From: Candidatus Doudnabacteria bacterium RIFCSPHIGHO2_01_48_18 | GTDB taxonomy: Bacteria > Patescibacteriota > Doudnabacteria > UBA920 > 2-01-FULL-46-14 | Direction: 5' to 3' | Length of the DNA stretch: 64,000 nt | NCBI GenBank assembly: GCA_001777515.1 | Contig: MFEF01000002.1 | Coordinates: 5,354 to 69,353 of the forward strand | Part shown: piece by piece, positions 1-64,000 of the stretch | Position numbering within the stretch: position 1 is the first letter of the stretch | How the letters are laid out: each line of letters opens with the position of its first letter | Made by a program: the position numbers and the translations under genes | The notes under the pieces: generated by a model | What the model was told of the DNA's origin: nothing | The model's database searches: none | The model's input: the letters and a program-made list of their open reading frames with translations, nothing else

Positions 1-1
1 T

Positions 2-538
2 CGTTATTTGCTGGCGGTCGGGATCCCGCTCGGGGTTGGGGCCACCCTGCTTGCCGGACCCATAATCATGACTTTATTTGGGTCAGGGTACGAGGGGTCA
101 ATCATGCCCTTTCGCGTACTCATCTGGTCCACAGTGATTACTTTGTTTTATGCTGTGCCGAACGTGGTCATGCAGGTTCGCTCGATTCGCAAAGCCATCG
201 TCATTCTGGGAAGCGTTACATTTTTCAACATCGCGGCGAACTGGGCGCTGGTGCCAAGGTATGGGATCATGGCGTCAGCCTGGCTGACAGTGCTATCCTA
301 TATTTTAGTAGGAGTTTTATATATTGCTTATTCGCGGAAATTTTTACGTTTCTCGATTTTCGGGAGCGCGTTCTGGCCAATATTGGCTAGCGTCATCATG
401 GGCGCCGCGCTTTGGATTTTCCGGGAATGGAATTTGTTTATATTGGGGCCTTTGGGTATAGTTATTTATTTTACGATTCTGCGGCTTGCCGGTTTTTTGA
501 ATCGTGAAGATATCAAATCTATTTTGGCAAGATCATGA
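2..538 (+). CDS. C-terminal part of a Wzx/MOP-family polysaccharide flippase-like membrane protein (5' end lies outside the window)
   Basis: The ORF continues to the window edge without a start codon. The protein is highly hydrophobic with multiple predicted TM helices, typical of the last helices of Wzx/MurJ-type (MOP superfamily) transporters. It is followed by glycosyltransferase genes. Confidence 0.55.
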   Translation, partial: RYLLAVGIPLGVGATLLAGPIIMTLFGSGYEGSIMPFRVLIWSTVITLFYAVPNVVMQVRSIRKAIVILGSVTFFNIAANWALVPRYGIMASAWLTVLSYILVGVLYIAYSRKFLRFSIFGSAFWPILASVIMGAALWIFREWNLFILGPLGIVIYFTILRLAGFLNREDIKSILARS

Positions 539-1395
539 GGTTATCGATTCTCATCGTAAATTGGAATACGCGCGATCTGATGATTCATTGTGTCAATTCG
601 ATTCTCAGATACGCGCCGCCGTTTCCGCACGAGGTGATCGTCGTTGACAACAACTCGAGCGATGGCAGCGCTGACACCTTGATTAACCTTTATAATCACA
701 ACAAAAATATTCGGGTCATCGAATCGATACGCAATCTCGGTTTCGCGAAGGGCAACAACCTTGCGTACAAAAATTCTGCCGGAGAATACATTTTTTTGCT
801 CAACCCTGACGCAGAGGTTACCGAAGGCGCGTTAGAGGCGCTAGTAAATTTTATGGATGCGTATCCTGACGTGGGCATAGTCGGGCCAAAGCTTCTCAAT
901 CCTGACGGCAGCCTGCAGCCGTCAGTGCGCAGATTTCCGACGCTGCGTTCTGCCATTGCCGTGTTTTCCGGACTCCACCGTTTTTTGAAGCTTGATAAAT
1001 ACCTCATGAGCAAATTTGATTATACTAAGCAGGGCGAAGTTGACCAGGTCATGGGCGCGGCGCTGCTGACCCGCCGCAAGATCACGGAAACGCTTGGTTT
1101 TTTGGATGAAAAATTTTGGCTGTGGTATGAAGAAGTGGATTTTTGCAAAAGAGTCAAAGATCATGGTCACAAGGTAATGTATTTTCCAGGGGCGGCGGTA
1201 ATTCACCACAAAGGCGCCGGTTTTTCGCAAATGCCAGTATATCTGCGCAAAAAAACTGTGGCCCAGAGTTTGATCTATTATTTCAAAAAGAACGGGCACT
1301 TCTGGGATGTTTGGATCATCAGTATCGCGCTTCCTGCTATTTTGTTTGCCGCCAGGTTTTTTGATTTTTTAGGTTTGAAAATAAAACCCAAATGA
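535..1395 (+). CDS. glycosyltransferase family 2
   Basis: N-terminal motif LSILIVNWNTRDL ... VIVVDNNSSDGS (GT-A fold, DxD-type), typical GT2. Its start overlaps the stop of the upstream gene by 4 nt. Confidence 0.8.
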   Translation: MRLSILIVNWNTRDLMIHCVNSILRYAPPFPHEVIVVDNNSSDGSADTLINLYNHNKNIRVIESIRNLGFAKGNNLAYKNSAGEYIFLLNPDAEVTEGALEALVNFMDAYPDVGIVGPKLLNPDGSLQPSVRRFPTLRSAIAVFSGLHRFLKLDKYLMSKFDYTKQGEVDQVMGAALLTRRKITETLGFLDEKFWLWYEEVDFCKRVKDHGHKVMYFPGAAVIHHKGAGFSQMPVYLRKKTVAQSLIYYFKKNGHFWDVWIISIALPAILFAARFFDFLGLKIKPK

Positions 1396-2879
1396 ATTAT
1401 TTTTCAAAGGCTTTACTACTGATGATCGCGGCAGAGGGGGTGTCTTTGCTAAGTTTTATGTATCCGGTTTTGAGCCTGCCGCTCATCATTCTTGCCGGCG
1501 CTGCAACATTTTTTATCACTTTGAAAAATGCAGAATGGGGGATTTACCTATTGTTCGGCGAGCTTTTTTTTGGCAGCCGCGGCCACCTGCTCGAGTATGA
1601 TATCGGTTTTATGAGTGTATCATTGCGGCTCGTGATATTTGCGGTGGTGTTTTTGGCTTGTCTTTCAAAATTTTCAATTTTCAATTTTCAATTTTCAAAG
1701 AAATCCAAAATTCTTTATACTTTACTCCTGATAGTCATAGGTTTTGGAATCATCAAGGGCTATTTTTCTGGCAATGCGATCGCGAACGTTTTCAATGATG
1801 CCAACGGGTATTTATATCTACTGATCCTTCCGGCCGTGTTTTCGGTCATCAAGACACGCAGGCAGATTGAAAATATTTTGCTGATCCTTGCCGCGGCGAT
1901 TTTGGTTGTGGCAGGCAAAACTCTGCTGATCTTCGTGTGGTTTTCTTTCGGGCTGCCCGGCGTGGCTAATGTGTATCACTGGATCGTTGCCCAGGATTTT
2001 GGCGAGATCACCGGCGACGTTGGCAAAGCTTCGCGCGTTTTCATGCAAAGCCAGTTCTGGAGCCTGATGGGGTTATTTATTTTTTCAATCCCACTCGTCA
2101 CGTCATTGCGAGGAGTGATAGCTCCGAAGCAATCTCCAGAGCAAGAGTTTGCTTCGCTGCCGCTCGCAAAGACAATGAATTGGCTGATTGTAGCTGCTTC
2201 GATCCTTGCCATTATTATGTCTCTGTCGCGCAGTTTTTGGCTTGGTGCGATCGCTGGGGGACTATTCGCCATAATAACTGTCCTGTGGCAGTTTCGAGCC
2301 TTTTTTAGGTCATTTTTGGGCCTAGGATTAAAGCTAGGATTGATCGCGGTCCTCGAGATTGGCCTTTTGTATGGCATTGTCGCTGCGGGTGGAAACGCGA
2401 TTGCCGAATCGGTTTCTTCACGGGGCGGCGACCCGACAAAAGAAGCCGCCAGTGGCGCGCGGCTTTTGCTCCTGCCCGAGCTCCTTGCTGGCATAAAACA
2501 GTCGCCGATCTTCGGAGCTGGCTTTGGCGAGATGGTAACCTACAAAAGCTATTTGCCTGATCGTGTGTCGCGGGCAAATCCTGATGGCGAGATTACCAAT
2601 TTTGCTTTCGAGTGGGGATACCTGGACATCGCCTTAAAAATTGGCGGATTAGGATTAATAATTTATTTGTTGTTTATAGCTCACATATTCGCGATGGGGT
2701 GGAAGGCGATGAATTTCCAATTTCCAATTTCCAATTTCCAAATCTTAGGACTTCTTTCCGCGCTAGCGGCTTTGCTGGTGCTCAACGTGACCACGCCTTA
2801 TCTCAATCATCCGCTCGGTATCGGTTACATTATCCTTAGCGGGATTATTTTCAAAATCTATGGAAACGAGCAACAATAA
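1392..2879 (+). CDS. O-antigen ligase/polymerase-like (Wzy_C family) polytopic membrane protein
   Basis: 495 aa with about 10-12 hydrophobic segments and a large loop in the C-terminal half. It sits inside a GT2 cluster. It contains two 7-bp x4 tandem repeats (1671..1698 and 2713..2740). Confidence 0.55.
   Translation: MNYFSKALLLMIAAEGVSLLSFMYPVLSLPLIILAGAATFFITLKNAEWGIYLLFGELFFGSRGHLLEYDIGFMSVSLRLVIFAVVFLACLSKFSIFNFQFSKKSKILYTLLLIVIGFGIIKGYFSGNAIANVFNDANGYLYLLILPAVFSVIKTRRQIENILLILAAAILVVAGKTLLIFVWFSFGLPGVANVYHWIVAQDFGEITGDVGKASRVFMQSQFWSLMGLFIFSIPLVTSLRGVIAPKQSPEQEFASLPLAKTMNWLIVAASILAIIMSLSRSFWLGAIAGGLFAIITVLWQFRAFFRSFLGLGLKLGLIAVLEIGLLYGIVAAGGNAIAESVSSRGGDPTKEAASGARLLLLPELLAGIKQSPIFGAGFGEMVTYKSYLPDRVSRANPDGEITNFAFEWGYLDIALKIGGLGLIIYLLFIAHIFAMGWKAMNFQFPISNFQILGLLSALAALLVLNVTTPYLNHPLGIGYIILSGIIFKIYGNEQQ
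1671..1698 (+). repeat. perfect tandem heptanucleotide repeat (TTTTCAA)x4 inside CDS 1392..2879
   Basis: Read directly: ttttcaa ttttcaa ttttcaa ttttcaa. It encodes FSIFNFQFS. Confidence 0.9.
2713..2740 (+). repeat. perfect tandem heptanucleotide repeat (ATTTCCA)x4 inside the same CDS
   Basis: Read directly: atttcca atttcca atttcca atttcca. It encodes NFQFPISNFQ. The unit is related to the first repeat (TTYCAAT-like). Confidence 0.9.
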
Positions 2880-3915
2880 CCAAACACAAACTGATCAGCC
2901 GCTGGTTAGCGTCAACATCCTGTCATACAACAGCATGCGCTATATCGAGGGTTGTCTTGATACTGCGCTGGCGCAGACCTACAAAAATCTCGAAATCCTG
3001 GTAATCATCACTGGCTCTGAGGACGGTTCCGCCGAGTTTATCAAGCAAAAGTACGGCCGCCAGAAAAGAGTGAAGATCATCGAGCCAGGGGTGAATCTTT
3101 GGTTTTCTCGCGGCCATAATCTCGGCATAAAGATGTGCCAGGGAAAATATGCTTTGGTGCTCAATCAGGACACGGTCATGGAAAAAGATTTTGTCGTGAA
3201 ATTGGCACGGGTGATGGAGCAGGACCAGAGCCTTGGTTCAGTTTCTGGCAAGCTTCTGCACTACAATTTCTCTTTTAACTCGAAAACCAAGATTCTCGAC
3301 AGCACTGGCATTGAGATTTTTAAAACAAGAAGGGTGATTGACCGCGGGCAATGGGAAAAAGACGATCATCAATATGACGCGGACACGGAAATTTTTGGCG
3401 CTTCCGGCGCTGCCGCGTTTTATCGCCGCAGCGCGCTCGAGGCAGTCAAGCTCCCAAAGCGTAATAGTGAGTTTGAATACTATGATGAAGATTTTATCGC
3501 GTACAAAGAAGATATAGATTTGTCGTGGCGGCTGCAGCTTGCCGGGTACCGCTGCAAATACATTCCTGAGGCGATTTTGTATCACGGACGCACAGTTGGG
3601 CGCAGTTGGCCAAACCAATTGGTCAGGTTTATCGTGAATCGCAAACGCCAGCCGCGTTTGTACCGCAAGATGGCGTTCAAGAACCATTATTTGATGATGA
3701 TAAAATGCGAGCTTAGGACCCATTTCTGGCACCAGTTTGGCTTTATTTTCGTTCGCGAGTCCTTGCTTTTGATTTATACGCTGATCTTTGAGCCGTTTCA
3801 GTTCGCGGTCGTGTCTATGCTTTATCGCGAGCTCCCAGAAGCCTGGCGTAAACGAAAGCTCATCATGGCGAACGTCAAAACCGACCCGCAGCGAATCTGG
3901 AAACTGTTTCATTAG
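2860..3915 (+). CDS. glycosyltransferase family 2
   Basis: LVSVNILSYNSMRYIEGCLDTALAQTYKNLEILV ... a DxD-type GT-A fold signature. 351 aa. Confidence 0.8.
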   Translation: METSNNNQTQTDQPLVSVNILSYNSMRYIEGCLDTALAQTYKNLEILVIITGSEDGSAEFIKQKYGRQKRVKIIEPGVNLWFSRGHNLGIKMCQGKYALVLNQDTVMEKDFVVKLARVMEQDQSLGSVSGKLLHYNFSFNSKTKILDSTGIEIFKTRRVIDRGQWEKDDHQYDADTEIFGASGAAAFYRRSALEAVKLPKRNSEFEYYDEDFIAYKEDIDLSWRLQLAGYRCKYIPEAILYHGRTVGRSWPNQLVRFIVNRKRQPRLYRKMAFKNHYLMMIKCELRTHFWHQFGFIFVRESLLLIYTLIFEPFQFAVVSMLYRELPEAWRKRKLIMANVKTDPQRIWKLFH

Positions 3916-3996
3916 TTTGCGCAAAAACCGCCTGTTCGCTATTCTGATTTGATACTCGAATGCAACTTCGGGTAAATTTGAACTTGGAGGATTTAT

Positions 3997-5148
3997 ATGA
4001 GTGAAGAGAACGTCAGTGCAGGGGTTAATTATGCGCTGATGAAGAATTTCAAGAAAGCCATGGCTGCAATGGGGGAAACAACACTCGAATTCTCGCGGCG
4101 ATGGGATGTTGAGACGGAGCCCGACGGTCTGTATCATTATGTTGGTCCGCAAAAAACCCACCGCTTCAAGTCAGTGATTGAAGGACTGGGCAATAAGGAC
4201 TGGCTTGCAGGGTGGATGGAGGAATACGCGGGCGATGGTAAACCCTACCGCGAAGACATTCCGGTTGACAGCATGATGATGGCAGTGAATGACGGCTTGG
4301 CCAAAGGAGGCCGCCCGTTTGGTTATCAGGATGAAATCACCGCACCGAATAGTGATTTTTTCGGTGATGAAAAGCGCAATGCGCAATTGGTTCGCGGTTA
4401 TTTCAAATGCTGCCGCGACAACGGAATTGCGCTGACCCAGGGCGAAACGGCGCCATACGTATACCTGCTGCATACGACATTGCCGACATTCGATGAGAAT
4501 GGCAAGAAGATTATTACCAGCGCGCCGTTTGACGCTGCTTCGTACAGCGGGGCCGTGCAAGTGGTTATTGCGCCGGCGAGCCGATACGTGAACGGAAGCC
4601 GTCTGCGGCCTGGTCACGTGATTCTCGGCACCTCGTCGTCCGAATGGTGCAGCAATGGCGCAAGCGTTTATATCAAGCGTGTTTCGACTCTGCCGGACAA
4701 GTTCCTAACCAAACTGCCGAACGGAAAGACATTCGGCGAGCAGACTTTGATCCCGACCAAATCCATGGTGCCGCTCGTGGCTGCGCTGCAAGATGCAGAA
4801 GTGGATATCACAGCCATGGGTCCGATCACTGGGGACGGTGTCGCGAAGGCTATCGCCATTACTAAACTCGACGTGTCTCTGCGAATCAGGCAGTGGCCTT
4901 TCGCCATGCCACTCTCTTGCCTGTTCGTCATGGATAAATTCAACATCAGCATGCAAGAGATGCTGCATACATTCAACTGCGGTCTGCAGTATGTTATTTG
5001 TATTCTGCGGTCAGATGTAACCAAAGCGCAGGATGCGGCTGCACGAGTCGGCTTTGATCTTTACGAAATCGGCGTTGTTGAAGAAGGTCAGCGGTGCACA
5101 ATCATGGAACCGTTCGACAATCTCGTTCTTCCTGAACCGGGCGACTGA
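3997..5148 (+). CDS. PurM-like (AIR synthase-related) protein; possibly phosphoribosylformylglycinamidine cyclo-ligase
   Basis: PurM-superfamily motifs in the expected order: IEGLGNK (cf. DGVGTK), MMMAVNDGLAKGGRPFGYQDE (cf. MAVNDL..GA.PL..D), ALTQGETAPY (cf. GGETAE), VILGTSSSEWCSNGASVYIKR (cf. LGLASSG.HSNGYSLVRK). GGAGGA RBS lies 7 nt upstream of the ATG. Confidence 0.55.
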   Translation: MSEENVSAGVNYALMKNFKKAMAAMGETTLEFSRRWDVETEPDGLYHYVGPQKTHRFKSVIEGLGNKDWLAGWMEEYAGDGKPYREDIPVDSMMMAVNDGLAKGGRPFGYQDEITAPNSDFFGDEKRNAQLVRGYFKCCRDNGIALTQGETAPYVYLLHTTLPTFDENGKKIITSAPFDAASYSGAVQVVIAPASRYVNGSRLRPGHVILGTSSSEWCSNGASVYIKRVSTLPDKFLTKLPNGKTFGEQTLIPTKSMVPLVAALQDAEVDITAMGPITGDGVAKAIAITKLDVSLRIRQWPFAMPLSCLFVMDKFNISMQEMLHTFNCGLQYVICILRSDVTKAQDAAARVGFDLYEIGVVEEGQRCTIMEPFDNLVLPEPGD

Positions 5149-5173
5149 TTGCCTGCTTTATTATTCTTTAAGC

Positions 5174-5219
5174 GTCCGAGCAGTGGCATGTTGCTACTCG
5201 CTCGGACACTTTCTTTTTG
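5174..5219 (+). terminator. rho-independent terminator after the PurM-like gene
   Basis: Stem GTCCGAGC (5174-5181) / GCTCGGAC (5200-5207) followed by CTTTCTTTTT. Confidence 0.5.
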
Positions 5220-5237
5220 TGATATAATTCGTTAACC

Positions 5238-6086
5238 ATGGATCTATCCGTTGTTATTGTCAGTTTTAATACCAAGGAAAAACTGCGCGAATGTTTGCGG
5301 TCGGTTTTTGGTTCAGTCACCAAATATAGCTTCGAAGTTTTAGTCGTGGACAATAACTCGCGCGATGGCTCGGCTGGCGCAGTTGCCGCGGAGTTTCCCA
5401 ATATGAAGCTGATCCGCAACTCTGATAATGTCGGCTATTCGAAAGCGAACAACCAGGCTTTGCGTCTTGCTCAAGGTAGATTTTTTTTACTTTTAAACTC
5501 TGACGTCGAGGTCGCGCCGGACAGTTTTGACAAGATGATTTCTTACATGGATAATGAAAAAGCGGTCGGCATCGTCGGATGCCGAGTTATCAAATCTGAC
5601 GGTTCTTTTGATAAAGCCGCGAGGCGAAGCTTTCCTGACTTGGCCAATTCACTGCGCCACTTCCTTGGACTCTCATCTGATTACAACCTTGATTTGCCGG
5701 AAGATAAAATCGCTGAGGTAGATAGCGTGATGGGCGCGTTTCTGATGATCCGCCGCGAGGTCGTGGATAAGATTGGCCTCCTTGACGAAGCTTTTTTTAT
5801 GTACGGCGAGGACCTGGATTGGTGCTTTCGCGCGAAGCAGGCCGGATACAAAGTGGTTTACAATCCAGCCACCACAGTAGTGCACCACAAAGGATCGTCT
5901 TCAAGAAAGCTTCCCAAAAAAGCTTTGTATGAATTCCACCGCGCAATGTTCATTTTTTATGATAAGCATTACGCACCGCTTCACGGCCCGATCGTCAATT
6001 ATTTGGTGAAACTCGGAATCTGGGGCAGGTATCATTTGAAAGTTTTTCAAAATTTATTTCGTAAAGATAAATATGTTAGCAAGTAA
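5238..6086 (+). CDS. glycosyltransferase family 2
   Basis: MDLSVVIVSFNTKEKL ... VLVVDNNSRDGS ... a GT2 signature. Preceded by TGATATAAT (extended -10) only about 9 nt before the ATG (leaderless-like). Confidence 0.8.
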   Translation: MDLSVVIVSFNTKEKLRECLRSVFGSVTKYSFEVLVVDNNSRDGSAGAVAAEFPNMKLIRNSDNVGYSKANNQALRLAQGRFFLLLNSDVEVAPDSFDKMISYMDNEKAVGIVGCRVIKSDGSFDKAARRSFPDLANSLRHFLGLSSDYNLDLPEDKIAEVDSVMGAFLMIRREVVDKIGLLDEAFFMYGEDLDWCFRAKQAGYKVVYNPATTVVHHKGSSSRKLPKKALYEFHRAMFIFYDKHYAPLHGPIVNYLVKLGIWGRYHLKVFQNLFRKDKYVSK

Positions 6087-7323
6087 CGTTCCGGAGACAA
6101 CACAATCGACTAGCGAGCCGCCAAAGGGTTACAAAAAATTTCTCGCTGGTATCGCCCTGGTTTTGGTATTTTTTGCCGGGTGGCAGTTTGGCCAATCTGG
6201 CAGAGACATCAAAATCGGCAATTTCAAGATTTTTGAAAGCAATCGCGAAGACGCGCCAAAAGAGGTGGATTGGAATATTTTGTGGCGAACGATCGAGCTT
6301 ATGGAAGATCGGTACGTCAATGACGGTATTGATCTCGAGAAAGTTTTGCATGGTGCAGTGCAGGGAGCAGTGTCAGCACTCGGAGATCCTTACAGCGTGT
6401 TTTTGCCGCCCAAAGAAGCGCAGGATTTCAAAAATGAGCTATCGGGAAACATTGACGGCATCGGCGCGGAGATCGGCATCAAGCATCAGCGGCTGACAGT
6501 GATCGCGCCTCTTGATGGCTCGCCAGCGCTGCGGGCCGGGCTTCGCGGCGGCGATTATATTTACAAAGTCGATGACCAGGAAACAACCAATCTGACTGTT
6601 GAAGAGGCAGTAGGGAAAATTCGCGGGCCAGCCGGGTCGCAGGTCAAGCTGACAATTTTTCATGTCGGGGACACCAAACCAGTTGACGTGGTGATTACCA
6701 GAGCACGGATAGAGATCAAGAGCGTGGAGACAGAGGTCAGAAACGTGAACGGTAAAAAGATCGGCATCATCAAACTGCGCCGATTTGGCGAGGACACCAC
6801 AGGCGGCGTCCGGAACGCGGTATCGAGCTTTTTGGTTCAGGGCGTGAACGGCGTGATTCTCGATATGCGCAACAACCCTGGCGGATTTTTGGATACAGCG
6901 GTTGATGTGGCTGGGTTTTGGATCAAGGACGGCGAGACCGTACTAATTCAGAAATTTGGCGACGGGTCTGAAGATATTTTCCGTGCGGAAGGTCAAGGAC
7001 GCCTCAACGGCGTGTCGACTGTTGTGTTGATGAATGGCGGCAGCGCGTCTGCGTCCGAGATTGTGGCTGGCGCTCTCAAAGATCATGACCTAGCAAGGCT
7101 CATCGGTGAAAAGAGTTTCGGGAAAGGTTCGGTACAGGAGCTTATTGATCTTGATGGCAAGGCTCAGTTGAAACTGACGATCGCTAAATGGCTGACGCCC
7201 AAAGGACATGATCTAAACAAAGAAGGGCTGGAGCCGGATATCAAGGTTGAGCTTTCTGAAGAGGATTTCCAGAATGACCGCGATCCACAAATGGAACGGG
7301 CTCTTGAAGAACTGACCAGATAA
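6073..7323 (+). CDS. carboxyl-terminal processing protease (peptidase S41, CtpA-like) with PDZ domain
   Basis: N-terminal signal anchor, PDZ-like region, S41 motifs LDMRNNPGGFLDTAVDVAGFW and GGSASASEIVAGALKDH (catalytic Ser). Confidence 0.8.
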   Translation: MLASNVPETTQSTSEPPKGYKKFLAGIALVLVFFAGWQFGQSGRDIKIGNFKIFESNREDAPKEVDWNILWRTIELMEDRYVNDGIDLEKVLHGAVQGAVSALGDPYSVFLPPKEAQDFKNELSGNIDGIGAEIGIKHQRLTVIAPLDGSPALRAGLRGGDYIYKVDDQETTNLTVEEAVGKIRGPAGSQVKLTIFHVGDTKPVDVVITRARIEIKSVETEVRNVNGKKIGIIKLRRFGEDTTGGVRNAVSSFLVQGVNGVILDMRNNPGGFLDTAVDVAGFWIKDGETVLIQKFGDGSEDIFRAEGQGRLNGVSTVVLMNGGSASASEIVAGALKDHDLARLIGEKSFGKGSVQELIDLDGKAQLKLTIAKWLTPKGHDLNKEGLEPDIKVELSEEDFQNDRDPQMERALEELTR

Positions 7324-7350
7324 AGGGATATTATAGAAAAATTTTTCGTG

Positions 7351-7380
7351 GCCGCCTGGATTGATTTCCAGGCGGTTTGT
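7351..7380 (+). terminator. rho-independent terminator after ctpA-like gene
   Basis: CCGCCTGG (7352-7359) / CCAGGCGG (7368-7375) followed by TTTGTG. Confidence 0.5.
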
Positions 7381-7414
7381 GATCATAATGACGCAGATCT
7401 AAAAAGGAGGTAAG

Positions 7415-7762
7415 ATGCAACTCATTCCGACTATCCGTTCCGCACTGTCGCGGTTTGTGTCGATCTTTAGGCCGAAGAGTGCTGCGCCTATCCTAGTACC
7501 GGAGATTCTGGAAAGACCAGAAATGAAAGAGTTTCCGAAGCGTTTGCCTGATGATCCGTTGTACACGCTCGAGATAAGCAATCTCACGCGCATGGATCCT
7601 GAGGGACAGCTGCCGCAGCATCTCTTAAATGATCCGCCAACATGTGAAAGCTGTCTGGATGTCAGAATAGTGCATGTTGTCGGCAATTGTATGGAAGCGC
7701 GAATCAAGCAAAAGGATCAGGACGATTACCATTCAAAAAGGAGTTTAAAGCCACGCCGGTGA
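7415..7762 (+). CDS. hypothetical small protein (115 aa)
   Basis: Strong RBS AAAGGAGG 6 nt upstream of the ATG. It has CxxC...C residues (CESCLD...C). No recognisable family. Confidence 0.4.
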   Translation: MQLIPTIRSALSRFVSIFRPKSAAPILVPEILERPEMKEFPKRLPDDPLYTLEISNLTRMDPEGQLPQHLLNDPPTCESCLDVRIVHVVGNCMEARIKQKDQDDYHSKRSLKPRR

Positions 7763-7808
7763 TTTTACAAGGATGTAAGATTGCCGGCTTTTTGGTATAA
7801 TCAGCAGT

Positions 7809-9521
7809 ATGAAAGCGGAAGAATTACGACAGAAATTTATAGAGTTTTTTCGGGCACGCGGGCACGCGGTCGTGCTTTCGAGCTCGCTTATTCCTGACGA
7901 CCCGTCAGTGCTTTTGACCACGGCCGGCATGCAGCAGTTCAAAAAATATTTCACGGGCGAGCTGGATGCGGAGAAAGATTTCAATTCGAAGAATACCATA
8001 TCGATTCAGAAGTGTTTTCGGACTTCTAGTATTGATGAGGTTGGTGATGATACTCACGGAACATTTTTTGAAATGCTCGGCAATTTTTCTTTTGGCGGAT
8101 ACTTTAAGGAAGAGGCAATAAAATACGCTCACGAATTTATAACCTCCAAGGATTGGATGGGGCTTGAGATAGATTTTGTCAGCGTATTCAAAGGTGATGA
8201 CAATGTCCCAGCCGACGAAGAATCTGAAAAGATTTGGGAATCGCTAGGCGTAGAAAAGATAAAAAAGTTTGACAGAGATGATAATTTTTGGGGACCAACC
8301 GGCAACGAAGGCCCGTGCGGTCCCAGCACGGAAATTTATGTAAAAAATGCCGTCGGGAATAGCGTTGAGGTTTGGAACCTGGTGTTTAATGAATATTATT
8401 CGAAAAGCGGTGTTCTCGAGCCGCTCATGATCAAGGGTGTGGACACAGGCATGGGCATCGAGCGTCTTGCTATGGTGACCCAAAAAGTTTCAAATATTTT
8501 TGAAACGGATTTATTTACGCCCCTTACTAGCGTTCTGCCCCACGAATTGCCAGAAAGAGTCAAAAGAATCCTTGCGGACCATGCTAGAGCGGTTTCGTTT
8601 CTCACATCTGACGGCGTGCGTCCGTCTAACAAAGAAGCGGGCTATATTTTGCGGCGGCTCATGCGCCGGATGATCGTGCATGGCGCTGATTTCGAAAATC
8701 TTTTTAACAAAGTTGGGGAAATTTATTCCCCCGCGTATTCTGAACTGAACCTAAATGTAGTTCTCGAGGAATTTAAAAAAGAAAATGACAAATTCCAAAA
8801 AACCCTAAAAAGCGGCCTTAAAGAATTAGGAAAGCTGGAATCAATCGATGCGGCGGCCGCTTTCAAGCTTTATGAAACCTATGGTTTGCCCTTTGAGATT
8901 TTGAAAGATACGGAAATCTCTGGCGACAAGGCAAAAAATCTTTCCAGAGAAGAGTTTGATAAAGAATTCGCAAGACATCAGGAAAAATCTCGCGCTGGCG
9001 CGGAAAAGAAGTTTGGCGGGCATGGGTTATTGCTTGACACTGGCGAACTCAAGGCCGTGGATGAAAGGGAGCTAAAAATCGTGACCCGGCTCCATACCGC
9101 CACGCACCTTATGCAGGCTGCCTTGCGGCAAGTGTTCGGGCCGGAGGTCAAACAAAACGGCTCGGACATTACTGCCGAGCGGACCCGTTTCGACTTCTTT
9201 TTTAGCAGGAAAGTCACTCCTGAGGAACTCAAAAAAGTTGAAGATTTGGTTAACCAGAAAATTGCCGAAGATTTACCCGTAGGCTTTGTTGAGATGCCAA
9301 TCGAGGAGGCCAAAAAAACCGGAGCCTTGTATTTCTTTAAAGCGAGATATGGACAAAAGGTCAAAGTGTATTTTATGGGCAAAGATCTTGAGAGTGCTTG
9401 GAGCCGCGAGTTTTGCGGCGGCCCTCATGTTTCGCACACCGCCGAGGTGGGAAAATTCAAGATTCTCAAGGAAGAATCAACCGCCGCAGGGATCAGGCGC
9501 ATCCGCGCGACAGTCGAATGA
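7809..9521 (+). CDS. alaS: alanine--tRNA ligase, short form (catalytic, tRNA-recognition and editing domains; no C-Ala domain)
   Basis: N-terminus MKAEELRQKFIEFFRARGHAVVLSSSLIPDDPSVLLTTAGMQQFK matches the class II AlaRS motif. The editing-domain HxxxH ... CGGxH is present (HTATHLMQAALRQ ... CGGPHVSHT). Only 570 aa versus about 870 for full-length AlaRS. An extended -10 TGGTATAAT lies 7 nt before the ATG. Confidence 0.85.
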   Translation: MKAEELRQKFIEFFRARGHAVVLSSSLIPDDPSVLLTTAGMQQFKKYFTGELDAEKDFNSKNTISIQKCFRTSSIDEVGDDTHGTFFEMLGNFSFGGYFKEEAIKYAHEFITSKDWMGLEIDFVSVFKGDDNVPADEESEKIWESLGVEKIKKFDRDDNFWGPTGNEGPCGPSTEIYVKNAVGNSVEVWNLVFNEYYSKSGVLEPLMIKGVDTGMGIERLAMVTQKVSNIFETDLFTPLTSVLPHELPERVKRILADHARAVSFLTSDGVRPSNKEAGYILRRLMRRMIVHGADFENLFNKVGEIYSPAYSELNLNVVLEEFKKENDKFQKTLKSGLKELGKLESIDAAAAFKLYETYGLPFEILKDTEISGDKAKNLSREEFDKEFARHQEKSRAGAEKKFGGHGLLLDTGELKAVDERELKIVTRLHTATHLMQAALRQVFGPEVKQNGSDITAERTRFDFFFSRKVTPEELKKVEDLVNQKIAEDLPVGFVEMPIEEAKKTGALYFFKARYGQKVKVYFMGKDLESAWSREFCGGPHVSHTAEVGKFKILKEESTAAGIRRIRATVE

Positions 9522-9546
9522 AGCGCATTTATGCTATATTTAGTAC

Positions 9547-10374
9547 ATGATTAACCTCGAAAAACAATCAGGTCTCCCGATCCAAATGCGGGATGATTAT
9601 GGCTTAGTTTTTGAAAAAGGTCTGCCGCCGGTTACTCCGAACGTGCGCGAATTTTCTGCCATGCGCAACTATCTCAAGGATGCCTCGAGTACTTTTTGGA
9701 CAAAGCCGGTTTACTATATGTACCGCAACATTGCCAAGACTGAGGATAGGGAAGCCATCGACAAATCCGGCATCCAGTACGACATCACCGTGGTACTGCC
9801 GGGAAAAATGGGTGATGAGTTTTCAAAAACTATTGGCCACTACCATTCATTTGAGCCGGGCACGCAGGTTCGTTACCCCGAAGTTTATGAAGTTTTGTAC
9901 GGCAGAGCGATTTTTGTTATCCAAAGCGCCACGCCAGACCTTGAACAGCTGCAAGAAGCTTACGCCGTCAGAATGGAACGCGGAGAAAAAGTTTTGGTGC
10001 CGCCAGGCTTTGGACATGTGCTGGTCAACGCCACAGACGACGTGGTCATCACGGCCAACTGGCAGCCCAGTAAGAATGTCAGCGATTATTCGTCATATGA
10101 AAAGCACAACGGCGCCGCATATTATGTAGTGGAATCAGAGCGTCTCGGGCACGCTGGAAAAACCTCTACCGAGTTCAAATTTATTCCAAATTTGAACTAC
10201 AAACAGCTGCCAAAGCTTATTGAAGTTCGGCCGCGCGAGTTGCCGCAATATGAACTGCGCAGCGCTTTACCTTCGTATTTTTCAGGAGTTCGAGATTTAT
10301 CCAAACTAGATTTTCTCGTTCATCCTTCCAAATATCTTGACGAACTGATCCCTGACAAGCTCTTCGTAACATAA
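9547..10374 (+). CDS. cupin-type glucose-6-phosphate isomerase (archaeal cPGI family)
   Basis: TVVLPGKMGDEFSKTIGHYH ... EVYEVLYG ... VPPGFGHVLVN aligns with Pyrococcus cPGI TVLYPGKVGKEFFFTKGHFH ... EVYVAL ... VPPYWAHRTVN (metal-binding His/His/Glu/His). It carries an N-terminal extension of about 85 aa. Confidence 0.7.
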   Translation: MINLEKQSGLPIQMRDDYGLVFEKGLPPVTPNVREFSAMRNYLKDASSTFWTKPVYYMYRNIAKTEDREAIDKSGIQYDITVVLPGKMGDEFSKTIGHYHSFEPGTQVRYPEVYEVLYGRAIFVIQSATPDLEQLQEAYAVRMERGEKVLVPPGFGHVLVNATDDVVITANWQPSKNVSDYSSYEKHNGAAYYVVESERLGHAGKTSTEFKFIPNLNYKQLPKLIEVRPRELPQYELRSALPSYFSGVRDLSKLDFLVHPSKYLDELIPDKLFVT

Positions 10375-10381
10375 AAACGCA

Positions 10382-11656
10382 ATGGACATAATCAGGAGAA
10401 ACCAAAAATCTGCCATCAAACGGCCAAATTTTGAGCTGTTTGCCGGAAAATCAGTAGAACCGAGTATGCCACAGCAACCGCCATCCGACCGACCGCGTTT
10501 CAAATGGCGGATTCCAGTCGCGATTGTTACAATGATCGCCGTGATTGCCGCGGGTTTGTTTGTATTTTTGCCGCAGGCTCATATTACAGTGAAGGCGAGA
10601 ACTGAACCGCTGACCCGCGATTTTGAAATAAAGCTTGACCAAAGCGCGCAGGTAGCCAGCAGTGCTGATTTGGTGATACCCGGAAAAATTATCGAGCGCG
10701 AAGTTGCCGGTCAAAACAAATACACCGCGACCGGGACAAAGAACGTGGGGAAAACCGCGTCTGGGTTTGTCACTATTTATAATTTTTCCAAAACCACTCT
10801 GATCCTAAAAAAAGACACGACTGAACTCACAGCCAACGGACGAAAATATTATTTTACTCAAGACGTCGGTGGTATCCGTCCTACAGCGCGTATTGGTCAG
10901 CCAGGAGAAGATGAGATTGACGAAACCAGCCTCATTCCGCCAGTGCCCGTTGTTGGCGCTGGTCCTGGCGACGAATACAATCTGCCAGCAAACGCGCGAA
11001 TCGAGATAAAAAACGAAGCGTTCGGTGCACAGCCGCAAACTTTGTACGCAACAGTGAGTGAAGGTATCAGTGGAGGAACCACCAAGCAGGTGAAAATAGT
11101 TACGGCCGGGGATATTGAAAGCGGCTATCAGGCATTGTCGCGGGAGTTGCTTGATAGGGCCAGAGCTGATCTTGCCGCAGCCAATCCCGGCGCAAAGATT
11201 TTGGATAACGCGGTGACCGTGCAGGTTTTGGATCAAAAAGCAGATCCGGCTGCCGGCGCGGAGGCGCAACAGTTCAGCGTGAATGCGCGCGTGAAGATCA
11301 AAGCGCTGACATACGATGAAGATGAAATCAGAGAGATAATTTTTTTAAGAATCAAACGGCTATTGCCGCCGGAAAAAATATTATCAGATGACACCGCAAA
11401 TTTTGATGTGAAAATGAATGCGGTGAATCTTGATCAGGGGCAGGCCGCGCTTCAGGTTCATTTCGAGGGTGATATCGTTTACGAGCTCGACAAAGCTGGG
11501 CTTTTGGAAAAGGTCAGGGGTAAGAGCGCTGAAGAAATAAGGGAAATTTTTCTATCCAAGCCAGAAATCGAGTCACTAGAGGTGCAATTTTCGCCATTTT
11601 GGGTAAAAAACGCGCCTTCCTTGCGCGGCAAGATCAGAATTGACACCGCGGGGTAA
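10382..11656 (+). CDS. hypothetical membrane-anchored protein (N-terminal TM, large extracytoplasmic beta-rich domain)
   Basis: A single hydrophobic segment VAIVTMIAVIAAGLFVFL lies near the N-terminus. No recognisable catalytic motif. Confidence 0.4.
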   Translation: MDIIRRNQKSAIKRPNFELFAGKSVEPSMPQQPPSDRPRFKWRIPVAIVTMIAVIAAGLFVFLPQAHITVKARTEPLTRDFEIKLDQSAQVASSADLVIPGKIIEREVAGQNKYTATGTKNVGKTASGFVTIYNFSKTTLILKKDTTELTANGRKYYFTQDVGGIRPTARIGQPGEDEIDETSLIPPVPVVGAGPGDEYNLPANARIEIKNEAFGAQPQTLYATVSEGISGGTTKQVKIVTAGDIESGYQALSRELLDRARADLAAANPGAKILDNAVTVQVLDQKADPAAGAEAQQFSVNARVKIKALTYDEDEIREIIFLRIKRLLPPEKILSDDTANFDVKMNAVNLDQGQAALQVHFEGDIVYELDKAGLLEKVRGKSAEEIREIFLSKPEIESLEVQFSPFWVKNAPSLRGKIRIDTAG

Positions 11657-11699
11657 ACTCTGGTATTATTTCTGTTACCAGCACTAAATAGGTTAAAAA

Positions 11700-11975
11700 T
11701 TGCTAAATAAAGCGGTTTCTCAAGACTCTGGGGAGAACGGATCCAGGACGAATAAGGACATTATAGAACTTGAGGGCAAAGTTGTGGAAGCTTTACCCAA
11801 TGCTGTTTTTCGCGTACAGATTGACACTGGTAAGCCTGATTCCAAACAGGAAATCCTGGCTCACATCTCTGGAAAACTCCGGATTAACAGAATCAGGGTC
11901 CTGCCAGGAGACCGTGTGAGAGTAGAACTGACGCCCTATGATCTGACAAGGGGCCGCATAACGCGAAGACTTTAA
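11700..11975 (+). CDS. infA: translation initiation factor IF-1
   Basis: [27 protein letters not shown] ... [39 protein letters not shown] matches the IF-1 S1-like fold. The only in-frame start is TTG at 11700, which gives an 18-aa N-terminal extension, so the start is uncertain. Confidence 0.8.
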
Positions 11976-12001
11976 GAAATACTGTTAATAAATATTAGAA
12001 A

Positions 12002-12115
12002 ATGAAGGTCCGTGCATCGGCAAAGAAAATCTGCAAGAAGTGCAAGATCATCAGGCGCAAAGGCCGAATTTTTGTAATTTGCGAGAACCCAAAACATAAG
12101 CAGAGACAAGGATAA
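12002..12115 (+). CDS. rpmJ: 50S ribosomal protein L36
   Basis: Hand translation gives [37 protein letters not shown] (37 aa), the zinc-ribbon L36 signature. It is not in the supplied ORF track because it is shorter than 60 aa. Confidence 0.9.
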
Positions 12116-12118
12116 TCT

Positions 12119-12514
12119 ATGGCCCTCGTTAGAATCGCGGGAGTAACGCTCCCGGCGCAAAAAAGAATAGAAGCAGCCCTGCCCATTTTATACGGGGTTG
12201 GTTTTTCGCGCGCCAAAAAGATTCTGGAAGCAGTCAAAATCAGTCCTGACAAGCGAACTTCAGAGCTGACCGAAAACGAAGTCTCCAAGCTCAAAGAATT
12301 TATCGAAAGCAATTTCAAAGTAGAAGGAGCGCTCAGGCAGGAAGTTTCGCAGAATATTAAGAGGCTTAAAGAGATTGGCGCTTACCGCGGTATCAGACAT
12401 ATCCGTGGCTTGCCAGTCCGGGGTCAGCGTACCAAAACCAATTCCCGAACAGTAAGAGGCAATGTGCGTAAAACCGCAGGCAGCGGACGTAAATCCTCAT
12501 CGGAGAAGACATAA
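12119..12514 (+). CDS. rpsM: 30S ribosomal protein S13
   Basis: MALVRIAGVTLPAQKRIEAALPILYGVGFSRAKKIL ... is a typical S13 N-terminus. AAGGA RBS. Confidence 0.9.
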   Translation: MALVRIAGVTLPAQKRIEAALPILYGVGFSRAKKILEAVKISPDKRTSELTENEVSKLKEFIESNFKVEGALRQEVSQNIKRLKEIGAYRGIRHIRGLPVRGQRTKTNSRTVRGNVRKTAGSGRKSSSEKT

Positions 12515-12516
12515 AT

Positions 12517-12945
12517 ATGGGTGAGCAGAAAGTTAAAACAATCGAAGGCGGTGCGGCAGAGAAAGCCGGAACAAGCAAAGGCAAAAAATCCAAGCGCAAG
12601 GTGCCGCGTGGCAATATTTACATTCAGTCTACCTACAACAACACCATCATTACTGTGACTGATGAAAAAGGTCAGGTCATTGGCTGGGGAACAGCGGGCC
12701 TCACTGGTTTTAAGGGCAGCAAAAAATCAACTCCTTACGCAGCGCAGCGCACCATGGAAGAAACTATGGAAAAACTAAAGAACGTGGGTCTCACTGAGGT
12801 TGAGGTCTTTGTGCGCGGAATTGGTTCAGGCAGAGAAGCCGCGGTTCGCGCCCTTCAGAATACGAACATCAATGTTTTAGCTATTAAAGACACTACCCCA
12901 ATCAGACACGGCGGTGTGAGACCGAAGAAAGTCAGGAGAGTCTAA
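12517..12945 (+). CDS. rpsK: 30S ribosomal protein S11
   Basis: GNIYIQSTYNNTIITVTDEKGQVIGWGTAGLTGFKGSKKSTPYAAQ is the S11 signature. Confidence 0.9.
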   Translation: MGEQKVKTIEGGAAEKAGTSKGKKSKRKVPRGNIYIQSTYNNTIITVTDEKGQVIGWGTAGLTGFKGSKKSTPYAAQRTMEETMEKLKNVGLTEVEVFVRGIGSGREAAVRALQNTNINVLAIKDTTPIRHGGVRPKKVRRV

Positions 12946-12947
12946 AC

Positions 12948-13553
12948 ATGCGTACCACAGGGCCAAAAACCAGAAAAGCCAGACGAATCGGAGAGCCGCT
13001 TCGGGACAAAGATGCCAAATACCTGGTAAAGCGCAACTATGCGCCGGGTATGCATGGCCAGAACCGAGCCCGTCTTTCTGAATTTGCTATTCACCATAAG
13101 GAAAAGCAGAAAGCAAAGTGGATTTATGATGTAACCGAAAGGCAATTTTCCAATTACGTCAAAGCCGCGATGCGAAAAAAAGCCATGACCGGCGACATGC
13201 TTCTGCAGTTTTTGGAATCGCGTCTCGACAATATTGTTTATCGCTTGGGATTTGCTGCTTCCAGAGCGCAGGGACGACAGATTGTCGGACACGGTTTTAT
13301 CACAGTGGACGGTAAAAAGGTCAACATTCCGTCGTTCCAGGTTTCGACTGGCGCGGTAATCGAAATAAACCCGAACAAGCGCACTTCAAAATATGTGGAG
13401 AAACTTCAGAGCTTGCTCAAAGAGCACAAGACTCAGGAATGGCTGGAACTTGATGCGAAAAACCTCAAAGGCCGCGTTTTGTCAAAACCGACCCCGACAT
13501 TGATTGGTTCAACCATTCAAATGGATCTGATCGTAGAACATTATAATCGATAA
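12948..13553 (+). CDS. rpsD: 30S ribosomal protein S4
   Basis: S4 N-terminal and S4-domain motifs (RLDNIVYRLGFAASRAQGRQIVGHGFITVDGKKVNIPS). Confidence 0.9.
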   Translation: MRTTGPKTRKARRIGEPLRDKDAKYLVKRNYAPGMHGQNRARLSEFAIHHKEKQKAKWIYDVTERQFSNYVKAAMRKKAMTGDMLLQFLESRLDNIVYRLGFAASRAQGRQIVGHGFITVDGKKVNIPSFQVSTGAVIEINPNKRTSKYVEKLQSLLKEHKTQEWLELDAKNLKGRVLSKPTPTLIGSTIQMDLIVEHYNR

Positions 13554-13586
13554 CACCCTTAACCATAATCTAAACACCTAACCTAT

Positions 13587-14528
13587 ATGCTAAAAGGCAA
13601 CATTCCATTACCAAATAAAGTTTACTGGGCCAAAGACGAAGGCGCGAAATCTGTCGTGGTCATTGAACCGCTTTATCCTGGCTATGGCGTAACCGCAGGC
13701 AATGCTCTCAGACGCGTTTTGCTCTCGAGTTTACCCGGTGCTGCCGTGACATTTGTCAAAATCAAAGGTGTTGACCATGAATTCTCCACGATCAATAATG
13801 TCACCGAAGATGTAGTGGACATCATTTTGAATCTCAAGCAGCTCAGATTGCGCATTAACGCGGATGAACCGGTAAGACTCGAGCTCAAGGCCAAGGGTCA
13901 GAAAGAAATCAAAGCCGGCCATATCAAAGCGGATAGCCGGGTCGAGATCATCAACCCTGATCTCGTCATCGCCACACTTGATAACAAGAATGCTGATATG
14001 GAAATGGAACTCATTGTAGAAAAAGGTCTTGGCTATGTTCCCGTCGAAATGCGTGAAGCTGAAAAAAGGGAGATCGGCATGATTGCTGTTGATGCGATTT
14101 TTACCCCGGTCCGCAACGTAAATTTTGAAGTCCAAAATGTCCGTGTCGGACAGATCACTAACTATGACAAGCTGACCATTACCATGGAAACCGACGGCAC
14201 GATCACGGGCCGCGAGGCCATGGATATTGCCGCGCAAATCCTTGTCGATCATTTTGCGCTGCTTAAGACCTCAGAAGCTCCGGAGATCAAGGCAGCCACC
14301 GAAGCCCCAGTAGAGCAAACCGAAAGTGTTCCGGCTGATGAAGCGCCAGTAGCAGAAGCTGCAGGTCTTGAAAGCCTCGGCCTTTCCAACCGCGCTCAGA
14401 ATGCTTTGCTGCGCAACAACATCCACAATGTTGAGCAGTTGCAAGGCATGGATAGAGAGGGATTATCGCGCCTTGAAGGTTTGGGTGAGAAATCTATAGA
14501 TGAAATTCTTAAAGCTATTGGAAAATAA
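13587..14528 (+). CDS. rpoA: DNA-directed RNA polymerase subunit alpha
   Basis: Alpha N-terminal domain motifs (VVVIEPLYPGYGVTAGNALRRVLLSSLPGAAV) and C-terminal HhH. The infA-rpmJ-rpsM-rpsK-rpsD-rpoA-rplQ gene order is conserved. Confidence 0.9.
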   Translation: MLKGNIPLPNKVYWAKDEGAKSVVVIEPLYPGYGVTAGNALRRVLLSSLPGAAVTFVKIKGVDHEFSTINNVTEDVVDIILNLKQLRLRINADEPVRLELKAKGQKEIKAGHIKADSRVEIINPDLVIATLDNKNADMEMELIVEKGLGYVPVEMREAEKREIGMIAVDAIFTPVRNVNFEVQNVRVGQITNYDKLTITMETDGTITGREAMDIAAQILVDHFALLKTSEAPEIKAATEAPVEQTESVPADEAPVAEAAGLESLGLSNRAQNALLRNNIHNVEQLQGMDREGLSRLEGLGEKSIDEILKAIGK

Positions 14529-14872
14529 TGCGCCATCGTAAGAAGCGACATCTCAGAGGCGATAAGGACCGCCGCCGCAAAGAACTACGAGCGCTCGCAA
14601 CCTCGGTTATTTTGCATGATCGAATAGAGACTACCAAATCTCGCGCCAAGATTACCAAAACAGCCGTGGAAAAAATGGTTACGAAAGGAAAGAAAGGCGG
14701 ATTGACTGCCATTCGACTCTTGAGAAAGGATTTGCCAGAGAACGCGGTAAAGAAAGTTATAGAAGTTTTCGCGCCGCGCTTTCAGAGCCGTCCAGGCGGC
14801 TACACTCGCATTCTTCACGCCGGGAAATACAAGGACGGCACTGATAAAGTTCTATTGGAGTTTGTTAAATAA
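14528..14872 (+). CDS. rplQ: 50S ribosomal protein L17
   Basis: MRHRKKRHLRGDKDRRRKELRALATSVILHDRIETT matches L17. Confidence 0.9.
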   Translation: MRHRKKRHLRGDKDRRRKELRALATSVILHDRIETTKSRAKITKTAVEKMVTKGKKGGLTAIRLLRKDLPENAVKKVIEVFAPRFQSRPGGYTRILHAGKYKDGTDKVLLEFVK

Positions 14873-14873
14873 T

Positions 14874-15293
14874 ATGACAACCACACTACCAAAAGTTCAG
14901 GAATTGAAGCGCGAATGGTACGAGGTTGATGCTTCAAAGCATAGCCTGGGCAGGCTCGCTACGGCTGTGGCGCGCGTCCTGGCAGGCAAACACAAAGCTA
15001 ACTACACACCCCATCTTGGGACGGGTGATTTCGTGGTTATCACTAACATTGAAAAGGTGAAGCTGACTGGAAGAAAACCTCTGCAGAAAGAATATTTTCA
15101 CTATTCGGGCTATCCCGGTGGATTGAAGCGCCGCCTTTTAAAGGATGTGATGGCAAATAGCCCGGAAAAGGTTGTTTATCGCGCTGTTCGCGGCATGCTG
15201 CCGACCAATCGGTTGCGCGCCGGCAGGCTCAAGCGCATGAAGCTCGTGAAAGGTGCTTCGCACAGTTTTAAAATTGACAAGAAATTAGCTTAA
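14874..15293 (+). CDS. rplM: 50S ribosomal protein L13
   Basis: KREWYEVDASKHSLGRLATAVARVLAGKHKANYTPHLGTGDFVVITN is the L13 signature. ATG at 14874, directly after the rplQ stop, is preferred over the in-frame TTG at 14862. Confidence 0.85.
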   Translation: MTTTLPKVQELKREWYEVDASKHSLGRLATAVARVLAGKHKANYTPHLGTGDFVVITNIEKVKLTGRKPLQKEYFHYSGYPGGLKRRLLKDVMANSPEKVVYRAVRGMLPTNRLRAGRLKRMKLVKGASHSFKIDKKLA

Positions 15294-15298
15294 GAACT

Positions 15299-15748
15299 AT
15301 GGAGAAAAAAACCACAACCGCTGCTGCAAAGAAAGTGGCCGTACCAAAAAAACATAAGGATAAATATTTCTTCGCTGTTGGACGCAGAAAAACCGCACAA
15401 GCCAGAGTGAAGGTCTGGGCCTCTGGGACAGGAGAGATCACTGTGAATGAAAGACCGTTTGAAGCCTATTTCCCGACTTTTGGTTTGCAAAAGATGGCAC
15501 AGGACCCGCTGCTTGTCTTGGGTCTTGAGAAGAAAATCAACGCGGTGATTACGACAGCGGGCGGCGGCGTTGGCGCACAGGCCAAAGCATCATCTTTGGG
15601 AATAGCCAGAGCCTTGCTTTTGATTGATCCTAACTACCGCGGCGTTCTCAAGAAGAGCGGATTTCTTTCTCGCGACGCGCGTAAAAAAGAAAGAAAAAAA
15701 CCAGGATTGAAGAGAGCGCGCAGACGTCCACAGTGGCAAAAAAGATAA
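15299..15748 (+). CDS. rpsI: 30S ribosomal protein S9
   Basis: YFFAVGRRKTAQARVKVWASGTGEITVNERPFEAYFP ... and a basic C-terminus ending QWQKR. Confidence 0.9.
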   Translation: MEKKTTTAAAKKVAVPKKHKDKYFFAVGRRKTAQARVKVWASGTGEITVNERPFEAYFPTFGLQKMAQDPLLVLGLEKKINAVITTAGGGVGAQAKASSLGIARALLLIDPNYRGVLKKSGFLSRDARKKERKKPGLKRARRRPQWQKR

Positions 15749-15760
15749 TCAGATTTTTAA

Positions 15761-15790
15761 AACACCTCAACCGCCGGTTGAGGTGTTTTG
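15761..15790 (+). terminator. rho-independent terminator after rplM-rpsI
   Basis: CACCTCAAC (15763-15771) / GTTGAGGTG (15777-15785) followed by TTTTGTG. Confidence 0.65.
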
Positions 15791-15805
15791 TGCTATAATA
15801 CAGTC

Positions 15806-16093
15806 ATGCCCGAAGAAATTGAGAAAATTAAAGACCAAATAGTCCCGATTCTTAAAGAAGCCGGAGTTTTAAAGTCGTCCCTATTTGGCTCTGTGGTGAG
15901 AGGTGAGGCTAGACCAGATAGTGATGTGGATATTTTAATCGAATTTCCTAGAGATAAAGATATGTTTGACCTCATAGATTTGGAAGAAAAGCTAAAATCA
16001 AAATTGCGTAAAAAGGTGGATTTGATTACTTACCGCTCGATACACCACCTACTGCGCGACAATATCCTCAAAGAACAAGTTCGTATCCTATGA
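15806..16093 (+). CDS. MNT-type nucleotidyltransferase (antitoxin of an MNT/HepT toxin-antitoxin pair)
   Basis: LFGSVVRGEARPDSDVDILIEF is the minimal nucleotidyltransferase (GS...DxD) motif. An extended -10 TGCTATAAT (15791-15799) lies 6 nt upstream of ATG 15806, suggesting a leaderless mRNA. The ORF-track start at 15788 would overlap the terminator hairpin. Confidence 0.7.
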   Translation: MPEEIEKIKDQIVPILKEAGVLKSSLFGSVVRGEARPDSDVDILIEFPRDKDMFDLIDLEEKLKSKLRKKVDLITYRSIHHLLRDNILKEQVRIL

Positions 16094-16299
16094 GCAAAGA
16101 CCCGCAAATACTGCTCCAACATATCTTTGAATCAGTTGAAATTTTGCAATCTTATTTGACTGGTGTTGACGAGGAGCAGTTTTTGCATAATTTTAAAGAC
16201 CAGGACGCGGTAGAACGTGGAAGTTTCAATCCGTCCGTTAAATTTTTGCAAAGAGTGGCGACCGCCCTCGATGCAGAATTGCACATTTCGATTTCTTAA
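16090..16299 (+). pseudogene. HepT-like (DUF86) toxin gene, C-terminally truncated
   Basis: The N-terminus ILLQHIFESVEILQSYLTGVDEEQFLHNFKDQDAVERG matches the DUF86/HepT family, but the ORF ends at 69 aa. The catalytic Rx4HxY region is absent. The ORF overlaps MNT by 4 nt and stops 8 bp before the MITE-like element. Confidence 0.5.
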
Positions 16300-16307
16300 A
16301 CCTTTTT

Positions 16308-16407
16308 ATCCAGCACCTTCCAGAATACCCCGCAGCTTGCTGCGGGGATGAATGGCTCAATATAGCCTTCCTGCGGGGTGCAATACCCCGACAGGAAGGT
16401 GCTGGAT
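16308..16407. repeat. 100-bp nested-palindrome MITE/REP-like element, copy A
   Basis: 14-bp terminal inverted repeats ATCCAGCACCTTCC / GGAAGGTGCTGGAT. Internal palindromes CCCCGCAGCttgCTGCGGGG and CCTTCCTGCGGGG...CCCCGACAGGAAGG. Copy A is the exact reverse complement (100/100) of 26931..27030. Confidence 0.85.
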
Positions 16408-16448
16408 TTATTTCAGCGTAACCCCGCTTGATTTAAAGCAAATAAAAA

Positions 16449-16484
16449 ACGGGGGTGTCTAGAGACCTAGACTCCCCGTTTCTG
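16449..16484. terminator. imperfect hairpin flanked by A-run and T-run (bidirectional terminator-like)
   Basis: aaaaaaCGGGGGTGTCTAG agac CTAGACTCCCCGtttctg. Confidence 0.4.
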
Positions 16485-16534
16485 TATTATCAGTCTATTC
16501 TATAATTTTGGTTTCGTCGGCGTGTATAGGAATA

Positions 16535-16582
16535 AAAAAGAAGCTATAAAAAGCTTCTTTTTGGTTTTTTGTACAAAAAACC
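16535..16582. terminator. two consecutive AT-rich perfect hairpins
   Basis: AAAAAGAAGCT ataaaa AGCTTCTTTTT (16535-16562), then GGTTTTTT gtac AAAAAACC (16563-16582). Confidence 0.4.
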
Positions 16583-16585
16583 AAT

Positions 16586-16614
16586 TTGACTTGGCCGACT
16601 CAATTTAGTAGAAT
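16586..16614 (+). promoter_or_regulatory. consensus sigma70-type promoter
   Basis: TTGACT (16586-16591), 17-nt spacer, TAGAAT (16609-16614). A strong SD AAAGGAGGG lies downstream, 4 nt before ATG 16645. Confidence 0.6.
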
Positions 16615-16644
16615 TATTGTTCTAACAAAATGAAAGGAGGGCTG

Positions 16645-17769
16645 ATGGACACGGATATTATCCGTTTGTATGTCATCAACACCGGCGGAACGCTAGGTAT
16701 GGTTCCGCAAGATCCGAATGATCCTGAAAGCCCGCTTCGCCCCGCAAAAACGGGCAAGGAGCTGTTCAGGTACATCAGAAGACCGCAGGGAGTGAATCTC
16801 AAAATCACTCTCGAAGAGTTTGGTCTTCGTGACTCGAACGACTATCAGCACCGTGATGTCGTTGAGTTATGCAAAATGATTGCGCAGGCATTCAAGGATG
16901 GTTCGCACGCCGTTATGGTTATCTACGGCAGCGATGCTCTTGAGGAGGCCTGCGCGGACGTGGAAATGACTTTTCAGAACAGTCTGCCGGGACCGGTATT
17001 CTTCGAGGCTTCAAAAGACCCGATAGTGAAACCGGGAACGGATGCGATCACAAATCTCGAGAGTGCGCTCGTTGCCATCGTCGATTTTGTGACTAGAGGT
17101 TTCGTCGGCGTGTACAATGCTTGCGATCACAAGGTCTGGGACGGGCGAAGGATTTGCAAAGTTAACTCTGGGTACAATATGTTTGATACACCGGGAATGC
17201 CGAAGATTGCTGACGTGGGTTCAGGCGTCGATCTAATGGGAAACCCGAGGCTCAAAGTTGATACAGCAACGCTGGAGACAATGACGATTGACTGCGTATA
17301 CGAGTCGGACGTCATGACGTTGAAGGTTTCAGCCAACACTCCGCCCTGGGCGCTCACGAATCTGGTTCAGGGCAAACCTAAACCGAAAGGGGTCATTCTG
17401 ATCGGGAAGGGACAGGGAAACATTTCCGGCAGAAAGTGGATCGACAAGGATGTCGGTTCGTGGATCGATGCGGTGCGGTTAGCGACAGATCAAGGCGTTC
17501 ATGTAGGAGTCATTTCGCCGTTTCAAGATGGCAAGCAAAACGCTCTCCTGTACGATCTAGGAAAAAAAGCGCGCAACGCCGGTGCGATCGACCTCAACCG
17601 AAACACTTATCCGATGGCTGAAATCAAATTTCGAAAAGCCATCGCCAAGTGTCAGACGTTGCCTTTCGCGGATCAGCGAAAATTCATTCAGGAGTACGTA
17701 TCGTCCGACCATGTCGGCGAGATTCCAGAAGGAGAGAAATACAAAGCGCCATATCCGGTAGCAATTTAA
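16645..17769 (+). CDS. L-asparaginase/glutaminase-family protein
   Basis: VINTGGTLGM (TGGTIAG-type threonine motif) and VIYGSDALEEA (hGTDTM-like). Start at ATG 16645 is preferred over 16630 because of the SD spacing. Confidence 0.5.
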   Translation: MDTDIIRLYVINTGGTLGMVPQDPNDPESPLRPAKTGKELFRYIRRPQGVNLKITLEEFGLRDSNDYQHRDVVELCKMIAQAFKDGSHAVMVIYGSDALEEACADVEMTFQNSLPGPVFFEASKDPIVKPGTDAITNLESALVAIVDFVTRGFVGVYNACDHKVWDGRRICKVNSGYNMFDTPGMPKIADVGSGVDLMGNPRLKVDTATLETMTIDCVYESDVMTLKVSANTPPWALTNLVQGKPKPKGVILIGKGQGNISGRKWIDKDVGSWIDAVRLATDQGVHVGVISPFQDGKQNALLYDLGKKARNAGAIDLNRNTYPMAEIKFRKAIAKCQTLPFADQRKFIQEYVSSDHVGEIPEGEKYKAPYPVAI

Positions 17770-17771
17770 TT

Positions 17772-17800
17772 AGGACCAACCACCCCAAGGTTGGTCCTAA
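17772..17800 (+). terminator. hairpin terminator after the asparaginase-like gene
   Basis: AGGACCAACC (17772-17781) / GGTTGGTCCT (17789-17798), 7-nt loop, followed by AATTTGTTG. TATAAT lies at 17808-17813. Confidence 0.5.
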
Positions 17801-17819
17801 TTTGTTGTATAATCAAACT

Positions 17820-18368
17820 ATGCCGGAAATAATTGTTGCTCTTATCAGATTGCTAGTCCCGCTTTATATCGTGAGGCGGCCGTTTTGGGGTATGATGGCC
17901 GCGGTCGTGGTTGATGGTTTCGAGATGGAGTTTTTGCGCGGTCTGGGAGCAATATTCAACCATAGTTCTGCCATAAACATTGAGGTATATCAGCTGCGGG
18001 ACAAGATTTTGGATTTGTACATGTCGTCAATCGCTCTTTACAAAACCTATGGCTGGCAGGAAATGCTGGCGCGCAGGGCAGCGGTTTTTTTGTTTGTGTG
18101 GCGCTTCATAGGCGTGATTTTGTTTGAACTCTCGCAAGCGCGCTGGCTACTCGTCTTGTTTCCTAATATTTTTGAGTTTTTCTTTTTGTTTGTTGCTTAT
18201 AAATTGCAGTATTATCCAGGGTTTCGATTTGGTACTACAAAGCGTCTGGCGCAGAGTATTTTGATTTTAGCGGTGCCAAAAATCACCCAGGAATATCTGC
18301 TGCATGTCCGAGGGGCAGTGGATTGGGCGTATTTTAAATACAACATAATCGGATGGCCAAAACTATGA
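17820..18368 (+). CDS. hypothetical integral membrane protein
   Basis: ATG at 17820 lies 6 nt after TATAAT (leaderless-like). There are 4-5 hydrophobic segments. The longer ORF-track start (17649) overlaps the upstream gene and the terminator. Confidence 0.45.
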   Translation: MPEIIVALIRLLVPLYIVRRPFWGMMAAVVVDGFEMEFLRGLGAIFNHSSAINIEVYQLRDKILDLYMSSIALYKTYGWQEMLARRAAVFLFVWRFIGVILFELSQARWLLVLFPNIFEFFFLFVAYKLQYYPGFRFGTTKRLAQSILILAVPKITQEYLLHVRGAVDWAYFKYNIIGWPKL

Positions 18369-20110
18369 GTATAAAAAATTCCGAAATGGCGAAAATTCTG
18401 CGCGAGATTGGCGGCTACTACGAAATGAAAAACGAGCCATTTAAACCCAGGGCGTACGAGCGCGCGGCAGATTCGCTTGACGCGCTCGATGAGCAAGCAG
18501 GGCAGATTTACAAAGAAGCCGGTTTTAAAGGACTGCGAACCATTCCTGGGATAGGGCAGGGAATCGCTGAGCATATTGAAGAGCTTTTGAAGAGCGGTCG
18601 TCTCAAGAAATATGACAGCCTCAAAAAACAGATGCCAGTCAACCTCGCGGAGCTGACCTCAATCTCAGGTCTCGGAGCAAAGACCGCAGGCGAGCTCTAT
18701 AAAAAGTTGAAAATCAAAAATCTCAAAGATCTGAAAAGAGCAGTCGCGAGTCATCGCTTGCAAAAGATCAAAGGCTTTGGAAAAAAGACAGAAGAAAATA
18801 TTGTCAAAGCTCTAGAGTCAAAAGGTACCGCTACGCAGCGCTATTTGCTCGGCTACATATATCCGATTATAGAAAGGCTTAGAGTCAAACTGGAAAGTTC
18901 TGGTCAGTTTGAAAAATTAATCGTTGGCGGATCGTACCGCCGGAAGCAGGAAACAGTGGGTGATATTGACGTCCTTGCTATCGCCAAAAACCCGAAACAA
19001 GCCATGGACTATTTCGTAAACCTGCCGGAAGCAGGACAGGTCGTGGCGCACGGGGTAACCAAATCCGCGATCAGGCTGAACAATGGCATTCAGGTTGATC
19101 TCCTGGTAGTACCGCCAAAGTCCTGGGGCGCAGCCATGATTTATTTCACTGGAGACCTTGCGCACAATATCAAAATGCGCAAAATTGCGATTGATAAAGG
19201 TTGGAAGCTATCCGGAACAGGGCTCTACAAAGGAAAGAAACTCATTGCTGGCATATCAGAAGAAGAGGTTTACAAAAAACTCGGCTTAAAACAGGTTCCT
19301 CCGCCAGAAATACGCACCGACTCCGGAGAGATAGAGGCCGCCCTTCGGCAAGCTCAGGGCAAACCAGGTGGTTTACCTAAACTAATAGAATATGATGAAG
19401 TGAGGGGTGATTTGCAGGTTCAGACTAGTTGGACAGACGGCAAGGCAAGCATTGAAGACATGGCCATGGCCGCTATGGCGCTGGGCAGAGAGTATATTGC
19501 CATAACTGACCACACCAAGACTCTTTACATGACCGGTGGTCTAGATGAGAAAAAGATCCTCCAGCAGGGAAAAGAAATCGAGAGAGTAAATAAAAAGCTG
19601 AGGGGTAAGATTCGAATTTTGAAGGGGGCAGAAGTAAACATTCTCAAAGACGGAACGCTTGACATCGCGGACAGTACGCTTGCAAAGCTCGACGTAGTTG
19701 GCGCATCCATTCATTCGCATTTCAAGCTCTCCAGAGAAGACCAGACAAAGCGGATTATCCGCGCGCTTTCCAATCCCAACGTGGATATTTTTTTCCACCC
19801 TACAACTCGTATTATCCAGCGCCGCGATCCGATTGATTTTGATTTTGAGGAAGTGTTAAAAGCTGCGAAGAAATACCGGGCCGCTCTCGAGATCAACTCT
19901 TATCCGGACCGCCTCGATCTTCATGACAAAATGATCAGGCAGACAGTAGAGGCTGGCGTAAAGCTGGTTATCAATACTGACGCGCACGCTCCAAAACATT
20001 TGGAGTTTATCCAATACGGGATTGCGCAAGCGCGCCGCGGCTGGGCTACGAAAAAAGATATTTTGAATACTATGACCGCGGAGGAGCTGCTGCAATACTT
20101 GACTAAATAG
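18353..20110 (+). CDS. family X DNA polymerase with C-terminal PHP phosphoesterase domain (PolX)
   Basis: N-terminal HhH region (ILREIGGYYEMKNEPFKPRAYERAA), Pol-beta nucleotidyltransferase motif GGSYRRKQETVGDIDVL, and a C-terminal PHP domain of about 230 aa. Confidence 0.8.
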   Translation: MAKTMSIKNSEMAKILREIGGYYEMKNEPFKPRAYERAADSLDALDEQAGQIYKEAGFKGLRTIPGIGQGIAEHIEELLKSGRLKKYDSLKKQMPVNLAELTSISGLGAKTAGELYKKLKIKNLKDLKRAVASHRLQKIKGFGKKTEENIVKALESKGTATQRYLLGYIYPIIERLRVKLESSGQFEKLIVGGSYRRKQETVGDIDVLAIAKNPKQAMDYFVNLPEAGQVVAHGVTKSAIRLNNGIQVDLLVVPPKSWGAAMIYFTGDLAHNIKMRKIAIDKGWKLSGTGLYKGKKLIAGISEEEVYKKLGLKQVPPPEIRTDSGEIEAALRQAQGKPGGLPKLIEYDEVRGDLQVQTSWTDGKASIEDMAMAAMALGREYIAITDHTKTLYMTGGLDEKKILQQGKEIERVNKKLRGKIRILKGAEVNILKDGTLDIADSTLAKLDVVGASIHSHFKLSREDQTKRIIRALSNPNVDIFFHPTTRIIQRRDPIDFDFEEVLKAAKKYRAALEINSYPDRLDLHDKMIRQTVEAGVKLVINTDAHAPKHLEFIQYGIAQARRGWATKKDILNTMTAEELLQYLTK

Positions 20111-20547
20111 CCTGGTCGCGGTTTTTGCAAACAAGGGATCCTTGTCAACAAAGCAGATTCGCGGATGCGCTGATGGTCGACCTCATAGGCCATCCGGATC
20201 AAGCTCGTGCGGTGATAGATGTCACCCGGTATTACATGGTGAAAGAAGAAGCTCGCCAGAAATGCTTTCAGCCAATAGCGAAAAATTAAAAGAAAATCCC
20301 CGGTTTGCCGCTAGGCTCACCGGGGATTGTTGTAATCTGGACTAGATCCAGATTACTGCTGTTGTTTCTATCATAGAAACTTTTCCTCCATCTTGGATTA
20401 ATCTCGACGCTGCCAGATAAAAACAGGAGGAAACAAACCTGGAAACGTCGGACAACAATCATAAACTATTTTGACGATTCTGTAAACCCAGCACCACTGG
20501 CTTCTTGTGGTGCCGGGCAAAGCCTGATATTATGAAAGAAATAAAGT

Positions 20548-21276
20548 ATGTCGAAACAAACACAAAAAGAAACAATACATGGAAGGATTCCGGCCTACGG
20601 CCAGGGTTCGGGCACTGACTGGGATTATAGCGCGGAACCATTTGACTATCAGCACAATCCATCGTGGCGCATTTTTCGCATTATGGCGGAATTTGTGGAC
20701 GGCTTTAATTTCATAACAAAATTTTCCAAGAGTGTTACTTTTTTCGGTTCCGCAAGGTCCGGTGACCAAGATGATCATTATCGGAGCGCGCAAAAATTGG
20801 CGCGGATGTGCGCGAAAGCTGGCTTCGCGGTTATTACCGGCGGCGGTCCAGGCATCATGGAGGCGGCCAACAAAGGCGCGCTCGAGGGCAAAGGCGAATC
20901 CGTGGGCCTGAATATCCAGCTGCCGTTTGAGCAGCGGGTTAACTCATTTGTGAGAAAATCTATCGCTTTTAACTATTTTTTTACGAGAAAAGTTATGCTC
21001 GCGTTTTCTGCTTCCGCGTTTGTTTTTTTTCCAGGTGGATTTGGGACGCTTGACGAGGTTTTTGAACTATTGACGCTCAGGCAGACGCACAAAATCAATC
21101 CTCGGATTCCGATCATCCTTGTGGGAGCTGATTTCTGGGGTCCGCTTGAAAGCTGGCTAAAAAATAATGCCGCTGGCATGCACGGCACAATAGATTCGGA
21201 TGAACTGAAACTGTTTCGCGTTGTCGATTCTCCGGAAGACGCGTTTGAAATCATCCGCAAAACAAAACTACGATAG
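20548..21276 (+). CDS. LOG-family protein (TIGR00730-type, cytokinin riboside 5'-monophosphate phosphoribohydrolase-like)
   Basis: VTFFGSARSGDQDDHYRSAQKLA ... AVITGGGPGIMEAANKGA ... FPGGFGTLDEVFELLTLRQT (PGGxGTxxE motif). Confidence 0.8.
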   Translation: MSKQTQKETIHGRIPAYGQGSGTDWDYSAEPFDYQHNPSWRIFRIMAEFVDGFNFITKFSKSVTFFGSARSGDQDDHYRSAQKLARMCAKAGFAVITGGGPGIMEAANKGALEGKGESVGLNIQLPFEQRVNSFVRKSIAFNYFFTRKVMLAFSASAFVFFPGGFGTLDEVFELLTLRQTHKINPRIPIILVGADFWGPLESWLKNNAAGMHGTIDSDELKLFRVVDSPEDAFEIIRKTKLR

Positions 21277-21299
21277 TCTGTCGCTGCGCTGGAGTCTGT

Positions 21300-22250
21300 C
21301 TACGACAACCAGCGTTTTTTGTAAATAAAGGCTATCATTAAAACTGCCATTATAAATAATGCGCCGTTTATGTATCCGAGGATATGAGGGTCGTTCTGCC
21401 ATGGCAGGGGAATGTTCATGCCGTAATAGTTCAAGAGCAGCTGCAAGGGGAAAGGGATCACGGAAAATACCGCAAGGAGCTTTAACAAGCGGTTTGTGCT
21501 CCTCGTGATCAAGGATTCGTTGGCGTCCTCGAGTACGTCAACGTACGATTTTGCCGTATCGAGCTGGGATACTATTTTATCCTGTTTGTCGACGAGGTCG
21601 TCAAAATAAATGCGTAGTTCTTCAGGCACGAATTTTTGATGCTTACCGCCAAGATCCACGAACACTTGTCGCTGCGGCGACAAAATGCGCCGCAAATTGA
21701 TTATGTTTCGTTTAAGGATCATAATCTCTTGAATCATGTCCTTCAGCTCAGGGTTTTCAAAAATCTCCTCTTCCAGTTGAAAAATGAGATCGTTTTTTTG
21801 GTTGATAATCGGGAACACATAATCCATATGAGAATCGAGTATTTCCCAAAGAAGCATTCCCACTCCCCCGCGCATAAATTTTTGTCTGGCCACTTCGTCA
21901 ATACGGCAGGTTTCAAAAAAATTCTGCAGCGCGGTCAACTGGCCGCCGTTGATGGTGATGAGATAGTCGTGGCCAAAAAAGATATTGAGTTCCGAGCGTT
22001 TGTAAATTCGCCTGGCGGTTTCATAAACGGGAAACTGCAAAATAATGAAAAGGTAGTTTTGGTAAGCGTCGATCTTGGGGTAACTAACCTTAGACAAAAC
22101 ATCCTCCAGGTCCAAGGGGTGATATTTAAAATTTTCACCTAAATACTGGACCATTTCCTGGTCTGGGTCAGTGATATTTATCCAGCGGTAGCCGTTGTAA
22201 GAAATTTCTTGAAGCTTCATCGTCGCAACCGGGATTACCTGCGCATCCAC
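21300..22250 (-). CDS. corA: CorA-family magnesium/cobalt transporter
   Basis: C-terminal two TM helices with the canonical YGMN motif (NYYGMNIPLPWQ) and a basic tail KKRWLS. Confidence 0.8.
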   Translation of the reverse strand: MDAQVIPVATMKLQEISYNGYRWINITDPDQEMVQYLGENFKYHPLDLEDVLSKVSYPKIDAYQNYLFIILQFPVYETARRIYKRSELNIFFGHDYLITINGGQLTALQNFFETCRIDEVARQKFMRGGVGMLLWEILDSHMDYVFPIINQKNDLIFQLEEEIFENPELKDMIQEIMILKRNIINLRRILSPQRQVFVDLGGKHQKFVPEELRIYFDDLVDKQDKIVSQLDTAKSYVDVLEDANESLITRSTNRLLKLLAVFSVIPFPLQLLLNYYGMNIPLPWQNDPHILGYINGALFIMAVLMIAFIYKKRWLS

Positions 22251-22347
22251 TTATAGTGGCTGCTCCGATATCCATATTGCTCCTCTTTCCAAAAACGCGT
22301 GCTCGTCGCTGCCGCTCCCGCGCTACTCGTTTTTGGAACTATTAAAT

Positions 22348-22665
22348 TCATATTTGTTTCTGGAGGCGTTTGACGATTTCGGCTTTGGGAACAGCGCCTA
22401 CAATTTCATCCGCAATCTGGCCGTTTTTAAAAATTTTCATATTGGGAATGCCACGGACATGGTATTGCATGGCGATCTCAGGGAAATCATCAACGTTTAG
22501 CTTCGCGATTTTGATTTTATCTTTGTACTCCTCTGAAATTTCGGCGAGCGCCGGAGCTATGAGTTTGCACGGAACGCACCATTCAGCCCAAAAATCCACC
22601 AATACCGGGGTGGGCGAGTTCAGAACCTCTTGAGAAAAGTTGTTTTTGTTCAGTGTTGTCTCCAT
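22348..22665 (-). CDS. trxA: thioredoxin
   Basis: VLVDFWAEWCVPCKLIAPAL (WCxPC active site), 105 aa. Confidence 0.85.
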   Translation of the reverse strand: METTLNKNNFSQEVLNSPTPVLVDFWAEWCVPCKLIAPALAEISEEYKDKIKIAKLNVDDFPEIAMQYHVRGIPNMKIFKNGQIADEIVGAVPKAEIVKRLQKQI

Positions 22666-22759
22666 TCGACCCGTTACCTCGCTTAACGCCAGCTACTCGC
22701 TTGTGATCTTCTATGATCTTCCGTACCGTTTTCGCGGTGCTTTAATCATCAAATCCATT

Positions 22760-23779
22760 ATGCATCGTCGCACTTTTTTTTTGATTTGTCAATTTCGCCA
22801 TAAACAGGTATTCTTAAGGCAGATTAAGCAGATTTTCGTGAAGGAAACAAAAAATTACTTTTTAATTTTGCTGATGATTGCCGCGTTTGCGGTTTTTAAT
22901 CCTTCGCCCGAGATCCCGGAAGGAAAGGTGGCTGGACAAATTGTTAGTGGAACTGAAAAATTTGCCGATTTTCCAGTAGTTCCTGATACACGGGTTATCT
23001 CGATTCCGGTGAATGCCAAGCCGGCTAAAGCTCCCGGTGTTTCCGCAAAAGCGGTGCTTATCAAAGATATTGAATCAGGCGTTGCTGTGTATGAAAAAAA
23101 TTCGGCTGAAAAACTGCCTATCGCGAGCCTGACAAAGCTGATGACGGCCCTGATTGTCGTAGAGAATGCCTCGCTCGACGATGAGGTGGAAATCAAAGCT
23201 TCTGACCTGCAAACGGCTCCGTATCGAATAAATTTTGCGGTCGGGGACAGGGTTGCAATCAAGGATCTGTTAACCGCCATGCTTGTGCCTTCGGCCAATG
23301 ACGCGGCATTGGCGCTTGCTAGGCACACTTTTGGCAGCAAAGAGGATTTTGTTAAAGCCATGAACAATAAAGCCCGGGGCTTGGGTATGGTTTCCACATC
23401 TTTTGCCAATCCGGTGGGTTTTGACAGTGCGTCTCATTATTCCACAGCCGCGGACATGTCACTCCTTGCGGAAGAGTTCATAAAACATACTGAGCTGCTT
23501 GATATCGTAAAACTAAAATCAGCTGACATCGCGTCGCTTTCTTCCTCAAGAAAACAGCGCGTGTACACAACTAATAAACTCTTGCTGGAACGAGATGACG
23601 TAGTGGGACTGAAAACTGGATACACCGTGGAAGCCAAAGGTAGCCTGATCACCTTAGTTGACAACGGTAATCCGGAGTCTCCGCTCAGATATTATTCCAT
23701 AATGCTGGGAAGCGACGATAGGGAAATGGAAACAAGAATGTTAATGAAATGGATTGAGGACAATTTCATATGGAGATGA
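22760..23779 (+). CDS. D-alanyl-D-alanine carboxypeptidase (peptidase S11, DacA-like) with N-terminal membrane anchor
   Basis: SxxK motif in AKAVLIKDIESGVAVYEKNSAEKLPIASLTKLMTALIV, plus SxN-like and KTG motifs (GLKTGYT). The start is uncertain: the ORF-track start 22640 overlaps trxA on the other strand, and the first ATG inside the unique region (22760) was chosen. Confidence 0.65.
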   Translation: MHRRTFFLICQFRHKQVFLRQIKQIFVKETKNYFLILLMIAAFAVFNPSPEIPEGKVAGQIVSGTEKFADFPVVPDTRVISIPVNAKPAKAPGVSAKAVLIKDIESGVAVYEKNSAEKLPIASLTKLMTALIVVENASLDDEVEIKASDLQTAPYRINFAVGDRVAIKDLLTAMLVPSANDAALALARHTFGSKEDFVKAMNNKARGLGMVSTSFANPVGFDSASHYSTAADMSLLAEEFIKHTELLDIVKLKSADIASLSSSRKQRVYTTNKLLLERDDVVGLKTGYTVEAKGSLITLVDNGNPESPLRYYSIMLGSDDREMETRMLMKWIEDNFIWR

Positions 23780-24783
23780 TGGGACAAAATTTGGCGGAGA
23801 TTTTCAAGCTAACGGCATTGTCGTTTATTTTGGCTATATTGTGGACGCCAGTTCTGACACACTACCTGTATAAGCATAAGCTGGTTAAGCAAATAAGGCA
23901 GCAGACCTGGGATGGGCAGCCTGCCAAGATTTTTCGCGAGATGCACGGTAAGAAGTGCGGCACTCCGACCATGGGCGGTTTGCTTATCTGGCTGACTGCG
24001 GCCGGCGTAACCTTATTTTTCAATCTATCTCGCGAGCAAACCTGGCTGCCACTATTCACGCTTGTTTCTGCTGGGATTTTGGGCATGATCGACGACATGC
24101 TGAATATACGCGGTTTTGTGAAAGGCCTTTCCGCCAAACTCAAATTTTTGTTTCAGTTTTTGATCGCGGGCCTCGGCGCATGGTGGTTTTACTATAAGCT
24201 GGAGTTTTCCGAGATTGGCATTCCGGGCGGGGCCAACATTGGCCTTCCCGAAACTCTCGATATTGGTTGGTTGTATATTCCGCTTTTTATCCTTACTGTT
24301 GTTTTTTTGACTAACGCCGTAAACATCACGGACGGACTCGACGGTCTGGCGGGGGGGACACTTGCGGCCAGCTTTGCGGCCGTCATGGGAATCGCGCTGG
24401 TACAAGGGCAGGTCGGCATCGCGGCTTTCGCCGGAACGATCGTTGGCGCTTTGCTTGCGTTTCTATGGTTCAATATTTATCCGGCCCGTTTTTTTATGGG
24501 GGATACCGGAGCCTTTGCCCTCGGCGCGACCCTGGCTGTCCTCGCGTTTTTAACAAATACTGTATTGCTTCTGCCCATCATTGGTTTTATTTTCGTCGTG
24601 GAGGCTTTTTCGACCCTCTTGCAATGGTTTTCAAAAAGGTATCTATCGCGCAAATTTTTGAAGATAGCGCCGCTGCATCATCATTTTGAAGCCCTGGGCT
24701 GGCCGGAAACCAAAGTCACTATGCGATTTTGGGTTATTTCCGCGGTTATGGCCACAATCGGAATGGTTATCGCATTTCTATGA
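23770..24783 (+). CDS. mraY: phospho-N-acetylmuramoyl-pentapeptide transferase
   Basis: TNAVNITDGLDGLAGG, the MraY/WecA signature. About 10 TM segments. 337 aa. Confidence 0.85.
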   Translation: MEMMGQNLAEIFKLTALSFILAILWTPVLTHYLYKHKLVKQIRQQTWDGQPAKIFREMHGKKCGTPTMGGLLIWLTAAGVTLFFNLSREQTWLPLFTLVSAGILGMIDDMLNIRGFVKGLSAKLKFLFQFLIAGLGAWWFYYKLEFSEIGIPGGANIGLPETLDIGWLYIPLFILTVVFLTNAVNITDGLDGLAGGTLAASFAAVMGIALVQGQVGIAAFAGTIVGALLAFLWFNIYPARFFMGDTGAFALGATLAVLAFLTNTVLLLPIIGFIFVVEAFSTLLQWFSKRYLSRKFLKIAPLHHHFEALGWPETKVTMRFWVISAVMATIGMVIAFL

Positions 24784-26354
24784 CATTTGATTTACTTATA
24801 AAAAACGGAACCGTGCTCGATGGCGCAAGCAACCAGGCTTACAAGGCTGACATTGGCATCAATGGAAATTTGATCCGCGTTGTTGGCAATCTTCGGGGAG
24901 CTAGCGCCGGACAGATTATCGACGCGTCGGGTCTGTTTGTCGCGCCTGGATTTATAGATATTCAGAATCACTCTGATTCGTACCTGACCTTGCTTGAGAT
25001 CCCGTCCATGGAAAGTCTGGTTACGCAAGGCATAACAACGATTCTGGTAGGCCATTGCGGCACCTCCCTTGCGCCGCTTTCTACCCCGGAAGCCCTGAAA
25101 TCGATTCAAAAATGGCGGAGCCTTGCCGGAGCAAATGTTAACTGGCAGACTTTCGAGGAATATCTTGGAACCTTGAAGAATTATCCTCTGGGTGTAAACG
25201 TGACAAGCCTCGTGGGGCATGCCACAGTACGGCGCGGTTTGCTTTCTGATCAAATCAGGGCCGCGACGCCGGAAGAAATATTAATAATCGAAAAACAGAT
25301 TGCGGATAGCTTTGAAGCCGGCGCGAAAGGTGTTTCTCTGGGCCTAGTTTACGCACATGAGGCCAATTCGTCGGAAGAGGAACTGCTGTCAGTGGCCAAA
25401 ATGGTCGCGTCCAACGAAAAAATGCTCAGCGTTCATTTGCGGTCTGAAGGCGGCCATGTGGTGGAAGCGCTGGAAGAAGTCATAGGTCTCGCGGAGAAAT
25501 CCGGGTGCGATCTCAAAATTTCTCATTTCAAAATCCGGGGGAGTCAAAACTACGGTTACTTGGACGAGGCACTGTCAGTGATTGACCGGGCTTACCAACG
25601 CGGTGTCAGCGTTTTTTTTGATGTTTATCCCTACACCACCTCCTGGACAGTGCTTTATACATATCTGCCGAAATGGGCTTATGAAGGCGGCAAAAAATCG
25701 ATACTGCAAAACATCAAGGAACCGTCATCAAGAAAAAAGATCATAGACCATCTTTCAAGACAGGAAACAAACTTGGGTAGCGTTTTTATAGCTACTTCCG
25801 AAACCAATCCAGGACTGACCGGCCGAACCCTCTCGCAAATTGCCGCAAATCAAGAGGTTACGGCTCAAGAAGCGCTTCTTAATGTTCTTGAAGCGACAGC
25901 AACGCACGCGATCGTTTTTGACCGAAATCTTTCAGAAAGCGTTATGCTCGCGCTTCTCAAGCATCCGCTTGGCGTGATTGGCACGGACGGCGCTGGTTAT
26001 GATTTTTCATTTTCCCCAACTCACGGACTAGTGCACCCCAGATGTTTTGGAACCATGCCGAGATTTTTGTCACTGATCAGGGAAAAAAATCTCATGTCGT
26101 GGCCGGAGGCCATCAAAAAAATTACTTCCAGGCCAGCGGAAAAAATGAAACTAAAAAACCGAGGCAGGCTTGCCGCGGGCCTAGTAGCTGACGTGGTTGT
26201 TTTTGATCCCCATACGGTGGGCAGTCGAGCAACCTATGAAAATCCTTATCAGCAGGCGGACGGAATAAGCTATGTTGTTATAAATGGCAAGATAAGTTTT
26301 GCTGTTAGAGAGCCAGCCCAGAGGGTTACAGCAGGCCAGCTTTTGCTCAATTGA
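24780..26354 (+). CDS. N-acyl-D-amino-acid deacylase (D-aminoacylase) family amidohydrolase
   Basis: MTFDLLIKNGTVLDG ... LFVAPGFIDIQNHSD (metal-binding H-x-H region of the amidohydrolase fold). ATG 24780 overlaps the mraY stop (ATGA). Confidence 0.7.
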   Translation: MTFDLLIKNGTVLDGASNQAYKADIGINGNLIRVVGNLRGASAGQIIDASGLFVAPGFIDIQNHSDSYLTLLEIPSMESLVTQGITTILVGHCGTSLAPLSTPEALKSIQKWRSLAGANVNWQTFEEYLGTLKNYPLGVNVTSLVGHATVRRGLLSDQIRAATPEEILIIEKQIADSFEAGAKGVSLGLVYAHEANSSEEELLSVAKMVASNEKMLSVHLRSEGGHVVEALEEVIGLAEKSGCDLKISHFKIRGSQNYGYLDEALSVIDRAYQRGVSVFFDVYPYTTSWTVLYTYLPKWAYEGGKKSILQNIKEPSSRKKIIDHLSRQETNLGSVFIATSETNPGLTGRTLSQIAANQEVTAQEALLNVLEATATHAIVFDRNLSESVMLALLKHPLGVIGTDGAGYDFSFSPTHGLVHPRCFGTMPRFLSLIREKNLMSWPEAIKKITSRPAEKMKLKNRGRLAAGLVADVVVFDPHTVGSRATYENPYQQADGISYVVINGKISFAVREPAQRVTAGQLLLN

Positions 26355-26372
26355 TTTTGTGCTAATTTGCCA

Positions 26373-26404
26373 AAAACAGTCCCGGCAATTCGGGACTGTT
26401 TGTT
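26373..26404 (+). terminator. rho-independent terminator after the D-aminoacylase gene
   Basis: AACAGTCCCG (26375-26384) gcaatt CGGGACTGTT (26391-26400) followed by TGTT. Confidence 0.6.
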
Positions 26405-26449
26405 ATACTGTCAGATGCGTTGAATATCTGATCCAGGCACACTTTATCT

Positions 26450-26704
26450 ATGAATGAAGTGCTGCAATCCGAAGTGTTCTTTTTCATAACCTCTATTGCC
26501 GTCATAGTGCTGACGGGTCTTGCGGTGGGAGTTTTGGTGTACTTTATTTCCGTTGTCAAGGATCTGAAGCATGTTGCCAGAGTAGCGCGCAGAGAAGCTG
26601 ATCATATCGCTTCTGATTTGGCGGATTTTCGGGCAGAGAATCATTTGCCGAATTTTTTGAAAAAAATTTTCAACCGCAGGCACAAGATTAAAATTAAACA
26701 TTAA
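26450..26704 (+). CDS. hypothetical small membrane protein (84 aa, one TM)
   Basis: The TM segment is FFFITSIAVIVLTGLAVGVLVYFISVV. The protein has a basic C-terminus. It lies between the terminator and the next small ORF. Confidence 0.4.
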   Translation: MNEVLQSEVFFFITSIAVIVLTGLAVGVLVYFISVVKDLKHVARVARREADHIASDLADFRAENHLPNFLKKIFNRRHKIKIKH

Positions 26705-26714
26705 GAAAAACAAC

Positions 26715-26930
26715 GTGACATTGAGTACTAGAGCAAAGGTAGGAATATCTCTTTCCGCGATCGCCGCGGCGATTGGCGGCAGAGACGGAGCGGCGTCGGC
26801 TTATCAGAAGCTGCGCGACAGGGACCGGATCGAAACAGACGATTTGATACGAGACCTTCGCGGATATTGGACGGTATTGAAGGGAAAATATGGTAATAAA
26901 CCCAAAAAGCGGTCCAAATCAAAAAAATAA
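26715..26930 (+). CDS. hypothetical small protein (71 aa) with lysine-rich C-terminus
   Basis: The stop codon TAA (26928-26930) directly abuts copy B of the palindromic element. No family recognised. Confidence 0.35.
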   Translation: MTLSTRAKVGISLSAIAAAIGGRDGAASAYQKLRDRDRIETDDLIRDLRGYWTVLKGKYGNKPKKRSKSKK

Positions 26931-27030
26931 ATCCAGCACCTTCCTGTCGGGGTATTGCACCCCGCAGGAAGGCTATATTGAGCCATTCATCCCCGCAGCA
27001 AGCTGCGGGGTATTCTGGAAGGTGCTGGAT
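26931..27030. repeat. 100-bp nested-palindrome MITE/REP-like element, copy B (inverted relative to copy A)
   Basis: It is the exact reverse complement of 16308..16407. Checked base by base: 100/100. Confidence 0.85.
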
Positions 27031-27188
27031 AAATTTCTGGTAGGAACTTCGGGATGGCAGTACAAAGACTGAATGACGCAAAAGCGGCTGCCAGCAAAAA
27101 CGCTCGTTATCTGAAGCATTTGTTGGCCCGCCCGCCATCGCAAGCTTGAAGCTTGGCTCGGTGGCTCGCGGCGGGTATAATTTGATTT

Positions 27189-28517
27189 ATGACACTAGGC
27201 GATCTAAAAACCGGCAAAGTTGCTGTTTTAGGCATGGGTGTAAATCACGAGGCGCTGGCCAAATATCTGCAAAAACAAGGGGTCAGCTTTCAGGTGATTG
27301 ACGGCTGGAAAACAGATGCAGAGCTCGCAGAGCGTTTGTCGGGCTTTGATATTATTTTTCGGACGCCAGGTGTGCCTTTTTTTTCGAAATCAATACAAAC
27401 CCTGAAGCGGAGGGGGGCGAAGATCTACAGTCAGACCAAGCTTTTTTTTGATTTGTGCCAGGCGCCGATTATCGGTGTCACCGGAACAAAAGGCAAAGGC
27501 ACAACTTCGACCTTAATTTTTAAGATTCTGGAGGCGGCCGCCCTTCGACAAGCTCATGGCCGCAAGGTGTACCTTGCGGGAAATATCGGACGAGATCCAT
27601 TCGAGTTTATTGATAAGCTGACTCCAAACGATTTTGTCATTCTTGAACTCTCCAGCTTTCAACTCCAAGATCTCCATAAAAGTCCCCACATTGCTGTTGT
27701 ATTGAAAATAACTCCGGAACATCTCGATCACCATCAAGACCTCGCTGAATATATTGAAGCAAAAACCTCGATCGTTAGATTCCAATCCGCGTCAGATTTC
27801 GCGGTATTGAGCTATGATTCAGAAAGCACTCGGACATTCGCCGGTAAAACAAAGGCGCGGATTGTTTGGAATTCGATCAAGCAAGAAGTAAAACCCGGAT
27901 GCTACGCTACAGATCGGAAAATTTTTTTGAACGGTGAAATTGTGGCGAAAACAGCAGAAGTCGCCCTGCTGGGAAGGTTTAACCTAGAAAACGTCACCGC
28001 GGCGATAGCGGCTGCCGCAGCCGCAGGTGTGACTGATGGTACAACAATCAAGAAAGCGATTTCCGAGTTCCGGGGATTGCCACATCGTTTAGAATTTATT
28101 GCTGAAATTGGGAAGGTAAAATTTTACAATGATTCTTTTGCCACCACACCCGAAACCACGGTTGCCGCGTTGACAGCTTTTGCAGATCCTATAGTTTTGA
28201 TCGCTGGCGGATCAGAAAAAAAATCTGACTATGCAGAGCTTGGCAAGAAAATCGCGGAATCAAAGGTCAAGACTCTTATCGCCATCGGCGTGACCGGGCC
28301 GAAGATCGCAAAGCTTGCCAGAGACGCGGGTTTTGCCGGAAAAATATTTGATACTGGACTCAATGACATGGAACAGATAATTGCCAAGGCCAACGAAGCC
28401 GCAGATCCCGGAGATGTGGTTTTGCTTTCACCAGCCTCGGCAAGCTTTGACATGTTTGACAATTATAAACAGCGGGGCGAGCTTTTTAGTAAATTCGTAT
28501 CAAAACTTGCGAAATAA
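27189..28517 (+). CDS. murD: UDP-N-acetylmuramoylalanine--D-glutamate ligase
   Basis: N-terminal Rossmann KVAVLGMGVNHEALAKYL and Mur ligase P-loop GVTGTKGKGTTSTLI. It is followed by a SEDS gene as in dcw clusters. TATAAT lies 7 nt before the ATG. Confidence 0.7.
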   Translation: MTLGDLKTGKVAVLGMGVNHEALAKYLQKQGVSFQVIDGWKTDAELAERLSGFDIIFRTPGVPFFSKSIQTLKRRGAKIYSQTKLFFDLCQAPIIGVTGTKGKGTTSTLIFKILEAAALRQAHGRKVYLAGNIGRDPFEFIDKLTPNDFVILELSSFQLQDLHKSPHIAVVLKITPEHLDHHQDLAEYIEAKTSIVRFQSASDFAVLSYDSESTRTFAGKTKARIVWNSIKQEVKPGCYATDRKIFLNGEIVAKTAEVALLGRFNLENVTAAIAAAAAAGVTDGTTIKKAISEFRGLPHRLEFIAEIGKVKFYNDSFATTPETTVAALTAFADPIVLIAGGSEKKSDYAELGKKIAESKVKTLIAIGVTGPKIAKLARDAGFAGKIFDTGLNDMEQIIAKANEAADPGDVVLLSPASASFDMFDNYKQRGELFSKFVSKLAK

Positions 28518-29619
28518 AATTACAGACAAATACTGGAAAAAACCGGATCAAACTTTGCTTGGTGTAGTGTTATTGCTGCTTCTGATTGGCCTAGCGGCCG
28601 TGTCCTCGGCTTCCAGCGTGCTGTCTTTTCAGCGGTTTGGCCACAATAACTATTATTTTTTCCGACAAATCGGGTTCGTAACAGTGGGGCTGCTGGCGCT
28701 CTTTATTTTTAGCAGGATTGATTATCATTTTTGGAAAAAGAAAGCCCGTCTGCTCCTCATCGGATCAGTCCTTGTCCTTGGATTGGTTTTGGTCCCTGGC
28801 CTTGGGTTTAAAAGCGGGGGAACGACAGCGTGGTTTTCAATCGGGGCTTTTTTGCTGCAACCGTCGGAATTTGTGAAACTGTCTCTTGTATTTTATCTTG
28901 CTTACTGGTTTGATCGTAAGGTGGGAGCGGAAAGCAATTTTTGGTTTGGAATATTGCCTCCATTGTCTGTAGCCGCCGGCCTTGTGGGATTGCTGCTTCT
29001 GCAGCCAGACCTGGGTACAGCAATTGTTTACGCAATCATCACATTCGTGATTTTATTTGTTGCCGGAACAAAATACAAATATTTGTTCGGGCTCGCGGCA
29101 GCCGCGGGTGTTGCTTTGTGGTTTGTTGTGCAGACCGCACCATACCGTATAGCCCGCATAACGGCTTTTTTGAACCCCAAACTTGATCCCCAGGGCATCG
29201 GGTACCACATTACTCAGGCTTTGATTGCGATTGGTTCAGGAGGGCTATGGGGATATGGCTTTGGCGCGTCAAGGCAAAAACACAACTATTTGCCGGAATC
29301 GATCGGCGACTCCATATTTGCTGTTATGGCAGAAGAACTGGGTTTTGTACGGATCCTTGTTATTGTTCTGCTGTTTACGGCGTTTGCAATATTGGGACTG
29401 CGGATTGCGAAGCTTGCCCCAGACCGGTTCGGACAGCTTGCTGCCGTGGGAATAACCGGCTGGATAGTTTTTCAGGCAATGGTTAATATGGGCGCGATTT
29501 CCAACCTTTTGCCTCTAACCGGCATCACTTTGCCATTTATCAGCTACGGCGGTTCATCGCTGCTGGCATTGTCTGTGGCAACTGGGGTTTTGCTGAATAT
29601 TTCGAGACAACGGGCATAA
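28507..29619 (+). CDS. ftsW: SEDS-family peptidoglycan glycosyltransferase (FtsW/RodA)
   Basis: About 10 TM segments with SEDS family character (LLGVVLLLLLIGLAAVSSAS ... GITLPFISYGGSSLL). The start is uncertain: the ORF is open from 28381 inside murD, and TTG 28507 near the murD stop was chosen. Confidence 0.65.
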   Translation: MRNKITDKYWKKPDQTLLGVVLLLLLIGLAAVSSASSVLSFQRFGHNNYYFFRQIGFVTVGLLALFIFSRIDYHFWKKKARLLLIGSVLVLGLVLVPGLGFKSGGTTAWFSIGAFLLQPSEFVKLSLVFYLAYWFDRKVGAESNFWFGILPPLSVAAGLVGLLLLQPDLGTAIVYAIITFVILFVAGTKYKYLFGLAAAAGVALWFVVQTAPYRIARITAFLNPKLDPQGIGYHITQALIAIGSGGLWGYGFGASRQKHNYLPESIGDSIFAVMAEELGFVRILVIVLLFTAFAILGLRIAKLAPDRFGQLAAVGITGWIVFQAMVNMGAISNLLPLTGITLPFISYGGSSLLALSVATGVLLNISRQRA

Positions 29620-29638
29620 ATGGTATAATTTATAAACT

Positions 29639-31606
29639 GTGAAAACCGTCCAAAAAAAGCTCCAAGAGCTAAAAATTCAGATTCTAGAGCGGGAAAATCG
29701 GCAGCAGCCAATGCTGACAAATTCGCGTCTGTTTTTTTCGCGGTTCGGGTTTGGGTATCCTTTAACGCGACTTAAGAATTTGGCAATTTTCATTGTTGGC
29801 AGCGCGTTATGTATCGGAGCTTTCGCAGGGATATCAGAGATTTCTTCTGGAATACATTTTTCAAAAAAAGTTTTAGGCGAAGCAACAATCGGTCTTGAGT
29901 TTCTAGAAGAGCAAAATATAGCCGCAGCGCGCGAGCAGTTTTTTCGCGCTAGGCAAAGCATTGAAAGTTCCGGCGAAATCTTGGTCAAAGCTGCCCAAGT
30001 TTCACCTCTTGGTCAGGAAATGGATGAGCTGTTTGCGGCCTCCACATACATTTTAAATGCGCTTGAGAGACTGAAGCAGGCAAATTTCACCGACAGTTTG
30101 AGCCTCAAATGGGATATCGGAGCCAACTCTTCTTCTCAGGATTTTTACGTCAATCTTAAACAGGCACGCCAAGTCTGGATGACAGCCAGTGATGAAATCC
30201 GCGCGGCCGATGAAATCCTTGCCTCAATCCCGGCAGATGTCCTCCCCAGCGATATTCGGAAAAAAGCAAAAGACGGAAGACAGCTTTTGTCAGATGGCTT
30301 GATCGGCCTTGATCAGGCGATTAGTTTTAGTGATTTTGTTCTAACCCTCCTTGGTGGAGAAAAGAAAACTTATCTTTTAGTTTTTCAAAATAACAACGAG
30401 GCGCGCGCCACTGGCGGTTTCATCGGCACCTACGGATTGCTCGAACTAGGCAATGGAACCTTGAAGATAAATAAAATCGAATCTATTTACGCCTTGGACG
30501 GTCAGCTCAAGGAAGCCATTGCCGCGCCAGGACCCATGCAGCGGCTGGTCACTCCTTTTTGGGGTATGCGCGATAGCAACTGGTTTGCGGATTTTCCCAC
30601 CTCAAGCCGCAAAATGCTGCAGTTCTTGGAAAAGGAAAGCGGCGTCCTGGCAGAAGGGGTGATTTCTTTTACTCCTGATTTTTTTGAAGAAGTTCTCAAG
30701 CTCACTGGTCCTGTGGCCATGCCCGAATATGGGGAGGTTTTGACTGCGGATAATTTTCGCGACGTGGTCCAGTACAAAACTTCGATTGATTATGATCGGC
30801 AGCTCAACGAGCCCAAAAAGTTTTTGTCTGATTTCACACCCAAGCTTCTATCGAAGCTCCAGAATTTCAACGAAGAACAGCGCGTACAGTTTGCGCAGAT
30901 TTTTCGGAAGGCGGTAGCGGAAAAGCATTTTATGTTGTTCTCGCTTGACCCGAAGCTGCAGGAACGGATTTTAGATTTTAATGCCGCTGGAAACGTAAAA
31001 AAAACCGGAGGAGATTATCTTTCGATTGTTCATAGCAACGTCGGCGGCGGCAAAACTGACCAGGGGATAGCGCAAAGCGTGGACAAGACCGTCGAAATCG
31101 ATGCTTTGGGAAGACAAACTGTTACGCTCCGGATAACGCGCAGTCACGAAGCCATGAATGAAAAATATTTCCCGACCAATGTTGATTTTATGAGAGTGTT
31201 CGTACCGGAAGGATCGAAAATCATCAGTGTTTCCGGTTTTGACCATGCCCCCATGCCCGCGTCCTCTAGGGCTGGAGCCGCTACTGACACAGATTTAAAT
31301 TTTTGGGACATTGGCATCAGGCAGGACATGAATACCAAGATTTATGTTGGCCGCGAGTCAGGTTATACGGTTTTTATGGATTGGCTGATTCTGGAGCAAG
31401 GACAGACAAAAACCGTTGAGCTGAAATACCAGCTTCCAATCCTAAACCGGCGGTACTCGCAGCTTTTGCAGAAACAGCCTGGCGCGAGAGAATTTCAATT
31501 TACCTTGAAAGTACGAGGGATAGAAAACCCTGTGTTTGTTTATCCTGAGGAATGGAAAACTGAAACAGTCGACGAGGACCGGCTCTACGCGGTAATCGGA
31601 GAGTAA
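29639..31606 (+). CDS. large membrane-anchored extracytoplasmic protein, possibly DUF4012-like
   Basis: GTG start. N-terminal TM LAIFIVGSALCIGAFAGI followed by an extracytoplasmic domain of about 600 aa (NNNEARATGGFIGTYGLLELGNG ... WGMRDSNWFADFP). It lies between ftsW and murJ. The family assignment is from memory and is weak. Confidence 0.4.
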   Translation: MKTVQKKLQELKIQILERENRQQPMLTNSRLFFSRFGFGYPLTRLKNLAIFIVGSALCIGAFAGISEISSGIHFSKKVLGEATIGLEFLEEQNIAAAREQFFRARQSIESSGEILVKAAQVSPLGQEMDELFAASTYILNALERLKQANFTDSLSLKWDIGANSSSQDFYVNLKQARQVWMTASDEIRAADEILASIPADVLPSDIRKKAKDGRQLLSDGLIGLDQAISFSDFVLTLLGGEKKTYLLVFQNNNEARATGGFIGTYGLLELGNGTLKINKIESIYALDGQLKEAIAAPGPMQRLVTPFWGMRDSNWFADFPTSSRKMLQFLEKESGVLAEGVISFTPDFFEEVLKLTGPVAMPEYGEVLTADNFRDVVQYKTSIDYDRQLNEPKKFLSDFTPKLLSKLQNFNEEQRVQFAQIFRKAVAEKHFMLFSLDPKLQERILDFNAAGNVKKTGGDYLSIVHSNVGGGKTDQGIAQSVDKTVEIDALGRQTVTLRITRSHEAMNEKYFPTNVDFMRVFVPEGSKIISVSGFDHAPMPASSRAGAATDTDLNFWDIGIRQDMNTKIYVGRESGYTVFMDWLILEQGQTKTVELKYQLPILNRRYSQLLQKQPGAREFQFTLKVRGIENPVFVYPEEWKTETVDEDRLYAVIGE

Positions 31607-31607
31607 A

Positions 31608-33206
31608 ATGTCTTCGATATTGCGTTCAACAATTTTTATTGCCATTTTTACCATTCTCACCAAGATTCTGGGATTGGCAAAGTTTATCGTGCTTTCAAAC
31701 CGATTCGGCGCGGGGCGCGAGACTGATATATTCTTTGCGGCATTTCGTGTGCCGGATTTTATTTTCAATCTCCTGATCGCCGGAACCCTGTCCGTCGCGT
31801 TCATTCCAGTATTTGTGTCCTATCTCGGGCGGGATCGGCGGCAAGCATTTGTTTTAGCTTCTACCGTATTCAACCTGACACTGCTTGTTATGAGCAGTTT
31901 TGCTTTGCTGGGCTTCGTCTTTGCGCCAGTGCTCGTCGGGCTTATTGCTCCCGGGTTTGACGCGGATGCGCGCGCAGAAACAATTACGATTACTCGCATT
32001 CTCATGCTTTCTCCCTTGATTTTTAGTCTATCCAGCATCCTCACCAGTATTTTGCATTCATTCAAACGTTTCTATATCGCCGCTGTTTCGCCGATTTTTT
32101 ATAACCTGGCCATCATTCTCGGAATCATATACCTTTACCCGCGACACGGATTCATTGGAGTAGTTTGGGGAGTCATCGCTGGTGCCATGCTGCATTTTTT
32201 GATTCAGCTGCCGGCCAGCATTCGTCTTGGTCTGGTTCCGCTGCGCCATTTGGATCTGGGACACGCAGGCGTTAAAAAAATCGGCAAATTATTTTTGCCG
32301 CGGATTTTAGGAATTGATTTGGGTCAAATAAGTCTCCTCGTCGCCTCCATCATCGGTAGCACCATGGCTGTCGGTAGCATCGCGCAATTTACTTACGCCT
32401 ATGACCTGGAGACACTTCCCTTGGGCGTGTTTGCCATAGCGTTTGCCGTAACAGCGTTTCCGGTTCTGTCCGAATATGCAAGCAAGAATGACATCAGCGG
32501 TTTTCGAACATTTTTGTCAAAGACTATGGTCCAACTGCTTTTTTTGATTATTCCTCTGTCAGTGTCTATGCTGATTTTAAGGGCGCAAATTGTGCGGCTT
32601 ATCTTCGGTGCGCTTCAGGGAACAAAATTTACTTTTGAAGACACGAGAATTACGGCTTATACTCTCGGATTTTTTGCGATCTCATTGTTTGCGCAGGCCC
32701 TTATCCCGCTGCTGGCTCGCAGTTTTTACGCACTCCAAAACACCATCATTCCTGTCGCGGCTGGAGCGCTGGCAGCTGTATTCAACATCATCCTGGCCTT
32801 TATTTTTACTCGTCGGTTCGGAGTTCCTTCTATGGCCTTGGCATTTTCCATTGCCGCCATTCTTGATATGATCGTGCTGTTTCTGATCCTTCGCCGCCGG
32901 CTCGGCAACGATTTAAATGATGATTTTCTATTTTTACGCGTCTTAAAAATTTGTATCGCGTCAGTGGTAATGGGTACTATTTCTTATGGCGCGCTATACG
33001 CGATCGCGCCTCTTGTGAATATGCAGACCTATCTCGGGATCCTTTTGCAGGCCGCAGGTTCGCTTTTGCTCGGGGGTGTCGCCTATCTTTTTGCCGGGCT
33101 AGTGATCCGGCTTCCTGAGGCTGGCGAGTTTGTGGGCGTGCTCAAGACATGGTTTGCCAAATTTTCCAAGCCAGTGGTCTCCGCTGTGGAAAATTTGTTC
33201 CAGTAA
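31608..33206 (+). CDS. murJ: lipid II flippase MurJ
   Basis: MSSILRSTIFIAIFTILTKILGLAKFIVLSNRFGAGRETDIFFAAFRVPDFIFNLL is the MurJ/MviN N-terminal signature. 14 TM segments. Confidence 0.8.
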   Translation: MSSILRSTIFIAIFTILTKILGLAKFIVLSNRFGAGRETDIFFAAFRVPDFIFNLLIAGTLSVAFIPVFVSYLGRDRRQAFVLASTVFNLTLLVMSSFALLGFVFAPVLVGLIAPGFDADARAETITITRILMLSPLIFSLSSILTSILHSFKRFYIAAVSPIFYNLAIILGIIYLYPRHGFIGVVWGVIAGAMLHFLIQLPASIRLGLVPLRHLDLGHAGVKKIGKLFLPRILGIDLGQISLLVASIIGSTMAVGSIAQFTYAYDLETLPLGVFAIAFAVTAFPVLSEYASKNDISGFRTFLSKTMVQLLFLIIPLSVSMLILRAQIVRLIFGALQGTKFTFEDTRITAYTLGFFAISLFAQALIPLLARSFYALQNTIIPVAAGALAAVFNIILAFIFTRRFGVPSMALAFSIAAILDMIVLFLILRRRLGNDLNDDFLFLRVLKICIASVVMGTISYGALYAIAPLVNMQTYLGILLQAAGSLLLGGVAYLFAGLVIRLPEAGEFVGVLKTWFAKFSKPVVSAVENLFQ

Positions 33207-33251
33207 AGGGGATTGACACAAAGCGCTGCTGTGAGTAAAATCTAATTTATT

Positions 33252-33713
33252 ATGTCAAAGAAACATCTTTTAACTGCAGAGGGTTTAGAGAAATTAAAGA
33301 AAGAGTTGGAGCTTCTTACGGGTCAGCGACGCAAAGAGGTGATTGAGCGCATCCAGGAAGCAGTCGCGCACGGCGATCTTTCCGAAAACGCTGACTATGC
33401 GCAAGCCAAAGAAGAGCAATCATTCATCGAAGGACGTATTCAGGAGCTTGAGGAGATTCTCAAAAACGCGGAGATCATAAAATCTAATGGTCACAGCAAT
33501 ATTGTGGCAGTCGGATCTACAGTAAAGGTCAATGTTAATGGCGGTGAGAGAACTTATACGATCGTCGGCTCCAACGAAGCCAATCCTGCTGCCGGTAGAA
33601 TCTCCAATGAATCTGTGGTAGGCCAGAAGCTGCTTGGTTTGAAAAAAGGGGATAAGGTGGAGATCGAAACTCCAGGCGGAAAATCAGTTTACGAAGTTTT
33701 GGAAATTTCGTAA
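33252..33713 (+). CDS. greA: transcription elongation factor GreA
   Basis: LTAEGLEKLKKELELL ... DLSENADYAQAKEEQSFIEGRIQELEEIL is the GreA coiled-coil plus FKBP-like C-terminus. Confidence 0.9.
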   Translation: MSKKHLLTAEGLEKLKKELELLTGQRRKEVIERIQEAVAHGDLSENADYAQAKEEQSFIEGRIQELEEILKNAEIIKSNGHSNIVAVGSTVKVNVNGGERTYTIVGSNEANPAAGRISNESVVGQKLLGLKKGDKVEIETPGGKSVYEVLEIS

Positions 33714-33730
33714 ATCACTTGAAATACATC

Positions 33731-33766
33731 GAGCCAACAGCTGAAAGCTGTTGGCTCTTGGTTTTT
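33731..33766. terminator. bidirectional rho-independent terminator (greA on +, small gene on -)
   Basis: GAGCCAACAGCT (33731-33742) gaa AGCTGTTGGCTC (33746-33757) followed by TTGGTTTTT. An A-containing tract lies upstream for the minus strand. Confidence 0.65.
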
Positions 33767-33787
33767 GGGTAGGTTCCCCGGACTCTT

Positions 33788-34036
33788 TTATTCCTGCTTG
33801 ACGCTCGCAGGCGGTACGCCCGTGGTCCAGTCTTCGACGAGCCCCAATTCTTTCATGCGGATGATGCAGGGTGCAATACCTGCAGGCGGGAGTCCGGCGT
33901 CGAGGGCCGTACGGAGATTCGCTGCGACCTGTTCGAGAGCATCTTCAGCAGCAGATTTTCTCGTGTCAGGAGTCAATCTCTCAAATTCATCCAAAATACG
34001 TCCAACTTCTCTTAGAGCCAGTTCAGTGATGTTCAC
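33788..34036 (-). CDS. hypothetical small protein (82 aa), GC-rich, convergent with greA
   Basis: GTG start with a strong SD AAGGAGGA 5 nt upstream on the minus strand (+ strand reads TCCTCCTT at 34041-34048). Local GC is clearly higher than the flanks. No family recognised. Confidence 0.5.
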   Translation of the reverse strand: MNITELALREVGRILDEFERLTPDTRKSAAEDALEQVAANLRTALDAGLPPAGIAPCIIRMKELGLVEDWTTGVPPASVKQE

Positions 34037-34128
34037 AGTTCCTCCTTACTTAGTACTCTTAATGCTTCTCAAATAACAGCGCAATTTATTGTTTATTGGT
34101 GGTTTATGGTATAATTTGAATTACATTT

Positions 34129-35589
34129 ATGACGGAAAAAGAAGAGAAACTCTATCAGGACCGGCTCAAAAAACTCGAGACCCTGAAAAAAGCAGGCATT
34201 GATCCTTACCCTGCCGAGGCTGCTCGTGACCACAGCGTGGCCGAAGTTTTGGCAGATTTTGCCAAGCTCTCCAAAGGCAGGAAAAAGATTACGCTTGTGG
34301 GACGAATAAAAGCGCTGCGCGTTCATGGCGGTTTGGTTTTTGGCAATATTGAGGACGGTTCAGGTTCCATGCAGTTTATGCTGCGGGAGGAAGATTTAGG
34401 CAAAGACAAGCTGGAGCTGTTTGCCAATTTTGACATGGGTGATTTTTTTGCAGCTACAGGATCATTGATCGAAACCAAACGCGGCGAAAAAACTTTACTG
34501 CTTTCCGAATTTAAAATGCTAACCAAGAGCCTGAGAGCGCTGCCTGATCAGTTTCACGGCCTGAAAGACACGGAAACCAGACTGCGCAAGCGCTACCTCG
34601 ATTTGCTTGCTAACCCAGAGGTCAGAGAGATGTTCAGAAAAAAATCTGTGTTTTGGAATACAGTAAGAGAGTATTTGGTTAAGCGCGGATTTTTGGAGGT
34701 TGAAACGCCAGTGCTCGAAGCAGTACCAGGCGGCGCAGAAGCCGAGCCATTCATTACGCACCATAACGCGCTTGCTCGTGATTTTTATCTGCGCATTTCC
34801 CTGGAGCTTCCTCTGAAGCGTCTGCTTGTCGGCGGCTATGAAAAAGTTTTTGAAATCGGCCGTATCTTCCGCAACGAAGGAATTTCGACTGAGCATCTTC
34901 AGGATTATACGCAGATGGAATTTTACTGGGCTTACGCAGATTACAATGATTTGATGGGAATGCTTGGAGAGCTTTATCCGCAAATCGTAAAGAATTTATT
35001 TGGCACTACTAAGGTTACGAATCAAAGCGTGGAAATTGACTGGGGCAAAAAATGGAAACGATATGATTATTACGATCTCTTCCAGGAGCATACTGGGATA
35101 GATCTTTCGAAAACCACTGTAGCAGAGTTAAAAGCAAAAGCTGAACAGCTCAAAATCAGGTACGAAAAATTTGCTGATAAGGGTAGGCTCATTGATTTGA
35201 TTTACAAAAAGACGGTTAGACCGAAATTGATTGAGCCGGGATTTCTTCTAGACCCTCCTGTGGAAATCGAGCCGCTTGCCAAACGAACTCCCAAAGACCC
35301 CAATAGAGTCGAGCGGGTTCAGGTTATGGCATGGGGCACTGAGCTTGGAAAAGGATTTTCCGAACTCAATGATCCGATTGACCAGCGGGGCCGCTTTGAA
35401 GATCAAATGAAGCTTCGGGAGGCTGGCGACAAGGAAGCGCAGCAGCTTGACGAAGATTTTGTAGAAGCCCTGGAATTTGGCATGCCACCGGCTGCTGGTT
35501 TTGGCATGTCAGAGCGATTGTTCGCGGTACTAATGGATAAATCAGTCAGAGAGACAGTTATTTTCCCGCCGATGAAAGAAAGTAAATGA
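34129..35589 (+). CDS. lysS: lysine--tRNA ligase (class II)
   Basis: OB-fold N-terminus, class II motifs FRNEGISTEH and GFGMSERLFAVLMD. An extended -10 TGGTATAAT lies 13 nt upstream of the ATG. Confidence 0.9.
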   Translation: MTEKEEKLYQDRLKKLETLKKAGIDPYPAEAARDHSVAEVLADFAKLSKGRKKITLVGRIKALRVHGGLVFGNIEDGSGSMQFMLREEDLGKDKLELFANFDMGDFFAATGSLIETKRGEKTLLLSEFKMLTKSLRALPDQFHGLKDTETRLRKRYLDLLANPEVREMFRKKSVFWNTVREYLVKRGFLEVETPVLEAVPGGAEAEPFITHHNALARDFYLRISLELPLKRLLVGGYEKVFEIGRIFRNEGISTEHLQDYTQMEFYWAYADYNDLMGMLGELYPQIVKNLFGTTKVTNQSVEIDWGKKWKRYDYYDLFQEHTGIDLSKTTVAELKAKAEQLKIRYEKFADKGRLIDLIYKKTVRPKLIEPGFLLDPPVEIEPLAKRTPKDPNRVERVQVMAWGTELGKGFSELNDPIDQRGRFEDQMKLREAGDKEAQQLDEDFVEALEFGMPPAAGFGMSERLFAVLMDKSVRETVIFPPMKESK

Positions 35590-36185
35590 AACTGCTGCTA
35601 GGGACCACCAATCCCGGAAAGATTGCGGATTACACGAAATATTTGCAGGATATGCGCCTCGAGATTGTCACTCTTAAGGATTTAGGACTGATTGTGGAAG
35701 AACCGCTGGAGATAGGAGAGACGTATAAGGACAACGCTCTTTTGAAAGCCAGATTTTACGCGGAGAGAACCGAATACCCGACGCTAGCTGATGACGGAGG
35801 GTTTGAGGCCGAAGCGCTCGATGGCTGGCCTGGCTTGGAAAGCAAGCGCTGGGTGGGGCCGCACGGCACAGACCAGGACAGAGTGAATAAGCTGATGGAA
35901 ATGATGAAGGGTGAGAAAAATCGCGGGGCCAAGCTAATTCTCACAGTGTGCGTCTATCTGCCTGCGGCACGGGAAGCGATATTCGTGGAAAACGCGATTG
36001 AAGGAATCATTCCAGAGAAGCCCGGTGCGAAGATGGTTGAAGGGTTTCCTTACCGCTCCGTGCTGTTTCTCCCGCAGTATAATAAATTTTACATCGATTT
36101 ATCTGGAGAAGAACACGAAGAAATCAATCACCGCAGGCAAGCTTGCAAAGAATTACTATTAAAACTTGAGCCGTATCTGAATTAG
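35586..36185 (+). CDS. non-canonical purine NTP pyrophosphatase (Ham1/RdgB-family ITPase)
   Basis: MKLLLGTTNPGKIADY (S/T-x-N-x-GK motif) and a Ham1-like C-terminus. Overlaps lysS by 4 nt. Confidence 0.6.
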   Translation: MKLLLGTTNPGKIADYTKYLQDMRLEIVTLKDLGLIVEEPLEIGETYKDNALLKARFYAERTEYPTLADDGGFEAEALDGWPGLESKRWVGPHGTDQDRVNKLMEMMKGEKNRGAKLILTVCVYLPAAREAIFVENAIEGIIPEKPGAKMVEGFPYRSVLFLPQYNKFYIDLSGEEHEEINHRRQACKELLLKLEPYLN

Positions 36186-36213
36186 TAACGAATAACAGAT
36201 AACGAGTAACAAA

Positions 36214-37452
36214 ATGCTAGATATCAAATTTATCAGAGAAAATCAGAAGCTCATTGAAAAAAATAACAAAGATCGAGGTGTGAAGCTTGATCTGGGAAGG
36301 CTTTTAGAATTGGACGAGAAACGGCGCGCACAGATCCACGAGATCGATTTGAAACGCGCGGAACTGAAAAAATCCTCCAAGGTAAAACCAGTACCCGACG
36401 AAATAAAAAAACTGAAAAAACTCGGTGAGACCATCAAGAAAACGGAAAGCGAGCTGGCAAAAACTGAAACCCAGTTCAAGGAACTTCTCCAGAAGGTGCC
36501 AAACCTTACGCACGCAGACGCTCCTGTTGGCGGCGAAAATGATTTCAAGATTCTCGAGACTGCTGGCAGGCCACCTAAATTTGATTTTAAAGCCAAGGAT
36601 CATGAACAGCTTCTCACTAATCTTGACCTGATTGATTTTGAACGCGGCGCAAAGGTCGCGGAAAGCAAATTTTATTTTGCCAAAAAAGATCTCGTGCGTT
36701 TGAACCAGTCATTGATCAGCTATGGGATTGATGTGCTTTCAGGCCATGGCTACACGCTTGTTGAGACTCCAGACCTTGCAAAAAATAAAATCTTGGAGGG
36801 AATTGGATTCAATCCGCGCGGTCCCGAGACCCAGGTCTATTCTGTAGAAAATACAGAGCTCAGCTTGATAGGTACCGCGGAAATAACAATGGGTGGATAT
36901 CACGCTGATGAGGTTTTGGATCTATCAAGGGGGGCGAAGCGATATGCCGCACTCTCTCACTGTTTTCGGACAGAGGCTGGCGCCTACGGCAAAGAGAGTA
37001 AAGGACTTTACCGCGTCCATCAATTTACAAAGCTGGAGATGTTCGTTTATTGCAAGCCAGAAGACAGCGAGGATATGCACGCAGAGCTTTTATCCATAGA
37101 AAAAGAAATTTGTGATGGATTAAAAATACCTTATCGTGTCATTGATATCGCTAGCGGAGATTTGGGGGCTCCCGCGTACCGTAAATACGACATCGAAGCG
37201 TGGATGGTTATAAAAAATGATTATGGGGAGATTACCAGCACCAGTAACTGTACTGATTATCAAGCCAGAAGACTGAATATCAAATACAAAAATCCTGACG
37301 GATCGAGCGAGTTTGTGCATACTCTAAATGGTACTGCGATTGTGACCAGCAGGTTTCCTTTGGCTATTGTCGAAAATCATCAGCAAAAGGATGGATCAGT
37401 CCGTTTACCAAAGATTTTGCAAAAATATATGGGTAAAGAGGAGATTCGATGA
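36214..37452 (+). CDS. serS: serine--tRNA ligase
   Basis: MLDIKFIRENQKLIEKN ... N-terminal coiled coil, class II core (FRTEAGAYGKESKGLYRVHQFTKLEMF). Confidence 0.9.
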   Translation: MLDIKFIRENQKLIEKNNKDRGVKLDLGRLLELDEKRRAQIHEIDLKRAELKKSSKVKPVPDEIKKLKKLGETIKKTESELAKTETQFKELLQKVPNLTHADAPVGGENDFKILETAGRPPKFDFKAKDHEQLLTNLDLIDFERGAKVAESKFYFAKKDLVRLNQSLISYGIDVLSGHGYTLVETPDLAKNKILEGIGFNPRGPETQVYSVENTELSLIGTAEITMGGYHADEVLDLSRGAKRYAALSHCFRTEAGAYGKESKGLYRVHQFTKLEMFVYCKPEDSEDMHAELLSIEKEICDGLKIPYRVIDIASGDLGAPAYRKYDIEAWMVIKNDYGEITSTSNCTDYQARRLNIKYKNPDGSSEFVHTLNGTAIVTSRFPLAIVENHQQKDGSVRLPKILQKYMGKEEIR

Positions 37453-38213
37453 CAGAAAAGCAGGTCGTGGTCGCCAACCAGCTAGTGAACTATTTAAGCA
37501 ATGAGGTCGTTGATCCAGCCGCACAAACGGTTGTTTTTTTACACGGCTGGCGTTCAGAGGCTGCGGTTTGGCGGCCAGTAATGGACAGGCTCGGCCGCCG
37601 CTACAGGCAATTTGCCCTGGATCTTCCTGGCTTTGGCAAATCCGAGAAGCCAAAACATATCTTTACCCTTGTTGATTATGCAACCGTGGTTCTAGGGTTT
37701 ATCAAAAAAATGGAACTAAAAAAAATCGTCGTGGTCGGACATTCGTTCGGTGGCCGCGTGGTTATCAAGTTGTCTGCGTTGGAACCTGATATCGTGGAAA
37801 AATTAATCTTGGTTGACAGTGCTGGTTTTAGGCTTCATGGAAAAAGGAATGCCGTGCTGCGCATCGTAGCTAAAATGCTTAAGCCATTTTTTATGATACC
37901 TGGACTAAGGACGCTTCGCTTGCCTATTTACCGCGTCATGGGAGCCGAGGATTACCTGGCCACCCCCGAGCTTCGTGAAACCTTTCTTAATGTTATCAAT
38001 GAGGATCTCACCGCTCTGCTGGGGTACGTCAGGCAGGAAACTTTGATTGTGTGGGGCGGCAGAGACGAGGATACCCCCCTTATGTTAGCTATGTGGCTAA
38101 AAGAACATATCCCACATTCGGATTTGGTGATTTTCCATAACGCGGGGCATTTTAGTTTTCTTGATGAGCCCGATAAATTTGTAGGAACGGTGCGTGATTT
38201 TCTAAAAGCCTGA
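37449..38213 (+). CDS. alpha/beta-hydrolase fold protein
   Basis: VVGHSFGGRV (GxSxG nucleophile elbow) and HG oxyanion motif (VFLHGW). Confidence 0.65.
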   Translation: MTEKQVVVANQLVNYLSNEVVDPAAQTVVFLHGWRSEAAVWRPVMDRLGRRYRQFALDLPGFGKSEKPKHIFTLVDYATVVLGFIKKMELKKIVVVGHSFGGRVVIKLSALEPDIVEKLILVDSAGFRLHGKRNAVLRIVAKMLKPFFMIPGLRTLRLPIYRVMGAEDYLATPELRETFLNVINEDLTALLGYVRQETLIVWGGRDEDTPLMLAMWLKEHIPHSDLVIFHNAGHFSFLDEPDKFVGTVRDFLKA

Positions 38214-38214
38214 C

Positions 38215-39561
38215 ATGTTTAAAGCTGTCAAAAGGTTTATATATTTACTGCAGCTTGATAATTATAGCCTCGGCCGGTTTTGGCATGTCATTGTAAAAAA
38301 ACCTTTTTCCGCGGAGCAAGCCCGTCAGAAAATAATCTGGACTCCAAAACTTGCTCTCATTTTTTCTACGGCTTTATTTTTGCAACTCGCAGCTTCGTAT
38401 TTGATCGCTAGACCGCTGGTAGCGCACGAGGTGTATCTCGGACTTTTTCCAATCGCATTTTTATTTCTGTTCATTTTGCTGAGTTTTTTTCATTTTCTTT
38501 TTTTGAGCCTCGCGGTAGTTGCGCTTTCTCCTCTAGATTATTCGGTCAAAGGTTTTTTAGCGGCGCGGGCCAAAAATAAGATTCGCGTCCAAAAGGATTT
38601 GAAAATCATCGGCATTACCGGCAGCTACGGCAAAACCACCATGAAAGAAATTTTAGCCACGGTGCTGTCAGTGAAGTACAAGGTTTTGAAAACTCCTGAC
38701 AGCGTAAATACTCCAGTTGGAATCTCCAGGCTTATTCTCAAGGACTTAACTGCGGATAAGGAGATTTTTATCGTGGAAATGGGGGCCTACCGCAGGGGCG
38801 AGATTAAAGCTCTTTGCGAAATCGCGACCCCTGACATTGCTGTGCTGACAGGCATCAACGAAGCGCATTTAGAGAGATTCGGCAGCATTGAAAATACGAT
38901 CAAGGCGAAATTTGAAATCGTCGAAAATGCCAAGTCTGACGCTTTGATTGTTTTGAATAATGACAACTTTTTCGTGCGCGAAAATTATAAATTCCATCTG
39001 GGGACGCGCGGCGTAGATTTTTATAAAGCCACAGAGCGGCAGCTCGATTATCCGGCTGTGCCTTTGCTTGGCGAATATATTTGGGGCACGATAAATGCCT
39101 GTGTTATAATTGCAAAGAAGCTTGGCATGAATGACCAGGAGATTCTGCGCGGAATAGCGAAAATCAAACCGGTTCCGCACCGCCTCGAAAAGATTGAAAA
39201 TCCCAATGGCATTACTATTATCGACGACAGTTACAATGGCAATCCCGACGGAGTCAAGGAAGCTATAAAGGTCTTGGGCAAATTTGAAGGCAGACGGAAA
39301 ATTTACATTACGCCTGGGCTCGTCGAAGCAGGGGAAAGAATAAAAACAGTTCATAACCGCATTGGTGAGAGTTTAAATCCAGTCGCAGATCTTGTGATTT
39401 TGATCAAGAATTCTGTCACGCCGTTTATCGCCGAAAAGCTTGATCCGAAAAAAGTCATATGGTTTGAGAGCGCGCAGGAGGCGCACGCTTCACTACCGAA
39501 CATTCTCAAATCAGGAGACGTGATTTTGTTCCAAAATGACTGGCCAGACAACTATATCTAA
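38215..39561 (+). CDS. murF: UDP-N-acetylmuramoyl-tripeptide--D-alanyl-D-alanine ligase with unusual hydrophobic N-terminal ~120 aa
   Basis: Mur ligase P-loop IIGITGSYGKTTMKEIL and the middle/C-terminal domains. It is immediately followed by ddl. The N-terminal region contains 2-3 predicted TM helices. Confidence 0.7.
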   Translation: MFKAVKRFIYLLQLDNYSLGRFWHVIVKKPFSAEQARQKIIWTPKLALIFSTALFLQLAASYLIARPLVAHEVYLGLFPIAFLFLFILLSFFHFLFLSLAVVALSPLDYSVKGFLAARAKNKIRVQKDLKIIGITGSYGKTTMKEILATVLSVKYKVLKTPDSVNTPVGISRLILKDLTADKEIFIVEMGAYRRGEIKALCEIATPDIAVLTGINEAHLERFGSIENTIKAKFEIVENAKSDALIVLNNDNFFVRENYKFHLGTRGVDFYKATERQLDYPAVPLLGEYIWGTINACVIIAKKLGMNDQEILRGIAKIKPVPHRLEKIENPNGITIIDDSYNGNPDGVKEAIKVLGKFEGRRKIYITPGLVEAGERIKTVHNRIGESLNPVADLVILIKNSVTPFIAEKLDPKKVIWFESAQEAHASLPNILKSGDVILFQNDWPDNYI

Positions 39562-39566
39562 ATAAC

Positions 39567-40754
39567 ATGGCAAACTTGAAAATTTCTATCGGGGCGAACA
39601 TCGGCGTATTTTTCGGCAGCCGCAGTCCAGAACATGATATTTCAATAATCACCGGACAGCTCATCATTTCTGGCCTCAAGAAGATGGGCATGAAAGTCGT
39701 GCCAGTTTATCTTGATAAAGAAGGCATGTGGCGGATTGGCGATGATCTGGGAAATCTCAAGACCTTTACCGAAGATAAAAGCCTTGCTGGTTTCGAAAAG
39801 TATTACCTTGACCTCGAAAAATCACAAGGTAGGCTGGTATTTCGCAAAAAAGGCCTGGCTGGAAAAGAAATCATCGTTGATCTGGCGTTCCCGGCTTTCC
39901 ACGGGGCCAAAGGCGAGGACGGCGCTGTCCAGGGCTTGTTTGAAATGTTCAACGTGCCATACGTTGGTTGCCCAGTGCCCGCCAGCGCGGTTGCCATGGA
40001 TAAAATTCTCACTAAACAGTTTTATAAAGCGAACAATATCCCGACTACGGAATTCGTTTCTTTCAGGCTCGCAGACTGGCTGACGGACAAGAACGCAATA
40101 ATTAAAAATATCTCCAAGCTAAAATGGCCACTATTTGTAAAGCCGCCCTTGCTTGGTTCGTCTATCGGTATCACTAAGGCCCACAATCAAAAAGAACTAG
40201 AGTTTGGCGTTGAGGTTGCCTTGCATTACGGAAACACAGTCCTCGTTGAAGAGGGCGTGGAAAAGCTTGTGGATGTGACGTGCGCGGTTTTGGGACATGC
40301 GAACCCCAAGGCCTCGTTTTTGCAAGAATCAGTTTTTGAAAAAGAGCTTTTGTCTTATGACGACAAATATTTAAACGATGGGGGAGCGCAGACCGGCAAA
40401 TCCTCGAAGAGCGTAGTGATTCCGGCCAGGCTTGATGACAAAACCACCAAGGAAATCCAGGAAATGTCAGTGAAAATCTTCAAACTTCTCGGTTGCAGCG
40501 GTATCGCGCGTTTTGATTTTCTCTACAACAAAGAAACCAGGCAGTATTTTGCCAACGAAATAAATCCGCTGCCCGGCACGCTTTATCATCACCTATGGCA
40601 AAAAACCGGCGTCGAGCTTGACCAGCTTTTGCAAACGCTCTTGGATAGCGCAAAGGAAGCGCAAGATGAAAAAAATCGTTACAAGACTACCTTTGAGTCT
40701 GACATCTTAAAAATGGCGAAATCTACCAAGCTCAATTTGAAAAAAGATGGTTAG
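39567..40754 (+). CDS. ddl: D-alanine--D-alanine ligase
   Basis: IGVFFGSRSPEHDISIITG ... FHGAKGEDGAVQGLFEMFNVPYVGC ... ATP-grasp. Confidence 0.85.
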   Translation: MANLKISIGANIGVFFGSRSPEHDISIITGQLIISGLKKMGMKVVPVYLDKEGMWRIGDDLGNLKTFTEDKSLAGFEKYYLDLEKSQGRLVFRKKGLAGKEIIVDLAFPAFHGAKGEDGAVQGLFEMFNVPYVGCPVPASAVAMDKILTKQFYKANNIPTTEFVSFRLADWLTDKNAIIKNISKLKWPLFVKPPLLGSSIGITKAHNQKELEFGVEVALHYGNTVLVEEGVEKLVDVTCAVLGHANPKASFLQESVFEKELLSYDDKYLNDGGAQTGKSSKSVVIPARLDDKTTKEIQEMSVKIFKLLGCSGIARFDFLYNKETRQYFANEINPLPGTLYHHLWQKTGVELDQLLQTLLDSAKEAQDEKNRYKTTFESDILKMAKSTKLNLKKDG

Positions 40755-41634
40755 AGAATCGCGTTTTCGCAATCCAGAGTTTCAGGAAAAATTGGCCAGG
40801 GCAAGGCGCTATGAGCGAAAGACTGGCCTTTATTTTAGCTGGCGGAGTTTTATTATTCTCGGCTTGTTTTTGACCGCTGTTTATTTTTTAGCCATTTCCA
40901 AAAAGTTTTTGGTTACGCAAGCCGCGGTAAGCGGTACGGGAGCGAGCGCCGAAGAAATCAGCGCAGTGCTTACACGAATGCGCAATGAGCGTTTCGGTTA
41001 CGTGATTCCGCGAAACCATATTCTCATTCTCGATGAAGAAAAATTGCTATTTGAAATCCAGCAGGAATTTCCCGCTGTCAGAAGCATTTCCGCTTTAAAA
41101 AAAATCTGGCCGGACCAGATCGCCGTTGCCATCGAAGAGCGTGTTCCAAAATATGTTTGGCAGAGCGGCAGTGATTTTTACCTATTGGATCAGGACGGAG
41201 TTGTTTTTCAAGCAATTGCTTCCTATGCGCCGGAAACCTTTTCCCAGGCTCTGATCATCGATACCTCAGCCGCGCCCGTGACCGCAGGCGAAGGCCTAAG
41301 TATAAAGCCGATTTTAGAATTTGTAAGCAGAGCCAAGGATGCCTGGCAAACTCATATCAATCAGGCCGGGCTAGTACATTTTTCCGTTCCCGGCGGAAAA
41401 AGCCAGGATATTTTGGTGAAAACCACAATCGGTTTCAATGTACTTTTCGATCTCGAGCGCGATCCTGTCGAACAGCTCGAGAACCTCAAGATCCTATTGA
41501 ACCGGGAGATATTGCCGGAGACCCATGGCGGACTTTCCTATATAGACTTGCGCTTGCCTCACATGGCGTATTATTGTTATAAGGATGCGCCTTGCGCGCC
41601 AGAATACGCAACTTCAACCCAGCCCAGCATATGA
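40747..41634 (+). CDS. ftsQ: cell division protein FtsQ/DivIB-like (POTRA domain)
   Basis: N-terminal TM IILGLFLTAVYFLAI, followed by a POTRA-like region (IPRNHILILDEEKLLFEIQQEFPAVRSI). It sits directly after ddl. Confidence 0.55.
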   Translation: MVRESRFRNPEFQEKLARARRYERKTGLYFSWRSFIILGLFLTAVYFLAISKKFLVTQAAVSGTGASAEEISAVLTRMRNERFGYVIPRNHILILDEEKLLFEIQQEFPAVRSISALKKIWPDQIAVAIEERVPKYVWQSGSDFYLLDQDGVVFQAIASYAPETFSQALIIDTSAAPVTAGEGLSIKPILEFVSRAKDAWQTHINQAGLVHFSVPGGKSQDILVKTTIGFNVLFDLERDPVEQLENLKILLNREILPETHGGLSYIDLRLPHMAYYCYKDAPCAPEYATSTQPSI

Positions 41635-42311
41635 AAAACATTTATGTAATCTCAGTCGGTGGTTCGCTCATCGCTCCTGATGGCATCGATAAAAATTTTT
41701 TGAAGAAATTTTGCTTGGCGCTAATGACATCTGCCAAAGGCAAGCAGTTTGTCGTCATTCCTGGCGGCGGAGCAACTGCCAGGCAGTATCAGAAAGCCGC
41801 CGAGGAACTTGGTAAAGCAAGCAATGATGATCTTGATTGGATTGGCATTGCCGCGAATGTTTTGCATTCCCATTTCCTGCGCGCGATTTTTGGCAAATAC
41901 GCTCACCCAGGGATCGTGGAGCTGAATTCGAAAACACCTGATATCAAAAAATCGATAGCAATCGCTCGCGGTGGATTGAAACCGGGAGGGACATCTGACA
42001 GCACGGCTGTAAAGTTTGCAGAAAAATTTAAAGCTAAAACCGTCATCAACCTCACCAACGTTTCAGGTGTTTATGACCGCGATCCGCGCAAATTTAAGAA
42101 TGCAAAACTGATCCCCCACATGTCTTGGGCGCAGCTAAAAAAACAATTTGGCACCAAAAAAACACCGGGGCGCAATCTGCCGTTCGATTCGGCAGCCGCG
42201 GATATGGCCGCGAAACTAAAATTGTGCGCAGCGATCATGAATGGCCGCGACCTTAAAAACTTTCAGAGTTTTCTAGACGGTCAAGCTTTTACCGGAACGC
42301 TGATTCAATAA
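41631..42311 (+). CDS. pyrH: amino-acid-kinase-family protein, archaeal-type UMP kinase-like
   Basis: ISVGGSLI, VVIPGGGATARQY, GGLKPGGTSDSTAVKFAE and LTNVSGVYDRDP align with Pyrococcus UMPK motifs (DIGGSVL, VVVGGGKLARKY, GGTHPGHTTDAVAALLAE, ITNVDGVYTADP). ATG 41631 overlaps the ftsQ stop. Confidence 0.6.
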   Translation: MKNIYVISVGGSLIAPDGIDKNFLKKFCLALMTSAKGKQFVVIPGGGATARQYQKAAEELGKASNDDLDWIGIAANVLHSHFLRAIFGKYAHPGIVELNSKTPDIKKSIAIARGGLKPGGTSDSTAVKFAEKFKAKTVINLTNVSGVYDRDPRKFKNAKLIPHMSWAQLKKQFGTKKTPGRNLPFDSAAADMAAKLKLCAAIMNGRDLKNFQSFLDGQAFTGTLIQ

Positions 42312-42383
42312 CATTCGTAATTAAGATATTACGTAAAACCAAGCAATTGCTTGAAAATGCGTAATGAAAATAAATTTAAAATT

Positions 42384-43832
42384 TCAATTGACTGTGTATC
42401 GAGTTACGTAGATGTGGCCTTTAAAGCCAGGAGCGTCAGCATAGGAGCGCTCGCTCTGTTCACGCCAATTTTTGGGAAGGCCGGGTTTGGACCCGCCGAA
42501 GCCAGTGGTCCAAAGAAGCCAGACAGTCTGGCCCTTTTTAAATTTATCCAGGTCCAAAATGAGGTCGTCATCAGTGAGGATCGCAGTTCCGGAAAAATGC
42601 GGGATGTCCCTGAGGCGGCGGTCAGAGATGAGCTGCGGGTCAATCCCGGTTTCATTATAGTATTTGAAAGTAAAATAGATAAAGCTCGAGCCCACAATGA
42701 TTTTATCGTTGCTGCCAGCTTCGATGTTCACGACCTCAGACGCGGCAGCCATGCCTGGTTTGCCTTTGATATCCATGACCTGCCAGTTGCCAAAAAAAGC
42801 GTAAGTCATTGCCCCGAGGAAAATCACAACAAGGGGGATTTGTATGGCACGCTTGCCAATATGCCACAGCGCGAGCATCACGAGCAGGGAAAAGAAGCTC
42901 GAGGCAAACACAAAGTAGCGATCAAGATAAATGTCAGTCTTAAGCGACAGCAGAACCGCGGCTGCGACCGGCATGAGCACGCTCGCGACCACAAACCATT
43001 TGTAAAAATTGGATGATTTTTTGATGACGTAAAAGAATATCAGCAATGTTACCAGGGTTGCGATCACCAGAACACTGTTTCGAACTCCTGTCCCGCCAAA
43101 GATCATTTTCCAAAGCGTGCCTGGAATCGACCAGGCATTCATGGGCGGAATCCAGTACGATTCCTGTACTCTTGCCACCTGCTGCATAAATGTGGGCAGC
43201 CACGGAACATAGAGAATGGCAGCGCCTGCGTAGACAGCTGCGGCAGCCAGAATATTTTTGTAACTGCGGTATTTGATGATATGCATCAAAATAAACAATC
43301 CCTGAGCCGCGATAGTAAACACCAGATAATAATGCGTGTAAAGCATGGCGGCGACTGTGAGACTGTAACCAATCCAGTACTTTTTACGTACACCTTCGCT
43401 CTGCAGGGCCTTGGCCATAAAATAGCTTGACCAGAGGGCCAAAAACGTCCCTAGCGTGTACATTCGCGCCTCCAGGGCATATTGGATCTGAAACGGATTG
43501 AGAGCGATTGCCAGGGCAGCTAGAAGCGCTAAACGGCGGCCCCAGGCGACTTTGACAAACGCGTATGCTGCCCAAACGGTCAGAACGCCAAAAATTATGG
43601 ACAGCAGGCGCAGAGACATGAGGTGCTCCCCGGCAAAACCAGTCCACAGCCTGAGGATCCAGTAGTAGAGCGGGGGATGAACATCAAGGCCAATGCGGTA
43701 CATCATTTCATCCCAGGAATAGCGCATATAAAGCGCGGAAAAAGCTTCGTCGTGCCACAGGGCAAGCGCTGTGTTGTTGTAAAACCGCAGCAGACCAGCA
43801 ATGATTAAGATCGGGTATATGAAGAGGCTCAT
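42384..43832 (-). CDS. GT39/GT83 (PMT_2, ArnT-like) polytopic membrane glycosyltransferase
   Basis: N-terminal loop motif LALWHDEAFSALY (DE). About 11 TM segments. 482 aa. Overlaps the upstream paralog by 4 nt. Confidence 0.7.
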   Translation of the reverse strand: MSLFIYPILIIAGLLRFYNNTALALWHDEAFSALYMRYSWDEMMYRIGLDVHPPLYYWILRLWTGFAGEHLMSLRLLSIIFGVLTVWAAYAFVKVAWGRRLALLAALAIALNPFQIQYALEARMYTLGTFLALWSSYFMAKALQSEGVRKKYWIGYSLTVAAMLYTHYYLVFTIAAQGLFILMHIIKYRSYKNILAAAAVYAGAAILYVPWLPTFMQQVARVQESYWIPPMNAWSIPGTLWKMIFGGTGVRNSVLVIATLVTLLIFFYVIKKSSNFYKWFVVASVLMPVAAAVLLSLKTDIYLDRYFVFASSFFSLLVMLALWHIGKRAIQIPLVVIFLGAMTYAFFGNWQVMDIKGKPGMAAASEVVNIEAGSNDKIIVGSSFIYFTFKYYNETGIDPQLISDRRLRDIPHFSGTAILTDDDLILDLDKFKKGQTVWLLWTTGFGGSKPGLPKNWREQSERSYADAPGFKGHIYVTRYTVN

Positions 43833-45415
43833 GGTTTTTCGTAAACAACCATTACAAACTGGCCGAATTTATTTTGTTCCGTATGAACCACCCTGGTGTC
43901 CGGATGCGCCTGCACAAATTTTATCCGATCAAACATGGTGGACATGGTGAACACAACCTGATCGCCAGATTTGAGATTGGCCTGGTAGGTATTGGCTGGG
44001 TCAAGCAGGGTATACGGCTGGTTGGTTTCGGTCGTGAAATACTCGACAGTCTGTACGGAAAATTTGTCCAAAGACAGATATGTTTTGTTTTTTTGATTGC
44101 GGTCGTTTAAATAACGGCTGACATTGGTGAGATCTGAGCGGAAAGCATAGTAATATTCAGGCGCGTTTCCGGCCACGCCGAAATAAAGATAAAAATTGAA
44201 AATAAAAATAAATGACAGGAAAAGGATCGCCAGCATGTTGCTCACATTTTTTAAACGCGCCAGATATGCGTTTGTCGTAATTATTCTCCACAATCCATAT
44301 ACTGACCATGCCGGCATGATAAATATTGCCGGGATGACGCCGACGAGCCGTAGGCCGTGGGGAATGCCTTCGGCAGTAGTAACCTCAGGGACAAGCATTG
44401 CCCAAAACCATGCGGCCACAAGCGCCATGTAAAATGTTTTTTCGTCGAACTGTTTGCGGATGGCGTCCCAAAGAAATTTAATGCCAGCGAAAGTAAATAT
44501 TATCAGCGATATCGCAAAGAAAGGGCTGATGACAGAGGTCAGAAATGGAAACTCTGATATATTGTGGCGCCAGTTAGCATCGCCAGTTGTGAAAAACCCG
44601 AGCATGGTCATGCGAAATACTTCCAGGAACGTGCCGATAACATCCCCGTTGTTGAGATCCTTGGAAAAAATCGAAACGTGTCCGGCCCTCCCCATAAAGC
44701 TTCCGGGATGGGTAATGAAATAATAAGCTAGCGGGAAAATAGTAATAAGAAATGCTACTGCGGCAATGATTTTCGGTTTTAGATATTCATGGAAAATTTC
44801 ACGGACGCGGTCGCGGAAGGCCAGCAGCAGCGAGACCTTGAACGCGATAAGCAAAGGGATCATCATCCGGTAAGAGATATAGGTATAAAACCCCAGAGCA
44901 AAAGAGATGCCGGTAAGCGCCGCGGCTTTGTAGCGCTCCCTTTCATCTCGGTCCTGATAAATTTTGATAATTAACAGCAGGGTAAGCGTGGTAAACAGCG
45001 GCACAAGGTTAGCCCGAAAAGCTGTCCGCGATAGAGTTACGGCATAGCTTGAGACTGCCATAAAAAAAGCCGCAAGGTAAGCGACATTTTTTCCGAAGAG
45101 TCTTTTTGTTAGAAAATAGGCCGCCAGGACTTCAAAAAAACCAAAACCCGCTGAGACGATATGGTGTTGCCACGGTCCTCGGCCAAACAAGGCTACAGCC
45201 CCCGCGAGAAAATAGAAGAACAAAGCTTCACGTCCGTTGCCGCGTTCATAAAAAGGCCGCAAGTCCCCGGCAAAGATCGAATTTACATCAATGCCATTGG
45301 CGGCTTCGTCCGGGAACAGGCCGCCAGGAAGTTCAGTAATGAGCGCAAAACGGAAGATGAGAGCTGCGGCGAGGATCAAAATAAGAACAAAATTCTGCTT
45401 TAGAAATTTGCCCAT
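43829..45415 (-). CDS. GT39/GT83 (PMT_2, ArnT-like) polytopic membrane glycosyltransferase, paralog
   Basis: LPGGLFPDEAANGIDV (DE motif) and RLFGKNVAYLAAFFMAVSSYAVTLSR. 528 aa. Confidence 0.7.
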   Translation of the reverse strand: MGKFLKQNFVLILILAAALIFRFALITELPGGLFPDEAANGIDVNSIFAGDLRPFYERGNGREALFFYFLAGAVALFGRGPWQHHIVSAGFGFFEVLAAYFLTKRLFGKNVAYLAAFFMAVSSYAVTLSRTAFRANLVPLFTTLTLLLIIKIYQDRDERERYKAAALTGISFALGFYTYISYRMMIPLLIAFKVSLLLAFRDRVREIFHEYLKPKIIAAVAFLITIFPLAYYFITHPGSFMGRAGHVSIFSKDLNNGDVIGTFLEVFRMTMLGFFTTGDANWRHNISEFPFLTSVISPFFAISLIIFTFAGIKFLWDAIRKQFDEKTFYMALVAAWFWAMLVPEVTTAEGIPHGLRLVGVIPAIFIMPAWSVYGLWRIITTNAYLARLKNVSNMLAILFLSFIFIFNFYLYFGVAGNAPEYYYAFRSDLTNVSRYLNDRNQKNKTYLSLDKFSVQTVEYFTTETNQPYTLLDPANTYQANLKSGDQVVFTMSTMFDRIKFVQAHPDTRVVHTEQNKFGQFVMVVYEKP

Positions 45416-45435
45416 TTTTATGTTATAATAAATGG

Positions 45436-45768
45436 ATGCTCAAGGATCGCTTGATTTTTGTTTCGGTTGTTTTTGGAATCATTTTAAATATTATATTATG
45501 GCTGCTGCTTGGTGGCAAGTTCGGCTGGTCAGCGGAAAAAATTCCGCTGCATTTTAACGTGGTTTACGGCATTGATTTTTTGGGCAGCACCCGCCAGGTC
45601 TATGAGATTCCGCTGACTGGCATAGTGCTTCTGGTCATAAATTCGATTCTTGCCATAAAATTTTACCCGCGCTCTAAACTGTTCAGCTATTTTTTAAGCT
45701 TTAGCGCGCTTGCCATGCAAGCAGTGCTGATTGTGGCCGCGACAGCCCTCATCGTTTTAAATGCCTAA
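45436..45768 (+). CDS. hypothetical small membrane protein (3 TM)
   Basis: Hydrophobic 110-aa ORF immediately upstream of, and overlapping, the GT2 gene. Confidence 0.4.
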   Translation: MLKDRLIFVSVVFGIILNIILWLLLGGKFGWSAEKIPLHFNVVYGIDFLGSTRQVYEIPLTGIVLLVINSILAIKFYPRSKLFSYFLSFSALAMQAVLIVAATALIVLNA

Positions 45769-47419
45769 CTTCCAAAAAACCCGAACTTACCGATTTTTAG
45801 AAATCCTGCCAGCGCTGATGACCTGGCTGACTTTTGTTGGTGCCGCGGTTTTTTCATATTTTACGCCGTTCGTTGTCGCGGTTTATATCATCCTGTTTGA
45901 TCTGTACTGGGTTCTCAAGGCTATCAACACCGCAATGCATTTGCTATCGAGCTTTTTCAAACTGCAGCTGCACGCCAGTTATGATTGGAGAAAAAGAGTA
46001 GAGGCGCTAGGTAATATAGAAAGCTACAAAAACGAATTGCGAAAGGGAATAGTCAGCGCGACCAAAAAAAATGTGAGAGGCGATCTCAAGCACGAGCTGT
46101 TTCGTTTGGATGGCGCGGATTTCACGAGCCGCAATCTGGATTTCAAGAAAATTTATCACCTGGTACTGCTGCCGACCTACAAAGAAAGCCTGACCGTCCT
46201 TGATAGCTCCATCCGTTCGATTTTAAATTCTGATTTTCCCCTTGATCAGATTTTTTTCGTGCTAGCCACGGAGGAGCGGGATCGCGAGCAAGCGACCCTG
46301 AATGCCAGCATTCTACAGGAACGCTACAAAGGAAAATTTTTCAGATTTGAGGTGATTATGCACCCGGACGGAATCGCCGGCGAGATCAAAGCAAAAGGCG
46401 CGAACCTGACGCACGCCGCGCGCAAGGCCACGGCTATGCTTAAAGATCTTGGTATTCCCCGGGAGAATGTGGTTGTTTCCGCTTTTGATTCGGACACAGT
46501 GGTGTCGAAAAATTATTTTTCCTATTTGACCTATGCGTTTTTGACCGCAAAAAAACCATATCGCACCAGCTACCAGCCAATGCCAGTTTATAACAATAAT
46601 ATTTGGGACGCCCCAGCGATCACCAGAATCGTCGCTGTAGCCAACTCTTTCTGGCAGATGGTGGAAGCCAGCCGCCCCGATCGCCTTGTAACCTTTTCTT
46701 CGCACGCAATGTCGCTCAAGGCACTCGTTGAGGTGGATTTTTGGCCGGTGGACGTGATTTCCGACGATTCGCAGATTTTTTGGCGATGCTGGCTGCATTA
46801 TCATGGCGATTATCGCACACAGCCTTTGTTCACCACGGTTTCCCTTGATGCGATGCTTGACGAAACATATTTCCGCACGCTGGTGGGGCAATACAAACAA
46901 AAACGGCGCTGGGCTTGGGGCAACTCTGAAAACATCCCATACCTTATTACCAACTCCGTTAAGGACCGCCTCATTCCGTGGTGGAAGAAAATCATCTACG
47001 TCGAACGCATGCTAGAAGGATATTATTTCTGGGCCACGGCATCAATCATGATCGCCATCCTCGGCTGGCTGCCGCTTATTCTTGGCGGGGAAAGGCTGTC
47101 AGAGAATGTTTTGCTCTTCAACCTGCCGCTTTTAACCCGGCTGATGATGCAGGTTGCCACAGTGTTTCTGATTTTTTCGGTTTACATTAACCTGGTCATG
47201 ATTCCGCCGCGGCCGAAGCATTTTTCCAAATGGCGGTCGATCAACATGGTTTTTCAGTGGGTGTTTGTTCCAATCGTTTCGATAGTCTTTGGATCAGCTC
47301 CGGCCATTGACGCGCAAATCCGGATGATGTTTGGCAATTATCTCGGCTTCTGGGTTACACCCAAGGCCCGCAAAACCAGCATCGAGGAACCAGCTATGGT
47401 GTTTCAGAAAGGCAGATAG
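45761..47419 (+). CDS. membrane GT2 glycosyltransferase of the processive (cellulose/hyaluronan-synthase-like) type
   Basis: N-terminal TMs, then a GT-A domain with SAFDSDTVV (DxD-type), a Q(R/K)RRW motif (QKRRWAWG), and C-terminal TMs. Confidence 0.65.
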   Translation: MPNFQKTRTYRFLEILPALMTWLTFVGAAVFSYFTPFVVAVYIILFDLYWVLKAINTAMHLLSSFFKLQLHASYDWRKRVEALGNIESYKNELRKGIVSATKKNVRGDLKHELFRLDGADFTSRNLDFKKIYHLVLLPTYKESLTVLDSSIRSILNSDFPLDQIFFVLATEERDREQATLNASILQERYKGKFFRFEVIMHPDGIAGEIKAKGANLTHAARKATAMLKDLGIPRENVVVSAFDSDTVVSKNYFSYLTYAFLTAKKPYRTSYQPMPVYNNNIWDAPAITRIVAVANSFWQMVEASRPDRLVTFSSHAMSLKALVEVDFWPVDVISDDSQIFWRCWLHYHGDYRTQPLFTTVSLDAMLDETYFRTLVGQYKQKRRWAWGNSENIPYLITNSVKDRLIPWWKKIIYVERMLEGYYFWATASIMIAILGWLPLILGGERLSENVLLFNLPLLTRLMMQVATVFLIFSVYINLVMIPPRPKHFSKWRSINMVFQWVFVPIVSIVFGSAPAIDAQIRMMFGNYLGFWVTPKARKTSIEEPAMVFQKGR

Positions 47420-48490
47420 ATGATCAGCGACCCCAAGCTGTTTGTTCTGGTTTTTGCGGCGTTTTTTTTGATCTCATTTTTGATCACCAAATTTGTCAGA
47501 CGCGTGGCGTTTGAGCTAGGCATACAGGATATTCCCGATAGTGACAGAAAGATCCACGACAAGCCGCGGCCGAAGCTTGGCGGTTCTGCCCTGTACTTGA
47601 GCTTTGCTTTTGGCGTGATGTGCCTGGCGCTTCTCGGCCTTACCGATGAGATTTCCGCGACCCGTATTGCCGCGCTGCTGATCGGCGCGCTTATTCTCAT
47701 TGTCGGGGGCATTCTTGATGACAAATACGATCTGCCGGCTTATGTTCAAATAGTTTTTCCAGTGGCCGCGGCGCTCGCTGTGGTTGGCAGCGGGATTCAT
47801 ATTTCTTATATTACCAACCCCTTTGGCGGCGAGATCATCCTTGATCAATGGAAATTGGGCGGTTTTCCAGTGCTGGGAAGCCTTGTCGTGTTTCTCTGGA
47901 TTCTTGGCATGACGTATACTACGAAATTCTTGGATGGCATGGATGGACTCGTCAGCGGCATCTCCGGAATAGCTGGTATCGTGATTTTTGGTTTGTCGCT
48001 CGCGCCGGATGTGCTGCAGACCACGACAGCTTTTTTGGCGCTCATATTTGCCGCCGTGTGTTTTGGGTTTTTGCCTTTCAATTTTCATCCTGCCAGGATT
48101 TTTTTGGGGGAAGGAGGGAGCACTTTCACCGGGTTTATGATCGGCGTCTTGGCGGTCATTTCCGGCGGCAAGATTGCTACCGCGCTATTGGTTCTGGGGA
48201 TCCCGATCATGGACGCAGCCTGGGTTATTGTGCGCCGCCTATGGTACGGATCATCGCCGTTTGTGGGAGATAAAAAACACCTGCATTTCCGGCTTTTGGA
48301 CGTGGGGTTGTCGCAAAGACAAGCGGTTCTGTTTTTGTATTTTTTGTCTGCGGTATTTGGAGGGATCGCCGTGTTTCTGCAAAGCTGGGGCAAGCTTATC
48401 GCCTTGGGCGCGATGTTCCTTGTCATGATTGTAGTGGCCATGGCAGTTGTGATAATCTATAGAAAGAAATCGGTCACCCCGAAAAAATGA
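47420..48490 (+). CDS. UDP-GlcNAc:undecaprenyl-phosphate GlcNAc-1-phosphate transferase-like (WecA/TagO, MraY-family)
   Basis: DKYDLPAYVQ ... TTKFLDGMDGLVSG is the MraY/WecA polyprenyl-phosphate sugar-phosphate transferase signature. Confidence 0.7.
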   Translation: MISDPKLFVLVFAAFFLISFLITKFVRRVAFELGIQDIPDSDRKIHDKPRPKLGGSALYLSFAFGVMCLALLGLTDEISATRIAALLIGALILIVGGILDDKYDLPAYVQIVFPVAAALAVVGSGIHISYITNPFGGEIILDQWKLGGFPVLGSLVVFLWILGMTYTTKFLDGMDGLVSGISGIAGIVIFGLSLAPDVLQTTTAFLALIFAAVCFGFLPFNFHPARIFLGEGGSTFTGFMIGVLAVISGGKIATALLVLGIPIMDAAWVIVRRLWYGSSPFVGDKKHLHFRLLDVGLSQRQAVLFLYFLSAVFGGIAVFLQSWGKLIALGAMFLVMIVVAMAVVIIYRKKSVTPKK

Positions 48491-48936
48491 TCAAATTCGT
48501 CATATTTATAGTTCTGTTGTTGTTGGGCGGCGGCTTGTATTATCTGCACGCGGCCAGGGAGCAGCTGGCAGTAGCTACGCTCACCATCAAAAATAAAGAA
48601 ATACAAATTGAAATCGCGGATTCTCTGGCAGCCCAAGCCCTCGGCCTCTCTGGCAGGCAGTCACTGTGCGCTGATTGCGGCATGCTGTTTATTTACGACC
48701 GGCCGAAATTTCAGCGTTTTACCATGAGAGACATGAATTTCCCCCTCGATATGATTTTCATCGACAAGGGCAAAATCGTGGAGATCAGGGAAGCGATTCC
48801 CAACCCAAAAAGCGGGGAGAGCTCGGTTATCATCCAAAGCGCCAATCAAGCCGACGCGGTTTTGGAGGTAAATGACGGTTTTGTCTGGAAAAACAAGATT
48901 AAGGTTGGCGACATGGTGGTCTTGCGCAAAAAATAG
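48487..48936 (+). CDS. DUF192-family protein
   Basis: MLFIYDRPKFQRFTMRDMNFPLDMIFIDKGKIVEI matches the conserved DUF192 core. Confidence 0.6.
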   Translation: MIKFVIFIVLLLLGGGLYYLHAAREQLAVATLTIKNKEIQIEIADSLAAQALGLSGRQSLCADCGMLFIYDRPKFQRFTMRDMNFPLDMIFIDKGKIVEIREAIPNPKSGESSVIIQSANQADAVLEVNDGFVWKNKIKVGDMVVLRKK

Positions 48937-48957
48937 AGCCCTGCTATTATATTACCT

Positions 48958-49260
48958 ATGTTTGCAATAATAGAAACCGGTGGAAAACAATATCTTGTTT
49001 CCCCCAAAGACAAAATCAGAGTAGAAAAACTGGACACCAAAGGCGACGAGGTTACCTTTGACAAGGTGCTCCTTGTTTCCGACAAGGACACGAAAATAGG
49101 CAGTCCGTTTGTTTCCGGCGCCAAAGTCACCGCCCGCGTGGTAAACCAGGGGAGGGACCGAAAGCTTCGGATTTTTAAATATAAATCCAAGGTTCGCTAT
49201 CGCCGAAGATTAGGCCATCGCCAGCATTTTACTGAACTTGAGATCCAATCAATTGCATAA
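48958..49260 (+). CDS. rplU: 50S ribosomal protein L21
   Basis: MFAIIETGGKQYLVSPKDKIRVEKLD is the L21 N-terminus. Confidence 0.9.
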   Translation: MFAIIETGGKQYLVSPKDKIRVEKLDTKGDEVTFDKVLLVSDKDTKIGSPFVSGAKVTARVVNQGRDRKLRIFKYKSKVRYRRRLGHRQHFTELEIQSIA

Positions 49261-49287
49261 ACCCCCGGACAGTATCGGGGGTTTAGT
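49260..49287. terminator. bidirectional terminator between rplU (+) and recR (-)
   Basis: AAACCCCCG gacagtat CGGGGGTTT. Confidence 0.6.
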
Positions 49288-49897
49288 TTATTCCATAGTC
49301 CCTTCGGCCTTCCATGGCTTTGGTGATTGTCAGCTCATCGGCGTATTCGATGTCGCCGCCCATGGGCAGACCGTGCGCGATTCTGGTAATTCTGACATTT
49401 GGGATGCTTTTTAATCGCTTGGCGACATACATTGCCGTACCTTCGCCTTCAAGCGAGGGGTTGGTAGCGATAATGATTTCCGATTTCTCGCCGAGATTCA
49501 TGATTCGCTCCAGAAGCTCCCTGATCTTTAGGTTGTCAGGACCAATGCCGTCGATAGGGGATATAACACCGCCCAGCACATGATAGGTGCCTTGAAAATT
49601 GCGTCCTTGCTCGAGAGCGACTACATCGAGAGGTTCTTCCACTACGCAGATGAGGTTTTGCTTGCGATTTTTGTCTGAGCAAATCGCGCAAAGTGCGCTT
49701 TCAGCAAGGTTATGGCATTGCTGGCAAAAAGTCAGCTCGTGCTTGAGTTCGCTCACCGACTTGGCTAGCTGTTCGCGTTCAAAATCCTTGCTCTTGAGCA
49801 AATAAAAAGCGAGCCTTGAAGCAGATTTGGGTCCAATACCAGGCAATCTGCTTAATTCTTCGATTAGTTTACGGATGGATTTGGGTAGTATATTCAT
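49283..49897 (-). CDS. recR: recombination protein RecR
   Basis: HhH LPGIGPKSASRLAFYLL, C4 zinc finger CQQCHNLAESALCAICSD, and Toprim domain. Confidence 0.9.
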   Translation of the reverse strand: MNILPKSIRKLIEELSRLPGIGPKSASRLAFYLLKSKDFEREQLAKSVSELKHELTFCQQCHNLAESALCAICSDKNRKQNLICVVEEPLDVVALEQGRNFQGTYHVLGGVISPIDGIGPDNLKIRELLERIMNLGEKSEIIIATNPSLEGEGTAMYVAKRLKSIPNVRITRIAHGLPMGGDIEYADELTITKAMEGRRDYGIN

Positions 49898-49922
49898 ATT
49901 GCAATTTCCAAACTGATTGAAA

Positions 49923-51311
49923 TTATATCTCTTCTATCTCCTCTATGACCTCTCGCTCTCGTGCCAGGCTTCTAAATGAAGTTTTGCTGGCATCAAAGAA
50001 GAGTTCGATCTGGCCGGTCGGCCCGTTGCGGTGTTTTCTGATCAAAATTTCTGCGACGTTGGGCTTTCTGGTGTCTTTGCCTGTGTAAACCTCGTCGCGG
50101 TAAATGAACATCACTACGTCAGCATCCTGTTCGATAGATCCGGATTCGCGCAGGTCAGATAACTGCGGACGCTTGTCATTCCCGCGCTGTTCGACGGCGC
50201 GGGACAGCTGGGAGAGAGCGAGGACCGGTACGTTAAGCTCGCGGGCGAGGGATTTGAGAGCGCGGGAGATTTCAGAAACCTCTTGTACGCGGTTTTCCTG
50301 ATTGCGGCCCTGCATCAGCTGCAAATAGTCGACTACGATTAATCCTAAATTTTGTTCTGCCTGGAGTCTTCGAGCCTTAGTACGAATCTCCATGATGTTG
50401 GATGAAGCGGAGTCGTCAATGAAAATTGGCGCGTCAGCCAGCCGTCCCATAGCATGTCCAATGCGCTCGAAATCATTGTCTGGTCCGTCATCGGAAAGCC
50501 GGCCGGTTCGCATTTTCCAAAGATCAACATTGGCTTCGGACGCCAGCAATCTATCCACCAACTGATCTTTACTCATTTCCAGAGAAAAAACGCCGACCGC
50601 GATTTTTTCGCTAACTCCCACGTGCCTGACAATGTCCAAGGCTAAAGAGGTTTTTCCCATGGATGGGCGCGCGGCGAGAATTACTAAATCTGATTTTTGA
50701 AGGCCGCCTAAAAGATTATCCAGGTCAGAAAAGCCACTGGGGATACCACGGAGTTTGCCGCGTTCTTTATGAAGCTCGTCAATGCGGTCAAAAGTTTCAT
50801 GCAGAACCTGCGTGAGTGGCACAAAATTTTGTTTCAGATATTTCTGCGACACTCCAAACAGGCGCTGTTCCGCGGTATCGAGAAGCATTTCCATGTCTTC
50901 CACGTCGCTGTAAGACGCGGTGATTATTTCTGACGAGGCGCGGATCAGCTTCCGCAGTGTAGCTTTGCGCTGCACTATTTTGGCGTAATGGACCACATGC
51001 GCGGCATTGGGGGTGCTATTTACGAGCGAGGTCACATATCCCGTGCCGCCGGCTTGCTCAAGCATGCCTTTTTCTTCGAGGCGATTCGCGACAGTCAACA
51101 CATCTATGCTGGCCCGGCTTTCGTAAAGATCCAGCATCGTCTCATAGATGAGGCCGTTTTTGCGTTCGTAAAAATCTTCCGGTAAAAGCTGGTCCGCGAT
51201 CTTGATGATCGCGTCTCGGTCCAACATGACGCCGCCAAGTACCGAGGCTTCAGCCTCAAGGTTCTGCGGGGGGAGTCTGTCAATTTGGGAGTTTTTTGTA
51301 TCTGTTGGCAC
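49923..51311 (-). CDS. dnaB: replicative DNA helicase DnaB
   Basis: LPPQNLEAEASVLGGVMLD N-terminus, Walker A ARPSMGKTSLAL, GLIVVDYLQLM. Confidence 0.9.
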   Translation of the reverse strand: MPTDTKNSQIDRLPPQNLEAEASVLGGVMLDRDAIIKIADQLLPEDFYERKNGLIYETMLDLYESRASIDVLTVANRLEEKGMLEQAGGTGYVTSLVNSTPNAAHVVHYAKIVQRKATLRKLIRASSEIITASYSDVEDMEMLLDTAEQRLFGVSQKYLKQNFVPLTQVLHETFDRIDELHKERGKLRGIPSGFSDLDNLLGGLQKSDLVILAARPSMGKTSLALDIVRHVGVSEKIAVGVFSLEMSKDQLVDRLLASEANVDLWKMRTGRLSDDGPDNDFERIGHAMGRLADAPIFIDDSASSNIMEIRTKARRLQAEQNLGLIVVDYLQLMQGRNQENRVQEVSEISRALKSLARELNVPVLALSQLSRAVEQRGNDKRPQLSDLRESGSIEQDADVVMFIYRDEVYTGKDTRKPNVAEILIRKHRNGPTGQIELFFDASKTSFRSLAREREVIEEIEEI

Positions 51312-51516
51312 GGATTTTATTTATTTAGGGTACGTTAATAATACTGCCGCAGAAGAGCCTGGTCAAACCCCGCCAAAATCCATAAAAGCGATCTGTTCAT
51401 CCTCATCTTAGCCACAGTTTACCCACCAAATTTTACAAAAAAAAGCAGGAAGCCTCGTATCTTGCGAAAGCTCCCTGACTCTCCCTTATGGAGAGATTAA
51501 GTGGCGAATTATCCAG

Positions 51517-53190
51517 TCACCTCAGATTCAGACGGTCAAAGTCTGATTTGGTTTCCTCGAACATTCTCCCCAAGAATTTTTTGATGCTCGAGCCCACTCC
51601 CTGCTGCGTGCTTGTATTTTTTCCGTCCGTGCCGGTGGCAGCGGCGACGGCAAATTTGGGGTCCTCTTGAAAATCCAGGGTTTGCAAAAACTCTTCGCCC
51701 AGAGCCCTGCAAAGGTTAGATCTGATTTCGATCTCTTTGAGCGCTTCTTCGGTGAGAGTTAGTTCCCGGAAACCGGTAATCTTGGTCAGCTGATGAAACG
51801 TGAGATCGTGAGACAAATGCACTGGCCCTTCCTGTGACCGAATCACGCATTTGGTGAGCTTGAAATTTTTCTTGATGATCGCTTTCATGCGGTGATGAAT
51901 CGCTTCTGGCAAGCCTTTTCCAAAGTTTCCGATTTCCGCCAGACCGGGAAGATTTTTCATGATCTCATCATAAGTCATGATTTCCTCCGGAAGTTCCGCG
52001 ACTCGAGCATGCGCATTTTCGAGCTTCATGGCTTCGATCCAGTCAGGCAGGGCGGGGAAATCTCTCATTCGTTTGAAACGGGCCACGTTATCAATCGGTT
52101 CCACCGGCGCAATCGCGCCGTGTTCAAACAGCGCAAATTTGTGTTTCTGGGATGCAGCAATGAACGCTTCATGGAAGCGAAGAGACACCACAACAACTTT
52201 GTCATCACTGAGAGCTTCGCTGTTCATCTGGTGGATCTTGATGCGATTCTCAAGAGCAGATTGGCGCTCCTCATCTTTTCTGGCGAACATGGCGTTAACC
52301 GCTCCCACATTCCTTGGAGTGCGGATGACGCGGATGGCGCCTTTGAGCGGACGCTGCTGTTCCGTGAAGAGCCGGTTTTTCCAGCTTTCTTCGTAATGCG
52401 CTTTCATAGCCTCGGCATTGGCGAGATCTGCGATAGGCAACTCGATCCTGGTCATAGTGATTGGCCCGCATTCCTGGTAGAGCTCAGCCAGTCTGCGCCC
52501 GTCGATCTTTTTGCCGAAAGAATCCGAGCTAAAGATTGTGATTAGCGTATCGAGCAGGTCCTCAATTTGCCTGTCGAATTCGTCGTAATTGATTTCCTGC
52601 CCGCTCGTATCTGCCGCGTCCGTGCACATTTCCAGGTAGGGAATGCCGAGCTTCCTCATCTGTTCGAATACCACGTCGGCTTCCTCTACCCGCTGCCACG
52701 AGCTGCCATCTTCGACCGACGGCCGTATCGTGAGTGCGAAGGGGATGATTTTCTTGCGGTTTTTGTCATCAGTCTGGGCGAGAATCAGCTTCAGGATTTC
52801 TATCAGCGTGCCGCGGCCAGTGTTTCCGCCCAAAGCTACAATGACGACAATGATCTGCGTGAGTGCCAGGACCAGCTTTTGAAACTCGTTCTGCACTGAT
52901 TTGGTGAGAAACGAATCGCGCCCTTCTTCCGCGCTTCCCGCGCCATTCATCCGGCCATCGCCGTAACGGATGATCTGCAGCAGCCTTGCTGTAGATTTCT
53001 CGCGTTCCAGGGTGGCATGCTCCGTATTCCCAGCAACGAATTGGATGGTTTCCTTAAGCGCATCAATTCGCGAGGGATCTGACGCCGCCCATTTTTTGAA
53101 TCGTCTCTCTAGGATGCGAGCGGCAATCGCCGCAATCTGCACGCCAACGTTGCCTGAACCGAAAACCTTGATCCGTAGCCGTTCTTCCAT
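51517..53190 (-). CDS. divergent FtsZ/tubulin-superfamily GTPase with ~240-aa C-terminal extension (557 aa)
   Basis: FtsZ GTPase motifs occur in canonical order and spacing: T1-like KVFGSGNVG (aa 8-16), T2 QFVAGNTEHATL (cf. FIAVNTDAQAL), T3 GDGRMNGAGSAEEGR (cf. GLGAGANPEVGR), T4 ALGGNTGRG (cf. GGGTGTG), T7 INYDEFD (cf. NVDFAD) at about aa 200. The T1 box is atypical. The C-terminal 240 aa have no recognisable family. Confidence 0.6.
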   Translation of the reverse strand: MEERLRIKVFGSGNVGVQIAAIAARILERRFKKWAASDPSRIDALKETIQFVAGNTEHATLEREKSTARLLQIIRYGDGRMNGAGSAEEGRDSFLTKSVQNEFQKLVLALTQIIVVIVALGGNTGRGTLIEILKLILAQTDDKNRKKIIPFALTIRPSVEDGSSWQRVEEADVVFEQMRKLGIPYLEMCTDAADTSGQEINYDEFDRQIEDLLDTLITIFSSDSFGKKIDGRRLAELYQECGPITMTRIELPIADLANAEAMKAHYEESWKNRLFTEQQRPLKGAIRVIRTPRNVGAVNAMFARKDEERQSALENRIKIHQMNSEALSDDKVVVVSLRFHEAFIAASQKHKFALFEHGAIAPVEPIDNVARFKRMRDFPALPDWIEAMKLENAHARVAELPEEIMTYDEIMKNLPGLAEIGNFGKGLPEAIHHRMKAIIKKNFKLTKCVIRSQEGPVHLSHDLTFHQLTKITGFRELTLTEEALKEIEIRSNLCRALGEEFLQTLDFQEDPKFAVAAATGTDGKNTSTQQGVGSSIKKFLGRMFEETKSDFDRLNLR

Positions 53191-53199
53191 ATCTGCTCC

Positions 53200-54417
53200 T
53201 CATGTAAATTTCAGCGTTAAAATTCCTTTGTCATCCTCAAAGCGAAAACTTTCCTTCTTGAATCTGGCATCGCCGATTCGTTGCATCGTCCTTTCTATGT
53301 GTTCTTCCGTGTCCGGTATTTCTGACAATTTTTTTCTCCTGAGCTGGCCAACGATTTCGATAATAAGTTTCCCGTTTTTTGGGTCAGGATGAGGCTTGAT
53401 TACCAGTGGTTCCTGGTTTCGATCAGTCCGCTGCCTTTTGATCAGCTCATCGCGCAGCTTGTCAGCGTATTTGCGCATAGCTGGATTGAGCCAGTCAACA
53501 CCAATTTCCCTGATTTGCTCTAGGCTGATTTTGCCCAGTCTATGAAATTTAATAAAGGGAACGGTGTACTGATTTAACCCCTCTTTGCCTGTTTTATGCC
53601 CGAGAGTCGCTCCTGCTTCGCTGTAGACCTGCTTCGTTTGTTCAAGTACTGTGTTTAGGCCGGCAGGAATTTTGTTGGCGTCGTATATGATGATGGCACG
53701 CAGCGGCCGGATTTTGAGCCAGCTGTCGTTTATATGAGTGCCAGCTTGCGCGGCGCGATGAATGATATCGTCTCTAATGAGTCCGAGTTTTGCGCGTTTT
53801 TGTGATTTCGGAACCTGGAAGAACTTCGGAAAGGACGACTTAGCGATACGAGGCCGGTACCTCGCTATCACAAAGATCAGTACTGCAGAGGCAAGAACGG
53901 CTGCTATAGCCCACAAAATAACCGGCTGCAGATAAGTTACTTTTTCCATCTGTACAGTCGGCAGGGGCAGACTTGGTGGGGGAATCGCCGGTGAAAAAGT
54001 TTTGGGAATGTAGACTGTCTGATCGAGTGCTTGCCGCGGATTTCTGATTTCATTTATCGCGCTCAAGCTTTTTAAACAATCAGGATTTACGTACTGCTGG
54101 CAAATCGCTGCTAGCGATTGATTGTTTGACAGAATCGCAGTTGTTTTAACCTGATCTTTTTGAATCAAGACTTGCCAACCTGGACGAATCAAATGCTTGT
54201 TGCTTCTTACTCGCCCCCGGTTGTCCATTACCAATACCCAATTGGCTTTCCAATTCGCAGCGTTTCGCGTGGCTCGCAGAGCAATACGGCCAACTGTGTC
54301 ACCTTTTTCTACTGCAACTGTTTCATAGTTCTGTTTGTTTGGGATTTGCGCTATCGCCTCTTGGCCATAGGCAAAAAACCCCAGCAGCAAAAAGAACTGG
54401 ATAATTCTTTTATACAT
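53200..54417 (-). CDS. bitopic membrane protein: signal peptide, LysM-like extracellular domain, single TM, ~210-aa cytoplasmic domain
   Basis: N-terminal signal peptide (IIQFFLLLGFFAYGQEAIAQ), LysM-like YETVAVEKGDTVGRIA ... IRPGWQVLI, TM VILWAIAAVLASAVLIFVIA. SD GGAGGA lies before ATG 54417 (the TTG at 54420 is in frame). The gene ends 9 nt before the FtsZ-like gene on the same strand. Confidence 0.55.
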   Translation of the reverse strand: MYKRIIQFFLLLGFFAYGQEAIAQIPNKQNYETVAVEKGDTVGRIALRATRNAANWKANWVLVMDNRGRVRSNKHLIRPGWQVLIQKDQVKTTAILSNNQSLAAICQQYVNPDCLKSLSAINEIRNPRQALDQTVYIPKTFSPAIPPPSLPLPTVQMEKVTYLQPVILWAIAAVLASAVLIFVIARYRPRIAKSSFPKFFQVPKSQKRAKLGLIRDDIIHRAAQAGTHINDSWLKIRPLRAIIIYDANKIPAGLNTVLEQTKQVYSEAGATLGHKTGKEGLNQYTVPFIKFHRLGKISLEQIREIGVDWLNPAMRKYADKLRDELIKRQRTDRNQEPLVIKPHPDPKNGKLIIEIVGQLRRKKLSEIPDTEEHIERTMQRIGDARFKKESFRFEDDKGILTLKFT

Positions 54418-54561
54418 CAATCCTCCGAATTTTGCTTTTGAAAGTTTCTTGCCTGCTTGCAGGACAAGTTATGATTAAAGCTATCAACTCGAAAATAGCG
54501 CTCCTATGTAGAAGCGCACAGAAGAAACAATATTTTTCGTTTCAATTTTTTGCCGATCGCA

Positions 54562-54590
54562 CAATAAAAAATGCCCCGGGAATCGGGGTA
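54562..54590 (-). terminator. hairpin terminator downstream of cysS (bidirectional in form)
   Basis: On the + strand: aaaaaaTGCCCCGggaatCGGGGTAaaattttt. On the minus strand the hairpin is followed by ATTTTTTAT. Confidence 0.5.
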
Positions 54591-54620
54591 AAATTTTTCA
54601 TCAGCTAACTAATATTATAT

Positions 54621-54649
54621 ATTATAGCGAAAATTTTAGTTTTTGTCAA
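54621..54649 (-). promoter_or_regulatory. perfect-consensus sigma70 promoter on minus strand at the 3' end of cysS
   Basis: The minus strand reads TTGACA (54649-54644), 17-nt spacer, TATAAT (54626-54621). It is oriented toward the LysM / FtsZ-like operon, but sits about 30 nt upstream of the hairpin terminator. Confidence 0.45.
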
Positions 54650-56024
54650 TTTTTCTTGTTATGACGCTGCCCTTATTCGTGTCTCTTACAACGAACCCCT
54701 GCCGTTCAATTTCGACCCGAATTTGATCTGATTCGGCCCATTTGTTTTCTTTGCGCAGCGCCTCGCGCAGATCCGCGAGCACCATGATCGCTTCCGGTAA
54801 CGGTTCGTTCAATCTTTCCCAAGCTTCCTTAAGCGATAGGCCGAGCACCTCGTCCATTTTCATAAGAGAAGCGTATTTTTTACTGTCAGCGATGTCTGAA
54901 TGGATCATTTCCCACATTACTGACAGCGCTTTTGGCGTATCAAGATCGTCGTTAATCGCCTCGAAAAATGTTTTTTCAAATTGCTTGGCGCCGGTTTTTC
55001 CTTCTTTGCACTCCGCGAGTTTTTCGTATAAGTTATTTAACGTGTTTTGCGCGCTATCCATAGCGTCCCAGGTGAAATTGAGCTTGGAGCGGTAGTGCCC
55101 CTGTAAAACAAAATAACGATAGGCGAGGGAGTCAAAGTTTTTTTCCGCCAGCTGGTCAAGAGTGATGAGATTGCCTTCGCTTTTGCCCATGCGGCCGCCA
55201 TCTACCATGATAAATTCGGAATGCAGCCAAAAATTGGCGAGCGGTTTGCCCGCGGCAGCCTCGCTTTGCGCCATTTCATTGGTGTGATGCACAGGCACAT
55301 GGTCAATGCCGCCTGTGTGGATGTCGAACGGCTGCCCCAGGTATTTTACTGACATAGCCGAGCATTCAATATGCCACCCAGGGAAACCAATGCCCCAGGG
55401 CGAGTCCCATTCCATATCTCTTTTTGCCGTTGGGGGAGAAAATTTCCATAGCGCGAAATCCGTGGGATTGCGCTTTTCTGGATTGGCCTCGACTCGGGCA
55501 CCTTCTTTGAGGCCTTCGATATCAAGCTGGGCCAGCTTGCCATAATCGGATAGTTTTGCGGTATCAAAATAAATTCCGTCACTGGTCTTATAGGTAAAAC
55601 CTTTTTTCTCAAGCATTTTGACAAGCTCGATCATGTCTTTGATGTGGTCAGTGGCTTTTGAGAGTTTGTCAGGAGTAATGATATTGAGTCTTGCGATATC
55701 ATCCAGAAAAGCATCAGTGTAAAACGAGGCAATCTCCCAGGCTGATTTTTTTTCGCGTTTCTGGGCCACCAGCATTTTGTCCTGGCCCATGTCGCGGTCG
55801 CCGGTCAGGTGTCCCACGTCAGTAATATTCATAATGTGGGTGATTTTGTAACCCTCGGTTTTCAGAGCGCGTTTCAGCACATCAGCAAACAGGTAAGCCC
55901 GGAGATTGCCAATATGGGCATAGTCGTAAACCGTGGGACCACAGGTGTAAATACCCACATTTTTGCCATTCAGCGGTTTGAAAATTTCCTTTTTGCGACC
56001 GAGCGTGTTCAGCAGTTTGATCAT
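54636..56024 (-). CDS. cysS: cysteine--tRNA ligase
   Basis: [44 protein letters not shown] (HIGH region) and KMSKS (RMGKSEGN). Confidence 0.9.
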
Positions 56025-56078
56025 AGCCTAATATTAGCAGAAGGGCGGAAGTCATAGTAGACTACCGCCCTTGCGTTC

Positions 56079-56750
56079 TCAAAGCGATTTGACTTTGCCG
56101 AGAAACGACCCGCACAGCAAGATAAATGATTTCCAGCCAAGACCGTACGCGATCCAATCCAGCGGCCAAAAGGCAGTACTGACAAACAGGACGATGCATA
56201 TCATGAGACAGATCTCAGATACCATTTTTGCTTTTCCAATGCCGGTGGATTTCAGTTTTTTTAGAACGTCTGCCACAGGCGTACCAATCAGAACTGAGAT
56301 CACGAAAAACAAAACCGCCAAAGTTCCATAGGCGATTTCGCCAGCAGCTATCCAAAGCATGAAATTTTCACGGAAAGCATCATAGTAGTAAATAGTGAAG
56401 AGGATTCCCACGATGAATGCCTTGTCAGTGAGTGAATCAAGCAAGCCGCCAAGCGACGATTCGGATTTGCCTTCTTTTCTGGCCATGATTCCGTCGATGT
56501 TGTCTGTCCAGGCCGCGGCAATGATTGCCAGCAGCGCCAGGATATATTGCTGATAAGCGATTAGCGCGCAAATTCCCGGCGTGGAAATGAGTCTAGTGGC
56601 GGTAATTTGGTCCGAGGTATAGCCGCGCCTCCGAAGCCAGTCGGCTTGCGGTTCGGCTGCTCTCGCGAGAATTTCGCGACCTTGAATGAGCAGGCCGTCA
56701 GTTCTCGAGCACACAGCGCCCCACGTTTGGACGATTACGGCGACAGCCAT
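56079..56750 (-). CDS. CDP-alcohol phosphatidyltransferase family protein (PgsA/PssA-like)
   Basis: Perfect family motif D-x2-DG-x2-AR-x8-G-x3-D-x3-D: DNIDGIMARKEGKSESSLGGLLDSLTDK. Confidence 0.8.
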   Translation of the reverse strand: MAVAVIVQTWGAVCSRTDGLLIQGREILARAAEPQADWLRRRGYTSDQITATRLISTPGICALIAYQQYILALLAIIAAAWTDNIDGIMARKEGKSESSLGGLLDSLTDKAFIVGILFTIYYYDAFRENFMLWIAAGEIAYGTLAVLFFVISVLIGTPVADVLKKLKSTGIGKAKMVSEICLMICIVLFVSTAFWPLDWIAYGLGWKSFILLCGSFLGKVKSL

Positions 56751-56788
56751 AATTTCCTCCTTTGATTGAGATGAGAATTACGAAAATT

Positions 56789-57709
56789 TTAAAACCATTT
56801 TTTGCTTTTGAAAATCCACAGCATGCCAAGTGAAGCGGCTGCCATGAATAAAGCCACGATCCAGAACCCCTGGGGGTGATCGGAAAAAGGCATGCCGCGC
56901 ATGTCTACCGCGAATATGAACGCGACAAGAGTTGCCGGGATAGCGATGGCCGAAAAAATGGAAATTGTCTTGGTGATTTCATTCAGGCGATGACTGACGA
57001 GCGATTGATAAGTTTCAGCCAAAGCATCAGCGGTTTCTTTCTGCGCCTCCAGGATATCCCAAATGTTTTCGTAGTATTCAAGCAGATCACGGTAATATAG
57101 TTTTGATTGCGGAAAATTTAAATAAATAGTTGTGCGTTTCGGCAATTTTTCCAGTACATAGCGGTGGGTTTTCATCATTTTCCGGAATTCGATAATATTT
57201 TTTTTCATGAGTGTAATTTGGGAAAGCACGTTTTCGCCGCGATGATGAAAGACGCCTTTTTCGATCACGCCGATATCCTCGCTCATGTGATCGAGAATCG
57301 GGTAAGACCGCTTGAATAGGCTTTCTAAAACCTTGTAGAGCAGGTAGCCCGCCCCTTTTTGCATGAAAGCATTTCTAATATCTGTGGAATTTCGGGTTTC
57401 ATTAAAAAGGTTTTTTAGAGTGAATATCTGGCCGTAATGAACGGTGATGATGAGGTTTTTGCTGACAAAGAAATCTACTTCGCCGTTGACTATTTCCTGG
57501 GTCTGCCGGTCATAAACCGGAAAGAGCAGCACCATGAAATCGTAGCCATCGCCCTCGTCAATATGGGGCCGCTGCTGATATTCGGTGACCGCGCTTAGAT
57601 GCAGATTATGAAATTTGAAATTGGCGCGGAGCCACTCCACGTCTTCGGGCTTGGGATCTGTGATGTCAATCCACCGGAGGTTTTTTGTGTAAATAGTTTG
57701 TGCAGGCAT
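56789..57709 (-). CDS. CorA-family divalent cation transporter paralog with GMP in place of the GMN motif
   Basis: CorA architecture: cytoplasmic N-domain, two C-terminal TMs and a basic tail KSKKWF. The signature position reads FAVDMRGMPF instead of YGMNF. Confidence 0.6.
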   Translation of the reverse strand: MPAQTIYTKNLRWIDITDPKPEDVEWLRANFKFHNLHLSAVTEYQQRPHIDEGDGYDFMVLLFPVYDRQTQEIVNGEVDFFVSKNLIITVHYGQIFTLKNLFNETRNSTDIRNAFMQKGAGYLLYKVLESLFKRSYPILDHMSEDIGVIEKGVFHHRGENVLSQITLMKKNIIEFRKMMKTHRYVLEKLPKRTTIYLNFPQSKLYYRDLLEYYENIWDILEAQKETADALAETYQSLVSHRLNEITKTISIFSAIAIPATLVAFIFAVDMRGMPFSDHPQGFWIVALFMAAASLGMLWIFKSKKWF

Positions 57710-57733
57710 TTTGTTTCAGAAACAGTATAGCAG

Positions 57734-58720
57734 CTAAAGTTGCGCGAGAGAAAGAATTTCCGTGATCTGGAACAGAACGAACATCAGATAGACTACAATA
57801 AGCACTGCTCCTTCCGCGGGAGCCAGGCGGTTTTTGTGCCGTGAAAAAATAAAAAATAGCACATAGCCCAAAATGATGATGAAAAATATCGGCGTGAAGC
57901 CGCGTGTTTCAAGCTGGAACGACCCGTGGATAAAAGTCAGAATCGCGAATAAAGCTACGTTCGTCGCGGCCGAGCCGATGTAATCGCCAAACGCGATTTC
58001 GGAATGTCGATTTTTCATCGCTCTCGCGGCGATGGTTAGTTCCGGCAGATTGGTTCCGATTGAAAGAACAAGAAGACTAATCAGCAGAGAAGGCACCCCC
58101 AGGGCTTCGGAGAGGGAAATTGTTTGCTCGACCAAGATTTTACCGGCAATGTAAATCAATATTGCTCCAATCACGATCGCGAGCAGATCCCTGCTCAGGC
58201 GGTTTTTTTTGCTGGACTGCTCGAGTTTGTCCAAAATGCGCTGTTCGCGCTGAAACAAGTTTATAAACAGCAAATAGAGAATCAAAAGCAGCCAGGCGTC
58301 AGAAATGCTAACTTGTCCATCCAGCGTTACAAAGGACGGAGCGGCGATGAGGACTAAAAAGAATAAAAGTTTTTTCAGGTCCAATTTGCGGCGGAAAGCA
58401 ATACCGCCGTTCCAGATCGCAAGCATTGGAACGATCAGCATCAAAATCACGAATGAACCGCCGATAAGGTTTCCGACAAAGATAGACGGTTTTTTATCCA
58501 GTACCGCGTTGAGACCAACCGAAATCTCAGTGAGCGAGGTTAAAAATCCCAGAATAAGGAAAGATGTGGCGAATGAGGAAATTTTGGTGCTTTTTGAAAA
58601 GCGTTCCACGCCCCTGACAATCAAGCCGGAAGCAACCCAAATGATGCATAGGCCCAAAATAAAGAAAAACAAATTCGCGATAAGCATATTTTCAATGTAC
58701 CATATTTGTGAAATTGTCAA
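57734..58720 (-). CDS. Ca2+/cation antiporter (CaCA family, YrbG-like)
   Basis: Two alpha-repeat motifs: GTSLTEISVGL-like (FLTSLTEISVGLNA) and GTNLPELTIAARA. About 10 TM segments. Confidence 0.75.
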   Translation of the reverse strand: MTISQIWYIENMLIANLFFFILGLCIIWVASGLIVRGVERFSKSTKISSFATSFLILGFLTSLTEISVGLNAVLDKKPSIFVGNLIGGSFVILMLIVPMLAIWNGGIAFRRKLDLKKLLFFLVLIAAPSFVTLDGQVSISDAWLLLILYLLFINLFQREQRILDKLEQSSKKNRLSRDLLAIVIGAILIYIAGKILVEQTISLSEALGVPSLLISLLVLSIGTNLPELTIAARAMKNRHSEIAFGDYIGSAATNVALFAILTFIHGSFQLETRGFTPIFFIIILGYVLFFIFSRHKNRLAPAEGAVLIVVYLMFVLFQITEILSLAQL

Positions 58721-58765
58721 AATGCCGTAATTGTTGTATAATTTTTTTAAAAGCTAACATATTTT

Positions 58766-59299
58766 ATGGATACTGGCGCTGGCGCGATCGCTAAACTGAG
58801 CGAAGAGTTTTCCCGGCATGTCACGAACGGAAAACTTGGGCAATTTTTTCCTTCAATGCAGGCGAGTACTGCCGTGAGCATGCTTACGCGCGATCTGGAA
58901 ATGAAACGCGAATTGGGGCATTTGTCTGACGCTGAAAAGGCAATCCTCAGTCAAATTGACGATTTGTGGGAAGATATAGCTAAATATAACCAAAGCGCGG
59001 ACAAGAACACGCCGCCTCCGGCAGAACAGGTTTATAACCTCGCGGAAAGCAAAATGCAGGACGTACCGGAAGAAGCAGCGCCCCCTGCTCATCAGCCGAT
59101 TTCGTACGAGCAAGCGGATCAGATCATCGAGGGCTTGAACAAGCAGTTTGAGGAAAAAATCATGAGCAAACAGCGGCACGATTTGGAAGCTGGACGAAAT
59201 TTGCAGGAATATATGGCCGCGGTTCAAAACAAAAAACTGCGCATTCCCTTTGCTGGAGAAGAAAGCCAGATTGATTTGAGCAAGCTTAAAAGCGCGTAG
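58766..59299 (+). CDS. hypothetical acidic protein (177 aa)
   Basis: First gene of a tightly spaced + strand operon. Low-complexity acidic and Pro-rich middle region. No family recognised. Confidence 0.4.
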   Translation: MDTGAGAIAKLSEEFSRHVTNGKLGQFFPSMQASTAVSMLTRDLEMKRELGHLSDAEKAILSQIDDLWEDIAKYNQSADKNTPPPAEQVYNLAESKMQDVPEEAAPPAHQPISYEQADQIIEGLNKQFEEKIMSKQRHDLEAGRNLQEYMAAVQNKKLRIPFAGEESQIDLSKLKSA

Positions 59300-59300
59300 C

Positions 59301-59645
59301 GTGTATTACGATTTAGAACAAAAAATCGAAGACTATTCCGAAGAGCTGTTTATTGACCTGGGCTTGGCGACCCTCACGGAAGAAACCAAGGCTGACCTTT
59401 TCGCGCGGGTGCAAAATCATTTGCACCAGGTCATCGCGGAAATAGTTAAGCAATATTTGCCCGCCCCAGATGTCACGAAAATCAATCAAGCTCTCAGTGA
59501 AGAAGACTATCGCGCGCTCGATGTGGTCCTAAAAAATTACCCGCAGTACAAAGAGCAATTGGAAACAAAAATAGACGAAGAATTTGCAAAATTAAAACAA
59601 ACAATTTCCGAGGAACAAACGAATGCCAGACTTCAATCGAGCTAA
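59301..59645 (+). CDS. hypothetical acidic helical protein (114 aa)
   Basis: Lies 1 nt after the previous stop. Predicted all-alpha, acidic. Confidence 0.4.
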   Translation: MYYDLEQKIEDYSEELFIDLGLATLTEETKADLFARVQNHLHQVIAEIVKQYLPAPDVTKINQALSEEDYRALDVVLKNYPQYKEQLETKIDEEFAKLKQTISEEQTNARLQSS

Positions 59646-59982
59646 AGGTGAGAAATCCGATTTTGAACACATTCCGCCACAAGAAACCAAAGACGTAGCA
59701 GAGAATTTGCCAGATGGCGCAACGGCTCAAGATCTGCAAAGCGAAGTTGTGACCGCGGAAGTTCCTTCTTTGGAACTCCCAGATATAGTAAATCCAGAAC
59801 CGGACACGGGGAATCGCGGCGAGCTCCATCCTGCATTGGTTGGAGTAAAGGGCTTGGAATTTGCCAGAAGAGTTATCTCTGAAACTGCCCGCAAAAAGGC
59901 GGTTTCAGCTGCAGACCTGGAGCAGGTCAACGACCTGCTCAGCGAGCACATAGAACAAAGAAACAAAGACCAAAATGGCTGA
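59623..59982 (+). CDS. hypothetical acidic protein (119 aa)
   Basis: Overlaps its neighbours on both sides, consistent with translational coupling into the ATPase gene. Confidence 0.35.
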   Translation: MPDFNRAKGEKSDFEHIPPQETKDVAENLPDGATAQDLQSEVVTAEVPSLELPDIVNPEPDTGNRGELHPALVGVKGLEFARRVISETARKKAVSAADLEQVNDLLSEHIEQRNKDQNG

Positions 59983-62482
59983 ACAAATGTTTATTATTTT
60001 GCCTTGGCTGCTGGCCGCGTTAATAGTCGGCCTGGCAGCGGTTTTTTGGTACCGCGGAAAGCTGCGTCTGCGCCTCGCTGGCGAGAAACTTCTTGATTCC
60101 GTGTTCCTAGAGGTTTTGCTACCGCGCGAAAATACAGTAGCGGACAAAGAAAAAGAACCGGCCAAGGAAGAAAAAGAAATGATTGCGGTGGCGGAGCAGC
60201 TGTTTGCCACTTTGGGCCACGCGGAAAAAAGAAATTTTACTACTTTTTTGCGGGGGCACGAAACGATCAGTTTTGAGATCATAAGCGTGGACAAGAAAAT
60301 TTCTTTTTTGATCAACTGTCCGAGCCGCCTGCGCGATCTGCTGGAAAAGCAGATTCAGGCGCAATATCCGACGGCCCAGATCGACGAGGTGTTGCCGCCG
60401 AAAATCATTCGCAGTTCGGGAAAAATCGCGGCCCATGAGCTTGGACTGCAAAAAAAATACCTGTTTCCGATTAAAACCTACAAGGTCATGGAAAGCGATC
60501 CACTGAACGCGTTGGCAAACAGCCTGTCAAAACTCGGCGAAAAGGAATCAGCGGCATTACAGCTTGTGGTAGGTCCGGCGCCTTTAGGTTGGCGGGCGAA
60601 GATATTGCAGAGGGCCAGAGAAATCCAAAAAGGCCGTGACATTGAAATGCATGATGACTTTTTACTTAAAGTTCTAAATGTAATTGCCAGCGAAATCGGA
60701 GAGTTTATTTCCGGTAGCCCGCGCGGACAGAAATCTCCGCCTCCAGACGGAACCGACCCCGTGAAGGGAGCGTACAAGCAGCTCACCCCGCTTCAGCAGG
60801 ACGCTGTAAAAAAACTCGAAGAAAAGGCGTCAAAAAACGCGTTTGAGGTGAATTTGCGCGCGGTGGTATGCTCGGAAACCGCAGAAGCAGCGGCAAGCCA
60901 CATGCGTAATATCCTGGCTTCTTTTATGCAATACACGCATTCGCCGTTTAACGGCTTTCGGATTTTGCGAAAACCTCTTGCCAGGACCGCCAGGGACTAT
61001 GTGTTTCGCGCGCTGCAGGTCAAATGGCCGGGGAAAATTATTCTCAACACCGAAGAGCTGTCGAGTATATTTCATTTCCCGACAAAATACAATCAAACAC
61101 CCAATATCAAATGGCTGACGGCGAAACGCGCGCCGGCTCCTTTGAATATTCCAAAGGCCGGCTTGCTTTTGGGCATGAATAATTACCGTGGGGTCAAGAC
61201 TGAGGTCAGAATCGCCCCTGATGACCGCCGTCGGCATATGTACATTATCGGGCGCACGGGTACTGGCAAATCAGAGTTCATGAAAAACCTGGCGATTCAG
61301 GATATTCAAAACGGACAAGGACTGGCGGTTATAGATCCCCACGGTGATCTGGTTGAATCGCTCCTGCAGCACATTCCCAAAAACCGCGTTGACGATGTGG
61401 TGCTATTCGAGCCGTTTGATATGGCGCGCCCCATGGGTTTAAATATGCTCGAGGTTGATAATGACGAAGAAAAAGATTTCGCGGTCCAGGAAATGATTGA
61501 AATTTTTTACAAACTGTTTCCACCGGAAATGATCGGACCTATGTTTGAGCACAACATGAGAAATGTCATGCTAACTCTTATGGCGGACAAGCAGTATCCG
61601 GGAACGATCGCAGAAATACCACGGATGTTTACTGATCCCGAGTTTCAGCGCTATAAATTGACCAAGGTCAACGATCCGGTCGTCCGGTCTTTCTGGGAGC
61701 AGGAAATGGCCAAGACCAGTGATTTTCATAAATCAGAAATGCTGGGCTATCTGATTTCCAAGGTTGGCCGCTTCGTGGAGAACGAAATGATGCGCAATAT
61801 CATCGGACAATCGCATTCTGCTTTCAATTTCCGAAAGATCATGGACGAGGGGAAGATATTGCTCATAAATTTATCAAAAGGCAAGACGGGCGAGGTCAAC
61901 TCGAAATTGCTCGGACTGATCATTGTCTCCAAACTGCAAATGGGCGCGCTGTCGCGGTCTGACATTCCAGAAACCAGCCGCAAGGATTTTTATTTGTATA
62001 TTGACGAGTTTCAAAATTTTGTCACAGACAGTTTGGCAACCATTCTTTCCGAAGCCAGAAAATATCGCTTAAACTTGGTTATGGCCCACCAGTACATCAG
62101 CCAGCTCGTGCACGAAAACAATACCAAAATCAGAGACGCTGTTTTTGGCAATGCTGGCACAATTGTTTCATTTCGTATTGGCGTCGAGGACGCAGAAATC
62201 ATGGCTAGAGAATTCTCGCCAGTGTTCAACGATTTTGACGTGATTAATGTCGAACGGTTTCATGCTTATGTAAAACTGATGCTCAATGGCACCGCCTCGC
62301 GTTCCTTTAACCTCGAGACCATCCTCCCAGCGAGAGATGGGTCCGAATCAATGGCCGCGGCTGTCAAAAAACTCTCGAAGCTAAAATACGGCCGGTTGAG
62401 AGATGAGGTGGAAGCGGAAATTTCTCGCAACGCCCGGCTTGGCAAAATGCCAGCGGCCGCCGGCATTGAAAGAACAGTATGA
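59975..62482 (+). CDS. membrane-anchored FtsK/HerA-superfamily ATPase, VirD4/TrwB/TraG (type IV coupling protein)-like
   Basis: N-terminal TM (ILPWLLAALIVGLAAVFWY). Walker A HMYIIGRTGTGKSEFMKNL followed by AVIDPHGDL (cf. TrwB GATGTGKS ... IVDPNGD). Walker B FYLYIDEFQNFV. Arginine-finger/sensor region RKYRLNLVMAHQYISQL. Confidence 0.55.
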   Translation: MAEQMFIILPWLLAALIVGLAAVFWYRGKLRLRLAGEKLLDSVFLEVLLPRENTVADKEKEPAKEEKEMIAVAEQLFATLGHAEKRNFTTFLRGHETISFEIISVDKKISFLINCPSRLRDLLEKQIQAQYPTAQIDEVLPPKIIRSSGKIAAHELGLQKKYLFPIKTYKVMESDPLNALANSLSKLGEKESAALQLVVGPAPLGWRAKILQRAREIQKGRDIEMHDDFLLKVLNVIASEIGEFISGSPRGQKSPPPDGTDPVKGAYKQLTPLQQDAVKKLEEKASKNAFEVNLRAVVCSETAEAAASHMRNILASFMQYTHSPFNGFRILRKPLARTARDYVFRALQVKWPGKIILNTEELSSIFHFPTKYNQTPNIKWLTAKRAPAPLNIPKAGLLLGMNNYRGVKTEVRIAPDDRRRHMYIIGRTGTGKSEFMKNLAIQDIQNGQGLAVIDPHGDLVESLLQHIPKNRVDDVVLFEPFDMARPMGLNMLEVDNDEEKDFAVQEMIEIFYKLFPPEMIGPMFEHNMRNVMLTLMADKQYPGTIAEIPRMFTDPEFQRYKLTKVNDPVVRSFWEQEMAKTSDFHKSEMLGYLISKVGRFVENEMMRNIIGQSHSAFNFRKIMDEGKILLINLSKGKTGEVNSKLLGLIIVSKLQMGALSRSDIPETSRKDFYLYIDEFQNFVTDSLATILSEARKYRLNLVMAHQYISQLVHENNTKIRDAVFGNAGTIVSFRIGVEDAEIMAREFSPVFNDFDVINVERFHAYVKLMLNGTASRSFNLETILPARDGSESMAAAVKKLSKLKYGRLRDEVEAEISRNARLGKMPAAAGIERTV

Positions 62483-62907
62483 CTACCCTGAAGGAAAACA
62501 TGTCTAAAGCTGTTTGTTTGTTTTTGGCGGAAATGCTTCGCACCAGAAAGGTTAAGCTTGATCGCTGCGCAGACATTGCCGCCGAGATTGTGAATCGTTT
62601 GGAATCTATTGGCAGCGAAAAACAATTTTTGGATGCCGTAAAAGAACTGGAGTTCGAGTTTCAGGAACTAAAGACTTTAAAAAATGACTTGCTTCAGGTT
62701 ACCAGCATGAGTTCGCGCCAGCAAATGGAACAAATTGTCAGAGAATACGCGATTCAAATTTTGCCCCATGATCCGAAACAGTCTATATTGCTGTTAGAAG
62801 AAGCGCTCAAAAGTGAAAGTACGCTTATTAGCCTCTCGAAGCGGTTTCCGGCTTTCGCTAAGTTCGCCGAAGACTACCTTGAAAGTAACAAAAAAATACA
62901 TGCATGA
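62479..62907 (+). CDS. hypothetical small cytoplasmic protein (142 aa)
   Basis: Overlaps the ATPase stop by 4 nt (operonic). No family recognised. Confidence 0.4.
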   Translation: MTTLKENMSKAVCLFLAEMLRTRKVKLDRCADIAAEIVNRLESIGSEKQFLDAVKELEFEFQELKTLKNDLLQVTSMSSRQQMEQIVREYAIQILPHDPKQSILLLEEALKSESTLISLSKRFPAFAKFAEDYLESNKKIHA

Positions 62908-63150
62908 TGAGCAACCAGAGAAATTGGACGATAACATAGAGACCAGTCCGGAAAAGGATGGCACATTACATATGGAATGGGCGAGTCGCCTTGAGCATCC
63001 CGAAAGCGCTTTTTGGCACTCTTTGAGGGATTTGGCCATGCGTTCCGTTCGTTTTTGGAAAAGACATTGACGCCGGCGAGATTTAGAGTTATAATAACAA
63101 TACTGTTTTCTGACAGTCTTTGATACAAAATTTCAAATTAATACAAAACT

Positions 63151-63756
63151 GTGGATAAACTATCAAATTTAGCGCTTTTGGCGCAAATGCTAGAAAGCGC
63201 GGAAAAAAACATTCAATCTGCGAAACAAATCCTAAGGGAAATAATGGGGTCAAAAGCCCCAATTTCTGCTATTGCTGAAAAGGCGAAAACTGTTTCCATT
63301 AGCGGGGGTGGTAAAATCATTGAAGGCGTGTTTGATGGACAAAATATGATGGGCCCTGACGGCAAGAAATACCCGGTCCCGGCAAACTACGCTTCAAAAT
63401 CAAAACTAGTCGAGGGTGATGTGTTAAAGCTGACAATATCAGACGACGGTTCTTTCATTTACAAGCAAATTGGTCCGGTGGAGCGCGAAAAGAAACTCGG
63501 CATCCTGTCACAAACCGAAAACGGAGAATACCGCGTTATCGTGGACGGCAAGAGCCACCGCGTACTACTTGCGTCTTTGACCTATTTCAAGGCTGAGCCA
63601 GGTGACGAGGTCGCGATCGTTGTGCCTCAGGGTCAGGACAGCGAATGGGCGGCTGTAGAAAATGTTATTAAGCATGACGGTACGCCTGGTCCGGGAGCGA
63701 TCGCTGACAGTCCAAAGCCAGACGAAGATATTGACAGAGATTTGGACCTTGAATAG
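63151..63756 (+). CDS. hypothetical protein (201 aa)
   Basis: Clean ORF with a short intergenic gap. Predicted N-terminal helix and a beta-rich middle. Unknown family. Confidence 0.4.
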   Translation: MDKLSNLALLAQMLESAEKNIQSAKQILREIMGSKAPISAIAEKAKTVSISGGGKIIEGVFDGQNMMGPDGKKYPVPANYASKSKLVEGDVLKLTISDDGSFIYKQIGPVEREKKLGILSQTENGEYRVIVDGKSHRVLLASLTYFKAEPGDEVAIVVPQGQDSEWAAVENVIKHDGTPGPGAIADSPKPDEDIDRDLDLE

Positions 63757-63766
63757 ATGAGGTTTG

Positions 63767-64000
63767 CCGCAAAAGATTTTTGGTCGAGCATTATCACCGG
63801 GTTTATCACCGGCGTCATTGCCTGGAAAATCGCGGATTTTTTGGAGGTCCAAAGGGTCGGCGATTTTTCATTTGCTTGGCTTACTGTCCTCGTGCCAGTG
63901 TGCTGGATAATCGGTGTCAATTTTGGATATTTTCTGGGACAGAAGATCGCTTTTTTTAATCAGTTTGGCAAATTTGTCGCAGTTGGTTTTACTAATGCTG
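63767..64000 (+). CDS. GtrA-like membrane protein, 5' part (continues past the window end)
   Basis: Hydrophobic N-terminus, then FGKFVAVGFTNA resembling the GtrA-family K-F-x-x-V-G-x-x-N-T box. Confidence 0.4.

Follow-up and report, generated by a model that had tools for sequence, protein, structure and literature searches.

A repeat of about 100 nt, present twice in a genome fragment of Candidatus Doudnabacteria, is very probably a non-autonomous mobile DNA element that belongs to a new MITE/RPE-like family of Patescibacteria and is moved in trans. The kind of element is familiar and the family, found in Patescibacteria (CPR), is new; the repeat displays the generic characteristics of MITEs with the exception of a known parent IS. 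A literature search for the terminus sequence in a bacterial context, or for MITEs in CPR, found neither. A first-pass annotation of this DNA had listed a non-autonomous mobile element among several options, and it is this option that the data support: the repeat is multi-copy, lies at unrelated sites and in unrelated lineages, has near-invariant termini, has filled and empty sites that reveal a duplication of TTTA(T), is nested with other repeats and has inserted into ORFs.

The window analysed here is a stretch of 64 kb. Within it, blastn aligns the two copies as exact reverse complements; the annotated identity of 100/100 bases holds and in fact extends to 109 nt (arms at 16305-16413 and 26925-27033), so that the 100-nt core is accompanied by conserved flanks. 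The 3 + 6 bases by which the identity runs into the flanks represent the conserved target motif of the family and are no sign of a larger duplication. The 14-bp terminal inverted repeats described at the outset are equally real, since the 14-mer ATCCAGCACCTTCC occurs exactly at 4 places in the window compared with 0.38 expected by chance. Neither blastn nor nhmmer detected further full or degenerate copies in the 64 kb. The coordinates of both copies and of their parts are given in Table 1.

Table 1. Parts of the repeat in the window, with the evidence for each
Feature	Position	Strand	Evidence
Element copy 1, 100 nt, A->B	16308..16407	+	Window match, blastn, nhmmer; same 100-mer at 29 other sites
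Left terminal inverted repeat ATCCAGCACCTTCC, copy 1	16308..16321	+	Exact occurrence; invariant in 29 aligned copies
Right terminal inverted repeat GGAAGGTGCTGGAT, copy 1	16394..16407	+	Exact occurrence; 96% mean identity of the B-side end
TTTAT, left copy of the duplicated target (last two bases shared with the 14-bp terminus)	16305..16309	+	Flank counts at 80 sites; filled/empty pairs
TTTAT + T, right target copy and conserved T of TTTATT	16407..16412	+	Flank counts; L099 filled/empty pair
Hairpin a, CCCCGCAG-CTTG-CTGCGGGG	16328..16347	+	Fold; pairing across 29 copies
Hairpin m, GAA.GGCU...AGCC UUC, most variable part	16350..16370	+	Fold; pairing counts
Hairpin b, TGCGGGGTG-CAA-TACCCCG.CA	16372..16393	+	Fold; pairing counts; deletion forms
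Element copy 2, 100 nt, A->B	26931..27030	-	Window match, blastn, nhmmer; between the 71-aa ORF and murD
ATAAA on + (TTTAT on the element strand), B-side target copy	26927..26931	-	Flank counts
ATAAA on + (TTTAT on the element strand), A-side target copy	27029..27033	-	Flank counts

Both copies follow stop codons, as had been noticed. Copy 1 begins 8 nt past the stop of a HepT-like remnant ORF (69 aa, 16090-16299), in the 330-nt spacer that separates this ORF from an asparaginase-like gene; it comes after a ribosomal-protein/MNT-HepT unit and upstream of other terminator-like hairpins and of the next promoter-like site. Copy 2 starts directly past the stop of a 71-aa ORF (26715-26930) and has a murD promoter-like site on its other side. 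The target motif accounts for this proximity to stop codons: TTTATT reads AATAAA on the other strand and thus contains TAA. Position 26926 together with the B-side target copy forms an AATAAA that includes the TAA stop (26928-26930) of the 71-aa ORF. A stop codon lies within one base in 6 of the 29 copies of the genome set and window, copy 2 of the window among them. Each window copy represents a separate insertion of a master copy that is, or recently was, active; the insertions lie at the AT-rich ends of two transcription units.

An assembly artefact, the earlier reservation about the inverted pair, is contradicted by independent NCBI, ENA, JGI and Logan assemblies of the same population, in all of which both loci are occupied. 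Many contigs break inside the element, which is the expected assembly behaviour for a multi-copy repeat. No empty allele or presence-absence polymorphism was seen in the window's own population, all contigs being either occupied or broken in the repeat. This population is a Candidatus Doudnabacteria of the Rifle aquifer, represented by GCA_001777615.1 and near-identical MAGs.

The mobile unit measures about 98 nt (TCCAGCACCTTCC ... GGAAGGTGCTGGA) and consists of perfect 13-14-bp terminal inverted repeats around three short hairpins, with a size range of 88-105 nt between the 12-nt termini in 29 copies. It has no coding capacity and contains no gene; three of its six reading frames are open, without a start codon or a family match. 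A full unit plus duplication adds 102 nt, that is 34 codons. The multi-stem hairpin that the first reading predicted for either orientation is recovered for both strands as RNA and as DNA: the predicted structure of the 109-mer consists of a closing stem of 14 bp and three internal hairpins, at -60.6 kcal/mol for RNA (z = -8.0) and -34.8 kcal/mol for DNA (z = -8.3), and on either strand none of 200 shuffled sequences folded as well in either case.

Conservation is concentrated at the ends. Across 29 aligned copies the termini are invariant and the interior has a mean column identity of 69%; 12 of the 14 terminal bases were imposed by the scan pattern, but the outer AT was not imposed and is still invariant. 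In a set ascertained by the A end only, the B-end terminus retains 96% mean identity compared with 80% for the interior, its sole common change affecting the innermost base. As to the internal hairpins, the six-pair helix of hairpin a is paired in 78% of the cells of the 29-copy alignment and its two-pair helix in 73%. Overall, 73-82% of cells are paired, with some double or compensatory changes, which is above both controls, and many cells are broken; these counts use the structure of the window copy and are therefore biased toward it. RNAalifold run on the alignment predicts the closing stem only. Given the compensatory changes, the interior may be under some structural constraint beyond that on the termini.

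Hairpins a and b contain internal direct repeats (AATACCCCG.CAG twice and CTGCGGGG twice), and it is between these that deletion forms of 69 and 41 nt arise, recurrently and at many sites. The same metagenomes also contain other small hairpins which have only their ends in common with the element, TTTAT-CC(A/C)GCACC...GGTGC(T/G)GG-ATTTA. Related tiny hairpins are nested with members of the element family at three loci (L046, L109 and L101), and members of 36-41 nt are known.

To estimate the spread of the family, one genome per species was scanned for the two 12-nt termini placed 55-85 nt apart. Copies with exact termini were found at 28 loci in 12 assemblies, and at 27 loci in 11 assemblies together with the family interior; one locus (L015), which has the shared termini and a different interior, was set aside. 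The carriers are labelled as three Doudnabacteria MAGs, Falkowbacteria, Magasanikbacteria, Saccharibacteria and an unclassified Patescibacterium. Two further carrier MAGs are labelled Thermodesulfobacteriota and Syntrophaceae (Desulfobacterota), these being bin labels only. Carrier genomes include the Doudnabacteria MAGs GCA_001777615.1, GCA_001777695.1, GCA_001780065.1 and RIFCSPHIGHO2_02_FULL_48_21, Magasanikbacteria RIFOXYC2_FULL_40_16 and Falkowbacteria JACRDY01. With exact termini, the maximum is 7 copies per MAG, in one Magasanikbacteria, followed by 6 in one Falkowbacteria. A metagenome scan with the A-end 22-mer as query retrieved at least 111 stretches with the element, mostly from groundwater (Rifle, Hainich). 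The repeat is therefore not confined to its two places in the window; such a confinement is what the first-pass annotation had said would weaken the mobile-element reading. Locally its density reaches one copy per 4.5 kb: a contig of 18 kb carries 4 copies, and another of 90.7 kb carries at least 5. The terminus-pair pattern had 0 matches among the phages of IMG/VR.

Among the metagenome matches listed, 80 copies have distinct flanks and were taken as independent sites. At 29 of these 80 sites the 100-mer is identical to that of the window, and three more copies show one, two and eight differences from it. Identical 100-mers at 29 other sites point to a recent burst from a master copy, which suffices to explain why the two window copies are identical. 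Of the two causes originally put forward for this identity, recent duplication is thus borne out and gene conversion becomes superfluous.

The sites of insertion share a short motif. When the 80 independent sites are oriented by the interior of the element, TTT is found on the A side of 77-80 of them and TTATT on the B side of 68-79, and there is no conservation beyond these TTT...TTATT flanks. Relative to this target, the orientation is standard at 75 sites, flipped at 2 and of another type at 3 (binomial p = 4e-20 vs random). Two type IV pilin-like paralogues at locus L099 illustrate the outcome of an insertion, since the filled and empty members differ by exactly 102 nt and are identical over about 45 nt to the left of the insertion and over all 68 nt compared on the right. 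The empty member has a single TTTATT (...AGAAT TTTATT ATGAC...), and the filled one reads ...AGAAT TTTA[TCCAGC...GCTGGA]TTTA TT ATGAC.... A second pair of the same kind, at L064, involves the 69-nt form and the target TTTATA; both pairs are paralogues and not alleles. An empty site therefore has one TTTAT(T/A) and a filled site TTTA(T) on each side, the difference in length being the element + 4. The pairs imply that insertion adds the ~98-nt unit together with TTTA(T) and that TTTAT(T) pre-exists in the target, so that the search for target-site duplications proposed earlier yields duplicated TTTA(T) in both pairs. Because the targets are near-uniform, a duplication is in most cases indistinguishable from a copy of the motif borne by the element. 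At L053, however, the variant TTCAT is found on both sides of the copy, which favours a true duplication. Another candidate filled/empty pair, L109 vs L138 for a 36-nt hairpin, was dropped as the flanks diverge right past the site.

Several copies have inserted into genes. A genuine in-frame insertion is present in uvrC of Doudnabacteria RIFCSPHIGHO2_02_FULL_48_21, the product of which retains one stretch matching the Pfam UvrC_RNaseH_dom (residues 386-570, for a profile of 159 positions). The insert is missing in 11 homologues compared at the protein level; no empty uvrC allele was found, and the nearest homologue is only 72% identical. A Xer-like (XerA/integron-integrase-like) recombinase is lengthened in frame by an insertion of 35 codons (105 nt), which corresponds to 38 gap columns when the protein is aligned with a homologue of 44% identity. 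GmrSD_N/HNH and PMT_2 proteins carry copies too. In the filled pilin paralogue of L099 the copy is in a stop-containing frame and splits the gene. A peptide search for in-frame copies is of little guide to their frequency: the 31 proteins that it matched were short ORFs for the most part, and UvrC was not among them.

The course of events is the following. An enzyme encoded elsewhere would move the element in trans; insertion leaves near-invariant termini beside TTTAT(T), and in nearly every case the orientation to this asymmetric motif is the same. Inserted copies decay and lose internal segments by slippage between the direct repeats, which produces the 69- and 41-nt forms; they are also struck by other hairpin repeats, and are tolerated in frame inside genes. 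The element ends pertinent to a partner gene would be TCCAGCACC...GGTGCTGGA. However, ~1.04 Mb of DNA flanking the copies contains no long-range pairs of termini and no recurrent transposase among the neighbouring ORFs. An apparent recurrent 'family' of neighbour proteins turned out to be merely the translated element. A known parent is likewise missing for several accepted MITE families. As to the class of the enzyme, we infer that a DDE-type transposase and a site- or strand-specific enzyme are about equally credible, each falling somewhat short of an even chance, and that something else is rather unlikely.

A classical DDE-type MITE, which is a serious possibility although not a probable one, would be a deletion derivative of an IS with the same 13-14-bp repeats, moved by double-stranded cut-and-paste with a 4-5-bp staggered cut that duplicates TTTA(T). 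The terminal inverted repeats are indeed perfect and highly conserved, and there is one TTTAT in empty sites and two in filled ones, with TTCAT on both sides of one copy as a true duplication predicts. Size and nesting are also typical of bacterial MITEs (PMC10969869). What such a symmetric mechanism does not lead one to expect is the 75:2 orientation bias to the asymmetric TTTAT(T) despite identical termini. Moreover, the members of 36-41 nt are very short for a double-stranded synapsis, and ~1.04 Mb of DNA around the copies contains no parent IS.

The orientation bias is more readily accommodated by a REP/PATE-like or att-like element whose mover is a HUH single-strand transposase or a tyrosine recombinase acting at TTTAT, a reading which we hold to be as plausible as the preceding one and likewise less than probable. 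The HUH enzyme would cut at TTTAT beside the terminal stem of one strand. For the tyrosine recombinase, the motif would belong to a lox/dif-like core, with joined ends GGAAGGTGCTGGA-TTTAT-CCAGCACCTTCC forming 13-bp inverted arms around an asymmetric spacer; the end-to-end junction of a circular or excised intermediate would read ...GGTGCTGGA TTTAT CCAGCACC.... Besides the near-fixed orientation to TTTAT(T), at 75 of 80 sites, this reading is favoured by the tiny hairpins, which have only the TTTAT-CCNGCACC termini in common, and by the extreme hairpin potential of both strands. A XerA/integron-integrase-like gene is also found near copies at two loci: at L011, in a Falkowbacteria MAG, it is flanked by two copies and at L018, in a Magasanikbacteria MAG, one copy precedes it and another interrupts it. 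On the other hand, the termini are true inverted repeats unlike the ends of IS200/IS605, there is no GTAG or CGTC tag (PMC3733652), and neither a HUH nor a recombinase mechanism predicts the TTCAT/TTCAT copy. Nor was any Y1 (IS200/IS605 TnpA) or RAYT homologue matched by tblastn at E<=1 in the 1.04 Mb of loci, using as queries approximate sequences of E. coli RAYT and IS608 TnpA. An integrase adjoins a copy at none of the more than 100 metagenome loci, among which only one distant integrase fragment was seen. The Xer/IntI-like integrase was considered as the partner and is unsupported in that role: three homologous integrase loci in other genomes, not known as carriers, are without the element.

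A broader version of this second reading unites the element and the tiny hairpins, all with TTTAT-CCNGCACC...GGTGCNGG-ATTTAT ends, into a CPR-wide 'tagged hairpin' superfamily served by a site- and orientation-specific enzyme, as opposed to a classical DDE MITE. Its members would be transferred either in folded, single-stranded form or via a lox-like junction of the ends, by means of a HUH enzyme or a Xer/integron-type tyrosine recombinase. We consider this only tentatively. If true, it would amount to a REP/RAYT-like or attC-like system in the streamlined genomes of episymbionts.

Comparison with known systems places the repeat closest to MITEs and to the Rickettsia palindromic elements. MITEs whose mechanics are known use a symmetric target and insert in either orientation; Correia elements, for instance, duplicate TA. 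The repeat resembles Correia/NEMIS of Neisseria, RUP of pneumococcus and ERIC in being small and non-coding, with inverted termini, an AT-rich target duplication, many copies and deletion forms, and departs from them by its 75:2 orientation to an asymmetric pentanucleotide and by termini that are identical across several phylum-level CPR lineages. In general, bacterial MITEs are described as small, non-coding and dispersed, with terminal inverted repeats, AT-rich target duplications, a foldable transcript and deletion subtypes (PMC10969869, PMC3184786). Rickettsia palindromic elements are palindromes of ~100-150 bp in a reduced genome, intergenic as well as in frame in unrelated genes, translated, and of unknown transposase (PMC10969869). 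Likewise, the repeat is found in frame in uvrC, the Xer-like integrase and other ORFs, has three open frames and adds 102 nt per insertion. In contrast to RPEs, it resides in Patescibacteria, has sharp 13-14-bp inverted termini and an oriented TTTAT(T) target, and is mostly intergenic. The comparison with RPEs is one of descriptions, and RPE membership is not claimed.

The repeat fails the membership tests for REP/RAYT, IS200/IS605, attC, terminators and Rfam families. PATEs of the IS200/IS605 group insert in a fixed orientation beside a specific tetra- or pentanucleotide and rely on hairpins; the ends of IS200/IS605 are not mutual inverted repeats and there is no target duplication. Oriented insertion beside a specific short sequence, TTTAT (75 vs 2 of 80), is a point of resemblance, and the perfect 14-bp inverted termini and the copy with TTCAT on both sides are points of difference. 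Integron attC sites are imperfect palindromes of 57-141 bp, recognized as folded single strands by an integron-type tyrosine recombinase. The element is also a palindrome, and a XerA/IntI-like integrase abuts copies in two MAGs. However, there are no RYYYAAC/GTTRRRY core sites (the termini read ATCCAGC...GCTGGAT), no one-orientation cassette arrays and no intI-attI platform, and the integrase is absent near most copies. REPs are short hairpins with an unpaired tag at the foot of the stem, sometimes located in replication or repair genes, for which mobilisation in trans by a single-copy enzyme has been proposed (PMC3733652, PMC2817692). By definition they are palindromes of 20-40 nt with an unpaired GTAG or CGTC tag (PMC3733652), and the RAYT gene is flanked by repeats (PMC2817692). 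The 36-41-nt members are REP-sized and have a TTTAT tag, and a copy occurs inside a repair gene. Unlike REP/REPIN, the tag is TTTAT (TTT...TTATT), and in place of a REP doublet there is one 100-nt unit whose inverted termini are perfect; also unlike REP/REPIN-RAYT, no RAYT or IS200-like gene is near any copy in the 1.04 Mb of loci.

The first-pass annotation had also envisaged a terminator or RNA-stability element, or a small structured ncRNA. Conservation for a function, as a structured ncRNA gene or as a structure acting in cis in RNA or DNA (terminator, mRNA-stability hairpin), could account for the very stable fold, the 73-82% pairing of the internal hairpins with some compensatory changes, the T-rich run that comes after the closing stem when the element is read A->B, and the stop codons that precede both window copies. 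It is nevertheless very improbable. Most copies are intergenic, in divergent, convergent and tandem regions and in either orientation: away/away 18, away/toward 14, toward/away 13 and toward/toward 10. All four classes of gene context are thus occupied without an orientation preference, and the two window copies are themselves oppositely oriented relative to transcription. Terminator scans pass over the element and report another terminator-like site downstream of copy 1. Rfam 15 gave 0 matches at the gathering threshold in the 64 kb, and at E<=10 the element had chance-level matches only. Moreover, copies lie inside ORFs, and the adjacency of stop codons results from the TAA within the target motif. 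With these results neither the terminator/RNA-stability option nor the ncRNA option stands.

Least credible of all is that the inverted pair delimits a composite transposon or an invertible segment of 10.7 kb, as the perfect 109-nt inverted repeat 10.5 kb apart and an ENA contig (L040) that fuses the left flank of copy 1 to a different right flank might suggest: the enclosed genes are housekeeping genes (asparaginase-like, PolX, LOG, CorA, thioredoxin, carboxypeptidase, mraY, amidohydrolase), co-oriented with their surroundings and with an unbroken GC skew, so that the 10.5 kb between the copies is not a composite transposon; the element occurs singly at dozens of unrelated sites; and the right flank of L040 matches neither window flank and is therefore no inversion junction, its connection to a third flank indicating another copy or a chimera.

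CPR/Patescibacteria have genomes of ~1 Mb that are usually described as streamlined. These streamlined genomes nonetheless host an abundant non-autonomous element with a very recent burst. The element fragments metagenome assemblies, with contigs that end inside it. Annotation is affected as well: real proteins, UvrC for one, are lengthened by 34-35 residues, ORFs are extended, and spurious 'hypothetical proteins' arise. That the termini are identical in several phylum-level CPR lineages, perhaps also in co-resident Desulfobacterota, points to horizontal spread, so that the element would serve to trace the exchange of DNA within groundwater communities. The combination of symmetric termini with strictly oriented insertion at an asymmetric pentanucleotide constitutes a concrete mechanistic puzzle. 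The main points of interest are therefore the abundance and recent activity of the family in CPR, its in-frame insertions, and an orientation puzzle that leaves room for a less ordinary mechanism.

Beside copy 1, the MNT nucleotidyltransferase of a degenerate toxin-antitoxin pair is intact (101 aa); its HepT-like partner is a 69-aa ORF whose profile match is confined to residues 13-43, against the first 32 of 120 positions. The C-terminal tail of this ORF (GSFNPSVKFLQRVATALDAELHISIS) resembles the final part of an XRE-type HTH protein, suggesting that a rearrangement took place immediately next to this copy of the element. On ENA contig k141_2261326 (L040), the HepT ORF and the element are joined to a right flank unlike either flank in the window; this junction represents either a third copy or a recombinant within the population, or else an assembly chimera across the repeat. 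Copy 2 lies in an interrupted cell-wall cluster. The genes mraY and murD are usually neighbours, and here they are separated by a D-aminoacylase-like amidohydrolase gene (524-541 aa), two ORFs of 84 and 71 aa, both without family matches, and then the element. An Rfam scan of window positions 1-64000 returned no family at gathering score, tRNA included.

Features discussed, with their coordinates
Feature	Location	Positions	Source
MNT/HepT toxin-antitoxin pair, degenerate	window	15788-16299	
Interrupted cell-wall cluster, mraY to murD	window	23770-28517	
HepT ORF and element with a different right flank	L040	623-797	ENA k141_2261326
XerA/integron-integrase-like tyrosine recombinase	L011	240-1455	MAG
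XerA/integron-integrase-like tyrosine recombinase	L018	3591-4648	MAG
Nest of hairpin repeats	L046	100-330	
Nest of hairpin repeats	L109	960-1380	
Nest of hairpin repeats	L101	613-810	
92-nt palindrome	L015	5900-6030	Saccharibacteria JARIHL01
Element copy with TTCAT on both sides	L053	~2340-2470	

Elsewhere, the element is found next to a tyrosine recombinase that scores 217.5 bits, slightly under the NCBIfam cut-off of 220. In one MAG (L011) a copy lies on each side of the recombinase gene, while in another (L018) one copy is upstream and a second is in frame within the N-terminal domain; recombinase homologues at other loci are without the element. Full-length copies also occur on contigs binned to two MAGs of Desulfobacterota type, a Thermodesulfobacteriota MAG (L017; 53% GC, with a TRAP-transporter-like neighbour gene) and a Syntrophaceae MAG (L024), reflecting either horizontal spread past the CPR or mis-binning.

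Other hairpin repeat families have related ends and are nested in one another and in the element family, examples being TTTATCCCGCACCTTT...AAAGGTGCGGGATTTAT, TAAATCAAGCACCC...GGGTGCGTGATAAA and the 38-nt TTTATCCAGCACCAC...GTGGTGCTGGATTTA. The Saccharibacteria palindrome has only its 12-nt termini (CCAGCACCTTCC/GGAAGGTGCTGG) in common with the element; its flanks are CG, its interior is different and its outer inverted repeat reaches about 18 nt further out. The two are probably not related, or related only distantly.

As to insertion, TTCAT replaces the usual TTTAT on both sides of the L053 copy, the sole case that argues for a genuine target duplication produced by a staggered cut. Within CPR UvrC, the linker between '...RRF' and 'WP.PDL' carries low-complexity inserts that differ among homologues (alignment A2, columns ~517-570, P0001-P0058), such as 'RGAKQRSNLKNEIATQPVAARND' in P0004 and 'PSPGDGEGERERS' in P0009. 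This linker appears to be a hotspot at which further repeat families have likewise been inserted and translated.

What the first reader, a model, noticed from the sequence alone, without database searches (positions are those of the whole stretch)
51517..54417. Two-gene operon: LysM/TM membrane tether plus a divergent FtsZ-like GTPase, away from the cell-division cluster
The 557-aa minus-strand protein (51517..53190) carries the FtsZ GTPase motifs in the right order and spacing: T2 FVAGNTEHATL, T3 GAGSAEEGR, T4 GGNTGRG, and an intact T7 NYDEFD loop, which implies polymerisation-dependent GTPase activity. Its T1 box (GSGNVG) is non-canonical and it has a C-terminal domain of about 240 aa of unknown type. 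Nine nt upstream on the same strand is a 405-aa protein with a cleavable signal peptide, a LysM-like peptidoglycan-binding domain outside, one TM helix and a cytoplasmic domain of about 210 aa. The cytoplasmic domain is a plausible filament anchor, analogous to ZipA/SepF/FtsA. Meanwhile the dcw-like cluster in this window (murD-ftsW ... murF-ddl-ftsQ) ends in a UMP kinase with no ftsA/ftsZ. One reading is that this is the lineage's relocated, highly divergent FtsZ with a novel PG-binding membrane anchor. The other reading is an accessory FtsZ-like cytoskeletal/membrane-remodelling module (conceptually like the FtsZl families of Makarova and Koonin), possibly used for septation or host attachment in a small-genome symbiont. 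Either would be a new pairing.
Basis: partly seen in the sequence, partly recalled or inferred. Interest (0 to 1): 0.82.

Follow-up and report, generated by a model that had tools for sequence, protein, structure and literature searches.

The report
Accessory FtsZ-like protein with wall-binding partner
A two-gene operon in an uncultured Doudnabacteria (CPR) genome encodes a very divergent, fast-evolving extra member of the FtsZ/tubulin family together with a membrane protein that probably binds the cell wall; it is not the cell's division FtsZ, because a normal ftsA-ftsZ pair sits elsewhere in the same organism.

Summary
ORFs 51517..53190(-) (557 aa) and 53200..54417(-) (405 aa) form a compact operon. 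It has a 9-nt gap, a promoter-like site upstream and a hairpin+U8 terminator downstream.

- "NYDEFD" is the start of helix H7, not T7. The topological T7 (G-x-x-I-D-x-x-R) lacks the NxDxxD signature, so polymerisation-dependent GTPase activity cannot be inferred.
- The "relocated sole FtsZ" reading is refuted. A canonical ftsA-ftsZ occurs in the same samples, and for the sister species in the same assembly. It is 95.6% identical between two species whose FtsZ-like proteins share 26%.

The family consists of three Doudnabacteria lineages among 1.84 billion representative proteins. It is always paired with the LysM-like/TM protein between cysS and dnaB.

Best reading: an accessory FtsZ-superfamily polymer or oligomer that is linked to the wall. 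The function is inferred, not shown. UniRef already labels the protein "Tubulin/FtsZ GTPase domain-containing".

The parts
51517..53190 (-). Gene for the 557-aa FtsZ/tubulin-superfamily protein (NCBI hypothetical protein A3C85_01310; UniRef 'Tubulin/FtsZ GTPase domain-containing protein')
52528..53190 (-). Residues 1-221: Rossmann-type nucleotide-binding domain plus core helix H7. Loop equivalents: T1 GSGNVG (11-16), T2 AGNTEH (53-58), T3 GAGS (83-86), T4 GGNTGRG (121-127), T5 RPSVEDG (156-162). NYDEFD (201-206) is the start of H7.
   Evidence: hhalign register to FtsZ, P=6.8e-4 and P=1.3e-3. DSSP order of elements. Motif positions. Invariant A53 G54 N55 H58 T60 G83 A84 S86 G121 G122 N123 T124 P157 D161.
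52492..52527 (-). Residues 222-233: topological T7 loop and start of H8 (SDSFGKKIDGRR). G226, I229, D230 and R233 are invariant. There is no NxDxxD signature; Arg or Leu sits at the position of the catalytic Asp.
   Evidence: The loop lies between helices 202-221 and 231-239 of the model (pLDDT is low here). Three-sequence alignment. There is no sequence signal to FtsZ in this half, so the register is inferred.
52165..52491 (-). Residues 234-342: FtsZ-type C-terminal (activation) domain (H8-S7-H9-S8-H10-S9-S10)
51520..52164 (-). Residues 343-557: family-specific, mostly helical C-terminal extension of unknown fold. It ends in a moderately amphipathic helix (IKKFLGRMFEE, 536-546).
   Evidence: pLDDT below 45. 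47% identical to P0005 but largely unalignable to P0007. Hydrophobic moment at the 96.5th percentile.
53200..54417 (-). Gene for the 405-aa partner: signal peptide (1-23), LysM-like module (about 31-88), poorly assigned region (90-145), TM helix (166-184), cytoplasmic alpha/beta domain (188-405)
   Evidence: ORF. P0002 is 405 aa. YneA/LysM-type hits. Hydropathy and charge bias. Homologs P0004 and L006 ORF 8721..10004 are always adjacent to the FtsZ-like gene.
53191..53199 (-). 9-nt intergenic spacer with GGAG; suggests translational coupling
   Evidence: Sequence. The orthologous pairs overlap by 4 nt (L006) or about 35 nt (L001).
54621..54649 (-). Promoter-like site TTGACA-17-TATAAT (12/12) upstream of the operon, overlapping the cysS stop
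   Evidence: Consensus scan. Pattern match only. It lies upstream of the cysS terminator-like hairpin at 54588..54574.
51437..51481 (-). Intrinsic-terminator-like hairpin followed by U8, 36 nt after the stop codon
   Evidence: RNA fold dG -17.8 kcal/mol, z -2.7. Sequence.

Best explanation
The operon encodes an accessory, lineage-specific member of the FtsZ/tubulin superfamily and a dedicated bitopic membrane partner. The FtsZ-like protein has the full two-domain FtsZ core and keeps most phosphate- and ribose-binding loops (T1-T5). It therefore most likely binds GTP and can self-associate head to tail.

Its T7 'synergy' loop has lost the NxDxxD catalytic signature. Any filament or oligomer is thus expected to hydrolyse GTP slowly or by a different route.

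The partner is exported by a signal peptide. It exposes a LysM-like peptidoglycan-binding module outside the cell, crosses the membrane once and presents a domain of about 215 aa to the cytoplasm.

The two proteins are co-translated. They most likely form a transmembrane complex that couples the cytoplasmic FtsZ-like assembly to the cell wall, in the way RodZ couples MreB or LmdC couples bactofilin to wall-directed functions. The complex acts alongside the canonical FtsA-FtsZ divisome and does not replace it.

Shown here: the fold, the motif register, the operon structure, the conserved pairing, the presence of canonical ftsAZ, and the rapid divergence.

Inferred: GTP binding, polymerisation, physical contact between the two proteins, peptidoglycan binding, and the cellular role.
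For: - Motif register for T1-T5 by hhalign. The invariant residues sit in these loops.
- Operon: 9-nt gap, promoter-like site, terminator.
- Pairing and synteny cysS-[pair]-dnaB are conserved in all three lineages known.
- Accessory status: canonical ftsA-ftsZ occurs in the same samples, ERZ27254842, JGI 3300025317 and ERZ27254763. It also occurs in the same assembly, GCA_001779925.1, for the sister species. The NCBI accession blocks interleave.
- Conservation: canonical FtsZ is 95.6% identical between the two species, the FtsZ-like protein 26%.
- Partner topology: one TM, +4 net charge on the C-terminal side. LysM-type hits.
- The identity of the partner's cytoplasmic domain tracks that of the FtsZ-like protein across lineages, while the ectodomain stays at 42-50%.
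Against: - No sequence profile (Pfam PF00091/PF12327/PF13809, NCBIfam, PDB-HMMER) detects the family. The assignment rests on a model built from a 3-sequence alignment (mean pLDDT 56; 62-86 over residues 1-342).
- The G-box is GGNTG[RC], not GGGTG[ST]G. T7 is not canonical, and the T7 region has low pLDDT. GTP binding, hydrolysis and polymerisation are all unproven.
- The partner's model is poor (pLDDT 55) and matches no known FtsZ-binding fold.
- LysM support is sub-threshold.
- Very fast divergence and a distribution limited to three lineages fit a dispensable or conflict-related gene as well as a cytoskeletal one.
- There are no expression or localisation data.
Confidence: 0.55

Rival explanations
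1. It is the lineage's own division FtsZ, relocated and highly diverged, with the LysM/TM protein as a new membrane anchor.
For: The dcw cluster in the window ends ftsQ-pyrH without ftsA/ftsZ. In CPR, ftsZ is usually in the dcw cluster (PMC9871819).
Against: - A canonical ftsA-ftsZ (Pfam Tubulin+FtsZ_C; GGGTGTG, NVDFAD, IPAFIRKKMK tail) is found at rpsU-yqeY-ftsA-ftsZ in the same samples and sibling MAGs.
- It is in the same assembly as the FtsZ-like gene for the sister species.
- Canonical FtsZ is 95.6% conserved where the FtsZ-like protein is 26%.
- The family is absent from most Doudnabacteria: only 3 clusters among 1.84e9 representatives.
Confidence: 0.03
2. It is a cell-division regulator. 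The YneA-like LysM/TM protein and a hydrolysis-defective FtsZ-fold protein act together to cap or sequester canonical FtsZ polymers, for example as a checkpoint. This would be analogous to the B. subtilis SOS division suppressor YneA and to FtsZ T7 mutants that poison polymers.
For: - The best database hit of the partner is the YneA equivalog model, over its whole length 5-84/87 (E 8e-5).
- T7 lacks the catalytic Asp pattern while the nucleotide-binding face is better conserved. That is what a capping subunit would look like.
- The operon sits beside dnaB-recR.
Against: - The YneA hit is far below the curated cutoff (22.5 vs 60 bits) and may reflect only the signal-anchor+LysM architecture.
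- The FtsZ-like protein shares no detectable sequence similarity with the organism's own FtsZ (BLAST E 0.75), so co-polymerisation interfaces are unlikely to be kept.
- No LexA or SOS signal was examined or found.
Confidence: 0.15
3. It is a conflict or defence module (anti-phage or inter-cellular) that uses a tubulin-fold NTP-dependent assembly, like the tubulin-containing GTPase-centric systems described by Kaur et al. 2020.
For: - Both genes diverge very quickly compared with their neighbours: 26-36% vs 68-90% identity.
- The taxonomic range is tiny.
- Tubulin homologs are known components of predicted conflict systems (PMC7159879).
Against: - No PADLOC hit and no PHROG or viral relatives of the FtsZ-like protein.
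- None of the hallmark partners (vWA, TRAFAC GTPase, HSP70, effector domains) is adjacent.
- The position between housekeeping genes is fixed in all lineages, and there are no mobile-element signs.
- No DGR template matches the pair.
Confidence: 0.15
4. It is a TubZ/PhuZ-like DNA-segregation tubulin of an integrated plasmid or prophage.
Against: - There is no TubR-like DNA-binding gene or centromere repeats. The only partner is a secreted/TM protein.
- No relatives in 2.9 million viral contigs.
- Chromosomal synteny is conserved among housekeeping genes.
Confidence: 0.03
5. The FtsZ resemblance is an artefact of motif chance and an over-fitted model; the protein is an unrelated Rossmann-fold enzyme.
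For: There are no significant sequence-profile hits to tubulin/FtsZ. The MSA is shallow (3 sequences) and the model has mean pLDDT 56.
Against: - hhalign independently aligns T1-T5 in register.
- UniRef's automatic name also calls it a Tubulin/FtsZ GTPase domain protein.
Confidence: 0.04

Closest known systems
FtsZ (bacterial/archaeal division GTPase) and CetZ
   Different: - 13-17% identity, and not detected by PF00091/PF12327.
- G-box is GGNTG.
- T7 lacks NxDxxD.
- There is no conserved C-terminal peptide of the DIPAF type. Instead there is a 215-aa helical extension.
- It is not next to ftsA.
- It evolves about an order of magnitude faster than the FtsZ of the same genomes.
FtsZl2 family (Makarova & Koonin 2010, PMC2875224)
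   Same: A highly divergent FtsZ-like protein that retains the core through H7, carries an uncharacterised C-terminal region of about 200-300 aa, and coexists with canonical FtsZ.
   Different: FtsZl2 is proteobacterial and keeps GGGTG(S/T)G and T7. It has a mixed alpha/beta C-terminal region and no conserved gene neighbours. This family is from CPR, has an altered G-box and T7, a helical tail and an obligate LysM-like/TM neighbour. No FtsZl2 profile was available for a direct test.
FtsZl1 family / Pfam Tubulin_2 (PF13809)
   Same: An accessory FtsZ-like protein encoded with membrane and peptidoglycan-associated (OmpA-domain) proteins. It is proposed to act in membrane remodelling and was later placed in conflict systems.
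   Different: FtsZl1 proteins are about 1000 aa with a coiled coil. They lack T6-H7 and the FtsZ C-terminal domain, and they sit in vWA/GTPase/kinase operons. Here the full FtsZ core is present, there is no PF13809 hit and none of those neighbours.
TubZ/PhuZ (plasmid and phage tubulins)
   Different: There is no TubR/centromere partner, no mobile-element context and no viral relatives.
Transmembrane couplers of cytoskeletal polymers to the wall: RodZ-MreB, ZipA/FtsN-FtsZ, LmdC-bactofilin (PMC10945521)
   Same: The architecture has the same logic. A bitopic membrane protein has one domain facing a cytoplasmic polymer and another facing peptidoglycan, and it is co-encoded or co-functional with the polymer.
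   Different: There is no sequence or fold similarity of the partner to any of them. The orientation is type I (signal peptide, N-out/C-in) with a LysM-like ectodomain. The interaction is not demonstrated.
YneA (B. subtilis SOS cell-division suppressor; NCBIfam NF010723)
   Same: N-terminal hydrophobic segment followed by an extracellular LysM module. It is the best database hit of the partner (E 8e-5).
   Different: The score is 22.5 bits against a cutoff of 60. YneA is about 100 aa with no second TM or cytoplasmic domain. This partner has 405 aa, including a 215-aa cytoplasmic domain.

Membership tests
FtsZ/tubulin superfamily | Two-domain fold: Rossmann-type nucleotide-binding domain, core helix H7, C-terminal activation domain | tested here: met
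FtsZ/tubulin superfamily | Signature G-box GGGTG[ST]G in loop T4 | tested here: not met
   GGNTGRG / GGNTGRK / GGNTCAG in the three homologs. The residues are in register with the G-box but differ at the third and sixth positions.
FtsZ/tubulin superfamily | T7 loop N-x-D-x-x-D/E that completes the active site of the neighbouring subunit | tested here: not met
The loop between H7 and H8 reads G-x-x-I-D-x-x-R-[LF]. In either plausible register, Arg233 or Leu234 replaces the catalytic Asp and Asn is absent. The register rests on a low-pLDDT model segment.
FtsZ/tubulin superfamily | Match to Pfam PF00091 (Tubulin/FtsZ GTPase domain) | tested here: not met
   No hit even at E up to 10 for the window protein, P0005 or P0007.
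FtsZ/tubulin superfamily | GTP binding and nucleotide-dependent polymerisation | not testable with these tools
   Needs biochemistry. Only the conservation of T1-T5 loop residues is shown.
Canonical cell-division FtsZ | PF00091+PF12327 architecture, a C-terminal conserved peptide, linkage to ftsA, and strong conservation | tested here: not met
   All four features belong to a different gene of the same organism (P0009). The FtsZ-like protein has none of them.
FtsZl1 (Pfam Tubulin_2, PF13809) | PF13809 match; about 1000 aa with a coiled coil; no FtsZ C-terminal domain; vWA/GTPase/kinase operon | tested here: not met
   No Pfam hit. The C-terminal FtsZ domain is present. The neighbours are cysS and dnaB. 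Family features are from PMC2875224.
FtsZl2 | Proteobacterial; GGGTG(S/T)G and T7 conserved; about 300-aa alpha/beta C-terminal region; no conserved neighbours | tested here: inconclusive
   No FtsZl2 sequences or profile were available. By the published description, the taxon, G-box, T7 and gene context all differ.
TubZ-type segregation system | Adjacent TubR-like DNA-binding adaptor and centromere repeats on a plasmid or phage | tested here: not met
   The only partner is a secreted/TM protein. The context is chromosomal and there are no viral relatives.
LysM domain (PF01476) in the partner | Match to the LysM profile; beta-alpha-alpha-beta fold of about 44 aa | tested here: inconclusive
   Pfam LysM E=0.13 in 2 of 4 homologs, none for the window protein. 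PHROG endolysin E 1e-4. hhalign 90% probability, but over only the first 19 columns. The model is too poor to judge the fold. The second 'repeat' (90-145) is unsupported (P 0.078).
YneA (NF010723) | Score above the curated equivalog cutoff (60 bits) | tested here: not met
   22.5 bits, E 8e-5.
Known anti-phage defence systems (PADLOC) | Match of either protein to a PADLOC model | tested here: not met
   No hits at E up to 10.

The most novel reading that the evidence does not exclude
A previously undescribed kind of bacterial cytoskeletal module. A tubulin/FtsZ-fold protein has a T7 loop rebuilt around an invariant Asp-x-x-Arg. It forms stable, slowly hydrolysing or non-hydrolysing filaments. 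A dedicated LysM-type transmembrane partner bolts these filaments directly to peptidoglycan. This would give ultra-small episymbiotic CPR cells a wall-anchored internal scaffold (for polarity, attachment or asymmetric division) that operates beside the normal FtsAZ ring.
Probability: 0.2. Interest if true: 0.7.

Novelty: new variant of a known kind. Interest (0 to 1): 0.5.

Why it matters
If the inferred mechanism holds, this would be a new branch of the FtsZ/tubulin superfamily with two unusual properties. Its inter-subunit catalytic loop is altered, and it has a hard-wired link to peptidoglycan through a co-translated LysM-type membrane protein. No such pairing turned up for this superfamily in the literature searches run here.

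The case also shows that FtsZ-fold proteins exist below the detection limit of PF00091-based surveys. The most recent family-wide census used that model. The case adds a candidate cytoskeletal element to CPR bacteria, whose cell biology is almost unknown.

Three things limit its weight: the very narrow distribution (three related uncultured lineages), the lack of any functional data, and the fact that the division-FtsZ reading is excluded.

Tried and rejected
- Sequence-profile routes (Pfam, NCBIfam, PADLOC and PHROGs for the FtsZ-like protein; phmmer and a family HMM against PDB sequences) gave only noise: PPR designer repeats, F420_oxidored, Cap17-like_N, GDSL.\n- The word-indexed homolog search found only the query itself, both with the single sequence and with the family alignment.\n- P0008 from the exhaustive search is a beta-propeller repeat false positive.\n- hhalign of the C-terminal half (180-345) against FtsZ 155-316 gave no signal (P about 0.6). 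The T7 register therefore could not be fixed by sequence.\n- The afdb50 fold library was unavailable.\n- The partner's AF2 model was poor, and its Foldseek and PDB-profile searches were empty. The canonical ftsZ was instead reached through the supplementary data of PMC9871819 and an exact-sequence look-up.\n- Viral-contig scan: no relatives. Metagenome scan: only the L006 species again.\n- DGR idea (a bAvd gene lies near ftsAZ): there is no template/variable-repeat match to the pair.\n- Rfam on the operon and its flanks: only snoRNA noise.\n- The 'frameshift' in the L001 ortholog is an 11-nt deletion specific to that scaffold, not a family feature.


Full report
**1. The observation**

The window carries two minus-strand ORFs at the stated places. 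One is 51517..53190 (557 aa). The other is 53200..54420 from a TTG, or 54417 from the ATG four bases after a GGAGG; the ATG gives the 405 aa annotated in NCBI.

The two ORFs are 9 nt apart, with GGAG in front of the second start. A 12/12 sigma-70 consensus lies upstream at 54649..54621. A hairpin of -17.8 kcal/mol followed by U8 lies 36 nt after the stop of the 557-aa gene. The flanking genes are cysS upstream, and dnaB then recR downstream. So a two-gene operon is a fair description.

The window is part of MFEW01000024.1 (GCA_001777735.1), a Candidatus Doudnabacteria (CPR/Patescibacteria) MAG. It spans roughly positions 74.5-138.5 kb of a 148-kb contig.

**2. Is the 557-aa protein FtsZ-like?**

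Sequence profiles say nothing. Pfam has no Tubulin, FtsZ_C or Tubulin_2 hit even at E up to 10. NCBIfam, PADLOC and PHROGs are also empty, as are phmmer and a family HMM against PDB sequences.

An exhaustive phmmer search of 1.84 billion representative proteins returned only three real relatives. These are the ortholog in L001 (P0005, 45%), a fragment of the query itself, and P0007 (28%, E 4e-20). The fourth hit is a beta-propeller false positive.

AlphaFold2 on the three-sequence alignment gave pLDDT 62-86 for residues 1-342 and below 45 for 343-557. The modelled part has the strands and helices of FtsZ in the canonical order: S1-H1...S6, H7, H8, S7-H9-S8-H10-S9-S10.

- Foldseek against the PDB returned only FtsZ/CetZ in the top 50. 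E values go down to 2e-15, probability is 1.00, TM is 0.72 normalised to the target, and about 350 columns align.
- hhalign of the family against four published FtsZ sequences aligned residues 5-181 to FtsZ 15-160 with P=6.8e-4.

That register pairs GSGNVG with T1, AGNTEH with T2, GAGS with T3, GGNTGRG with the G-box T4, and RPSVEDG with T5. The invariant residues of the family fall in exactly these loops. UniRef's automatic name for this protein and for the L006 ortholog is 'Tubulin/FtsZ GTPase domain-containing protein'.

The fold assignment is therefore sound.

**3.

NYDEFD occupies residues 201-206, which is the first turn of the long core helix H7 (202-221). It is not conserved in P0007.

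By FtsZ topology (my knowledge of the Löwe and Amos structure), T7 is the loop between H7 and H8. Here that is 222-233, SDSFGKKIDGRR, with G226, I229, D230 and R233 invariant. In either plausible register, the position of the catalytic Asp (E. coli D212) is Arg233 or Leu234, and the Asn is missing.

This segment has low pLDDT, and the C-terminal half gives no sequence signal to FtsZ. The exact register is therefore an inference. The absence of an NxDxxD signature is robust all the same. 'Polymerisation-dependent GTPase activity' cannot be read from the sequence.

The unknown C-terminal part covers residues 343-557 (about 215 aa). It is predicted helical and is 47% identical to P0005, but it is largely unalignable to P0007. 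It ends in a moderately amphipathic helix.

**4. The partner**

Hydropathy shows an N-terminal signal-like segment and one strong TM helix (166-184). Net charge is +4 on the C-terminal side and 0 on the other. This places residues 24-165 outside the cell and 188-405 in the cytoplasm.

LysM support is real but weak:
- NCBIfam YneA E 8e-5, at 22.5 bits against a cutoff of 60.
- PHROG endolysin E 1e-4.
- Pfam LysM E 0.13 in two of four homologs.
- hhalign 90% probability over the first 19 columns only (VAVEKGDTVGRIA...). A putative second repeat is unsupported.

The AF2 model was poor (pLDDT 55). Neither Foldseek nor a family HMM against the PDB found anything. The cytoplasmic domain therefore remains unassigned.

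**5. Conservation of the pair**

Homologs of both genes are adjacent, in the same order and between cysS and dnaB, in every place where either gene occurs:
- L001/L002 (the P0004+P0005 lineage).
- L006/L011/L012/L017-L024 (a sister species, MFEK01000006.1).

This is shown. The genes overlap by 4 nt in L006 and by about 35 nt in L001.

The metagenome scan found nothing beyond these lineages, and the viral scan found nothing at all. An apparent frameshift in L001 is an 11-nt deletion that is absent from the independent assembly L002.

Both genes evolve fast. Between the window and L006, identity is 26% for the FtsZ-like protein and 36% for the partner. Identity for the neighbours is DnaB 90%, RecR 84%, L21 86%, CorA 74% and CysS 68%.

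The identity of the partner's cytoplasmic domain follows that of the FtsZ-like protein across the three lineages. The ectodomain stays at 42-50%. This is a weak hint of co-evolution.

**6. Is it the cell's FtsZ?**

No. The supplementary alignments of Santana-Molina et al. 2023 (PMC9871819) contain canonical FtsZs from Doudnabacteria. Two of them come from GTDB genus 2-01-FULL-46-14.

An exact look-up shows that one of these (P0009 = OGE76052.1 and three further accessions) occurs on 25 contigs. The window protein occurs on 25 contigs under four interleaved accessions.

Its gene lies in rpsU-yqeY-ftsA-ftsZ, with Pfam Tubulin+FtsZ_C and a bona fide FtsA. It sits on contigs of the same three samples that hold the window's contig: ERZ27254842, JGI 3300025317 and ERZ27254763. 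It is also present in the sibling MAG GCA_001777695.1. Composition of the two contigs agrees (tetranucleotide r 0.96).

For the sister species the link is at assembly level. GCA_001779925.1 holds both the FtsZ-like gene and canonical FtsZ OGE79037.1.

Canonical FtsZ is 95.6% identical between the two species, against 26% for the FtsZ-like protein. BLAST finds no similarity between the two paralogs of one genome (E 0.75).

The dcw cluster in the window does end ftsQ-pyrH. That only means that ftsAZ has moved to another locus.

**7. Mechanism**

The best-supported reading is an accessory FtsZ-superfamily protein with three properties. It probably binds GTP, because T1-T5 are kept. It can probably self-associate through the conserved two-domain core. 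And it has a non-canonical inter-subunit catalytic loop.

It is co-translated with a type-I membrane protein that probably binds peptidoglycan outside the cell and offers a 215-aa domain inside. A wall-tethered cytoplasmic assembly is the simplest model. It is analogous in logic to RodZ-MreB, ZipA-FtsZ or LmdC-bactofilin (PMC10945521).

Rivals that remain open:
- A division-regulator role, with a YneA-like partner and a capping-type FtsZ fold.
- A conflict or defence role, which would fit the fast evolution and narrow range. Tubulin homologs occur in such predicted systems (PMC7159879). However, there is no PADLOC hit, no hallmark neighbours and no mobility.

The TubZ-type segregation reading and the 'chance motif' reading are unlikely.

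**8. Comparison and novelty**

The family is roughly equidistant from FtsZ, CetZ and TubZ in structure. It fails the sequence signatures of all of them.

It is not FtsZl1, which has no C-terminal FtsZ domain and sits in vWA operons (PMC2875224). By the published description it also differs from FtsZl2, which is proteobacterial, has an intact G-box and T7, and has no gene context.

The literature search found no FtsZ-like/LysM-TM pairing. PF00091-based censuses, including the 2023 one that reports a second divergent FtsZ in some CPR, would not have caught this protein.

It is therefore a new, very small family within a known superfamily, with a new partner. The fold has already been flagged by automatic annotation.

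Interest is moderate. The distribution is three uncultured lineages, and the function is inferred only.

Noticed in passing
window 40747..42311 and loci L013-L016 (ftsA 6682..7929, ftsZ 8001..9158 in L013): The dcw cluster ends ftsQ-pyrH. The organism's canonical ftsA-ftsZ is detached from it and sits at rpsU-yqeY-ftsA-ftsZ on another contig, followed by two unannotated genes (133 and 369-398 aa).
   Followed up: partly
window 58766..62482 (+) and the 142-aa ORF after it: A cluster of small ORFs (177, 114, 119 aa) followed by an 835-aa ATPase with DUF87/TraG/TrwB/T4SS-DNA_transf domains. It resembles a type IV secretion coupling protein, about 4 kb from the operon on the other strand.
   Followed up: no
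L013-L016, 5093..5443 (-): A bAvd-like gene (PF22296, accessory protein of diversity-generating retroelements) lies about 1.2 kb upstream of yqeY-ftsA. No template/variable-repeat match to the FtsZ-like operon was found.
   Followed up: partly
L001 2041..2211 vs L002 1915..2077: The L001 ortholog of the FtsZ-like gene carries an 11-nt deletion that splits off the first ~50 codons. The independent assembly L002 reads in frame there. This is either strain-level inactivation or a scaffold error.
   Followed up: yes
window 56079..56750 (-); L006 5407..6973: The CDP-alcohol phosphatidyltransferase next to cysS is only 28% identical between the two species, although its neighbours are 68-90% identical. 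L006 also has an extra 222-aa gene inserted there. This is a second fast-evolving spot in the neighbourhood.
   Followed up: no
window 54574..54649 (-): A perfect TTGACA-17-TATAAT overlaps the cysS stop codon and lies upstream of the cysS terminator-like hairpin (54588..54574). A second hairpin is at 54517..54498. The order is odd and could mean a regulated leader for the operon. Rfam finds nothing.
   Followed up: partly
L010 10607..11215 and 15706..18675 vs L009 (downstream of the window end): Strain variation between sibling MAGs. A GtrA-like gene and a 989-aa alpha-2-macroglobulin-like gene are present in MFEW01 and absent from MFFJ01.
   Followed up: no
sample ERZ28563803: L001 (scaffold_92804) and L021 (scaffold_529): Two of the three lineages that carry the gene pair coexist in the same groundwater metagenome.
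   Followed up: no

Follow-up and report, generated by a model that had tools for sequence, protein, structure and literature searches.

Patescibacteria are described in two published reports as carrying a chromosomal, MPF-FATA-derived T4SS of the VirB4 type in about 80% of genomes, with a Doudnabacteria genome among those listed in Table S1 of the survey, as well as type IV pili and ComEC competence genes (PMC12102498, PMC12857230). An initial annotation of the locus studied here had assumed a lineage lacking classical machineries, which this distribution contradicts. Orphan VirD4-like genes, i.e. homologues of T4SS coupling proteins (T4CPs), have also been reported: the survey counts 5,713 of them in 2,918 of 3,035 genomes, chromosomal and about two per genome, with only 148 near virB4, compared to 2,417 genomes with VirB4, and describes S. 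epibionticum as able to do without its t4cp homologue but not without its T4SS (Quinonero-Coronel et al. 2025, PMC12102498). This excess over VirB4 and this dispensability speak against a role in a T4SS; MAG incompleteness or redundancy between two paralogues could explain both. The window, i.e. the whole 64-kb stretch of DNA analysed here, comes from a Candidatus Doudnabacteria (CPR/Patescibacteria) MAG chromosome and contains a gene, g4, which almost certainly belongs to this family. The family is phylum-wide in Patescibacteria and already catalogued (including as Pfam DUF8128) but not studied, and we found no mention of DUF8128 or DUF5663 in the searchable literature.

The locus comprises five + strand genes, g1 to g5 (58766-62907; Table 1), which lie where the initial annotation had placed them and are as tightly packed as it had claimed: a 1-nt gap between g1 and g2 is followed by overlaps of 23 nt (g2/g3), 8 nt (g3/g4) and 4 nt (g4/g5, ATGA, with the g5 start on the ATPase stop). 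They form a genuine five-gene operon, and a promoter-like site is found in the 78-nt gap between g1 and a divergent Na/Ca-exchanger gene. The gene g6 had been included in the same stretch, and is probably a separate transcription unit, because it is preceded by a promoter-like site of its own in the 243-nt gap after g5. A hydropathy check revealed no hydrophobic segment in any of the five neighbours of g4.

Table 1. Features of the g4 locus, with positions counted from the first nucleotide of the window.
Feature	Position	Strand	Residues	Description
Promoter-like site upstream of g1	58714-58742	+		TTGTCA-17-TATAAT, 11/12 of sigma-70-like consensus; consensus match only
g1	58766-59299	+	177 aa	Acidic soluble protein, net charge -9, pI 5.0
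g2	59301-59645	+	114 aa	Acidic helical protein, net charge -11, putative divergent DUF5663 relative
g3	59623-59982	+	119 aa	Acidic protein of low-complexity composition, net charge -11; GAGGA-like RBS
g4	59975-62482	+	835 aa	Membrane-anchored VirD4-type ATPase, DUF8128 family
g4 TM helix	59990-60052	+	aa 6-26	Followed by RGKLRLRL; maximum Kyte-Doolittle 19-residue window 2.67
g4 VirB4-NTD-like domain (predicted)	60080-61174	+	about aa 36-400	PF26449 DUF8128
g4 T4CP-like motor			aa ~401-835	
g4 Walker A	61250-61273	+		GRTGTGKS
g4 IDPHGD	61331-61348	+		
g4 Walker B	61997-62011	+		YIDEF
g4 QYISQL	62090-62107	+		Q-x-x-S-Q-L region
g5	62479-62907	+	142 aa	Near-neutral helical protein, net charge -1
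Promoter-like site upstream of g6	63067-63095	+		TTGACG-17-TATAAT, 11/12 of consensus; consensus match only
g6	63151-63756	+	201 aa	Acidic protein, probably a separate transcription unit

The description of the large protein as a VirD4/TrwB-like ATPase with a single N-terminal TM helix was borne out in both parts. The helix is followed by a basic stretch; canonical T4CPs have two TM helices. Three T4CP profiles of Pfam match g4 above their cut-offs, namely TrwB_AAD_bind (45.4 bits against 20.5, spanning aa 412-741), T4SS-DNA_transf (38.9 against 20.1) and TraG-D_C (29.5 against 22), the top NCBIfam match is the VirD4-like CD1115 family, and TrwB and DotL are the best PDB sequence matches both for g4 alone (E 2e-7 for TrwB) and for the family profile. 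Using hhalign, this profile aligned over 307 columns with TrsK, the T4CP of pSK41 (89.7% probability), and over 87 columns only with the VirB4 protein TrsE. An AF2 model of full-length g4 (pLDDT 80) matched TrwB in Foldseek at 2e-12 (TMt 0.61), the best match being TrwK/VirB4 over the full length (1e-16). In this model an all-helical segment (~aa 497-625) separates the strand that follows Walker A from the one that precedes Walker B, and g4 is therefore predicted to have the all-alpha domain that T4CPs carry inserted in the nucleotide-binding domain. The sequence motifs, which had been called exactly those of TrwB/VirD4, are similar to and aligned with GATGTGKS...VDPNGD and LQSTSQL of TrwB but not identical to them, and the catalytic residues K432, D677, E678 and Q706 are invariant across 51 diverse family members. 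Since the T4CP profiles pass their cut-offs and FtsK_SpoIIIE and HerA_C fail theirs, the data support g4 being a VirD4/TrwB-type ATPase and not a HerA or FtsK housekeeping translocase, the alternative that the initial annotation had itself raised.

As to other P-loop motors, FtsK/SpoIIIE was rejected as a candidate given that PF01580 matches at E 0.052 and 13.4 bits against a cut-off of 24, in the P-loop only, and that g4 has a single TM helix; the general family matches of g4 included no gamma (KOPS-binding) domain. HerA was rejected given that the DUF87 match is limited to aa 409-526, that HerA_C reaches only E 0.071 and that there is no NurA-like neighbour, and HerA structures rank below T4CPs both in the structure search with g4 and in the PDB search with the family profile. 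The DUF87 match, together with a PADLOC mad8 match (5.3e-15 over aa 418-722) and matches to HerA and DndH models, would fit a module for defence against phages with a HerA/DUF87-type ATPase at its centre. We find such a module very improbable, as the PADLOC matches cover the generic ATPase core only, the five neighbours have no PADLOC match at all, leaving the component sets of MADS, HerA-based and Dnd systems incomplete, there is no nuclease, Sir2 or methylase partner, and the gene is universal, syntenic and highly conserved, in contrast to the patchy spread typical of defence islands.

The stretch of ~365 aa that separates the TM helix from the ATPase had gone unremarked and constitutes a distinct domain, PF26449 (DUF8128), a match taken from the precomputed annotation of this exact protein and for a model that local Pfam scans did not report. 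The protein is a DUF8128-containing ATPase, its N-terminal DUF8128 leading into a DUF87/T4CP ATPase, and a phmmer search with the domain retrieved 1946 cluster representatives in which the match is always N-terminal. When the domain was modelled alone (pLDDT 86.7, pTM 0.84), all 14 significant PDB matches found by Foldseek were TrwK/VirB4 chains, the next match being at E 0.017; the TrwK chains matched at E 8e-7 to 8e-4 with a probability of 1.0 and modest TMq values of 0.37-0.44. The predicted fold of DUF8128 is thus that of the N-terminal domain of VirB4, the similarity being remote.

Against a VirB4-like fold are its derivation from predicted models only, TM-scores in this range and the lack of sequence-level support: g4 gave no CagE_TrbE_VirB match, AAA_10 reached E 0.099, TIGR00929 reached E 0.012 with 13.8 bits against a cut-off of 643, VirB4 N-terminal profiles and TrsD gave no sequence-level match to g4, and no VirB4 was among the PDB sequence matches of the family profile. 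There is also no VirB3/VirB6/VirB8-like membrane neighbour of g4, nor a match to TcpE or TrsF prototypes. A TM helix joined to a VirB4-like layout resembles VirB3-VirB4 fusions. A separate, bona fide VirB4 is present in Patescibacteria according to the survey (PMC12102498).

The initial annotation had seen no VirB4-, VirB6- or relaxase-like gene nearby and had asked whether a conjugative T4SS might lie just outside. Indeed, the 64-kb window holds no VirB4-, VirB6-, TcpE- or relaxase-like ORF and no second paralogue, and no T4SS gene occurs in the ~8 kb of contig past the window's end, the one side read; the linkage to relaxase or T4SS channel genes expected of a T4CP is therefore absent over these 64 kb and ~8 kb, an observation that speaks against a T4SS role. 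In one further locus, L085, the distance between a family member and genes for T4SS pilins is ~7 kb. Across dozens of species the ATPase is preceded by SecY and a ribosomal cluster and followed by g6, GtrA and DnaX, with a mean column identity of 71-72% among close relatives, and in the window there is no tRNA gene and no compositional break (GC content 0.45-0.51 throughout). The gene is vertically inherited and chromosomal, and its context is one of housekeeping genes and not that of a mobile element. That the operon might nevertheless belong to an integrated conjugative or mobilisable element whose remainder lies outside the window would agree with the usual location of T4CP-family ATPases and with the plasmids and phages that carry the relatives outside CPR, yet it is hardly credible in view of the conserved synteny, the very high sequence identity, which fits vertical descent, the missing relaxase, integrase and T4SS genes over the 64 kb and ~8 kb, the missing tRNA gene in the window, and the fact that all plasmid matches of g4 are below 30% identity.

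Outside CPR, the nearest relatives are found on Firmicutes plasmids and phages and on haloarchaeal plasmids, where they take the place of the coupling protein in conjugation-like modules. A B. subtilis plasmid protein, which aligns with aa 98-807 of g4 (24% identity, E 4e-40), adjoins a replication-relaxation protein, a TcpE protein and a VirB4-like AAA_10 ATPase; on a haloarchaeal plasmid, the N-terminal domain and the motor are encoded by two neighbouring genes, next to one for a conjugal transfer protein. PHROG 5156 matches g4 at 5.8e-89 over aa 73-820, and homologues are paired with a replication-relaxation protein in phage CampHawk and with a VirB-like protein in phage G. We found no functional characterisation of the Firmicutes, phage or haloarchaeal relatives. 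The phage homologues show that the architecture can exist without a full T4SS, which counts against a T4SS role.

The partners of g4 had been described as short, strongly acidic and of unknown family. Strong acidity holds for g1 to g3 and not for g5, and the lack of an informative family match holds for g1 and g5 and probably not for g2. No Pfam, NCBIfam, PADLOC or PHROG family and no TM segment was found for g1, whose homologues are lineage-restricted, being confined to the 4 closest related loci. An iterated HMM ties g2 to 16 loci, and one member of this set (L018:7256-7552), which shares 26% identity with g2 in a pairwise BLASTP (E 7e-4), matches PF18908 DUF5663 at 1.4e-6, above the cut-off; g2 itself has no Pfam match at E up to 0.1, and through this link it appears to be a divergent DUF5663 relative. 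In L082, a distant locus, there is likewise a DUF5663-like gene close to the ATPase. Homologues of g5 are found directly downstream of the ATPase, sometimes duplicated, and have no informative family or PDB match; kinship with Replic_Relax was considered and rejected, g5 being unrelated to the Replic_Relax proteins that hold that position in Firmicutes elements.

Whether the partners are conserved with the ATPase, a question raised by the initial annotation, has a different answer for sequence and for position. Counting the window's own locus, a homologue was found in 5 of 81 loci for g1, 16/81 for g2, 1/81 for g3 and 31/81 for g5, i.e. the sequences are poorly conserved. The upstream position, on the other hand, is occupied by an acidic ORF far more often than expected by chance: an acidic ORF of 90-220 aa (~130 aa) ends beside the ATPase start in 58 of 71 related loci, as against 11 of 247 control genes (Fisher p about 3e-39, the loci being phylogenetically related). 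The position of g3 is thus conserved and its sequence hypervariable: not even its counterpart in the closest relative, where the ATPase is 74% identical, resembles it in sequence. By eye, only a ~35-aa C-terminal pattern, which looks like two short helices, recurs among the ORFs at this position, and a g3-like ORF is also present in the distant loci L082, L085 and L086. Longer family members have long C-terminal low-complexity tails, most of them acidic (pI about 4.1-4.7).

A divergence past recognition is typical of arms-race proteins, and g3 could be a fast-evolving effector exported by the ATPase, its C-terminal pattern serving as the recognition signal. T4SS effectors carry C-terminal signals, and a short pattern that recurs across lineages would resemble them; the missing relaxase and the delivery of T4SS effectors to host cells, about which researchers have speculated, would fit as well. 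We nevertheless consider this improbable: the N-terminal parts are of low complexity and contain no effector-like domain, weak constraint on such sequence explains the divergence without an arms race, the acidic tails fused to other members of the family suggest a role in structure or regulation, and the C-terminal pattern was judged by eye in an alignment.

The best conserved neighbour of the ATPase is g6, located downstream of it in 55 of 81 loci of Doudnabacteria. It also occurs in the distant lineages L084 and L082, in the latter flanked by two ATPase paralogues; such ATPase-g6-ATPase sandwiches were seen in L082, L087, L099 and L107. The protein, for which at least 8000 homologues were retrieved, all of them unnamed and lacking any Pfam domain, consists of an N-terminal helix, a conserved two-unit core (EGxFDG...PANYASKSKLVEGD), whose units weakly match beta-barrel families, and an acidic C-terminal tail. 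Weak, sub-threshold matches of its members were to MazE/AbrB-like families (12 of 20) and UPF1_1B (11 of 20).

This adjacency is one of the observations behind the idea that g4 is a T4SS-independent nucleic-acid translocase, a stand-alone membrane motor like the archaeal Ced ATPases, FtsK or Streptomyces TraB, which would translocate DNA or RNA at or through the membrane in uptake, segregation or repair, with g6 as nucleic-acid-binding partner. The MazE/AbrB-like matches and the acidic tail of g6 would agree with this, as would the recurrence of the ATPase beside genes for replication and repair, namely DnaB, RecR and DnaX at the present locus and DnaB and RuvC in L084, the weak NCBIfam matches of g4 to CedD and CedB, the phage homologues and, in the survey, the location of the gene nearly always away from virB4, its larger number of genomes and its dispensability (PMC12102498); moreover, the import of host RNA or DNA by Patescibacteria has not been resolved in the literature. 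Several points weigh on the other side. In metagenome loci centred on g6, DnaX lies downstream in 35 and the ATPase is adjacent upstream in only 9 of 59 testable ones, i.e. the linkage of g6 to dnaX is even stronger than its linkage to the ATPase, so that the pairing could be inherited synteny. In addition, g6 has its own promoter-like site and its assignment as DNA-binding comes from sub-threshold matches, the Ced, HerA and FtsK matches of g4 cover the P-loop region only and fall far below the cut-offs, an annotated ftsK exists in Saccharibacteria TM7x, and a single TM helix is by itself insufficient for a channel, so that a membrane partner would still be needed. On balance we regard a stand-alone translocase as possible but unlikely. 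We give only a small chance to its broader form, in which DUF8128 ATPases, keeping a VirB4-type N-terminal domain on a VirD4-type motor and cooperating with g6 and the acidic subunits, would be a phylum-wide T4SS-independent motor that pulls host nucleic acid in or hands it to replication and repair. If true, they would supply the missing uptake motor of the parasitic Patescibacteria lifestyle.

The explanation we prefer, put forward tentatively and with somewhat less than even confidence, is that g4 serves the patescibacterial T4SS, whose genes lie elsewhere, as its motor and substrate receptor, and that acidic accessory subunits assist it. With its N terminus outside, the protein comprises a single TM helix, a cytoplasmic DUF8128 domain and a VirD4/TrwB-like motor with intact catalytic residues. 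It may assemble as a membrane-bound ring and act as substrate receptor and ATP-driven feeder for the T4SS derived from monoderm conjugation systems, with the VirB4-like domain docking it to the inner-membrane complex. The translationally coupled acidic proteins would be accessory subunits, above all g3, with g1, g2 and g5 as lineage-specific additions; acting in trans like the fused acidic C-terminal tails of other family members, they might gate the motor or select the substrate, as their position and composition suggest. Because no relaxase is present, the cargo is probably not conjugative DNA but protein or nucleic acid. This explanation is supported by the T4CP matches of g4, the predicted VirB4-like domain, the relatives in conjugation-like modules, the wide spread of the T4SS in a phylum whose T4CP homologues usually lie away from virB4 (PMC12102498), the family member close to pilin genes in L085, the frequency of the acidic ORF upstream and the core-gene character of the ATPase, with 1946 cluster representatives, invariant catalytic residues and housekeeping flanks.

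The family of Quinonero-Coronel et al. 2025 is the closest described one, with about two members per genome, and tandem paralogues were seen here in L082 and L107; in its available part, that survey counts HMM hits only and describes neither the N-terminal domain and its predicted VirB4-like fold nor the acidic ORF upstream, DUF5663 or g6 (PMC12102498). For small partners of coupling ATPases there are precedents in CagZ, which binds and regulates Cag-beta in H. pylori (title of PDB 8dol), and in TraM, described as interacting with the TraD tail in the F plasmid (PMC8829557); in both, a small partner or acidic tail regulates the ATPase or confers substrate choice. Nothing in sequence or fold connects g1-g3 or g5 with either CagZ or TraM, and the parallel is purely functional. 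With VirB4/TrwK of R388, g4 shares the two-domain layout of N-terminal domain and C-terminal ATPase, and differs in lacking a sequence match to the VirB4 N-terminal and AAA_10 families and in its short alignment with TrsE. The DUF87 ATPases of Firmicutes plasmids and Bacillus phages are homologous to g4 over the full length, N-terminal domain included; they and their haloarchaeal counterparts stand beside relaxase-like, TcpE, VirB4-like or small membrane proteins on mobile elements, whereas g4 has acidic soluble neighbours in a housekeeping context. TrwB, TrsK, DotL and Cag-beta share with g4 the homologous nucleotide-binding domain with Walker A, Walker B and Q-x-x-S-Q-L, the N-terminal membrane anchoring and, as predicted by the model, an all-alpha insertion in the same place. 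In contrast to them, g4 stands without a linked relaxase or T4SS, has one TM helix instead of two, carries an extra 365-aa domain between anchor and motor and is a core chromosomal gene rather than plasmid cargo.

The five open reading frames g1 to g5 are present as the initial annotation described them and form an operon in which g1 and g2 are separated by 1 nt, g2 and g3 overlap by 23 nt, g3 and g4 by 8 nt, and g4 and g5 by the 4 nt of an ATGA. With a promoter-like site of its own in the gap that precedes it, g6 is probably transcribed separately. The small partners had been described as acidic, which holds for g1, g2 and g3 (net charge -9, -11 and -11) but not for g5, which is near neutral (-1), and no TM segment was found in any small protein of the operon neighbourhood.

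Features of the ATPase operon, its surroundings and related loci (window positions unless a locus is named; L-numbers denote fetched loci)
Feature	Location	Strand	Description
g1	58766-59299	+	ORF
g2	59301-59645	+	ORF
g3	59623-59982	+	ORF
g4	59975-62482	+	ORF
g5	62479-62907	+	ORF
g6	63151-63756		sixth gene
Promoter	58714-58742		near-consensus, 11/12, ahead of g1 (consensus match)
Second promoter-like site	63067-63095		near-consensus, 11/12, within 243-nt gap preceding g6 (consensus match)
GtrA-family ORF	63757-64000 (runs past edge); L001 13783-14409		208 aa, basic
557-aa protein	51517-53190	-	GGNTGRGT
406-aa protein	53200-54420	-	adjacent to 557-aa protein
Tandem ATPase paralogues	L082 8001-13811; L107 3426-9508; L087; L099		flank g6 homologue
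T4SS_pilin gene (PF18895) and second pilin-like gene	L085 576-1337		upstream of ATPase
Recurrent large/helical proteins	L082 1088-7624; L006, L007, L011, L018 (-3.9 to -3.3 kb); L051, L060 (downstream)		near ATPase
Haloarchaeal split pair	L170 6755-11121		Natrononativus plasmid
Phage homologues	L172 3776-7313; L173 2189-6331; L168 2005-4209		CampHawk; G; LY1

Judged by its sequence, the 835-aa product of g4 is a coupling-protein-type ATPase, and the VirD4/TrwB-like class assigned to it initially is correct, since the Pfam profiles of type IV secretion system (T4SS) coupling proteins (T4CPs), TrwB_AAD_bind, T4SS-DNA_transf and TraG-D_C, all score above their curated cut-offs, with FtsK_SpoIIIE, HerA_C and AAA_10 below theirs. 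The N-terminal TM helix noted earlier is a single hydrophobic helix at residues 6-26, followed by a basic stretch that puts the remainder of the protein in the cytoplasm. The Walker A motif GRTGTGKS, IDPHGD, the Walker B motif YIDEF and QYISQL (the Q-x-x-S-Q-L of the earlier description) were verified at their coordinates and align with their TrwB counterparts; g4 carries a T4CP-type motor with intact catalytic residues. The top NCBIfam model was the VirD4-like CD1115 family, and TrwB and DotL were the closest solved relatives both of the single sequence and of the family profile. A profile built from 51 diverse members of the family aligned with the coupling protein TrsK of pSK41 over 307 columns at 89.7% probability, against only 87 columns with the VirB4 protein TrsE. 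The PADLOC defence models mad8, HerA and DndH match the ATPase core alone, and we consider it highly implausible that the operon is a defence system.

Between anchor and motor lie about 365 residues of PF26449 (DUF8128), the family to which g4 belongs, although a local copy of Pfam gave no such match; neither DUF8128 nor DUF5663 was mentioned in the literature searched. We modelled g4 at full length (pLDDT 80) and its N-terminal domain alone (pLDDT 86.7, pTM 0.84). In Foldseek comparisons with the PDB, the full model matched TrwK/VirB4 best and over its full length (1e-16, ~900 aligned columns), ahead of TrwB (2e-12, TMt ~0.6), and for the N-terminal domain all 14 significant matches were TrwK/VirB4 chains (8e-7 to 8e-4), the next match being unrelated (E 0.017). 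The N-terminal domain is thus predicted to have a VirB4-like fold, at modest TM-scores of 0.37-0.44, so that g4 would share the two-domain layout of VirB4, its motor instead being VirD4-like by sequence. TrsD of pSK41 has been likened to the N terminus of VirB4. A likeness between DUF8128 and TrsD was sought with hhalign, which gave nothing, and sequence-level comparisons, this one included, lent no support to the VirB4-like fold.

The family is large and well conserved. With full-length g4 as query, a search brought up more than 3,200 proteins, the best 120 of which are all 57-100% identical. The DUF8128 domain by itself matched 1,946 cluster representatives (clustering at 50% identity), 845 of these with E up to 1e-10, and in every case the match was N-terminal. 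In the 51 diverse members, the Walker A lysine, the Walker B Asp-Glu and the Gln of QYISQL are invariant, as are a number of polar residues in the N-terminal domain. All that sets longer members (940-1694 aa) apart is a long low-complexity C-terminal tail, in most cases acidic (pI ~4.1-4.7). Domain fusions offered no clue to function, the tails of members of up to 1694 aa being devoid of any Pfam domain. At one distant locus (L085), a T4SS_pilin gene and a second pilin-like gene lie ~7 kb upstream of the ATPase, a rare case of a DUF8128 ATPase close to T4SS components.

Relatives outside the phylum occur in conjugation-like modules. Searching plasmids and phages with tblastn, we found full-length relatives of g4, N-terminal domain included, at 21-28% identity. 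A 913-aa 'DUF87' protein of a B. subtilis plasmid aligns to residues 98-807 (E 4e-40); its gene lies directly upstream of one for a replication-relaxation family protein, in a cluster that also holds a TcpE-family protein and a VirB4-like AAA_10 ATPase. On a haloarchaeal plasmid (Natrononativus), N-terminal domain and motor are encoded by separate overlapping genes, for a 439-aa hypothetical and a 1016-aa 'TraM recognition domain' protein, respectively, next to a large 'conjugal transfer protein'; the two parts that are fused in the patescibacterial protein are split here. Full-length homologues also occur in Bacillus phages (PHROG 5156, 5.8e-89, residues 73-820), with small membrane proteins upstream. 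CampHawk pairs its homologue with a replication-relaxation protein and has a ParM-like gene nearby, phage G pairs its own with a VirB-like protein, and phage LY1 has a full-length one. The g4 architecture is therefore an old version of the toolkit for conjugation in monoderms, in agreement with the origin published for the T4SS of Patescibacteria.

The window itself is a segment of a CPR/Patescibacteria chromosome rich in housekeeping genes (ribosomal proteins, RpoA, AlaS, LysS, SerS, CysS, Mur ligases, FtsW, DnaB and RecR, among others), with uniform GC content and no tRNA gene. g4 is vertically inherited in this context, and its product shares 100% identity with one encoded by Candidatus Doudnabacteria bacterium RIFCSPLOWO2_12_FULL (GCA_001777875.1, MFFJ01000031.1). 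That the operon belongs to an ordinary integrated element, in the manner of its plasmid and phage relatives, is therefore a very remote prospect. A further gene of the window encodes a 557-aa protein that starts KVFGSGNVGVQIAAIAA; its GGNTGRGT recalls by eye the glycine-rich signature of FtsZ/tubulin, and searches of Pfam, NCBIfam and PDB sequences matched nothing to it. Next to it, a 406-aa protein combines a weakly YneA/LysM-like N terminus with a TM segment. We also considered g4 as a replacement for FtsK, an idea weakened by the annotated ftsK of Saccharibacteria TM7x.

To follow the neighbours of the ATPase, we collected 80 related loci from GTDB species representatives, 81 with the window's own, and traced each gene with phmmer and an iterated HMM. 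g6 recurred in 55 loci, g5 in 31, g2 in 16, g1 in 5 and g3 in its own alone. The count for g2 was reached after HMM iteration, and one member of its set matches DUF5663 above cut-off. g3 could not be traced as a sequence family, and all-against-all clustering of the 68 upstream ORFs gave tiny clusters only. g5 was rejected as a degenerate Replic_Relax protein, the family that holds this position in Firmicutes elements (hhalign probability below 1%), and its profile met only coiled-coil noise in the PDB.

What is conserved is the position. In 58/71 loci an acidic ORF (pI <5.5 and 90-220 aa long, with medians of 4.6 and 128 aa) ends beside the ATPase start; the figure is 11/247 when the remaining genes of these loci that reach 300 aa are scored likewise (Fisher p ~3e-39, which is not a true probability because the loci are related). 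The arrangement extends to distant members (L082, with a 4-nt overlap, L085 and L086). Beyond very close relatives these ORFs have no detectable similarity, and g3 has none to its equivalent in the nearest genome, where the ATPase is 74% identical; the sole recurring feature, by eye, is a C-terminal pattern of ~35 residues resembling two short helices. g3 itself could be a secreted, fast-evolving cargo, which its divergence would fit and which we nevertheless regard as improbable. Just upstream of the acidic ORF, many loci have an extended -10 element, TGGTATAAT, which suggests a minimal unit made up of the acidic ORF and the ATPase. Read in frame, this element gives W-Y-N; many acidic ORFs (in L062, L065, L066, L071, L078, L028, L050 and L057) thus appear to begin with M-W-Y-N or L-W-Y-N, and their true start codons lie a few codons further downstream.

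The wider surroundings vary yet remain housekeeping in kind, with SecY and ribosomal proteins upstream and g6, a GtrA-like protein and DnaX downstream. The best conserved neighbour, g6, also follows the ATPase in the distant loci L084 and L082, where the ATPases are merely 33-39% identical. Conversely, in 80 metagenome loci chosen around g6 homologues (L087-L166), the ATPase was adjacent upstream in 9/59 testable loci; DnaX downstream was the commonest neighbour (35 loci), and L10 and L7/L12 (rplJ-rplL) lay upstream in 17. The pairing is thus recurrent, yet not obligatory, and may owe something to old synteny. g6 belongs to a Patescibacteria protein family with at least 8,000 homologues, all 'hypothetical' and none with a Pfam domain, and combines a strongly conserved core (motif EGxFDG...PANYASKSKLVEGD) with an acidic C-terminal tail; its profile matched nothing in the PDB, and the Pfam hints, MazE/AbrB-like and UPF1_1B, were all sub-threshold. 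The GtrA-family membrane protein encoded directly after g6 (PF04138, 3e-15) keeps its position in 48 related loci and is missing from this contig's gene calls. In four loci of distant lineages (L082 and the g6-centred L087, L099 and L107), two tandem DUF8128 ATPase paralogues flank the g6 homologue in one operon, which fits the published average of ~2 T4CP homologues per Patescibacteria genome. In some lineages, large unannotated proteins (830-1030 aa upstream, ~1500 aa downstream) and paired helical proteins (~380-600 aa plus ~95 aa) recur near the ATPase with DUF5663 genes, hinting at a larger accessory gene set, absent from the window.

Orphan T4CPs of Patescibacteria are already in the literature; the published surveys consulted give counts only. 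In Quinonero-Coronel et al. (2025; PMC12102498), 5,713 VirD4-type homologues occur in 2,918/3,035 genomes, just 148 of them near virB4, and exaptation 'cannot be ruled out'. VirB4, whose clade lies within the MPF-FATA class of monoderms, is reported there from 2,417 genomes, one Doudnabacteria genome in Table S1 included, so the 'lineage without classical machinery' of the initial annotation has to be abandoned. In S. epibionticum, according to the same paper, the T4CP homologue is not essential and the T4SS is; the T4SS is essential in the sole patescibacterial species tested, and Wang et al. (2023) described an essential T4SS cluster without recognisable coupling protein or relaxase. The main alternative to a T4SS role for g4, a T4SS-independent nucleic-acid translocase working with g6, draws on a family more widespread than VirB4 and dispensable in S. 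epibionticum, on the phage homologues and on the replication and repair gene neighbourhood; we think it unlikely.

The operon is thus not the new kind of machine in a secretion-less lineage that had been hoped for. What we add is a hybrid architecture, in which a domain predicted to be VirB4-like is joined to a VirD4-like motor, with split and fused relatives, including in conjugation-like modules of monoderms, an acidic partner that is hypervariable and holds a conserved position, a recurrent pairing with the very large unannotated g6 family, and tandem paralogues. A large share of bacterial diversity is patescibacterial, and these bacteria live in dependence on host cells; g4 may bear on the passage of macromolecules between host and epibiont, both T4SS cargo and the uptake of RNA and DNA; the proteins, the paralogue pair and the putative docking domain offer concrete experimental handles. 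The reading that we tentatively favour, acidic accessory subunits included, is possible rather than probable: g4 would form a ring at the membrane, dock through its VirB4-like domain to a patescibacterial T4SS encoded elsewhere and serve it as receptor and motor, and the acidic proteins would be accessory subunits, counterparts in trans of the acidic tails fused to other family members. By analogy, CagZ with Cag-beta (PDB 8dol) is a precedent for such a small partner of a coupling ATPase, as is TraM, which partners the tail of TraD.
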